Below the pieces are notes generated by a model, which was not told the DNA's origin, searched no databases, and saw nothing but the letters and a program-made list of their open reading frames with translations. This document shows, piece after piece, positions 1 through 23,993 of a stretch of DNA of 23,993 bases. Within the stretch, counting starts at the first letter, position 1. Each line of letters opens with the position of its first letter. Source of the stretch: an uncultured Synergistia bacterium (GTDB taxonomy: Bacteria; Synergistota; Synergistia; CAYRKT01); assembly GCA_964425005.1 (NCBI GenBank), contig CAYRKT010000020.1, positions 1-23,993 of the forward strand, given 5' to 3'. Position numbers and translations under genes: made by a program.

Positions 1-551
1 TCGTTGGGGTCTACAGGAAGACGCATCCCTTCGCCGCCGAGGACGTGAGGTTCGGCGGCTGGACCACGCCCGGTAGGGAGGCCCCGGTGTTCGAGACCGA
101 CCTCTGCAGGCTGGGGATCGTGATATGCTACGACGGGGACTTCCCGGATCTGGCCACCACCATGGCCCTCAGGGGGGCGGAGCTCATAGCCCGTCCGTCC
201 GCTCTGCTTCGGACTTACGACCACTGGTGGGCCACCAACTTCGCCAGGGCTTACGACAACCACGTCTACCTGGTGGGCGTGAACGCCGTGGGTTCGGATC
301 CGGGGGGGAACTTCTACTTCGGCCACAGCATGATCGTGGCCCCCAATGGCTGGAAGCTGGCCCAGGGCAGGTGCGCGGAGGAGATGGTGTACGCCAGGTT
401 GAGCCCGGATCCCATGAGGACGATATACGGCGGAATGACCTCTTTGCAGAGCTTCGACCACTTGGAGGACAGGAACCTGGAGGCCTACGACGTGATGAGA
501 AGCGGCAGGTGTCCTTTCAAGCCGGGCCGTCACGTAAAGGGAGGTGAGTAG
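1..551 (+). CDS. Carbon-nitrogen hydrolase (nitrilase superfamily) protein, 5'-truncated at the window edge
   Basis: The reading frame is open from position 3 and stops with TAG at 549-551. The translation contains the nitrilase-superfamily catalytic-Cys motif GIVICYDGDFPD and the downstream pattern HVYLVGVN...GHSMIV. No start codon lies in the window, so the N-terminus is upstream. Confidence 0.8.
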   Translation, partial: VGVYRKTHPFAAEDVRFGGWTTPGREAPVFETDLCRLGIVICYDGDFPDLATTMALRGAELIARPSALLRTYDHWWATNFARAYDNHVYLVGVNAVGSDPGGNFYFGHSMIVAPNGWKLAQGRCAEEMVYARLSPDPMRTIYGGMTSLQSFDHLEDRNLEAYDVMRSGRCPFKPGRHVKGGE

Positions 552-554
552 TCC

Positions 555-1814
555 TTGGGCGTCGATCTGGAGAAGTCCAACAGGGAGGCCCTCTCCAGGC
601 TGTTGTCGGCCAGACCTTTCTGGGTGGGGATGGGCTTAGCTAAAGAGCTCGTACCTGGGATGGGCGAGAGGACCTTCACCCACGCGGGTCCCCCCATATC
701 CTGGGAGAGGATGTCTGGCCCCATGAGGGGAGCGGTCATAGCGGGGGTGCTCTACGAGGGCTGGGCCAGGACGCCGGAGGAGGCGGAGGCCTTCGCCGCA
801 TCTGGAGAGGTCGAGTTTCGGCCCAACCACGACCACAGCGCCGTGGGGCCCATGGCCGGCGTGATAACGCCCAACATGCCGGTCTTCGTGGTGGAGAACA
901 GGGCCTTCGGCAACAGGGTCTACACCAACATGCTGGAGGGCCTCGGCAAGGTCATGAGGATGGGGGCTTACGACGAGGAGGTCCTCTCTAGGCTCAGGTG
1001 GATGAGGGATGTGCTATACCCGGTCCTGAGGAGGGCCATAGAGAGGGCCTCTTCGGTGGGCGAGGAGGTGGACCTCAAGTCCATAATAGCCCAGGCCCTT
1101 CACATGGGCGATGAGCTCCACAACCGGAACAAGGCGGCCACCTCTTTGCTGATAAAGAACATAGCGCCTCACATGGTGGAGACCTCGCCGCCCGACAAGG
1201 TCTCCGAGGTCATAAAGTTCCTGGCGAAGACGGATCACTTCTTCCTGAACCTGGGCATGGCTGCGGCCAAGGCCTCTTTGGATCCGGCCCATGGGATCGA
1301 GGGCTCCAGCTTGGTCACCGTCATGGCCAGGAACGGCACCGACTTCGGTATAAAGGTGTCCGGCCTCGGGGACGAGTGGTTCACCTGTCCGGCGGCGGTG
1401 CCTGACGTCCTGCTGTTCCCAGGCTTCACCAAGGAGGACGTGAACCCCGACATAGGCGACAGCGCCATCATGGAGACCGTGGGGGTGGGGGGTTTCGCCT
1501 TGGCCTGTGCTCCCGCGATAGTGCAGTTCATAGGCGGTTCACCTCAGGATGGGATCAACTACACCCTGGAGATGTACGAGATAACCATTGCCGAGAACGA
1601 CACCTACACCATCCCTCAGCTCAACTTCAGGGGCACGCCCACGGGCATAGACCTGCTGAAGGTGGTGGAGACCGGGATAACGCCGGTATTGGACACCGGG
1701 GCGGCCTGCAAGAGGCCTGGGGTGGGCCAGGTGGGGGCTGGGATAGTCAGGATGCCGATGGAGGCCTTCGAGAGGGCTGCATCTCGATTCGTGGAGAGAT
1801 ACCTGGAGGAGTAA
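555..1814 (+). CDS. DUF1116 family protein (YlbE/AllG-like)
   Basis: A 419 aa ORF with a TTG start at 555, 7 nt after the SD GGAGGTGA. Long-range similarity to the YlbE/DUF1116 family is judged by eye only; no recognisable catalytic motif could be identified from memory. It is translationally close-coupled to the downstream molybdenum hydroxylase genes. Confidence 0.7.
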   Translation: MGVDLEKSNREALSRLLSARPFWVGMGLAKELVPGMGERTFTHAGPPISWERMSGPMRGAVIAGVLYEGWARTPEEAEAFAASGEVEFRPNHDHSAVGPMAGVITPNMPVFVVENRAFGNRVYTNMLEGLGKVMRMGAYDEEVLSRLRWMRDVLYPVLRRAIERASSVGEEVDLKSIIAQALHMGDELHNRNKAATSLLIKNIAPHMVETSPPDKVSEVIKFLAKTDHFFLNLGMAAAKASLDPAHGIEGSSLVTVMARNGTDFGIKVSGLGDEWFTCPAAVPDVLLFPGFTKEDVNPDIGDSAIMETVGVGGFALACAPAIVQFIGGSPQDGINYTLEMYEITIAENDTYTIPQLNFRGTPTGIDLLKVVETGITPVLDTGAACKRPGVGQVGAGIVRMPMEAFERAASRFVERYLEE

Positions 1815-1818
1815 GGGG

Positions 1819-2694
1819 GTGAAGGGAATGCTTGCTTTCGAGGTGGAGCGTCCCCTCACGCTGAGCCAGGCCCTGGCGATACTGGGCGAGGGCCTGGGCG
1901 CCGCTGTGCCCAAGGCTGGGGGCACCGACCTGCTGGTGTGGATAAAGAGCAGGGCCGTACTCCCCAAGGTGGTGGTGGATCTGGGCTTGATAGACGAGCT
2001 CAGGTGCATGGAGTTCAGGCCTGGCGAGGGGCTTAAGCTCGGGGCCTTGGTCACCTGCAACGAGGTGGTCAGGTCCGAGGAGGTCCAAACCCACTATCCG
2101 GCCCTGTGGGAGGCCTGCCGCAGACACTCCGACTGGCAGATAAGGAGCAGGGCCACGGTGGTGGGAAACGTCTGCTCCGCCGTCCCATCGGGCGACACCA
2201 TGCCGGCCCTCTACTGCTACGGGGCGGTGGTCCACTTGGTGGGGCCAAGGGGGGAGAGGGACGTGCCCATCGACTCCTTCGTCCGCGGGCCCAGGGTCAA
2301 GGACCTGAGGCACGACGAGCTGGTCAGCCACATCTTCGTCCCCGATCCCGGACGTAACGCCGGGTGCTACCTTAAGCTGGGCAGGAGGAACGCCCTCGAC
2401 ATAGCGCAGGTAGGGGTGGCCTGCGTGGCCCTGAGGTCGGGCGAGGGGGTCGAGTACAGGATAGGGTTAGGGGCTGTGGCGCCGACCCCCCTGAGGGCCC
2501 TTGAGGCGGAGGAGATGTTACGGGGCCACTTTGGCCCGAACGATGCTCTGCTGGAGAGGGCGGCATCCGCCGCCTCCGCTGCTTCCAGGCCCATATCGGA
2601 CGTCAGGGCCAGCGCTGAGTATCGTAGGGCCATGGTGGGGGAGCTGGTTAAGGAGGCCGTCAGGATCGTCTCCTCTAGGCTCGTGGAGGGATAG
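1819..2694 (+). CDS. Xanthine dehydrogenase family molybdenum hydroxylase, FAD-binding subunit (CoxM/XdhB-like)
   Basis: GTG start at 1819 after the SD AAGGGGG; 291 aa. The fold is the FAD-binding molybdopterin dehydrogenase type (GGTDLLVWIK...ATVVGNVCSA...). The C-terminal segment AEYRRAMVGELV resembles the CO dehydrogenase flavoprotein C-terminal domain. The stop is TAG at 2692-2694. Confidence 0.85.
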   Translation: MKGMLAFEVERPLTLSQALAILGEGLGAAVPKAGGTDLLVWIKSRAVLPKVVVDLGLIDELRCMEFRPGEGLKLGALVTCNEVVRSEEVQTHYPALWEACRRHSDWQIRSRATVVGNVCSAVPSGDTMPALYCYGAVVHLVGPRGERDVPIDSFVRGPRVKDLRHDELVSHIFVPDPGRNAGCYLKLGRRNALDIAQVGVACVALRSGEGVEYRIGLGAVAPTPLRALEAEEMLRGHFGPNDALLERAASAASAASRPISDVRASAEYRRAMVGELVKEAVRIVSSRLVEG

Positions 2695-2698
2695 GGAC

Positions 2699-3181
2699 AT
2701 GGAGAAGAGGGTGGTGCGCTTTACTCTCAACGGCAAGCCGGTAAAGTACGAGGTGGAGCCCTCTGCGACCCTGCTCAGGGCGCTCAGGGCCGAGGGGGTC
2801 ACCAGCGTGAAGAGGGGTTGCGAGGAGGGTGAGTGTGGGACCTGTACCGTTCTCTTGGATGGGACGCCGGTCAAGTCGTGCTTGATCCTGGCGCTGGAGG
2901 TAGAGGGCAGGAGCGTGACCACCGCCGAGGGTCTTTTGGGGCCGAACGGGGAGCTCCATCCCGTCCAGAGGGCCTTCGTGGAGGAGGGTGGCATCCAGTG
3001 CGGCTTCTGCACCCCGGCGATGGTGCTCACCGCCTATGCTCTCCTGAGGGATAACCCCTGTCCCACGGAGGACCAGATAAAGGAGGCCATCTCGGGGAAC
3101 CTGTGCCGCTGCACCGGATACGCGGGGATAATAAGGGCCGTCAAGAGGGCCGCTGAGCTCATGAGGGAGGAGAGGAGGTGA
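2699..3181 (+). CDS. Xanthine dehydrogenase family molybdenum hydroxylase, [2Fe-2S] iron-sulfur subunit (CoxS-like)
   Basis: ATG at 2699 (MEKRVVRFTLNGK...). The plant-ferredoxin-type cluster motif CEEGECGTCTV and the second cluster motif GIQCGFCTPAM...NLCRCTGY are both present. The longer 2501 ORF in the track is an in-frame read-through of the upstream gene and is not used. Confidence 0.9.
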   Translation: MEKRVVRFTLNGKPVKYEVEPSATLLRALRAEGVTSVKRGCEEGECGTCTVLLDGTPVKSCLILALEVEGRSVTTAEGLLGPNGELHPVQRAFVEEGGIQCGFCTPAMVLTAYALLRDNPCPTEDQIKEAISGNLCRCTGYAGIIRAVKRAAELMREERR

Positions 3182-3188
3182 AGGTGCT

Positions 3189-5546
3189 ATGGAGGAGAAG
3201 AGGGCTATAGGGGCTTGGGTTACCAGGGTGTACGACGATCAGAAGGCGGCCGGCACCCTAAAGTACACCGACGACCTCTCCTTCGGCCCGGAACTCTTGC
3301 ACGCCAGGGCCGTTAGGTCCACCGTGGCCTCGGGCATCATAAAGAGCATAGATCCCACCGACGCCCTGAAGGTCCCCGGGGTCGTCAAGGTCATAACCGG
3401 CAGGAGCTTCCCGATCCGCTTTGGGTTGTACCTGAAGGACAGAAACGCCATGGCCATAGAGAGGGTCAGGTACGTGGGCGAGCCCGTAGCCCTTGTGGTG
3501 GCCGAGACGGAGGACGCGGCGGAGGAGGGGGCTTTGAGGGTGAAGGTGGAGTACGAGGAGCTTCCGGCCGTCTTCGATCCGCTCGAGGCGATGAAGGAGG
3601 GGGCTCCTCTGGTCCATCCGGACCTCGGGAGCTACGAGAAGGTCCCCTTCGTCCTCCCGGTCCCCGGCACCAACATAGCCCAGCACTTCAAGCTCAGGAG
3701 AGGCGACGTGGAGAAGGGCTTCGCCGAGGCCGACCACATCTTCGAGGAGGAGTTCTCCTGTCCCCAGATAGCGCACGCCGCCCTGGAGACCCACGTCTGC
3801 ATAGCTGTCCAGGACAGGGCTTCTGGGGAGATAACCATATGGAGCTCTGCCCAGTCGCCCTTCACGGTGAGGGACATAATAGCTAGGAACCTCAACCTGC
3901 CGCTCAACAAGGTTAGGGTGATAACGCCTCCCATAGGCGGCGGCTTCGGCGGCAAGGCCGGAGTGACCATAGAGCCCCTGTGCCTGGCTGCCGCCATGGA
4001 TCCGGACATCAAGGGTAGGCCCGTCAAGCTCTTCATCCCCAGGGAGGAGCAGATGGTCACAACCTGGGTCAGGCAGGGGTGGTACTCGAAGATAAAGATA
4101 GGGGTGAAGAGGGACGGCACCATCACGGCCATGAAGCTCATGCTGGTCTTCGACACCGGCTCGTCCGCTGAGTATGGGGTAAACCCCGTTAGAAGCGCTG
4201 GCTATACAGTTATGGGTTGCTACTACATACCCAACATCTGGGCCGACGCCTACGGGGTGTACACCAACAAGCCCTTCGGCGGTGCCTTCAGGGGATTTGG
4301 CCTTCCCGAGCTCATGGGTGGGCTAGAGGCCACCATAGACACCATAGCCCACAGGCTCGGGATGGATCCGGTGGAGTTCAGGCTCAAGAACCTCCTGCGC
4401 CCGGGCCTTCCCACCTGCACCGGCATGCCCATGCACCCGCACGCCCTGGACAAGATAATAGAGGAGGTGGCCAGGAGGATAGAGTATGGTAAAAAGGAGC
4501 CCCCCATCAGGAGCGGCTGGAGGAGGGGCAAGGGTATAGCGTTGGCCATAAAGGCCCCTGCCATGCCCGCCGACGCATCCTCCTCGGCCACGGTGGAGCT
4601 GCTGGGCGATGGGACGGTCAGGGCTTTGGCCGCCACCATGGACATGGGTCAGGGCACTTACACCGCTTTCGCCCAGATAGTCGCCGACGAGCTGGGGGTT
4701 CCCATAGAGAGGGTTAAACTTTACTATCCTGACACCGCGTCGCATCCTTACGATTGGCAGACGGTGGCCAGCAGGTCGCTTTGGTCCATGGGCATGGCCC
4801 TGAAGCAGGCCTGTCAGGATGTGAAGAGGCAGCTTCTGGAGCTCTACGCGGAGTACTGGCAGGTCCAACCCGAGGACATAAGGATAGAGAACGGCACGGT
4901 CTACTGCGATAAGCTGGGGATCTCCGAGCCCCTGGACGTGAAGGTCCAAAACGGCTTCAAGATGCCCAGCGGAGTCCTCAAGGGAGGTCCGATAGTGGGC
5001 AAGGGGCACTTCGTGCCGCCGGACGTGGTCTACCCCGACCTGGAGACGGGCCAATCCCCCAAGAGCGTCGTCCACTTCACCGTGGGCGCCGTGGGCCTGG
5101 ACGTGGAGGTGAACCCCAGGACCGGCGAGATAGCGGTCAACAAGGCGGTGGCCGGCTACGACGTGGGCAAGGCCATATCGCCCATCAACGTCAAGGGGCA
5201 GATAGAGGGCGGTACGGTCCAGGGGCTTTCCGCTGCGGTGATGGAGGGGATGTACTACGACGAGAGGGGCAGGCTCCTCAATCCGGACTTCACCGACTAC
5301 AAGATAGCCACCGCCATGGACGTGCCCGATGAGATAGAGAGCTTCTGGGAGGAGACGCCGGAGGAGCTGTCCCCATACGGGAACAGGGGTGTAGGGGAGC
5401 ACTCCATGATAGCCCCGGGCCCAGCCCTCAGCAACGCCCTTTACGACGCCTTGGGCATAAGGATACATCGCTATCCCTTCACCAGGGAGAGGGTCTACAT
5501 GGCCGTCAAGGCGGCGGAGAGGGGCGAGAAGGACTTCTGGGGTTGA
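3189..5546 (+). CDS. Xanthine dehydrogenase family molybdenum hydroxylase, molybdopterin-binding large subunit
   Basis: 785 aa; ATG at 3189 after GGAGGTGAAGGTG. It has an aldehyde oxidase/xanthine dehydrogenase a/b-hammerhead N-terminus and the MoCo-binding motif PPIGGGFGGKAG. No CoxL-type VAYRCSFR CO-dehydrogenase motif was seen. Confidence 0.9.
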   Translation: MEEKRAIGAWVTRVYDDQKAAGTLKYTDDLSFGPELLHARAVRSTVASGIIKSIDPTDALKVPGVVKVITGRSFPIRFGLYLKDRNAMAIERVRYVGEPVALVVAETEDAAEEGALRVKVEYEELPAVFDPLEAMKEGAPLVHPDLGSYEKVPFVLPVPGTNIAQHFKLRRGDVEKGFAEADHIFEEEFSCPQIAHAALETHVCIAVQDRASGEITIWSSAQSPFTVRDIIARNLNLPLNKVRVITPPIGGGFGGKAGVTIEPLCLAAAMDPDIKGRPVKLFIPREEQMVTTWVRQGWYSKIKIGVKRDGTITAMKLMLVFDTGSSAEYGVNPVRSAGYTVMGCYYIPNIWADAYGVYTNKPFGGAFRGFGLPELMGGLEATIDTIAHRLGMDPVEFRLKNLLRPGLPTCTGMPMHPHALDKIIEEVARRIEYGKKEPPIRSGWRRGKGIALAIKAPAMPADASSSATVELLGDGTVRALAATMDMGQGTYTAFAQIVADELGVPIERVKLYYPDTASHPYDWQTVASRSLWSMGMALKQACQDVKRQLLELYAEYWQVQPEDIRIENGTVYCDKLGISEPLDVKVQNGFKMPSGVLKGGPIVGKGHFVPPDVVYPDLETGQSPKSVVHFTVGAVGLDVEVNPRTGEIAVNKAVAGYDVGKAISPINVKGQIEGGTVQGLSAAVMEGMYYDERGRLLNPDFTDYKIATAMDVPDEIESFWEETPEELSPYGNRGVGEHSMIAPGPALSNALYDALGIRIHRYPFTRERVYMAVKAAERGEKDFWG

Positions 5547-5555
5547 TCGGCCCTT

Positions 5556-5597
5556 AGGGGAGGCGAAGGGGGCGCACGGCCCCTGCTCGCCTCCCCT
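5556..5597 (+). terminator. GC-rich extended stem-loop immediately after the Mo-subunit stop (no U-tract)
   Basis: An 11 bp perfect outer stem, AGGGGAGGCGA/TCGCCTCCCCT, encloses an inner 5 bp GGGGC/GCCCC stem. It is followed by GGTGTGTCGTCG rather than a T-run. It could be a weak intrinsic terminator, a processing or stability element, or an attenuator. Confidence 0.3.
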
Positions 5598-5733
5598 GGT
5601 GTGTCGTCGTATAATTTACCAAAGCTCGCCGAAGGAGGTGATGGGACGCCTCGGGTCTCTTCTAGGGAGCTTCGATTTGCACGTGTGTTTCTCATCCCAT
5701 AAGACTTTTTCGGGAAAGGGGGTTCGGTAGGAG

Positions 5734-7110
5734 ATGTCCTCCAGGAGGATAATTTACAGGGTGGACGACAAGCCTCCCCTGCCTATAATGATCCTGGCCG
5801 GCGCTCAGCACGTCCTCACCCTCTTTGGGGCCACCACGCTGGTGCCGCTGATATTCGGTCCTGCCATGGGCATGTCCCAGGAACAGATAGCCTTCTTCAT
5901 CTCCTGCGTCTACCTGGCCATGGGGGTGGCCACGCTGATCCAGACCCATCCGGTCCTGGGATCCGGGCTTCCCATAGTCCAGGGCTCCAGCTTCAGCTTC
6001 ATACCTCCTGTGATGACGGTCATAGGGATGTACAGCGCGCAGGGGCCCAACGCGATCATGCAGTATCTCGGCGGTGGGCTTATAGTCGGTGGATTGGTGC
6101 TCTCTGCCATAGGTTACAGCGGTCTCATAGGGTACGTGCGCAGGGTCATAACGCCCGTGGTCATAGGCCCGACTATAATGGCCATAGGGTTCTCCCTGGC
6201 CAAGGTGGCGGTGGAGTTCAACGCCGCCAACTACTGGCCCGCCTCGCTCCTGGTGGTGGCTCTGGTCTTCTTCTTCAGCCTGATATCTAAGAACAAGTAC
6301 TTCAACATCTTCTCGGTGATCATGGCCATATCGATCACCTATCTGATATGTCTCTTTGCCTCCCTCTCCGGGATATTCGTGCCCGGGCATCCGGCCTACA
6401 TAGACCTCTCCAACGTGGCTAAGGCCCCCTGGTTCAGGTTCACCGGCATAGCCCCCTGGGGTGCGCCCAAGTTCAGCGTGGTGGCCATAAGCGCCCTGGC
6501 GGCGGGCTTCTTCGCGGTGATGATCGAGTCCATAGGGGACTACCACTCCTGCTCCTACGCCTCTGGGCTTCCCGATCCCAGCCCCAAGACCATAAGCAGG
6601 GGGATAGGGGCGGAGGGGCTCAACTGCGCCATAGCTGGATTGCTGGGCGGCGTTGGGACCACTTCCTACACCGAGAACATAGGGCTGATAGGGATAACCG
6701 GCGTGGCCTCCAGGTGGGTCGTGCGGACTGGGGCCATAATACTGATACTCATGAGCACCATAGGGAAGCTCTCGGCCCTCATAGCCACCATACCGAGCCC
6801 GATAATAGGCGGCGCCTACATATCGCTCTTCGGCGTGATAGGAGCCCTGGGGATCCAGGTTCTCATGAGGGCCGACATGGGCAGCCAGCGAAACGTCATG
6901 ATAGTGGGCTTCGCGTTCCTCATGTCCCAGGGGCTTCCCGGATGGGTGGAGGCCAACCAGAAGCTCTTCAGCGAGCTCGGCACCCTCGGCATGATGATAT
7001 GGGCTATCCTGAAGACCCCCATGGCGGTGGCTGGCATCTCCGCCGCCATATGGGACTCCCTGATCCCGGGGACGGACAAGGAGAGGGGCATCACCCCGAG
7101 GGAGGAGTAG
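5734..7110 (+). CDS. Nucleobase:cation symporter-2 (NCS2) family xanthine/uracil/uric-acid permease
   Basis: 458 aa polytopic membrane protein. Its motifs are typical of the PbuX/UraA family (GAQHVLTLFGATTLVPLI, QGSSFSFI, ESIGDY). The stop is TAG at 7108-7110. Confidence 0.85.
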   Translation: MSSRRIIYRVDDKPPLPIMILAGAQHVLTLFGATTLVPLIFGPAMGMSQEQIAFFISCVYLAMGVATLIQTHPVLGSGLPIVQGSSFSFIPPVMTVIGMYSAQGPNAIMQYLGGGLIVGGLVLSAIGYSGLIGYVRRVITPVVIGPTIMAIGFSLAKVAVEFNAANYWPASLLVVALVFFFSLISKNKYFNIFSVIMAISITYLICLFASLSGIFVPGHPAYIDLSNVAKAPWFRFTGIAPWGAPKFSVVAISALAAGFFAVMIESIGDYHSCSYASGLPDPSPKTISRGIGAEGLNCAIAGLLGGVGTTSYTENIGLIGITGVASRWVVRTGAIILILMSTIGKLSALIATIPSPIIGGAYISLFGVIGALGIQVLMRADMGSQRNVMIVGFAFLMSQGLPGWVEANQKLFSELGTLGMMIWAILKTPMAVAGISAAIWDSLIPGTDKERGITPREE

Positions 7111-7125
7111 GCTGTCTCGTCTGGG

Positions 7126-7169
7126 CCAGGGACCGGGGCGAAGCTCCGGTCCCTGGTGGGGGCGTTTTT
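7126..7169 (+). terminator. Rho-independent terminator candidate after the permease gene
   Basis: An 11 bp perfect stem, CCAGGGACCGG...CCGGTCCCTGG (7126-7156), has an inner GGC-GAA-GCT extension. It is followed by TGGGGGCG and then TTTTT at 7165-7169. The T-run sits 8 nt after the stem. Confidence 0.5.
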
Positions 7170-7194
7170 GCAACTTAGTTGCATTATCTTGCAA
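7168..7194 (+). promoter_or_regulatory. Three direct TTGCA(A/T) repeats at about 10-11 bp spacing upstream of the MoeA-like gene
   Basis: TTGCAA occurs at 7168, TTGCAT at 7179 and TTGCAA at 7189. The repeats lie between the terminator and the SD AAGGAG (7193-7198). No canonical -10 could be aligned; they may form a promoter or an activator/repressor site. Confidence 0.3.
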
Positions 7195-7202
7195 GGAGCG
7201 AG

Positions 7203-8237
7203 GTGTGTCTTTCGGTGAAGCTCACTTCCGTGGGTTTGGAGGAAGCGGTGGGGATGTCCCTGGCCCACGATCTGACCGAGATAGACGTGGACGGAGGCTT
7301 CAAGGGGGCCAGGTTCAAGAGGGGACACGTGGTGAGGCCCGAGGACCTGGAGGTCTTGAGGAGGATGGGGAAGAGCAGGCTTTGGGTCGTCGAGCTGGAG
7401 GAGGGGGAGCTACACGAGGACGAGGCCTCTAGGGCTTTGGCCTCTGCTTTGGCGGGGGAGGGCGTCAGGGTGGAGGGTCCGGGCGAGGGCAAGTGCGGCT
7501 TCTTCGCGGAACGCTTTGGGCTTTTGGTCTACGATCCGTCCTCGGTGGACGCGATCAACGCCTTCGGCGTATGGGCCCTGGTTCTGCTTCCTCCCTTCGT
7601 ACCGGTGAGGGCGGGGGAGCTCGTGGGCTCGATCCGTCCTTTCGGATTGGTCGTGGATAGGGCCTCGTTGGAGGCGACCCTGTCGGTCGTCTCTCCCCTG
7701 TCAGTTAGGGCCTTCGAGCCCCTTAGGGTAGCCCTGGTCACCACCGGCGCGGAGCTGCTCGAGGGCAGGAAGAGGGATGCCTTCAGGCCGAAGCTGGAGG
7801 AGAAGATATCCCCCCTGGGCGGCGTCTTCCTAGGACAGGAGGTGGTCGGGGACGACATCGAGGCCATCGCCTCCAGCGCCAGGTCCTTCCTGGAGAGGGG
7901 GGCAGACCTTATCATATTCACGGGCGGCATGAGCGTGGACGCAGACGATCTCACCCCTAAGGCCATATCGTCCCTGGCGGACGAGGTGTTGTTCAGGGGG
8001 GTGCCCGTGATCCCAGGCAACATGTTGATGCTGGCGAGGAGGGGTAAGGCCTACCTGGTGGGAGCCCCAGCGTGCGTGGTCTTCGAGCGCAGGACCTCCC
8101 TGGACCTGCTCCTGCTCAGGCTGTTCGCTGGGCTGCCTCCTAAGGCGGAGGAGGTAAGGCGATGGGGGGTGGGGGGGTTTTGTAGCAGGTGCGAGGCGTG
8201 CGCGTTCCCTCGCTGCTCCTTCGCCGCCAGGCCTTGA
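7203..8237 (+). CDS. MoeA-like molybdopterin-binding protein (truncated molybdopterin molybdotransferase family, lacks C-terminal domain 4)
   Basis: LRVALVTTGAELL and ADLIIFTGGMSVDADDLT match the MoeA domain-3 (MoCF biosynthesis) signatures VRVALFSTGDEL and VISSGGVSVGEADYT. The N-terminus has an MoeA-like LEEAxGxxLAxDL segment. The preferred start is GTG at 7203 after AAGGAG; the track's TTG at 7179 is also possible. The C-terminal 49 nt overlap the next gene, and the tail is Cys-rich. Confidence 0.6.
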   Translation: MCLSVKLTSVGLEEAVGMSLAHDLTEIDVDGGFKGARFKRGHVVRPEDLEVLRRMGKSRLWVVELEEGELHEDEASRALASALAGEGVRVEGPGEGKCGFFAERFGLLVYDPSSVDAINAFGVWALVLLPPFVPVRAGELVGSIRPFGLVVDRASLEATLSVVSPLSVRAFEPLRVALVTTGAELLEGRKRDAFRPKLEEKISPLGGVFLGQEVVGDDIEAIASSARSFLERGADLIIFTGGMSVDADDLTPKAISSLADEVLFRGVPVIPGNMLMLARRGKAYLVGAPACVVFERRTSLDLLLLRLFAGLPPKAEEVRRWGVGGFCSRCEACAFPRCSFAARP

Positions 8238-8665
8238 GCTGGAAGGAGGTTCTGAGGGGGCTGGGCCTCAGGTCCACGCGGCCGAGGCTCCTGGTGCTGA
8301 GCCTGCTGGAGTTGGAGGGCAGACCCATGTCCCCTAGCGAGCTGTCCTCCTTTTTAGAGGGAGCGGTGGACAGGGTCACGGTCTACAGGGTCCTGAGCAG
8401 CTTGAAGGAGGCTGGGCTCCTCCACAAGGTGGTGGGTAAGGACGGGGTTTCAAGGTTCTCCTTGAACCACCTGAGGTCCGCCAGGTGCGAGGGGGGACAT
8501 CCCCATTTCCTCTGCGAGGAGTGTGGTAGGATGTTTTGCCTTAGGAGCGAGGGCATACCTCGCGTTAGGGCGCCGCAGGGCTTTAAGGTCAGGGGCAAAC
8601 AGCTTCTTCTGTATGGTATCTGCGGTGAGTGTGGTAGGACGAAAGATTTGCGAGAGGGCAGGTGA
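8189..8665 (+). CDS. Fur family transcriptional regulator (Fur/Zur/PerR-like)
   Basis: A winged-helix N-terminus (LRSTRPRLLVLSLL...SPSELS...VDRVTVYRVLSSLKEAGLL) is followed by the metal-site pattern GHPHFLCEECG...GICGECG (H-x-H-x2-C-x2-C ... C-x2-C). The start is GTG at 8189; an in-frame TTG at 8234 is an alternative. Confidence 0.7.
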   Translation: MRGVRVPSLLLRRQALSWKEVLRGLGLRSTRPRLLVLSLLELEGRPMSPSELSSFLEGAVDRVTVYRVLSSLKEAGLLHKVVGKDGVSRFSLNHLRSARCEGGHPHFLCEECGRMFCLRSEGIPRVRAPQGFKVRGKQLLLYGICGECGRTKDLREGR

Positions 8666-8672
8666 TCCGTTC

Positions 8673-9476
8673 ATGTCCACGGCGAGGGAGGAATCGGTTT
8701 TCCTCAAGCTGGCCGAGGATCTGGCCAGAGGGCAGAAGGGTATACTGGCGATGGTGGTGAGGAGCGAGGGGTCTGCCCCCAGGAACGTGGGCGCCTGCAT
8801 GTGGATAAGGCCCGACATGTCCATAGAGGGCACCGTGGGCGGTGGCGAGCTCGAGCACAGGGTGATGCGGGAGGCCAAGGCTATGTTCGAGGAGGGCAGG
8901 CCCGAGAGCCTAATGGGGATGGATCTGGTAGAGGGTGCCTCGGGAATGCTCTGCGGAGGCAGGGTTGAGGTCTTCCTCAAGACGCTGGGATCCTCCGACG
9001 AGCTCTTGGTATTCGGTGGAGGCCACGTGGGGAGGGCCGTGGCCAAGCTGGGGGTATTCCTGGGCTTCGACGTGGTAGTTTGGGACGATCGGCCGGAGTT
9101 CTGCGACGTCTCAGAGCTGGGGGCCAGGGGCATATGCTCGCCTCTAGAGAGCTTCTTCGAACACCACCCACCGCTGAGCCCCAGGAGTTACGTCGTCATA
9201 TGCACCAGAGGGCACGCCATGGACGCGAACGTGGTGGAGATGCTCAAGGACTCAAATCCCGCCTACATAGGGATGATAGGCTCAAGGGCCAAGGTGGCCG
9301 CCCTGCGGGAGAAATTGCTGGAGAGGGGGGTCCCCAAGGAGCACCTCGACCGCATATATCAGCCCATAGGGTTGACCATCGGTGCTGAGACCCCGGAGGA
9401 GATAGCTCTGTCCATAATGGCGGAGATAGTGGCCGTGAGGAGGGGTAAGGATGTTTCCTCTCTTCGCAAGTGGTAG
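8673..9476 (+). CDS. xdhC: XdhC/CoxI family xanthine dehydrogenase accessory (Mo cofactor insertion) protein
   Basis: ATG at 8673 (MSTAREESVFLKLAEDLARGQKGILAMVV...). It carries an XdhC N-terminal domain and an XdhC Rossmann domain (LLVFGGGHVGRAVAKLG...IGMIGSRAKV). The track's 8523 start is an upstream in-frame extension. Confidence 0.85.
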   Translation: MSTAREESVFLKLAEDLARGQKGILAMVVRSEGSAPRNVGACMWIRPDMSIEGTVGGGELEHRVMREAKAMFEEGRPESLMGMDLVEGASGMLCGGRVEVFLKTLGSSDELLVFGGGHVGRAVAKLGVFLGFDVVVWDDRPEFCDVSELGARGICSPLESFFEHHPPLSPRSYVVICTRGHAMDANVVEMLKDSNPAYIGMIGSRAKVAALREKLLERGVPKEHLDRIYQPIGLTIGAETPEEIALSIMAEIVAVRRGKDVSSLRKW

Positions 9477-10197
9477 GTCGATAGCATATTCGCTTTTAGC
9501 CGCCTTGTTGCCCGCTTGCTTGCTGCCTACGGCCTCCTTCGCCGAGGTTTTGGTGGGTTCGGCCGCGGGGGTTAGACAGCTTGTGGACGAAGCGGTGGAG
9601 CATTTCAAGGACTCGAAGGGCGTTGTGGTCTCCGCGTCTTATAGCTCCTCCGGCAAGCTCTTTCAGCAGATCTTATCCGGCGCCCCCTTCGACGTGTTCG
9701 TCAGCGCTCATCCCTCCTGGGTGGACCGGCTAGAAAAGGGGGGAGTGAAGCTACTGCGCAGGGATTGGGCTGAGCTGGACACCGTGGTTTGGTCCGTCAA
9801 GGAGGGTTTCGGCAGGATCTCCTCTGTCCTTGAGGGGAAGGGCGTTTACGCCACGGTCGACCCCTCCGTTGGTCCCTCCGGCGAGATGGCCGTTAAGTTC
9901 CTTAAGGACAGGGGGGTTTACGAGGACCTGATCTCGAGGAAAAGGCTGGTCTTCCTGCCCGATACCACAAGGGTCGTGCTGGCCGTGAGATCGGGCGCTG
10001 TGGACGGAGCCCTCCTAGCGGCTGTCGCCGTCAGGTCCCTGGAGGGGGAGTCGGAGGTCCTGCCGGGTTACTCCCTGGTGGCGACGGTGGCGCTCCTCTC
10101 GCTGGAGAAGGAGGAGGCCAGGTCCTTCTTCGATTTCATGTTCTCCAAGTCCTTCAGGGTATCGCTGATAAAGCTCGGCGCGAGGCCTCTCTTCTAG
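9451..10197 (+). CDS. modA: Molybdate ABC transporter periplasmic substrate-binding protein
   Basis: ATG at 9451 after GAGGAGGGGTAAGG. It has an N-terminal signal peptide with a possible lipobox (LLPAC). The ModA-like body contains VVVSASYSSSGKLFQQILSGAPFDVFVSA. It overlaps the xdhC 3' end by 26 nt. Confidence 0.85.
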   Translation: MFPLFASGRSIAYSLLAALLPACLLPTASFAEVLVGSAAGVRQLVDEAVEHFKDSKGVVVSASYSSSGKLFQQILSGAPFDVFVSAHPSWVDRLEKGGVKLLRRDWAELDTVVWSVKEGFGRISSVLEGKGVYATVDPSVGPSGEMAVKFLKDRGVYEDLISRKRLVFLPDTTRVVLAVRSGAVDGALLAAVAVRSLEGESEVLPGYSLVATVALLSLEKEEARSFFDFMFSKSFRVSLIKLGARPLF

Positions 10198-10208
10198 GAG
10201 GGTGAGCT

Positions 10209-10853
10209 TTGGGGGAAGCTCTCTGGTTGTCCGTTAAGGTTTCGTTGGTCTCGCTTCCGGCGGTGTTCCTGGTGGGCCTCGCCTTGGGCTTCCTCTTGAG
10301 CCGGGGTCCGAGGTTTCTGGCCGTGCCGATCTCTTACGCCCTGCAGCTCGCCATGATACTTCCCCCCTCCGTCCTGGGGCTCTACTTGCTTACGGCCCTC
10401 GGCAGCGCTCCCTGGGGTATCGGGAGGAAGCTGCTCTTCTCTTACCACGCCTGTGTGCTTGCAGCCTTCGTGAGCGCTCTGCCCATAATGGTTCAGTTCT
10501 CCAGGGCGGCCTTCATGGGCATCCCAGCCTCGCTGGAGGAGGCCGCTATGGTCCTGGGCCGGCAGAGGTGGGAGGTGTTCTTCAAGGTCCTTCTACCTAT
10601 AGCCAGGCCTAAGCTCATCTTGGGCATCGCGATGGCAGGCGTCAGGGCCATGGGGGATTTCGGCCTGACCCTCACCATAGCCGGCAACATCCCCGGCAGA
10701 ACCCAGACTCTCCCCCTCTACGTCTTCAGCAGGGCCGAGGTGCTGGACATGCGGGGTGCCCATCTGGCCTCCCTGGTCTTGCTCCTTTTGGGCTTGGCTT
10801 CGGTTTTGATGTTATCTCGCCTGGAGGGCGAAAAGCGTGAGCTTCATCCTTGA
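10209..10853 (+). CDS. modB: Molybdate ABC transporter permease
   Basis: TTG start at 10209, 7 nt after AGGAGGG. It carries the ABC type-1 permease signature EEAAMVLGRQRWEVFFKVLLP with 5-6 TM segments. Confidence 0.85.
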   Translation: MGEALWLSVKVSLVSLPAVFLVGLALGFLLSRGPRFLAVPISYALQLAMILPPSVLGLYLLTALGSAPWGIGRKLLFSYHACVLAAFVSALPIMVQFSRAAFMGIPASLEEAAMVLGRQRWEVFFKVLLPIARPKLILGIAMAGVRAMGDFGLTLTIAGNIPGRTQTLPLYVFSRAEVLDMRGAHLASLVLLLLGLASVLMLSRLEGEKRELHP

Positions 10854-11937
10854 CGTGGAGGTGGAGCACCGCAAAGGTTCTTTCGCCCTCTCGGCCCGCA
10901 TGAGGGTTAGCGCCCCCATCTCGGTGGTGTTCGGTCCTAGCGGCTCCGGCAAGAGCACGCTGCTCAGGGTCTTGGCGGGTTTAGAGAGGGCTAGCGGAAG
11001 GTGCCTGATATCGCTCAAGGGCAGGGTCCTGGTGGATTCGGAAAGGGGCGTTTTCGTGGAGCCACAGAGGAGGAGTATTTCCTTGGTCTTCCAGGACCTG
11101 GCGCTCTTTCCCAACATGACCGTCCTGGAGAACCTCCTCTTCGCCCTCCCCAGGTCCGCGAGGGGGCTAAAGCGATCCACTGATCTGGCGCTGGAATGGC
11201 TCTGCAGGTTCGGGTTGAACGGTTTCGAGGACAGGTACCCGAGTCAGCTGTCCCGGGGGCAGAGGCAGCGAGTGGCCCTGGCCAGGGCGATCATGTCCGA
11301 GCCGGACCTGCTGTTGTTGGACGAGCCCTTTAGCTCCCTGGATGGCCCCATGAGGGTTAACCTCAGGAGGGAGCTGATAAAGCTGCAGAGGGAGAAGGGT
11401 ATACCCATGATCTACGTGTCCCATCACCTGGACGATGTGGTGGAGCTGGGGGAGGAATCGTTCTTCATGGAGAGCGGCAGGCTGGTGGCTGTGCTGGACA
11501 GGAGCAAGCTCTGTCGCTCCCCATCTCCGGAGTGGGGGCGGCACATCCTGGATAGCTTCGGCAACGTACTGGAGGGACTTCTCTTGCCCGGAGAGGGGGG
11601 CTATCGCTTGTTCGAGGGGGAGGGTTTCAGGTTTCTGGTCAAGGGTGGCGAGGGTTTAGGCGCCTCTTTGCTGTTCGTCCCCCCGAGCGATCTGAAGCTG
11701 ATCTACCCGGACTTACCCTTGAGCTACCCCCTGAGCTGCAACCTGGTGGAGGGGGAGATAGAGGAGGTTAGGGAGGCCTCCTCCTCTCGTTTTTTGTTGA
11801 TCAGGAGCGGTTGCAAGCTGTGGAGGGCTGAGCATCACAGGAGTAGCTACGCCAGGTTGAACCTCGGGGTGGGGAAGAGGATCCGGTTCTCTTTCATGCC
11901 TGACGGTGCCAGCGTGTTTCTGAAGGGTGGGGCTTGA
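10837..11937 (+). CDS. modC: Molybdate ABC transporter ATP-binding protein with C-terminal TOBE/Mop-like domain
   Basis: Walker A GPSGSGKST, the ABC signature LSRGQRQRVALARA and Walker B LLLLDEP are all present. A C-terminal extension of about 130 aa is typical of ModC. The start is GTG at 10837, overlapping the modB stop. Confidence 0.85.
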   Translation: MSFILDVEVEHRKGSFALSARMRVSAPISVVFGPSGSGKSTLLRVLAGLERASGRCLISLKGRVLVDSERGVFVEPQRRSISLVFQDLALFPNMTVLENLLFALPRSARGLKRSTDLALEWLCRFGLNGFEDRYPSQLSRGQRQRVALARAIMSEPDLLLLDEPFSSLDGPMRVNLRRELIKLQREKGIPMIYVSHHLDDVVELGEESFFMESGRLVAVLDRSKLCRSPSPEWGRHILDSFGNVLEGLLLPGEGGYRLFEGEGFRFLVKGGEGLGASLLFVPPSDLKLIYPDLPLSYPLSCNLVEGEIEEVREASSSRFLLIRSGCKLWRAEHHRSSYARLNLGVGKRIRFSFMPDGASVFLKGGA

Positions 11938-13012
11938 GTTGAGGTTCGGCGCGATAGTGCTGGCCGCGGGTGCGGGCAGGAGATTAGGGACGCCCAAGGC
12001 CCTGGCCCAGCTGGGCGGGGAGAGCTTCCTCGAGAGGGCGGTTAAGGCCCTCAGGGGTGGGGGCGTCTCGAAGATCCTGGTGGTCGGCGGTTGCTCCTTC
12101 GACGAGGTCGAGAGAGGGGCCTCGAGGCTAGGCGTTTCGGTGGTCTTCAACCCTAACTGGGAGGGGGATATGTTCTCCTCGGTTAAAGTTGGGGTGGGAG
12201 CGATGGGGGATGAGGTCGACGCCTTCTTCGTCCTGCCCGTGGATCATCCCTTGGTTAGGCCCTGCACCATCAGGTCTCTGGCGCTCGCCTGGAGGGGAAG
12301 GCCTCTGTACCTGGTCCCCACCTTCGCGGGCAGAAGAGGTCACCCCCCGCTCATCTCCTCCTCCCTAAAGCTTTACCTCCTGGAGCACGAGGGAGAAGGC
12401 GGCTTGTCGGCCTTTCTGCGGCGTTTCGAGGGAAGGGAGGTCCCCACCTGGGACAAGGGCGTGGTGATGGGCGTCAACTCGAAGGAGGATCTGCGCGAGG
12501 CTCAGAGGATGTTGGGGAGGGCCAATAGACCGACCGAGGAGGAGTGCCTCGAGCTGCTCTCGCTCCTTGGGGCTTCGGATAGGATAGTGAGGCATTGTCT
12601 AAAGGTCAAAGAGGTCGCCATGGGGATAGCCCGTTTCGTGGAGGGCGTGGACCTGGACCTCCTGGAGAGCGCCTCCCTGCTCCATGACCTGGCGAGGGGT
12701 AGGAGCAGGCACGACGCGTTGGCCCATCGTTTCCTCCGTTGCCTCGGTTTGGTTGAGGTGGCAGAGGTCGTCCTGCGCCACATGGAGCTGCTCGATCCGG
12801 GATCCTCCTCCTGGGAACAGAAGATACTGTTTCTGGCCGATAAGCTGGTGGTGGAGGACGAGCTGGTTGGCCTGGAGGCGCGCCTCCATAGGGCCCTCTC
12901 CAGGGTCGGCGACGCGGAGGGCTTGGCATCTGCTCGAAGGCGAATCGGCCAGGCCGAGGCGATCCTCGAGGAGCTCAGGTCTAGGGGTTTCGACCTCGGG
13001 GCGCTCCTGTGA
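11927..13012 (+). CDS. MobA/MocA-like molybdenum cofactor nucleotidyltransferase fused to a C-terminal HD phosphohydrolase domain
   Basis: The N-terminus AIVLAAGAGRRLGTPKALAQLGG...LPVDHPLV is a MobA-like NTP-transferase fold, probably a MocA-type cytidylyltransferase for the MCD cofactor of xanthine-dehydrogenase-family enzymes. The C-terminal half carries an HD motif (LLHDLAR...H...D). The start is GTG at 11927, overlapping the modC stop; TTG at 11939 is an alternative. Confidence 0.8.
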   Translation: MGLELRFGAIVLAAGAGRRLGTPKALAQLGGESFLERAVKALRGGGVSKILVVGGCSFDEVERGASRLGVSVVFNPNWEGDMFSSVKVGVGAMGDEVDAFFVLPVDHPLVRPCTIRSLALAWRGRPLYLVPTFAGRRGHPPLISSSLKLYLLEHEGEGGLSAFLRRFEGREVPTWDKGVVMGVNSKEDLREAQRMLGRANRPTEEECLELLSLLGASDRIVRHCLKVKEVAMGIARFVEGVDLDLLESASLLHDLARGRSRHDALAHRFLRCLGLVEVAEVVLRHMELLDPGSSSWEQKILFLADKLVVEDELVGLEARLHRALSRVGDAEGLASARRRIGQAEAILEELRSRGFDLGALL

Positions 13013-13034
13013 GGAGGGCGATCGGGAAGGGTGG

Positions 13035-13060
13035 CCTGGGGCGAGATGGCTCGCCCCAGG
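13035..13060. terminator. Bidirectional stem-loop between convergent genes
   Basis: CCTGGGGCGAG-ATGG-CTCGCCCCAGG forms a perfect 11 bp stem with a 4 nt loop. It lies in the 54 bp gap between the converging mocA-HD and encapsulin genes. Neither strand has a clear U-tract. Confidence 0.4.
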
Positions 13061-13066
13061 CCGGCC

Positions 13067-13852
13067 TCACTCGAACAGGACTATGGCGTCGGGGTTAGCC
13101 ACGTGGAAGGTGAAGGTCTCCGTGAAGTAGAGGTGGACCTCCGTCTCGGAGCTGCAACAGTAGCCTATGGTCACGTCCTGCCCCAGCACGATCCTCATGT
13201 TCTCGCTGGAGGGCGATAGGAGGATGCCCTTCTCCAACCTGGGGCAGAGGACGACCTCCGAGACCCCCGCGTCCTCCGCCAGCTCCATGAGGCTCTCCGT
13301 GCTCTTGGAGAAGGCCTCAGCCCACAGGGCTGGGTTGACCACCAAGACGTATGGCCCCTTGACCCCCTTGGATATCATAGCGCCCATCGCCTTGAACAGC
13401 TGTCTGGTCAAGCTCTGAGGGGTTCCCTCTATGGGCATCCTGACCGGGGCTAACCTCTCGAGGCCCGCTATGCAGGCCTCGTCCAGCCCCTTCAATATGG
13501 CCCTGTCCTCGAACTCCGCCAGCTCCAGCGCAGCCCTCTCCATGGAGGAGAAGTCGACCACGAAGTTACCCCTGTAGAGGTTGTCCAGCTCCCAGAGGCT
13601 CAGCTTGAAGGGCGCCCTCACCTCCACCAGAGGGAGGACGGCCCGAACGCCCCAACCCAGGGCATCCGGTGGGTTCTTGAGGTTGTTCAGGCTTCCCAGC
13701 GGGTAGGCGTTGTAGTCGAAGCCGTAGGGGCCCTCGACCTCCAGGAATTGCCTGCAGAAGAGGTTGCTCGTCAGTACCTCCCTGGCCCTTGACTCTATCT
13801 CCGCCCAGCCGCGCTCCCCTATGGGGGCTAGCTCTCTCCTGAAGAGGTCCAT
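13067..13852 (-). CDS. Family 1 encapsulin nanocompartment shell protein (HK97-fold, linocin M18-like)
   Basis: The start is at the internal Met MDLFRRELAPIG (ATG at 13852, SD AGGAGGTGA upstream). The sequence matches remembered Thermotoga maritima encapsulin blocks closely: LWELDNLYRGNFVVDFSSMERAALELAEFEDRAILKG, GPYVLVVNPALW, LGQDVTIGY and YFTETFTFHVANPDAIVLFE. The track's longer 314 aa frame is an upstream extension. Confidence 0.9.
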   Translation of the reverse strand: MDLFRRELAPIGERGWAEIESRAREVLTSNLFCRQFLEVEGPYGFDYNAYPLGSLNNLKNPPDALGWGVRAVLPLVEVRAPFKLSLWELDNLYRGNFVVDFSSMERAALELAEFEDRAILKGLDEACIAGLERLAPVRMPIEGTPQSLTRQLFKAMGAMISKGVKGPYVLVVNPALWAEAFSKSTESLMELAEDAGVSEVVLCPRLEKGILLSPSSENMRIVLGQDVTIGYCCSSETEVHLYFTETFTFHVANPDAIVLFE

Positions 13853-13866
13853 GTGCCCTTCACCTC

Positions 13867-14208
13867 CTAGCGCTTGATCTTGCCTATGCCGAGCCCAGAG
13901 GGAGAGCTGGAACTGCCTTGGGAGCCCTCCTCTATGGCCAGCAGATCTCCTTCGGTGAAGAGATAGGTCCTGAGCGCCTTGTCCCAACCTGGCATGTGGC
14001 GCCTGAGCCACTCCAGAAGCATCGCGGCGTGCTCCATCTCCTCCTCCTTGTTGTGCCTGACTACCCCCTTTATCGTGGGGTCAGAGGTAGTGGCCTCCCT
14101 CTGGTGATACCAGGAGACGGCTTCGATCTCCTCCTTGAGGCTGGTGAGCGCCCTGACGTAGTCCACGTCCTCCTTGGACATCATCTCCGCGGGGTAGTGG
14201 AGATCCAT
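13867..14208 (-). CDS. Encapsulated ferritin-like protein (EncFtn/Flp cargo) with C-terminal encapsulin targeting peptide
   Basis: The EncFtn core motifs are present: EEIEAVSWYHQR...HNKEEEMEHAAMLLEWLRR...LRTYLFTEG. The C-terminus ends in a Gly/Ser linker plus GLGIGKIKR, which resembles the family-1 cargo-loading peptide (GSLxIGSLK-like). It sits 14 nt upstream of the shell gene on the same strand. Confidence 0.85.
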   Translation of the reverse strand: MDLHYPAEMMSKEDVDYVRALTSLKEEIEAVSWYHQREATTSDPTIKGVVRHNKEEEMEHAAMLLEWLRRHMPGWDKALRTYLFTEGDLLAIEEGSQGSSSSPSGLGIGKIKR

Positions 14209-14239
14209 CAGCTCTTTTCCCCCTTTCTTAGAGTTTTTG

Positions 14240-14258
14240 ACGGATCCGTTGTTATAAT
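14240..14258 (+). promoter_or_regulatory. Extended -10 promoter candidate (TGtTATAAT) for the GGDEF gene
   Basis: GTTGTTATAATTT lies in the 95 bp divergent intergenic region. TTGACG sits upstream with a short (10 nt) spacer, so the promoter is probably dependent on the extended -10. Confidence 0.35.
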
Positions 14259-14270
14259 TTTAGCACAGGT
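14250..14270 (-). promoter_or_regulatory. Extended -10 promoter candidate (TGcTAAAAT on - strand) for the EncFtn-encapsulin operon
   Basis: The reverse complement of 14250-14262 reads TGTGCTAAAATTA. A TTCAAA -35-like element lies about 18 nt upstream on the - strand. The pair is divergent and partly overlapping with the + strand candidate. Confidence 0.3.
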
Positions 14271-14303
14271 TCGATCTCCGGTTTTGAAACGGGGGCAAGG
14301 GAT

Positions 14304-15563
14304 TTGAGGAGATGGATCTACCTGGGGGCGATGGTCCTCGCGCTCTGGGGCGTATCCATGAAGAACTTCCTTTTCTTTCACACGGCGGTGGAGTTCATGG
14401 CGATATTCACCGCCTTCTTCATCGCCCTCTTGGGTTTGTCCACCCGATCCTTCGCCAAGAACAAGCTCTTCGCCAAGCTGGGAAGCCTCTACCTCTTCGT
14501 CGGCGTGGTGGACTTCTTCCACACCCTGGCCTTCAAGGGGATGGGGGTCTTCCCTCATTTCACGGCGAACGAGCCCACCCAGCTGTGGATATTGGGCAGG
14601 TCCGTCGAGGTCTTGGGGCTCCTCCTCTTGTTCGCCGCGCCGAACCTATCCCTCGAGTCAGCGTCGGTGGCCTTCGCCCTCTCGTCGGCGCTGGGGGTCT
14701 GGTCGGTGTTCGAGGGGGTCTTTCCCGACTGCTTCGTCGAGGGGGAGGGACTCACCACCTTCAAGGTGGTCTCCGAGTACGCCCTCGTGGCGGTGGTGGT
14801 ACTCCTCCTCGCCAGGCTAAAGAGCTCCGAGGAGGCTGAGCTGGTGGAGTTCAGGGGGACCCTCTTTCCTGCCCTCCTCTTCACCGCCCTGGCCGAGCTC
14901 TCCTTCACCCTCTACGAGGACGTGTACGGTTTCTACATAGTGGTGGGTCACCTTTTCAGGTTCCTCTCCTACTACACGGTGTTCGAGGGGCTCCTGCTGC
15001 AGGCTCTGCTTAACCCCGTCAGGGTGCTCTCCTCTCAGCTTCTGGATGAGAAGAGGCGTTACGAAGTCCTGGCCTACCTGGACCAGCTCACGGGCCTTGA
15101 AAACAGGCACTTCTTTAACAGGTGGGTTGAGGAGATGGAAAAAGACCCGTCCACCTTCGAGAGGAACCTGCCCGTGGCCCTGGTCCTCCTGGACGTGGAC
15201 GGCTTCAAGAGCATAAACGACACCTATGGGCACGTCCAGGGGGATGCCGTCTTGGCGTTCGTGGGGAGGTGCATCAGGTCCTCCGTGAGGAGGGGGGATT
15301 TGGCCGTGAGGTTCGGCGGCGACGAGTTCTTGCTGGTCCTGCCTAACTGCTCCGAGGAGCAGGCCCTCGAAGTGGTGGTGAGGATCCAGAGCGACATAAG
15401 GGCGAAGAACTCCTTCCCCCACGCCATCTCCCTGAGCTTCGGCGTGGCCTCCCTCGCGAGCAGCGACTGCGGGAAGCTCAGGGACGCGCTGATCGCCGCC
15501 GACAAAGCCCTCTACGAGATGAAGCGCAGCAAGGGGTGGGTCCCCCGCGTCAGAACCGGCTAA
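14304..15563 (+). CDS. Membrane-anchored GGDEF-domain diguanylate cyclase with N-terminal multi-TM sensor domain
   Basis: The N-terminal roughly 230 aa are hydrophobic with 6-7 predicted TM helices. The C-terminal GGDEF domain has an intact active site (RFGGDEFLL) and an upstream RxxD-like region. The start is TTG at 14304 or ATG at 14331. Confidence 0.8.
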   Translation: MRRWIYLGAMVLALWGVSMKNFLFFHTAVEFMAIFTAFFIALLGLSTRSFAKNKLFAKLGSLYLFVGVVDFFHTLAFKGMGVFPHFTANEPTQLWILGRSVEVLGLLLLFAAPNLSLESASVAFALSSALGVWSVFEGVFPDCFVEGEGLTTFKVVSEYALVAVVVLLLARLKSSEEAELVEFRGTLFPALLFTALAELSFTLYEDVYGFYIVVGHLFRFLSYYTVFEGLLLQALLNPVRVLSSQLLDEKRRYEVLAYLDQLTGLENRHFFNRWVEEMEKDPSTFERNLPVALVLLDVDGFKSINDTYGHVQGDAVLAFVGRCIRSSVRRGDLAVRFGGDEFLLVLPNCSEEQALEVVVRIQSDIRAKNSFPHAISLSFGVASLASSDCGKLRDALIAADKALYEMKRSKGWVPRVRTG

Positions 15564-16026
15564 ACGCCCTCTTTGCCCCCTCGACGCCCAGAGCTCCGAT
15601 CAGGGCCAGGCTCAGCGCGGCTGTGAGCTGGTCCGCTAGCCCTCCCGTCCTGAAGAGCCTGAGCCCCACCCTCCTGTTCGAGAGGACGGAGAGCTTGATG
15701 CCGCCCTTGGTCAGGCTGTCCAGGAAAAGGTGGGAGAGGTATCCGAGCGAAACGGCTAGCCCATGCCAGAGGCCCAGGATCAGCGCCGATGCCAGGGAGA
15801 TCGAGAGGGCGAAGTCCAGGGAGTGGCTTAGGCCCCTGTGCCCGAACATCAGGTTGAGCGCCCTGGAGAGCCTGGGGAATTTCCTCCCCACCTTGGTCGC
15901 CGTGCTGTCCAGGTCGGGGAGCAAAGAAGAGATGACGGCGAGCGACAGGAAGAAAAGGTCCTGAGCTGCGCCCTTCACCGAGACGGCGAGGGCCAGCCCG
16001 AAGAGCAGGTGCGTTCTCCCGGTCAT
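15550..16026 (-). CDS. DUF457/YdjM-like membrane-bound metal-dependent hydrolase
   Basis: The start is at the internal Met MTGRTHLLFGLALA (ATG at 16026, SD GAGGGGA 9 nt upstream). Taking the track's 16086 start would overlap msrBA. The protein has a conserved His-rich N-terminus and multiple TM segments. Confidence 0.7.
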   Translation of the reverse strand: MTGRTHLLFGLALAVSVKGAAQDLFFLSLAVISSLLPDLDSTATKVGRKFPRLSRALNLMFGHRGLSHSLDFALSISLASALILGLWHGLAVSLGYLSHLFLDSLTKGGIKLSVLSNRRVGLRLFRTGGLADQLTAALSLALIGALGVEGAKRAFSRF

Positions 16027-16058
16027 GGTCTGATGTCCCCTCGGCCTGATGATTTCCT

Positions 16059-16997
16059 CTAGAAGACCTTTCTCCAGCGATGGCAATAAGGGGCCTCGCC
16101 GGTCTTATCGTAGTAATCCTGGTGGTAATCCTCCGCCAGGTAAAAGGTGGATGCCTCCCTCAGCTGGGTCGCCACCTTGTGCCCCATCTCCTTTAGCCTC
16201 TGGATCAACCTCTCGGCGACCTCCCTTTGCTCCTCGTCGGTGTAGAATATGGCGCTGAGGTACTGGGGACCGATGTCCGGACCCTGCCCGTCCTCCTGCG
16301 AGAAGTCGTGGATCTCGAAGAAATACCTCAAGATCTCCTCGACGGGCTTGTCCCCCTGGTAGATTACCTCCACAGTCTCCAGGTGGCCCGTCCTGCCGGT
16401 GCAGACCATCTTGTAGGTGGGGTTGGGGACGTGTCCGCCCATGTAGCCCACCCTGGTGTCCACCACGTAGGGGTGTCTTTTCATCAGGTGCTCCACGCCC
16501 CAGAAACATCCTCCCGCGAGGAATATCCTGTTTATCCTCGGCCTCTCCCCCTGCGGCAGGAAGCGCATGGACGCGGAGTTTACGCAGTGCCTTACGTTCT
16601 TAGGGGTAAAACCCTCCCCCTCGAAGACGTGGCCCAGGTGTGCCCCGCAGTAGGCGCAGGATATCTCGGTCCTAACGCCGTCCGGATCGGGGGATCTCCT
16701 TACAGCTCCCGGGATCTCGTCGTCGAAGCTGGGCCAACCGCAGCCGGAGTGGAACTTGTCCTCGCTTCGATATAGGGGTATCCCGCAGTTGTTGCATACG
16801 TAGATGCCCTTCTCGAAGTGGTCCACGTACTTGCCGGTGAAGGGCCTTTCGGTTCCCCTCTCGAACATCACCCATCTCTCCAGGTCGCTCAAGTCGTCCC
16901 TGAAGGGCTTTACCTTCAACGGAGCCACCTCCTCTCCCGCGGCGCACCACGCCATCGCCGCCGAAATCGAGATCACCAGGACGGCGAGCGCTCTCAT
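16059..16997 (-). CDS. msrAB: Secreted bifunctional peptide-methionine sulfoxide reductase (MsrB-MsrA fusion) with signal peptide
   Basis: An N-terminal signal peptide ([21 protein letters not shown]) is followed by an MsrB/SelR domain (CNNCGIPLY...CGWPSF...HLGHVF, Zn-binding CxxC pairs). The MsrA domain ([10 protein letters not shown]) comes after it. There is a 4 nt overlap with purE. Confidence 0.9.
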
Positions 16998-17509
16998 CGC
17001 CCCATCTCCTCCAGGTATGAGTTTGCCCCCATCTCCTCGAGCTTCCTGGCTTTGGCCTCCACCGAGAGCCTCTCCTCCGCCATCCTCTCCCTCACCCTGT
17101 TCGCCACCTCCGGATGCTTGATCCCCAGGATCCTGGCGGCCAAAAGCGCTGCGTTCTTGGCGCCGTCTATGGCCACGGTGGCCACCGGTACCCCGAAGGG
17201 CATCTGGACGATGGAAAGGAGGGAGTCTAGCCCGTTCAGGGACCTGCTCCTGATGGGCACCCCTATGACCGGAAGGTGGGTGAGGGAAGCGGTCATGCCC
17301 GGCAGATGGGCGGCTCCTCCCGCACCCGCTATTATCACCTCTATTCCCCTCTCGTGGGCGGTCTTGGCGTACTCGAACATCCTCTCGGGCGTCCTGTGGG
17401 CCGAGACCACGGTGATCTCATAGGGTATCCCCAGCTCCTCCAGGACTTCGGCTGCCTGCGCCATTACCGGAAGGTCCGAGTCGCTGCCCATTATTATGCC
17501 GACCTTCAT
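16994..17509 (-). CDS. purE: N5-carboxyaminoimidazole ribonucleotide mutase
   Basis: [16 protein letters not shown]...[17 protein letters not shown]...VIGVPI contains the classic PurE motifs. Confidence 0.9.
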
Positions 17510-18624
17510 CTGCTGACGCTCCCCTTGACCTTCAGGGTCCTTCTAACCCTCTCGAGCTTTTCCTCCAGCTCCTCGTAGGTCTCAGCTAATACGGTCACGT
17601 GCCCCATCTTTCGGAAGGGAAAGACCTCCTTCTTGCCGTAGATGTGAACGTAGACCCCCTCCATCGAGAGGACCTCCTCCAGGCCGACGAAGAGGGGTTT
17701 GCCGTAGTGCCCTGGTTCGCTCACCAGGTTCCAGGTGGCGGCCAGGCTCGTCGTCCTGGGTGATCCCAGAGGCCATCCGCAGCACACCCTCACGAGTTGC
17801 TCGAACTGGCTGCAGAGGCAGGCCTCTATCGTGTAGTGCCCCGAGTTGTGCGGTCTGGGCGCTAGCTCGTTGAGCAAAACCCTCCCCCTTCTGTCCAAAA
17901 ATAGCTCGACTCCGAAGACCCCCACGCCCCTGAGGGCCTCCACCGACCTCCTAGCTATCCCCTCGGCCTCAGAGGCTATCTCGCTGCTCACCCTGGCTGG
18001 AGCCACGAGGGTGTTCATGAGCTTGAACCTGTCGTCGAAGGTCATCTCCACCGCAGGGTATACGGCGCAACTTCCGCCCTCGTCCCTTACGACTATCACC
18101 GCGAGCTCTTTGTCTATCTCCACGAACTCCTCCGCGTAGGAAGGCCCCTTTATAGCCCTCTCCAGGTCGGAGACCTCCCTCATCACCACGACGCCTCTGC
18201 CGTCATAGCCGCCCTTCCTCGACTTCTGCACCAGCGGCAGGCGATCCCTCAGGTCCTCCTCTGATCTCACCTCCCAGAAGGAGGGCATGGGTATTCCCGC
18301 CTCCCTCAGCACCGTCTTCTGGACTAACTTGTCCTGTATGATCTCCACCGCCTCCGGGTTTGGGACGACCCTTAAGCTCTCGGAGAGCTTCCTCAGCCCC
18401 TGGGGGCTGACGTTCTCGACGTCTATCGTTACGACGTCGCAGCCGCGGGCGAAGGAGAGCACGTCCCTCTCCGAGTCGACCCTGCCCAGCTGTTGTTCGG
18501 CCACAGCGGAGGCAGGACAGCCAGGAGTGTGGTCCAGCACCCTCACCCTCACCCCCATTCTCTGTGCCTCCAGGGCGGTCATCTTGGCCAGCTGGCCTCC
18601 GCCGAGAACGCCTATGGTCTTCAA
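17506..18624 (-). CDS. purK: N5-carboxyaminoimidazole ribonucleotide synthase
   Basis: An ATP-grasp protein: [15 protein letters not shown]...[17 protein letters not shown]...[11 protein letters not shown]. It has 4 nt overlaps with both neighbours. Confidence 0.9.
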
Positions 18625-19325
18625 TCCCCCTCTACCTCCTCCCGGATTTCAGGATGTTCCGCGAACTCGGTCATGTGCCTCCTGTACCTCAAGGGGACCT
18701 TGGACAGCTGAAGCCGTCTGTTCTCCCTCTCCTCCACGGCAACGCTGTGAAAGTAGCTCCTCCAGAGCCTCTGGAACAGGTTCTCTCCCTCAGAGGGCTT
18801 GAGCCCGGAGGCTTCCACCTCGACCATGGCGAATCGTCCGTCCTGTACCAGTACGGCTAGCCCCCTCCTCGTGTCGTGGATCAGCAACCTCTCGGACCTC
18901 ATGCGCCTGGCGAAGTGATAGCTGACGGGAGGGAGGACCTGATACCTGGGCTCGAAGGCCCCATACAGCAGGCCACAACCCATCTCCCTGAACCTGAGGA
19001 AGCCCTTGAACCTGTGGGCCTCCCTCTTCACTGCCCTGGAGACCTCGACCACGCGCCCGAAGATGTGGTGCAGCGGGTCGAAGAGGCGATGAGGCTCCGA
19101 GCGAGCTAGCTTGAGGAAGGCGATGGCGACCATCTCGAAGTTCTCCTCCTCGGATAGTACGTAGTGGTAGAGCACGTCCACCGCCTCCCTGGGGAGCTCG
19201 GAGAGGAGGCCCGTCAGGTCCTCCTCGAAGAGCAGAAGCTGCACCCTCCGCAGGAAGGCGGCCAGGAAGGGCCTGGGGGAAGGCTCAAATCTGCCCAAGG
19301 GGTAAGAGGAGCTGTCCGCCCTCAT
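18621..19325 (-). CDS. TIGR03915/DUF4130-like protein, obligate partner of the DNA-modification/repair radical SAM protein (no uracil-DNA-glycosylase fusion)
   Basis: 234 aa. It sits immediately downstream of the TIGR03916-type radical SAM gene and overlaps it by 41 nt. Its size and Arg/aromatic-rich character fit the partner family; the assignment rests mainly on the conserved gene-pair context. Confidence 0.65.
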   Translation of the reverse strand: MRADSSSYPLGRFEPSPRPFLAAFLRRVQLLLFEEDLTGLLSELPREAVDVLYHYVLSEEENFEMVAIAFLKLARSEPHRLFDPLHHIFGRVVEVSRAVKREAHRFKGFLRFREMGCGLLYGAFEPRYQVLPPVSYHFARRMRSERLLIHDTRRGLAVLVQDGRFAMVEVEASGLKPSEGENLFQRLWRSYFHSVAVEERENRRLQLSKVPLRYRRHMTEFAEHPEIREEVEGD

Positions 19326-20529
19326 CTTTGGAGAACTCCTCCCTCAGGTCTTCCCAGCTCTTCGCCCCGGACGGGTATCTACCCCCCAGCGTCACGAAGG
19401 GGCGGGCTCTCCTGAGCACGACGCCCAACCTCTTGAGGTCGAGCTCCGACAGGGTCGTCCACCTCCTGGCGCTGATTATCCTCCTGGCCGAGGTGGGGCC
19501 TATCCCTGGGACGCGAAGCAGCGTCTCGTAGTCCGCCGACATCACCTCGACGGGGAACAGGTGCAGGTTCCTCAGGGCCCAGTCCAGCTTGGGGTCCAGG
19601 TCCAGGGAGAGGTTCGGCCTCTTGGCGTCGACCAGCTCGTCCAGCTCAAAGCCGTAGAACCTCATGAGCCAGTCGGCCTGGTAGAGCCTGTGCTCCCGAA
19701 GCAGCGGCGGGGCCTGGGTGGGCAAGCGGGGGTCGTGGTTCACGGGGACGTAGGCGGAGTAGTAGACCCTCCTGAGGCTCAGCCTCTCGTAGAGCCTGCG
19801 GGATAGGAGCAGGATCTCCCTGTCGCTCTCGGGGGTGGCGCCGACTATGATCTGGGTCGACTGGCCCGTGGCCGCGAACTCACCGCCCCTCTCCTCCTTG
19901 GGCAGGGACAGAAGCCTGTGCAGCGTCCTCATGTGCCCCAGTATGCGGTCGAAGTCCTTGTCCGGGGCGAGGGCCTTCAGGGAGGATTCGGTGGGTAGCT
20001 CCAGGTTGACGCTTATCCTGTCGCACCATCGGGACGCCTCCTCTACGGTGGAGGGGCTGCTGCCCGGGAGGACCTTCATGTGGATGTAGCCTCGAAAGCC
20101 CATCTCGAGCCTGAGCGTCTTGGCGGTGGCTATCATTAGCTCCATGGTGTGATCAGGGCTAACCCAAACCCCCGAACTCAGGAAGAGCCCCTCTATGTAG
20201 TTCCTCCTGTATAGCTGATAGGTCAGGTGGGCGAGCTCCTTGGGGGAGAAGGCGGTCCGAAGCACGTCGTTGCTGGCCCTGTTCGCGCAGTAAGCGCAGT
20301 CGTTCTGGCACAGGTTGGTCATGAGGACCTTTAACAGCGAAACGCATCTGCCGTCAGCGCTCCAGGAGTGGCATATGCCCCACCTGGCGGCGCTCCCCAG
20401 CTGTCCCTTGGCCCCACGACGACTCGACCCGCTCGAGGCGCAGGAGACGTCGTACTTAGCCGCCGAGGCCAGTATCGGAAGCTTCTCCTGCAGACTGAGC
20501 CTTGAGGCCACCTTGGTCAGGCTCGACAT
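19285..20529 (-). CDS. Putative DNA modification/repair radical SAM protein (TIGR03916-like) with C-terminal helix-hairpin-helix
   Basis: The N-terminus reads EKLPILASAAKYDVSC and the radical SAM cluster motif is CQNDCAYC (Cx3Cx2C). The C-terminal HhH is LRVPGIGPTSARRIISAR. The protein is 414 aa. Confidence 0.8.
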   Translation of the reverse strand: MSSLTKVASRLSLQEKLPILASAAKYDVSCASSGSSRRGAKGQLGSAARWGICHSWSADGRCVSLLKVLMTNLCQNDCAYCANRASNDVLRTAFSPKELAHLTYQLYRRNYIEGLFLSSGVWVSPDHTMELMIATAKTLRLEMGFRGYIHMKVLPGSSPSTVEEASRWCDRISVNLELPTESSLKALAPDKDFDRILGHMRTLHRLLSLPKEERGGEFAATGQSTQIIVGATPESDREILLLSRRLYERLSLRRVYYSAYVPVNHDPRLPTQAPPLLREHRLYQADWLMRFYGFELDELVDAKRPNLSLDLDPKLDWALRNLHLFPVEVMSADYETLLRVPGIGPTSARRIISARRWTTLSELDLKRLGVVLRRARPFVTLGGRYPSGAKSWEDLREEFSKDEGGQLLLPLGQI

Positions 20530-20530
20530 A

Positions 20531-20547
20531 CTGTAAGTATATTACAG
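20531..20547. promoter_or_regulatory. Palindrome CTGTAA-N5-TTACAG (CTGT-N9-ACAG) abutting the radical SAM start codon; candidate operator
   Basis: CTGTAAGTATATTACAG begins 2 nt upstream of the radical SAM ATG, which spans 20529-20527 on the - strand. It has a perfect 6 bp inverted repeat and an AT-rich centre, resembling the Gram-negative LexA CTGT-N8-ACAG box with one extra base. Confidence 0.35.
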
Positions 20548-20572
20548 GTGCCGCCCTCCAGTCCATCCTAGG

Positions 20573-20581
20573 TGATATAAT
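20573..20581 (+). promoter_or_regulatory. Extended -10 promoter (TGATATAAT) for the class II aldolase gene
   Basis: TGATATAAT is a perfect extended -10 about 45 nt upstream of the GTG start at 20626. It is divergent from the radical SAM operon. Confidence 0.45.
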
Positions 20582-20625
20582 TTCGATGTGGTCGGCTTCT
20601 GACCGCGAGATGGAGGCGATGGTGC

Positions 20626-21288
20626 GTGTTGTTGTCCCCTTCGGATCTGGTTAGGCTCTCCAGGGAGGCCCATTCCCGGGGTTTGGTGGGCGGGATATGG
20701 GGGAACGCCTCGATCAGGAGCGAGGGTGGTATGACCATAAGCCCTTCGGGCTTCTCTTTGGCCGACGTCGAGGAGAGGACCCTGGTGGAGGTGGCCCTGG
20801 ACGGCTCCCTCGTGAGCGATTGGGCCGGGATTTCTCCCTCCAGCGAGTGGCGCTTGCACTCCTCGATATACGCCGCCAGATCCGAGGTCCTTTGCGTCCT
20901 TCACGTCCATCCTCCTCGTTCCGTGGCCCTCTCCCTGGTGGGAGACTTCCTGCCGCCCGTTCTCGAGGAGATGGCCATGCTTTGTGGTCCCGTCGTGAGG
21001 GTGGCCGATTACGCTCCTCCTGGCACCGAGGAGCTCGCTAGGTCCGCCCTGAGGGCGCTGGGCGATGGCGGCGCGGTGATCCTCAGGAACCACGGGCTGG
21101 TGTGCGTTGGGCGTTCCGTGGACGAGGTCCTGGCGACGGCTGAGGTCTGCGAGAAGGCCGCCGAGGTGTACCTGCTCGCCCTGTCCACGGGTCTCCCTGT
21201 GAAGCCCCTTCCGGAGGCCGAGGCCACGGAGCTGAGGCGCAGGTATCTGGAGGGTTACGGCAGAAGGCTGTGGGGTGCTTCGAGTTGA
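20626..21288 (+). CDS. Class II aldolase/adducin N-terminal domain protein (FucA/MtnB-like)
   Basis: It aligns by eye to L-fuculose-phosphate aldolase: GNASIR...MTISPSG...SSEWRLHSSIY...VLHVHPP...HGLVCVG. The start is GTG 9 nt after the SD GGAGG. Confidence 0.8.
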   Translation: MLLSPSDLVRLSREAHSRGLVGGIWGNASIRSEGGMTISPSGFSLADVEERTLVEVALDGSLVSDWAGISPSSEWRLHSSIYAARSEVLCVLHVHPPRSVALSLVGDFLPPVLEEMAMLCGPVVRVADYAPPGTEELARSALRALGDGGAVILRNHGLVCVGRSVDEVLATAEVCEKAAEVYLLALSTGLPVKPLPEAEATELRRRYLEGYGRRLWGASS

Positions 21289-22082
21289 GGCTTCTGCCCC
21301 TGCTTTTGCTCTTCCTCCTGTCGGCGGTTAGCCCCTGTGGGGCCTCCTCCCTTAAGGGGATCGCCAGCTCCTTCAGCTACGAAGCCAGGACCGGACTGGT
21401 GAGGCTCGAGGGGGACGTCCTCGTCGAGGCCAAGGGCCTCAGGGTCAGCTCCGACGCGGCCACTTTCGATGAGAGGTCTGGCAGGCTTTACCTCTCCGGG
21501 GACGTCCTCGTCTCGAGCGACCTCGGAGAGGCCCGCGCCGACTCGGCCAGTTACGATCCGTCCGCCGACCTCCTGGTCCTGGAAGGTGAGGTCGTCGTCT
21601 CGATGGATTCGTCGATCCTCAGGGCTAGGGCCGTGGCCCTGGGTGGCTCCGGCGAGGTCAGGGCTTCGGGGGACGTGAGGCTCGAGCTAAAGGGGGAGGG
21701 GCTCGGCGTCGTGGCGAGGGCCGCCTTCCTCTCGGCGAGCGGCGACAGGGTGGAGATGCGCGGCGGCGTCGAGCTCGAGGAAGCCTCTCGCGGCCTTAGG
21801 GCCAGATCCCCCTCCGCTCAGCTTTGGCTCGGCGCGGGCGATGGGAGGAGGAGGACGGTGGAGAGGGCGCTCATGGCGGATGGCGTGTCCGTCGAGGGCA
21901 GAGGGGTATCGGCCACCGCCGAGAGGGCCGACTACGACGTTCGAAGGGAGCTCCTGAGGTTGGAGGGGAGCGTGGCGATATCTTCGGCTCGAGGTACCCT
22001 CAGGGCGAAGGTGGCCTCGCTGGACTTGAGGTCTGGCGTCTTCAGGGGCGTTGGTGGCAGGGCCTCGATCGGATTGGAGTGA
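21270..22082 (+). CDS. lptA: LptA/OstA-like periplasmic lipopolysaccharide transport protein with signal peptide
   Basis: The signal peptide (LLPLLLLFLLSAVS) is followed by repetitive beta-jellyroll segments in OstA-like style (GDVLVEAKGLRVSSDAATFD...GDVLVSSD...). It lies immediately upstream of lptB. The start is GTG at 21270 or TTG at 21285. Confidence 0.65.
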   Translation: MGCFELRLLPLLLLFLLSAVSPCGASSLKGIASSFSYEARTGLVRLEGDVLVEAKGLRVSSDAATFDERSGRLYLSGDVLVSSDLGEARADSASYDPSADLLVLEGEVVVSMDSSILRARAVALGGSGEVRASGDVRLELKGEGLGVVARAAFLSASGDRVEMRGGVELEEASRGLRARSPSAQLWLGAGDGRRRTVERALMADGVSVEGRGVSATAERADYDVRRELLRLEGSVAISSARGTLRAKVASLDLRSGVFRGVGGRASIGLE

Positions 22083-22087
22083 TCCCG

Positions 22088-22828
22088 TTGGAAGCGCCGT
22101 CTCGCCGATCCCTACTGGCGGAGGGGCTCGTCAAGTTCTACGGGGGCAAGAGGGTGGTCTCCTCCGTTAGCCTCAGGGTAAACCAGGGGGAGGTGGTGGG
22201 TCTTTTGGGTCCCAACGGTGCGGGAAAGACCACCACCTTCTACATGATGGTGGGGTTGGTCAAGCCGGACGAGGGCAGGGTCTTCCTGGGCGAGAGGGAC
22301 ATAACGGGCTTGCCCATGCCCAAGAGGGCCAGGCTGGGGTTGGGCTATCTGCCGCAGGAGCAGTCGATCTTCTGGGGTCTTAGGGTCTGGGAGAACGTAT
22401 ACCTGGTGCTCGAGGAGCTGGGGGTCACCGAGGTGGAGGACATGGAAAGGCTTTGCGCCCACGTGATGTCCGAGGTGGGCATCTCCCACATGGCTCAGGA
22501 GTACGCCTACAACCTGTCGGGGGGGGAGAGGAGGAAGGTCGAGATAGCCAGGGCCCTGGCCACCATGCCTGAGTTCCTGCTCCTAGATGAGCCCTTCGGA
22601 GGAGTAGACCCCATCACGGTCTACGACCTCCAGCAGATAATCATATCCCTCAAGAGGAAGGGGTACGGCGTTCTGCTCACCGACCACAACGTCAGGGAAA
22701 CCCTATCCATCACCGATCGCGCCTACATAATGCACGGCGGCTCGATAATGGTGGAGGGAACCCCTGGCGAGATCGTCTCCCATAGGGAGGCCAGGCGATA
22801 CTACCTGGGCGAGGCCTTCAAGATATGA
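22088..22828 (+). CDS. lptB: LPS export ABC transporter ATP-binding protein
   Basis: Walker A GPNGAGKTTTF, the signature LSGGERRKVEIARAL and Walker B LLLDEPFGGVD are present. The protein is LptB-sized when started at TTG 22088, which has an SD GGAG 8 nt upstream. The track's 21824 start is an upstream extension through the lptA 3' end. Confidence 0.85.
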   Translation: MEAPSRRSLLAEGLVKFYGGKRVVSSVSLRVNQGEVVGLLGPNGAGKTTTFYMMVGLVKPDEGRVFLGERDITGLPMPKRARLGLGYLPQEQSIFWGLRVWENVYLVLEELGVTEVEDMERLCAHVMSEVGISHMAQEYAYNLSGGERRKVEIARALATMPEFLLLDEPFGGVDPITVYDLQQIIISLKRKGYGVLLTDHNVRETLSITDRAYIMHGGSIMVEGTPGEIVSHREARRYYLGEAFKI

Positions 22829-22832
22829 CCCT

Positions 22833-23387
22833 CTAGCCCAGCAGGACCATTCCCGTCCAGATCACCCTTTCCCTCGGAGGGAAGTGGAGCTGTACCCCCA
22901 CCTCCTTCAGGATGGACGTCACGTCGATCCCCATGCCCTCCATGGACGGTCTTGCCTCATAGGGGTGTCTGCAGGGTCCTCTCTCGAAGGATCCGACGCA
23001 CTCCTCGCACAACCTGCAGGATCCCCCTATTAGACCCATGGACAGCGCGAGCCCCAGGCTCAACGCCTTCCGCTCCAGCTGGTTCACGATGTGGTGAAGC
23101 TTCAGCGATCCTGCCTCTTCGCCCGACCTCTCGGAGTCGGCTTCGGTCTCCACGATGACTATCACCGCTCTCTCGTACCTGCGCAGAGCCCTCTCCACCT
23201 GGTCCAGTGGGGGCAAGTTCGGGGGGCACAGGAGATGTCTGCCGTAGTTGGGACAGAGGGGGACCAGGCATTTCAACCTGACCCGCTCGTCCACCACCAC
23301 CTGTGAGCCCCTCACGAGGAAGACCCGCGAGGCCCCCAGCCTAAGGGCCTCCGCCTTGAGCGCTTCGCATGCGGTCGACCTCGTCAA
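22833..23387 (-). CDS. DUF2284 family predicted metal-binding protein
   Basis: It carries the CxxCxxYG....CPP motif (LCPNYGRHLLCPP) and a second Cys cluster (CRLCEEC...C). The preferred start is TTG at 23387, 5 nt after the SD GGAGGTGA. The track's ATG at 23510 would overlap the tmRNA promoter and 5' end. Confidence 0.55.
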   Translation of the reverse strand: MTRSTACEALKAEALRLGASRVFLVRGSQVVVDERVRLKCLVPLCPNYGRHLLCPPNLPPLDQVERALRRYERAVIVIVETEADSERSGEEAGSLKLHHIVNQLERKALSLGLALSMGLIGGSCRLCEECVGSFERGPCRHPYEARPSMEGMGIDVTSILKEVGVQLHFPPRERVIWTGMVLLG

Positions 23388-23450
23388 ACGCGTCACCTCC
23401 CGCGCGGGGGATCGTACCCATGCTTCGAGGTCCTCGAAACTCGTCTTGAG

Positions 23451-23459
23451 TGGTATAAT
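23451..23459 (+). promoter_or_regulatory. Extended -10 promoter (TGgTATAAT) for ssrA
   Basis: TGGTATAAT lies 16-24 nt upstream of the mature tmRNA 5' end. This is consistent with a short precursor processed by RNase P. Confidence 0.45.
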
Positions 23460-23474
23460 ATATCTTGCCGCAGG

Positions 23475-23825
23475 GGGGGCGAAAGGTTTCGACGGCGGTT
23501 CAGAGGTCAAAGGAGCGAGCCGAGTTTGTCCGGTGGCTCGACAAAAACCGGTCGCACAATAAGTGCCAACGAGAGCTACGCTCTGGCCGCTTAAGTAGCG
23601 GTCACGCCCGCGGGGGGCTAGCCGTCGGTGCCCCGTAGGGCGTCATAGGAGACGGCTGGCTCCAGGGGTCGGCCCCTGCCTCTGGAGCGAGACCCAGGGG
23701 GCTGGCTCGGGGCGGATCCTGCCCATGGGAGTCGCACCGAGCGAGATCAAAACATGGGCTACGCTCGTAGGGGCCTTTGGCCGAAGGCTAGCCGGACGGG
23801 GGTTCGATTCCCCCCGCCTCCACCA
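23475..23825 (+). ncRNA. ssrA: tmRNA (transfer-messenger RNA, SsrA)
   Basis: The 5' GGGGGCGAAAGGTTTCGACGG pairs with the 3' CGCCTCCACCA acceptor, including a G3-U wobble for Ala identity. The T-arm is GGGGGTTCGATTCCCCC. An internal tag ORF (GCC AAC GAG AGC TAC GCT CTG GCC GCT TAA) encodes ANESYALAA and ends at 23594. Length is about 351 nt. Confidence 0.9.
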
Positions 23826-23993
23826 TCTTTTGAGCGATCACCCCTCAGCTGTTCCGCTTGGGTTTTCAGCCCTATATTCAGCGATTCAGGGCCTTTCTTG
23901 CCCCTTTTCGCCGAGCTTGACACGGGGGGGAGGTGGGTATAGATTTAAACGCAAGGATCTGTTTTATGTTAGCTAGGTTTGATGAACCCGTCG

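Follow-up and report, generated by a model that had tools for sequence, protein, structure and literature searches.

Two genes lie in tandem on the minus strand of the 23,993-nucleotide stretch of DNA analysed here (the window), which comes from an uncultured Synergistia bacterium. The first, encFtn (13867–14208, stop codon included), encodes an EncFtn cargo protein of 113 residues. The second, enc (13067–13852, stop codon included), encodes a family 1 encapsulin shell protein of 261 residues and follows its partner after a spacer of 14 nt (13853–13866), as read from the sequence. Each gene is preceded by a Shine-Dalgarno (SD) sequence. That of encFtn is a putative GGGGG at 14219–14223 on the minus strand, read from the sequence 10 nt before the ATG and kept in a sister species whose proteins are 85% identical. 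That of enc is GGAGGTG (13867–13861, minus strand), which overlaps the EncFtn stop codon and stands 8 nt before the shell ATG. The program-made open reading frame for the shell spans 13067–14011 and begins at a GTG; the true start is the ATG at 13852, since the SD directly precedes it and every gene caller chose it, on six independent contigs. Three antisense frames on the plus strand (13918–14307, 13167–13418 and 13031–13219) were rejected as artefacts of high GC content, because it is the minus-strand frames that match the families and have low dN/dS values. The initial annotation had described a complete two-gene iron-mineralising compartment. Both genes are indeed intact and match their families over the full length, and iron mineralisation would follow by homology. 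Of 12 genome loci, seven have the same order of EncFtn and then shell with a short spacer, as do all four contexts that were looked up.

The shell protein belongs to encapsulin family 1. It scores 211.3 bits against PF04454 (Linocin_M18; cutoff 24.3), matching profile positions 1–253 of 253, and 222.9 bits against NF041155 (encap_f1; cutoff 100), covering 2–261 of 261. The profile search had been set as a test that could overturn the assignment, and both scores lie far above their cutoffs. A phmmer search of the PDB matched the shell over its full length to the encapsulin of Thermotoga maritima (E 3e-62). The AF2 model (pLDDT 91.4, pTM 0.88) predicts an HK97-type fold, and a Foldseek search of the PDB aligned it to T. 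maritima encapsulin (7kq5/3dkt) with a TM score of 0.94 and an rmsd of 1.8–1.9 Å. Each of the 50 Foldseek matches listed is an encapsulin shell or a cage engineered from one. The model fits T=1 shells (TM 0.88–0.94, rmsd 1.8–2.9 Å) better than the T=3 and T=4 families compared, namely Myxococcus xanthus EncA, Quasibacillus thermotolerans and B. methanolicus (TM 0.77–0.83, rmsd mostly 4–7 Å, minimum 3.7 Å). This better fit and the length of 261 residues, in the class of T=1 shells such as that of T. maritima, suggest that the protein would form a closed icosahedral T=1 shell enclosing its cargo. The shell gene is under purifying selection in comparison with the sister species (dN/dS = 0.154).

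The HK97 fold is common to encapsulins and phage capsids (PMC8346489), which would allow the locus to be read as a prophage remnant, an HK97-type capsid gene beside an unrelated small gene. This reading is effectively refuted, and we give it almost no weight. The shell matches the equivalog model of family 1 encapsulins at more than the cutoff (222.9 bits against 100) and has no PHROGs match at E≤1e-3, and encapsulins account for all of its best structural matches. Directly upstream is the gene of a cognate cargo that carries a targeting peptide. Around the pair are genes of metabolism and signalling but none for a terminase, portal or protease, and in GC content the locus does not stand out from the window. 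Searches with defence-system and phage-family profiles returned no matches.

The initial annotation held that the shell matches T. maritima encapsulin closely. That protein is the best match by both sequence and structure, but the closeness does not hold, as only 38% of residues are identical overall. A count on the alignment gives about 48% identity over residues 1–120 and about 30% over the remainder. In a word-seeded, non-exhaustive search, no match from outside the species exceeded 41% identity. Two positions that are nearly invariant in homologues have changed, as has one motif. S187 replaces the proline of the 'GYPL' loop, a region in which the Thermotoga sequence 'HYPLEK', with its conserved YP, corresponds to a shorter T-ESLME. 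N218 replaces the aspartate of 'RGGD', so that Thermotoga 'RGGD' reads SSEN here, and the IGYExH motif, 'IGYEDRE' in Thermotoga, reads IGYCCSS. Because S187, N218 and IGYCCSS depart from the homologues, the properties of the pores or the assembly of the shell could differ from theirs. Other characterised shells match less well: that of Haliangium ochraceum scores 131.7 bits with our shell as query, compared with 213 for T. maritima, and the sequence matches to M. xanthus EncA (36–42 bits) and Q. thermotolerans (26.7 bits) are weak.

The cargo, EncFtn, scores 122.1 bits against the Pfam profile PF22277 (EncFtn-like; cutoff 27) and 132.3 bits against the NCBIfam profile TIGR04535 (cutoff 125), and EncB-type models of NCBIfam score under their cutoffs. 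Its PDB matches are the EncFtn proteins of H. ochraceum and Rhodospirillum rubrum (E 4.5e-29 to 1e-26). The protein is 61% identical to the T. maritima cargo, and in a word-seeded, non-exhaustive search the best homologue outside its own species cluster was at most 64% identical. Purifying selection relative to the sister species is evident in a dN/dS of 0.055.

The residues on which iron chemistry depends in characterised EncFtns are in place. The protein aligns without gaps over about 95–100 residues to the EncFtns of R. rubrum (Rru_A0973; 5DA5) and H. ochraceum (5N5F, 7OE2), with an offset of +5 in R. rubrum numbering. The minus-strand segment 14029–14130 contains the codons of the ferroxidase-centre ligands E27 (14130–14128), E57 (14040–14038) and H60 (14031–14029), which correspond to E32, E62 and H65 of R. 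rubrum, together with Y34, the equivalent of Y39. It also contains those of E26, E29 and W33, equivalent to E31, E34 and W38; the tryptophan presumably belongs to the metal entry site with the two glutamates. The di-iron Glu/His ligands, whose absence had been named as grounds for rejecting the cargo assignment, are invariant across 36 homologues, as are Y34 and the entry-site residues. In R. rubrum, Glu32, Glu62, His65 and Tyr39 have been described as ligands of the di-iron ferroxidase centre, and Glu31 and Glu34 as a metal entry site (PMC5012862). At 50–60% identity to characterised EncFtns, the protein would be expected to assemble into decameric rings and to act as a ferroxidase.

Downstream of this conserved region, the C-terminus reads ...EEGSQGSSSSPSGLGIGKIKR and consists of two parts. 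Residues 95–104 (13897–13926, minus strand) form a Ser/Gly-rich flexible linker, GSQGSSSSPS, in a region whose length and sequence differ from one homologue to another; in the sister species it is GASAGSSAPS, whereas its flanks are identical. Residues 105–113 (13870–13896, minus strand) are the targeting peptide GLGIGKIKR, which is unchanged in the sister species and agrees with the homologue consensus LGIGKxKx. Within it, L106-G-I108-G-K-I111 fits the FLP-TP targeting-peptide consensus L(F)-X-V(I)-X-X-L(I), as quoted in PMC11202242. Thus reading and aligning the C-terminus, with the matches to PF22277 and TIGR04535, bears out the initial description of a 113-residue EncFtn with a Ser/Gly linker and a terminal GLGIGKIKR. 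We also searched for a second cargo; EncFtn is the sole open reading frame in the window with a C-terminus resembling a targeting peptide.

Among known systems, T. maritima (maritimacin TM0785; 3DKT, 7KQ5; cargo TM0786) is the nearest in architecture, with the same order of cargo and then shell and an identical 14-nt spacer. It differs in its targeting peptide, which is of the LGIRKL type, whereas the peptide here is of the LGIGKxK type found in Bacteroidota-like homologues, and its genomic neighbours are wholly unlike those described below. The R. rubrum and H. ochraceum EncFtns share the disordered linker and C-terminal localisation sequence, but their C-terminal extension is longer (131–140 residues for the full-length proteins, 113 here), and their host lineages and shells are unlike those at this locus. 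M. xanthus EncA/EncBCD and the IMEF system of Q. thermotolerans belong to the same family 1 superfamily and also mineralise iron within a shell. They differ in cargo, EncB/C scoring below the NCBIfam cutoff here and IMEF being a four-helix bundle, and in forming larger T=3 and T=4 iron-storage shells that fit our model less well.

The limits of the transcription unit were sought on both sides. No sigma-70 −35/−10 pairs and no T-tract terminators were found in 12900–14500. For this reason the analysis turned to extended −10 motifs and hairpins, from which we infer the transcript boundaries. A GC-rich hairpin (13028–13067) overlaps the shell stop codon and lies between the shell gene and a convergent neighbour; it was not called by the T-tract scan. 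An inverted repeat gives it a perfect 13-bp stem (13033–13045 and 13050–13062) with a 4-nt loop and no U tract. Its minimum free energy is −38.4 kcal/mol for 71 nt (z = −4.56), and at this position the sister species also has a hairpin, though its sequence is different (z = −4.42). It may act as the terminator. An Rfam scan of 12900–14500 at E≤1 gave four sub-threshold chance matches to eukaryotic or viral families, and no riboswitch or known leader.

The convergent neighbour (11927–13012, plus strand) encodes a MobA-like NTP transferase with an HD domain (PF12804 and PF01966), and its score of 311.7 bits against NF045665 (DVU_1551 family) is just below the cutoff of 315. It is the last gene of a plus-strand Mo cluster, outside the compartment, that comprises xanthine-dehydrogenase-family Mo hydroxylase subunits, a xanthine/uracil permease, a MoCF_biosynth protein, a Fur-family protein (8234–8665), XdhC, ModABC and the DVU_1551-type NTP transferase itself. 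The initial annotation recognised a convergent molybdenum operon here, correctly; its term 'maturation operon' is too narrow for this larger cluster of hydroxylase, transport and maturation genes. On the other side, divergent from encFtn and likewise outside the compartment, a gene at 14304–15563 (plus strand) encodes a MASE3-GGDEF membrane diguanylate cyclase of 419 residues (PF17159, 206.6 bits; PF00990, 126.9 bits), whose translation contains an intact GGDEF motif and an RxxD I-site. Its TTG start is the point at which conservation begins in the alignment with the sister species, and a GGAGG/GGGGG SD lies 8–9 nt upstream. The best match to this protein outside its own species cluster is at most 47% identical in a word-seeded search. 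Beyond it, 1.9 kb from the locus, is an MsrB-MsrA methionine sulfoxide reductase fusion. The neighbours as a whole are Mo-enzyme, ABC transporter, GGDEF, Msr and Pur genes, with radical SAM genes among the surroundings. The best named relatives of the neighbouring proteins, at 41–44%, are from Synergistota and Caldatribacteriaceae MAGs.

The region between the EncFtn ATG (14208) and the GGDEF TTG (14304) is exactly 95 bp long (14209–14303), the length first given for a shared divergent promoter region. Within it is an AT-rich core, TGTTATAATTTTAGCA (14250–14265), containing two opposed extended −10-like motifs: TGTTATAAT at 14250–14258 on the plus strand, towards the GGDEF gene, and TGCTAAAAT at 14265–14257 on the minus strand, towards encFtn. 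The −10 hexamers overlap by 2 bp, and the two 9-nt motifs share those bases (14257–14258). The motif TGNTANAAT occurs four times in the window, compared with 0.42 expected, and none of 100 shuffles reached four. Both copies in the spacer are kept in the sister species, and the flanking intergenic bases diverge. We found no −35 partner for either motif of the core. The motifs may serve as promoters.

The same 95 bp had been proposed as a place to look for Fur and PerR boxes. At up to three mismatches, neither the canonical 7-1-7 Fur box TGATAATNATTATCA nor the PerR box TTATAATNATTATAA has a match in 14209–14303; the sole Fur-like match in the window is intragenic, at 6743, and the PerR box has none in the window. 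A TTATAAT in the spacer was considered as a Fur or PerR site and rejected, as it is a single half-site better read as a −10 element. Canonical boxes thus do not place the operon in a Fur or PerR regulon; a lineage-specific operator may exist.

These observations bear on whether the compartment serves the adjacent Mo-hydroxylase system, by protecting it from ROS, by supplying iron for Fe-S clusters, or under the control of the Fur-family protein of the Mo operon. The two units are physically adjacent, the Fur-family gene is only 4.4 kb away, and the adjacency, including the convergent NTP-transferase gene, is retained in the sister species. However, the units converge with a strong hairpin between their stop codons and are therefore not co-transcribed, and the enc promoter region has no canonical Fur or PerR box. 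Near the EncFtn-encapsulin pairs of the other lineages examined we found no Mo, Fur or XDH gene, and an analysis of encapsulin neighbourhoods (PMC8346489) contains no occurrence of 'molybd'. We consider such a link highly improbable.

Another possibility raised by the arrangement is that the enc operon and the MASE3-GGDEF gene share one control region and are controlled reciprocally or jointly, through mutually exclusive occupancy by RNA polymerase at the overlapping −10 elements or through a single regulator acting on both. The 2-bp overlap of the opposed hexamers, the rarity of the motif in the window and the preservation of both copies and their arrangement amid diverging bases argue for it. 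Against this, the only relative seen to keep the arrangement is one at 85% protein identity, a distance at which shared gene order is expected in any case, and the convergent NTP-transferase gene is kept there too. Upstream of the MASE3-GGDEF homologues at 46% and 41% identity lie other genes and no encapsulin. The closest homologue, at 47%, lies at a contig end, so that its context, which has no encapsulin, is uninformative. None of 11 more distant EncFtn-encapsulin loci has a GGDEF neighbour. There is no conserved palindromic operator, and the palindrome ACGGATCCGT in the EncFtn leader, a candidate, was rejected because the sister species does not keep it. Encapsulins and diguanylate cyclases are not mentioned together in the literature searched, and short spacers between divergent genes often arise by chance. 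Coupling of this kind is unlikely. If true, a tie between c-di-GMP synthesis and iron sequestration through overlapping divergent promoters would be a new regulatory link; the evidence for it is a footprint confined to two species. A more specific version would make the 16-bp core (14250–14265) an exclusion switch, in which transcription of one gene excludes that of the other because the opposed extended −10 elements overlap, and would add altered, possibly redox-sensitive pore gating by S187, N218 and the CC pair at 232–233 around the presumed five-fold pore. We regard this combination as very unlikely.

The wider comparison points the same way. The arrangement around the operon is common to only one relative, the 85%-identical sister species. 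The 11 more distant loci have no neighbour in common with the window, and a tblastn comparison of 19 window proteins with 12 genome loci matched only the EncFtn-shell pair and generic ABC ATPases. Four Pfam-annotated contexts of the closest EncFtn homologues on long contigs likewise have no neighbour in common, and the surroundings of the pairs change from each lineage examined to the next. Of the unusual placement first noted for the locus, the layout itself is correct, convergent on the Mo cluster and divergent from the GGDEF gene, but the significance implied for it does not hold. A conserved association with either context has no support: the Mo cluster and the GGDEF gene are transcription units separate from the enc operon, and their adjacency to it is specific to this lineage.

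Based on these observations, we conclude with high confidence that the locus is a functional, self-contained bicistronic encFtn-enc operon for a family 1 iron-mineralising nanocompartment. We found nothing in the sequence that speaks against it. If the homologous systems of T. maritima, R. rubrum and H. ochraceum are a guide, the shell protein would self-assemble into a T=1 cage of 60 subunits, about 24 nm across. EncFtn would form ring-shaped decamers with di-iron ferroxidase centres at the dimer interfaces, built from E27, E57, H60 and Y34. The Ser/Gly linker and GLGIGKIKR would dock it in a hydrophobic cleft on the shell's inner face, so that the cargo is packaged during assembly. Fe(II) entering through the shell pores would be oxidised by EncFtn and deposited as a ferric mineral in the lumen, a store that may buffer iron and limit Fenton chemistry. 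Transcription of the operon probably begins at the extended −10 promoter in the 95-bp spacer and probably stops at the GC-rich hairpin just beyond the shell stop codon.

The same machine might be employed chiefly for another purpose, as an oxidative-stress defence that consumes O2 or H2O2 in an oxygen-sensitive organism, with Fe(II) as sacrificial reductant and the product locked away, and not as a mobilisable iron reserve. We hold this as a possibility, though not the likelier one. The surroundings resemble those of an anaerobe (the DVU_1551-family protein, radical SAM genes, and an XDH-family enzyme with XdhC), the MsrB-MsrA fusion is nearby, and a possible dual role of Flp encapsulins has been discussed (PMC8346489, PMC11202242). 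On the other hand, there is no PerR box or other peroxide-regulon signal, the Msr gene lies in a separate operon beyond the opposite-strand GGDEF gene, and sequence alone cannot tell the two roles apart.

The nanocompartment itself is of a known kind, as the initial annotation recognised: Flp-cargo family 1 encapsulins have been well described and occur in 23 bacterial phyla (PMC8346489), and iron oxidation by EncFtn with mineral storage in the shell is already established. With this locus the class gains a divergent and apparently intact EncFtn-type member, an addition of modest importance, from an uncultured lineage whose proteins are far from all others found in the databases searched. That divergence could make it useful to those who search among shells for thermostable cages or new pore chemistries. 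The host apparently belongs to an anaerobe-type lineage, which bears on the physiological oxidant of the EncFtn ferroxidase.

The two genes of the encapsulin operon are arranged in tandem on the minus strand, as seen in the ORF list and the minus-strand sequence, with EncFtn upstream of the shell. The EncFtn gene (13867-14208, minus strand) encodes 113 residues and starts with an ATG 10 nt past a GGGGG run. The shell gene (13067-13852, minus strand) encodes 261 residues with the N-terminus MDLFRRELAPI, and its ATG at 13852 lies 8 nt past GGAGGTG. A mechanical shell ORF would run from a GTG across 13067-14011 and overlap the EncFtn gene by 145 nt. On six independent metagenomic contigs with the identical shell protein, every gene call starts at ATG 13852. 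JGI record 3300009585 Ga0105160_1000311 is the reverse complement of the window, and the locus is also present on contigs of up to 66 kb in ENA, JGI and Logan assemblies. The locus is therefore not an assembly artefact. The GC content around the operon (0.59-0.63) is similar to that of the remaining window, so nothing in its composition hints at recent acquisition. A sister version of the locus, from a closely related species in another sample, is found on the 2,072-bp contig L023, with protein identities of 85% for the shell and 92% for EncFtn. Between the two species, EncFtn has a dN/dS of 0.055 and the shell one of 0.154 (Nei-Gojobori; dS 0.5-0.8), low values indicating that both genes are under purifying selection. 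The lineage is sparsely covered in databases: its species was absent from the hits of a scan of GTDB-representative genomes, the best identities found outside the species cluster are 64% for EncFtn, 41% for the shell and 47% for MASE3-GGDEF, and those relatives that carry names are MAGs of Synergistota and Caldatribacteriaceae. The window also has LptC/LptD_N-like genes with an ABC-ATPase gene beside them, which suggests that the organism is diderm.

The identification of the shell as an encapsulin, made initially from the sequence alone, is borne out by profile searches. The protein scores 211.3 bits against Pfam PF04454 (cutoff 24.3), covering the entire profile, and 222.9 bits against the NCBIfam equivalog NF041155, ‘family 1 encapsulin nanocompartment shell protein’ (cutoff 100). 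Among solved structures, the T. maritima encapsulin is matched end to end (E about 3e-62), and its engineered pore mutant 7LIS is the top PDB sequence match. Other T=1 shells align less well (H. ochraceum, 131.7 bits; Brevibacterium linens, 123.6; mycobacterial shells, about 100), and T=3/T=4 shells align weakly (M. xanthus, 36-42 bits; Q. thermotolerans, 26.7 bits). An AlphaFold2 model of the shell, calculated from a 55-sequence alignment, has a mean pLDDT of 91.4 and a pTM of 0.88. In Foldseek, the model matches T. maritima encapsulin with a TM score of 0.94 and an rmsd of 1.8-1.9 Å. All T=1 shells score 0.88-0.94; natively T=3/T=4 shell families score 0.77-0.83, with rmsd values mostly of 4-7 Å and 3.7 Å at the lowest. 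The predicted model thus supports a protomer in the T=1 conformation and, by inference, a T=1 shell.

Although the T. maritima shell is the best structural and full-length sequence match, it is only 38% identical to the window's shell (101/266, BLASTP). The initial annotation had described the match as close; the alignment does extend from end to end, but ‘close’ overstates this overall identity. The best non-conspecific match is 41% identical in a word-seeded, non-exhaustive search of 5.8 billion proteins. Multiple alignments reveal three places where the shell departs from positions conserved in its homologues. In the loop at residues ~183-190, G/H-Y-P-L is replaced by T-ESL, 1-2 residues shorter, with S187 where at least 90% of homologues have proline; at residues 214-218, RGGD is replaced by SSEN, with N218 where at least 90% have aspartate; and at residues 230-236, IGYExH becomes IGYCCSS, with adjacent cysteines. 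The G/H-Y-P-L loop presumably lines the five-fold pore in T. maritima. These departures are variant detail and not a change of kind. The sister-species orthologue likewise lacks the G/H-Y-P-L, RGGD and IGYExH motifs.

The cargo is better conserved than the shell, with 61% identity to Thermotoga and 64% at most outside the species cluster. It scores 122.1 bits against PF22277, EncFtn-like (cutoff 27), and 132.3 bits against TIGR04535, ‘encapsulin-associated ferritin-like protein’ (cutoff 125), and falls under the cutoffs of the EncB-type models in the profile search. The solved EncFtn proteins of H. ochraceum and R. rubrum are matched with E values of 4.5e-29 to 1e-26. Since R. rubrum EncFtn aligns without gaps at an offset of 5, E27, E57, H60 and Y34 correspond to Glu32, Glu62, His65 and Tyr39, which form the ferroxidase centre as established by He et al. 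using crystallography and mutagenesis (PMC5012862). By the same alignment, E26 and E29 are equivalent to Glu31 and Glu34, a site also described in R. rubrum EncFtn (PMC5012862). Across 36 aligned homologues, E26, E27, E29, W33, Y34, E57 and H60 do not vary. The di-iron ligands expected of such a cargo are all present.

Beyond its structured domain, EncFtn continues into a Ser/Gly-rich segment, GSQGSSSSPS, and ends in GLGIGKIKR, as noted initially. Across the 36 aligned sequences, linkers differ in both length and composition, and the C-terminal consensus is LGIGKxKx. The Thermotoga ferritin-like cargo, by comparison, ends in DLGIRKL. Residues L106-G-I-G-K-I111 fit the consensus for targeting peptides of ferritin-like cargo, L(F)-X-V(I)-X-X-L(I), in which X1 is usually G, T or S (PMC11202242). 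The sister species shares the last 11 residues exactly but has an altered linker. A fixed C-terminus with a drifting linker is the sequence pattern expected where a functional docking peptide sits at the end of a flexible tether. A targeting-peptide-like C-terminus was found on no other ORF of the window; therefore, the system within the window is of the simple two-gene type.

By homology with characterized systems (PMC5012862, PMC11202242, PMC8346489), 60 shell protomers would assemble into a T=1 cage and Fe(II) would enter through the shell pores. Iron would be oxidised at symmetric di-iron sites of EncFtn, which alone would be unable to store it, and ferric mineral would build up in the shell lumen. 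The anaerobe-like gene content and a nearby Msr gene lean us slightly towards stress protection, over an iron reserve, as the physiological emphasis. Overall, the initial observation is confirmed and its interpretation supported: the locus is a new and fairly divergent addition to the well-characterised family 1 Flp/EncFtn encapsulins. This kind ranks second in size among the cargo classes of family 1 and has been recorded in 23 bacterial phyla (PMC8346489).

To the left of the operon, plus-strand genes spanning 1819-13012 form one long cluster convergent on it. They encode a xanthine-dehydrogenase-family hydroxylase with FAD, 2Fe-2S and Mo subunits (1819-5546), a xanthine/uracil permease (5734-7110), a MoCF_biosynth-domain protein (7179-8237), a Fur-family protein (8234-8665; 143 residues, PF01475), XdhC (8673-9476), ModA, ModB and ModC (9451-11937) and, as the final gene of this Mo cluster, a MobA-like NTP-transferase/HD fusion near the DVU_1551 family (11927-13012). 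Against the DVU_1551-family equivalog the fusion reaches 311.7 bits, slightly below the cutoff of 315; its start, a GTG, overlaps the modC end. The start of the Fur-family gene overlaps the MoCF_biosynth stop, inside the Mo-hydroxylase/MoCF/XdhC/ModABC operon, an unusual site for a Fur paralogue. Its product is under all NCBIfam Fur/Zur/PerR/Irr equivalog cutoffs (best 44.6 bits versus 220) and retains the HPHFLCEEC and CGEC motifs; a role as a metalloregulator related to Mo/W or specific to this operon is possible.

The stop codons of the NTP-transferase and shell genes are 54 bp apart, and the gap contains an inverted repeat with 18-nt arms and a perfect 13-bp GC-rich stem. This hairpin (13028-13067) folds at -38.4 kcal/mol (z = -4.56). 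In the sister species a hairpin of different sequence occupies the same place (L023, 1899-1932; z = -4.42); position and stability are thus kept between the two species and sequence is not. Neither hairpin is followed by a U tract, and a terminator scan made no call at the window hairpin. The conservation points to a structural role, for example as a bidirectional terminator or 3'-end stabiliser.

To the right of EncFtn, the plus-strand MASE3-GGDEF gene encodes 419 residues, with the GGDEF motif intact and an I-site (RxxD) present. Beyond it, the minus strand carries genes for YdjM, an MsrB-MsrA fusion, PurE, PurK, DUF4130 and a radical SAM protein. The MsrB-MsrA fusion (16059-16997, minus strand; 312 residues) has a hydrophobic N-terminal segment, which suggests export. 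It is followed by the membrane protein YdjM (15550-16086, minus strand), whose gene overlaps the convergent GGDEF gene by 14 nt at the 3' ends. The pair formed by the radical SAM (414 residues) and DUF4130 genes (18621-20529, minus strand) immediately precedes purK-purE in the same orientation; it is an odd companion for purine biosynthesis genes in an operon.

The placement of the operon between the Mo cluster and the GGDEF gene, initially called unusual, was tested from both the encapsulin and the GGDEF sides. EncFtn lies immediately upstream of the shell in 7 of 12 genome loci found via the shell, and none of the 12 has GGDEF, Mo-cluster, Fur or Msr homologues within 10 kb, generic ABC ATPase similarity being the only resemblance. 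On long contigs, four Pfam-annotated contexts around the closest EncFtn homologues are all different: a Pyr_redox_2/Molybdopterin-domain Fe-S oxidoreductase, rubrerythrin and a LysM protein (L019); carboxyltransferase and lactamase_B genes (L020); HU and peptidase M32 genes (L021); and, in Thermotoga, thiamine biosynthesis genes (L022). The closest GGDEF homologue (47% identity) is at a contig end, where the upstream side is not readable; upstream of the homologues at 46% and 41% identity lie an HDOD-HD protein and a TRAP transporter. Only the sister species keeps the arrangement, including the convergent NTP-transferase gene, which is what short evolutionary distance alone predicts. In the literature searched, no paper mentions encapsulin along with diguanylate cyclase, and a large encapsulin neighbourhood survey does not mention molybdenum (PMC8346489). 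We conclude that the EncFtn-encapsulin pair is a compact two-gene module placed differently in each lineage, and that the Mo/GGDEF context is real but without demonstrated functional meaning. The layout described initially stands, but it is not conserved beyond the sister species.

The spacer between EncFtn and GGDEF (14209-14303) is exactly 95 bp, as first reported, given a GGDEF start at TTG 14304. One gene caller chose ATG 14331. In the sister species, MRRW...YLGA is conserved from the TTG on, and nucleotide conservation falls directly upstream; GGAGG lies 9 nt before the TTG there, and GGGGG at 8 nt in the window. Based on this conservation and the Shine-Dalgarno position of these motifs, TTG 14304 was accepted as the start. 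Fur and PerR boxes, raised earlier as candidates for this divergent promoter region, were not found in it: the canonical Fur 7-1-7 box (at most 3 mismatches) has one match in the window, intragenic at 6743 and equalled in 11 of 100 shuffles, and the PerR box has none. Rfam yielded nothing credible, and the sister species does not preserve the 10-bp palindrome ACGGATCCGT of the EncFtn leader. Thus, there is no evidence for Fur/PerR control; a lineage-specific operator is conceivable.

No canonical -35/-10 pair was found in the spacer. Two matches to the extended -10 pattern TGnTAnAAT lie in its sole AT-rich patch, TGTTATAATTTTAGCA (14250-14265): TGTTATAAT along the plus strand and TGCTAAAAT along the minus strand, with two bases common to both hexamers. 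The pattern (TGNTANAAT) occurs four times in the 24-kb window versus 0.42 expected, a count reached in 0 of 100 shuffles; the copies, two at 14250-14265 and one each at 20573-20581 and 23451-23459, are all in or near intergenic regions. In the sister species, both spacer copies still fit the pattern (TGTTATAAT and TGGTAGAAT), and the adjacent intergenic bases diverge. We infer that the two copies are the probable promoters of EncFtn and GGDEF, which would make the EncFtn leader about 42 nt long. With their -10 elements overlapping, the promoters could be in competition for RNA polymerase. This conserved, overlapping divergent extended -10 pair, common to EncFtn and a diguanylate cyclase gene, is the only mildly novel point of the locus. 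The pattern suggests that housekeeping promoters of this organism are of the extended -10 type without recognisable -35 boxes.

Follow-up and report, generated by a model that had tools for sequence, protein, structure and literature searches.

A stand-alone radical-SAM/DUF4130 gene pair from an uncultured Synergistia bacterium as a candidate core of a DNA-directed enzyme of the DNA-damage response

The two genes described here lie in a 23,993-nucleotide stretch of DNA from an uncultured Synergistia bacterium (contig CAYRKT010000020.1; hereafter the 'window'), and are an ordinary copy of a widespread and already known family, composed of a radical-SAM (rSAM) protein and its helper, for which NCBI naming already provides. 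On balance, we lean towards the view that their products, two subunits, make up the minimal core of a DNA-directed radical-SAM enzyme, acting in the bacterial DNA-damage response. As a routine family member the window copy itself adds little; the interest lies in the family, a conserved rSAM system that is SOS-regulated in several phyla and is reported from roughly one in five bacterial genomes (PMC4951493). Here, three results of our analysis sharpen the picture: apparent LexA control of the form that lacks a uracil-DNA glycosylase (UDG), a clamp-like peptide, and a set of six invariant cysteines. A search of the literature found no functional assignment for the pair, in line with the preliminary description of this DNA, and turned up no member of the family that has been tested biochemically or genetically. 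If confirmed, the proposed role would establish only the second class of radical-SAM DNA-repair enzyme, after spore photoproduct lyase.

Table 1. Positions of the gene pair, its motifs and its neighbours in the window
Feature	Position	Strand	Basis or remark
rSAM gene, 414 aa	19285..20529	(-)	ORF list; ATG start
DUF4130/TIGR03915 partner gene, 234 aa, stand-alone, no UDG/UdgX, shortened N-terminal subdomain	18621..19325	(-)	ORF list; ATG start
CX3CX2C motif (C74, C78, C81), radical-SAM [4Fe-4S] cluster	20287..20310	(-)	Alignment
C30, C53 with H54, C62, before strand 1	20344..20442	(-)	Invariant alignment columns
HhH DNA-binding region, C-terminal, residues ~328-378	19396..19548	(-)	Pfam, family profile, model
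QLLLPL, residues 406-411, beta-clamp-binding-like motif	19297..19314	(-)	Conserved tail motif
Sigma-70-like promoter: -35 TGGACT, 18-nt spacer, -10 TATACT	20536..20565	(-)	
purK	17506..18624	(-)	NF004679 388 bits, TIGR01161 347 bits
purE	16994..17509	(-)	TIGR01162 233 bits; 4-nt overlap with purK
Bifunctional msrB-msrA	16059..16997	(-)	NF004042 420 bits; SelR + PMSR; 4-nt overlap with purE

Family, fold and motifs of the two subunits

Both open reading frames have exactly the positions and lengths first given for them (Table 1). The larger protein matches TIGR03916 with 549 bits (E 7.5e-165; curated cut-off 343.5 bits), its residues 13-390 covering positions 1-386 of the 415 in the model, and Pfam Radical_SAM with 31.3 bits (cut-off 29.5). 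The smaller one matches TIGR03915 with 171 bits (cut-off 112.25), over model positions 61-243 only, and PF13566 (DUF4130) with about 134 bits (cut-off 27); all three family models singled out in the preliminary description are thus matched above their curated cut-offs. C74-x3-C78-x2-C81 is invariant across 24 of 24 aligned homologues, the CX3CX2C motif is found in 169 of 169 family sequences checked, and the alignment has the window protein retaining every family-invariant residue. The combination of this motif with a C-terminal helix-hairpin-helix (HhH), as initially claimed, also holds: the Pfam HHH, HHH_5 and HHH_3 models match at residues 328-356, slightly below their cut-offs, the rSAM family profile matches the HhH domains of ComEA (E 2e-4) and RuvA when compared with the PDB, and the structural model places helices at residues 334-338, 345-354, 362-367 and 372-378. 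The closest folds are those of LipA (the top match), then HydE and BioB, with MiaB and RimO also among the nearest, rather than that of SplB, the characterised enzyme that the preliminary description had set against its own reading.

Ahead of the radical-SAM cluster motif sits a second group of invariant cysteines (C30, C53 and C62), the first of which opens a loop, residues 30-47, of low pLDDT in the AF2 model. Of the 169 family sequences, 152 contain all four Cys motifs, and the N-terminal triad is also found in the proteobacterial clade whose partner is fused. LipA has an N-terminal auxiliary cluster, and its ligands are spaced as CX4CX5C, a spacing that differs from the C-x22-C-x8-C of the window protein. 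Taken at the level of sequence, this pattern suggests that C30, C53 and C62 are candidate ligands of an auxiliary Fe-S cluster, such that the six invariant cysteines of the subunit lead us to predict two Fe-S clusters.

The DUF4130 partner is unusually divergent, its best non-self match among 1.84 billion cluster representatives being 41% identical, with 5 matches only at E<=1e-30. Its N-terminal subdomain is some 20-26 residues shorter than that of typical 250-aa members; the full-length version (YxYDGSFxGLLT...) is not matched, and what is kept is a remnant consisting of Y8..G11-x-F13 and LLLF. Other partners with a short N-terminus, 202-224 aa long, also occur. This erosion could imply altered or reduced function in the window copy. 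The fold of the partner is that of a DHH/DHHA1 protein, RecJ-like, without the DHH catalytic motif, and agrees with a published AlphaFold 3 (AF3) prediction of the rSAM-DUF4130 heterodimer (ipSAE 0.80; bioRxiv 10.64898/2026.08.19.745780).

The C-terminal tail of the rSAM subunit includes the peptide EGGQLLLPLGQI, in which the QLLLPL segment is disordered (pLDDT <50) and is encoded within the overlap of the two genes. Residues Q406 and L409 reach at least 90% conservation in a tail that otherwise cannot be aligned, and the motif is found in 82 of 120 homologues, most often as QLSLF (34) or QLELF (14). Its loose form, QLxLF/QLxLxL, occurs in 103 of 147 tails against 4.1 in shuffled tails (25-fold), and the strict form in 78 of the 147 against 0.86 (90-fold). 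Flavobacterial and proteobacterial rSAM proteins end exactly in QLSLF, QLTLF, QLALF or QLSLI, and both the stand-alone and the UdgX-fused clades have kept the motif. The beta-clamp-binding consensus is QL[SD]LF or QLxLxL; we take QLLLPL to be a putative motif of this kind, an assignment for which a literature search returned no paper joining 'radical SAM' with 'clamp-binding motif'. A peptide of this sort in the catalytic subunit would predict the cellular site of action, but the tail could instead contact the DUF4130 partner or another protein. At the extreme C-terminus of the rSAM proteins there is, in addition, a conserved TGEL/TGEF; this might be merely the Shine-Dalgarno sequence of the partner gene (GGxGA + TGATG), an explanation that accounts in part for loci whose genes overlap by 1 nt, but Gly is encoded by each of its four codons and the motif is kept where the partner starts farther off.

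Gene order, operon context and control

The two open reading frames overlap by 41 nt in the window, and overlap or abut in most related loci. Of the 79 related loci that could be evaluated, 71 have a DUF4130 frame downstream of the rSAM gene and seven have none within the DNA available, such that the family's co-occurrence, initially described as invariable, was slightly overstated. Two apparent exceptions were discarded: a 713-aa rSAM-DUF4130 fusion (L045) runs in another frame than the rSAM gene and is therefore an artefact of longest-ORF calling, and an apparent gene absence (L088) results from a strand called wrongly where the contig is truncated, the DNA itself being identical.

The UDG is indeed missing. 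Neither the partner nor the 26 scanned frames of the window yielded a UDG domain, and none turned up in the 10 kb that follow the window on a 66-kb contig of the same organism, and the suggested search for a separate UDG4-like gene therefore came back empty over this range; as a positive control, TIGR03914 scores 245-333 bits on fused proteobacterial partners. What does not stand is the idea that this absence sets the copy apart, since within this branch it is the norm: among the partner frames from 80 related species loci 71 of 71 are stand-alone and none is fused, the 149 others among the best 150 matches from the 1.84 billion cluster representatives are all stand-alone (195-348 aa), and the best 120 partner-profile matches carry PF13566 only. 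The only fusions to a UDG, which the preliminary description also mentions, were found in proteobacterial copies that are more distantly related.

Downstream, the stop of the partner gene and the start of purK share 4 nt, and no convincing terminator was found between the gene pair and purK-purE-msrBA, so that the run looks like one operon. The embedding in a purEK/msr operon is accordingly real as a series of overlapping genes, found with the same synteny in at least five independent metagenome contigs, but is specific to the lineage: homologues of purE, purK, msr and ydjM occur within +/-8 kb in 0 of 80 other loci. It thus carries no functional information on the pair; we rejected a functional link to purEK, msrBA or ydjM as a property of the family, and regard purK as a co-transcribed passenger that stands outside the functional module. 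Co-transcription with purEK and MsrBA (the latter with a signal-peptide-like N-terminus, and probably exported) likewise lends no support to a repair role. Around the stand-alone pairs, 203 neighbouring frames revealed no conserved third gene and no separate UDG; DNA-metabolism genes (photolyase, DinG-like helicases, S24 peptidases) appear sporadically in related loci. The -10 element of the promoter ends 6 nt ahead of the rSAM ATG, which implies a leaderless or near-leaderless mRNA, and no Shine-Dalgarno sequence is visible in between; both promoter elements are conserved in an 89%-identical relative (L003).

The relatives are mostly Firmicutes, for which GAAC-N4-GTTC is the Gram-positive LexA box, and 18 exact copies lie in 18.85 kb of DNA upstream of rSAM genes, whereas 900 kb of flanking DNA contain 8 (an enrichment of about 107-fold); with up to one mismatch allowed, a box is found at 35 of 65 loci, and often two. 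Judged by these operators, the pair is LexA-controlled in most of the Firmicutes sampled. Control by LexA or DdaA has been described for the pair in Verrucomicrobia, Bacteroidetes, Alphaproteobacteria and Acinetobacter (PMC4951493, PMC8565304, PMC12392091), and the finding that the UDG-less form is also under apparent LexA control suggests that the glycosylase is not needed for a role in the damage response. No Cheo box (GAAC-N4-GTTC) was found near the window gene, for which this Gram-positive consensus may not be that of the host. A CTGT-N9-ACAG palindrome does lie across the -10 element (20531-20547; 0.17 expected by chance), but we do not accept it as a LexA operator because its spacing is N9 rather than the E. 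coli-type N8, and because it is broken in L003.

A possible mechanism and its alternatives

Synthesising these observations, we outline how such an enzyme might work. On the strength of its family and motifs, the 414-aa subunit would use the [4Fe-4S] cluster at C74/C78/C81 to cleave SAM reductively, generating a 5'-deoxyadenosyl radical, whilst its HhH region would grip the DNA backbone and C30, C53 and C62 would probably hold the second, auxiliary Fe-S cluster at the substrate site. The DUF4130 subunit, seen as a catalytically decayed RecJ-like DHH/DHHA1 protein, may dock on the rSAM subunit and form a channel for a nucleotide or single strand; here, the docking is taken from the published AlphaFold 3 prediction, whilst the fold is shown by our analysis. 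The QLLLPL tail would tether the enzyme to the beta sliding clamp, and hence to primer-template junctions and stalled forks, where the radical could abstract a hydrogen atom from a damaged nucleotide; this step might then reverse or process a replication-blocking lesion in the single-stranded template, beyond the reach of excision repair. In the window organism, the pair would be transcribed together with purK, purE and msrBA from the sigma-70-like, apparently leaderless promoter. Only tentatively, then, do we propose the complete scheme, which would be a kind of DNA repair not recognised before: a clamp-docked radical repair of stalled-fork lesions with two Fe-S clusters, in which the UdgX-like domain of other clades is an optional module for capturing the lesion or an abasic site, and which in this organism has departed from the SOS regulon and is constitutive.

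Several other readings of the pair have to be weighed against a damage-response enzyme. The one that survives best, and that we nonetheless consider unlikely, is a DNA-modification enzyme that alters base or backbone, for instance with a methyl group, a sulfur or a hypermodified base, as an epigenetic mark or for protection against phage or nucleases. The curated name of TIGR03916 leaves 'modification' open, the nearest folds include enzymes (LipA, BioB, MiaB, RimO) that insert sulfur by means of an auxiliary cluster, for which the three extra invariant cysteines might serve, and Aravind and colleagues wrote that DUF4130 'might modify thymines' (PMC3765255). Yet the 203 neighbouring frames contain no recurrent restriction or modification partner and one C5 methylase only; enrichment in LexA boxes and a clamp-like tail typify damage-response proteins rather than constitutive modification systems; and neither protein has any match to the PADLOC defence models (E<=0.01), on which ground we also rejected membership of a defence system.

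An RNA-modifying rSAM enzyme of the RlmN/Cfr/MiaB type, in which DUF4130 would serve as an RNA-recognition domain, we regard as improbable: fold matches of this type rank under LipA, HydE and BioB, the HhH region resembles that of the dsDNA binders ComEA and RuvA, the proteobacterial partner is fused to a UdgX domain that binds uracil-DNA, and both LexA control and the clamp-motif tail favour DNA. We give very little credence to a divergent photolesion lyase of the SplB type, reversing 5-thyminyl-5,6-dihydrothymine; spore photoproduct lyase (SPL) is the sole characterised radical-SAM DNA-repair enzyme, SplB-like genes are also SOS-regulated, and in one relative (Heliobacterium, L016) a photolyase gene follows directly, but the rSAM protein has neither sequence similarity nor close fold similarity to SPL (PDB 4FHC). 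Just as remote is a metabolic role conferred by the operon, in purine synthesis or oxidative-stress repair rather than DNA metabolism, for which the 4-nt overlaps, the want of a convincing terminator, the identical synteny in those contigs and the missing LexA box would speak, but against which stand the absence of these neighbours from 80 of 80 other loci, the retention by the rSAM protein of all family-invariant residues, HhH and tail motif, and the signal-peptide-like N-terminus of MsrBA, which makes the operon functionally mixed in any case.

Comparison with known systems

The window pair is closest in kind to other stand-alone pairs of TIGR03916/COG4277 and TIGR03915 proteins, such as those of Geotalea daltonii (Geob_0372, the partner) and Lachnospiraceae bacterium 3-1 (C806_00603/00604). 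It has in common with them both HMM matches above cut-off, the order rSAM then partner, the overlap of the two frames and the lack of a UDG, and its rSAM protein shares the CX3CX2C motif, the N-terminal Cys triad, the HhH region and a QLxL(F/xL) tail; what sets it apart is the divergent partner with its short N-terminus, the absence of a LexA box, and the purK-purE-msrBA operon. In the proteobacterial and verrucomicrobial form, exemplified by Paracoccus denitrificans WP_011750828/WP_011750829, the rSAM protein is accompanied by a UdgX family uracil-DNA binding protein in which TIGR03915 is fused to TIGR03914. The rSAM proteins of this form are 47-51% identical to that of the window; they keep its Cys triad and carry QLALI, QLALF or QLSLI at the C-terminus, whereas their partner, of ~480 aa, has TIGR03915 as its N-terminal half and a family-4-like UdgX domain that is missing from the window.

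Further afield, LipA, BioB and HydE are only 11-16% identical to the window rSAM protein, have no DNA-binding domain, and act on protein-bound substrates or small molecules. SplB (PDB 4FHC) is likewise a radical-SAM enzyme with DNA as its substrate, from a family tied to the SOS response in several phyla. Finally, the SOS-associated clients of the beta clamp (Pol IV/DinB, Pol V/UmuC, Pol II and Hda) likewise carry a short QLxLF/QLxLxL peptide in a disordered C-terminal tail, and share with the rSAM family both LexA control and the frequent placement of that peptide at the extreme C-terminus; the rSAM subunit is, unlike Pol IV/DinB, Pol V/UmuC and Pol II, not a polymerase.

The pair and its relatives

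The preliminary description had placed here a 'stand-alone' pair of a radical-SAM protein (rSAM) and a DUF4130 partner, and its coordinates match ours exactly; the two ORFs are on the minus strand and share 41 nt. HMM searches bear out the family assignment, the rSAM scoring 549 bits against TIGR03916 (cut-off 343.5) and the partner 171 bits against TIGR03915 (cut-off 112.25) and 134 bits against PF13566 (DUF4130). The Cx3Cx2C cluster is present as C74/C78/C81, and so is the C-terminal helix-hairpin-helix (HhH), with matches at residues 328-356 that are backed by a family profile, which also matches HhH domains in ComEA and RuvA. An SD-like GGGAGGAG lies 10 nt upstream of the partner ATG (19325), and because this ATG is kept in L003, an 89%-identical relative, we prefer the 234-aa reading and set aside the TTG start called there. 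What is unusual in this copy, as judged by sequence comparison, is a very divergent partner (nearest non-self match 41% identical, among the best 150 of 2114 phmmer matches), with an N-terminal subdomain 20-26 residues shorter, beside a well-conserved rSAM (55-62% identity).

The partner carries no UDG fusion, as had been claimed, and no UDG is encoded in the window or in the 10 kb past its end (66-kb contig, same organism); these two stretches are what the suggested search for a separate UDG gene covered. Scanning one genome per species yielded 80 related loci (identity at most 62%), of which 68 have a complete same-strand DUF4130 ORF (median 255 aa) downstream of the rSAM and three more have one cut by contig ends; the assertion that the two families always co-occur therefore holds for most loci, with no partner ORF in the DNA available at seven. 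In these downstream partners Pfam detects DUF4130 without any UDG, the best 120 matches of the partner profile (5.8 billion proteins) contain PF13566 alone, and the best 150 of the 2114 matches from an exhaustive phmmer search (1.84 billion representatives), one being the window's own sequence, span 195-348 aa. Since none of these sets holds a fusion, the stand-alone partner is, on these searches, the rule in the window's branch, and the missing UDG is not unusual. Fusion to a UDG-like domain does occur elsewhere, as described, and every instance seen came from Proteobacteria, in copies that are more distant (47-51% identical); their ~480-aa partner, annotated as a 'UdgX family uracil-DNA binding protein', combines TIGR03915 with TIGR03914. 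A 713-aa ORF in one locus (L045) is a longest-ORF calling artefact.

Other gene orders were also observed: in Heliobacterium chlorum (L016, 9622-11022) a DNA photolyase gene replaces the DUF4130 gene after an rSAM whose promoter has an exact LexA box, and in three Hymenobacter loci (L020, L023, L031) an alpha/beta-hydrolase gene sits between the two genes.

Operon, promoter and LexA boxes

The pair does appear to be embedded in a purEK/msr operon, with 4-nt overlaps running from the partner gene through purK, purE and msrB-msrA, and a terminator scan of the operon strand returns two weak internal sites only, fewer than shuffled sequence gives. The locus recurs with identical synteny in several metagenome assemblies.

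Features of the window
Feature	Position	Strand	Remarks
rSAM gene	19285..20529	minus	414 aa, ATG start
DUF4130 partner gene	18621..19325	minus	234 aa, ATG start
purK	17506..18624	minus	4-nt overlap with partner gene
purE	16994..17509	minus	4-nt overlap with purK
Bifunctional msrB-msrA	16059..16997	minus	4-nt overlap with purE
YdjM-family inner-membrane protein	15550-16086	minus	directly 3' of msrBA
Sigma-70-like promoter upstream of rSAM	20529-20565 region	minus	-35 TGGACT, 18 nt, -10 TATACT
Palindrome CTGTAA-GTATA-TTACAG (CTGT-N9-ACAG)	20531-20547		perfect; over -10 box, abuts ATG
C30, C53 (then invariant H54), C62 of rSAM	20344-20442	minus	invariant; upstream of CX3CX2C motif
QLLLPL, beta-clamp-binding-like motif	19297-19314	minus	window form, rSAM tail
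tmRNA gene	23475-23825	plus	Rfam 168.7 bits; tag peptide ANESYALAA
Encapsulin shell gene (Linocin_M18) and adjoining EncFtn-like ferritin cargo gene	13067-14400		
Purine-catabolism and molybdenum cluster	45-13012		
500-aa ORF	5692-7194	minus	antisense to xanthine/uracil permease gene; no family match

Because the -10 hexamer ends 6 nt from the rSAM ATG with no Shine-Dalgarno sequence between them, the operon mRNA is probably leaderless. Both promoter regions, -35 and -10, are kept in L003, where the right arm of the CTGT-N9-ACAG palindrome is not conserved; by expectation the window would contain 0.17 sites of this kind.

No LexA operator of the Gram-positive (Cheo) type, GAAC-N4-GTTC, lies near the window's rSAM. 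Across 65 related loci (-250 to +40 of the rSAM start, 18.85 kb), the exact box occurs 18 times, versus 8 in 900 kb of flanking DNA (~107-fold), and 35 of the 65 have a box with at most one mismatch, many promoters having two. Regulation of the pair by LexA or DdaA has been reported in Verrucomicrobia, Bacteroidetes, Alphaproteobacteria and Acinetobacter (PMC4951493, PMC8565304, PMC12392091), and the Cheo-box enrichment, read from promoter sequence, extends it to the UDG-less clade; this enrichment shows, at that level, a putative damage-response role independent of the UDG domain.

Other features of the window can be recorded briefly. In E. coli, LexA regulates ydjM; no ydjM homologue was found near the pair (+/-8 kb) at the 80 other loci. 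MsrB-MsrA is probably exported, since its N-terminus is hydrophobic and signal-peptide-like. The purine-catabolism cluster encodes an AllG-like protein, the FAD, 2Fe-2S and Mo subunits of xanthine dehydrogenase, a xanthine/uracil permease, XdhC, a MobA-like protein that has an HD domain, an ABC transporter of the molybdate type and a Fur-family regulator; the 500-aa frame is almost certainly spurious, in GC-rich DNA. The EncFtn-like cargo gene is called at 113 aa on related contigs, the tmRNA gene overlaps the long-ORF reading of a DUF2284 gene by 36 nt (a shorter 184-aa call avoids this), and a GGDEF protein and LptA/LptB are also encoded.

Structural motifs and a proposed mechanism

Six cysteines of the rSAM are invariant, and the three outside the C74/C78/C81 triad suggest an auxiliary Fe-S cluster, for which they are candidate ligands. 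In the AF2 model (pLDDT 82; low confidence at residues 30-47), a helical region and then the HhH come after a partial barrel of six strands. For the partner we independently reproduce the DHH/DHHA1, RecJ-like fold of a 2026 preprint (bioRxiv 10.64898/2026.08.19.745780), where an rSAM-partner heterodimer is also predicted with confidence; the DHH catalytic motifs are not among the partner's invariant residues.

Past the HhH, the rSAM tail varies in length and sequence except for a Q-L-x-L-(F or x-L) peptide, with Q406 and L409 at least 90% conserved. This motif is found in 82 of 120 homologues, most commonly as QLSLF, and in 103 of 147 tails versus 4.1 in shuffled tails (strict form, 78 versus 0.86); flavobacterial and proteobacterial C-termini are exactly QLSLF, QLTLF, QLALF or QLSLI. 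Pol II, Pol IV, Pol V and Hda bind the beta clamp through peptides of the published consensus QL[SD]LF / QLxLxL, and we take QLLLPL to fit it; our literature search found no paper on such a motif in a radical-SAM enzyme. The last residues are TGEL, TGEF or SGEL in roughly 65 of the 120 homologues (LGQI in the window), which may reflect the partner's Shine-Dalgarno and start context (GGxGA..TGATG) or a protein-level motif.

On balance, and by a modest preference, we favour a two-subunit, DNA-directed radical-SAM enzyme. In this model the rSAM subunit would make a 5'-deoxyadenosyl radical while its HhH grips DNA, the partner would form a single-strand or nucleotide channel, and the tail would bind the beta clamp at stalled forks or gaps, such that the radical could begin to reverse or process a lesion that blocks replication. 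That the pair instead modifies DNA is, in our view, unlikely, and modification of RNA more so; PADLOC returned no defence-system match for the pair. An SPL-type photolesion lyase is very improbable: SplB, the identity named as refuting the family assignment, is rejected for this rSAM. An equally slim chance attaches to an operon-linked metabolic role, as none of the 80 loci has a purE, purK or msr homologue in the 8 kb on either side of the pair. Among 203 neighbouring ORFs there is no third recurring gene, and DNA-metabolism neighbours (photolyase, DinG-like helicases, S24 peptidases) are sporadic. By gene order at these loci, the purEK/msr linkage is not meaningful and the pair is an autonomous module of two genes.

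Standing of the window copy

The preliminary finding is correct yet ordinary, because the pair is, by its profile matches, a bona fide member of a named, uncharacterised family with a common stand-alone architecture. The useful output is at family level, where three observations make function more testable: LexA control in the UDG-less clade, the clamp-binding-like motif of the tail, and the Cys triad. Compared with typical family members, the window copy is without a recognisable LexA box, its partner is divergent with an eroded N-terminus, and the pair sits in a housekeeping operon.
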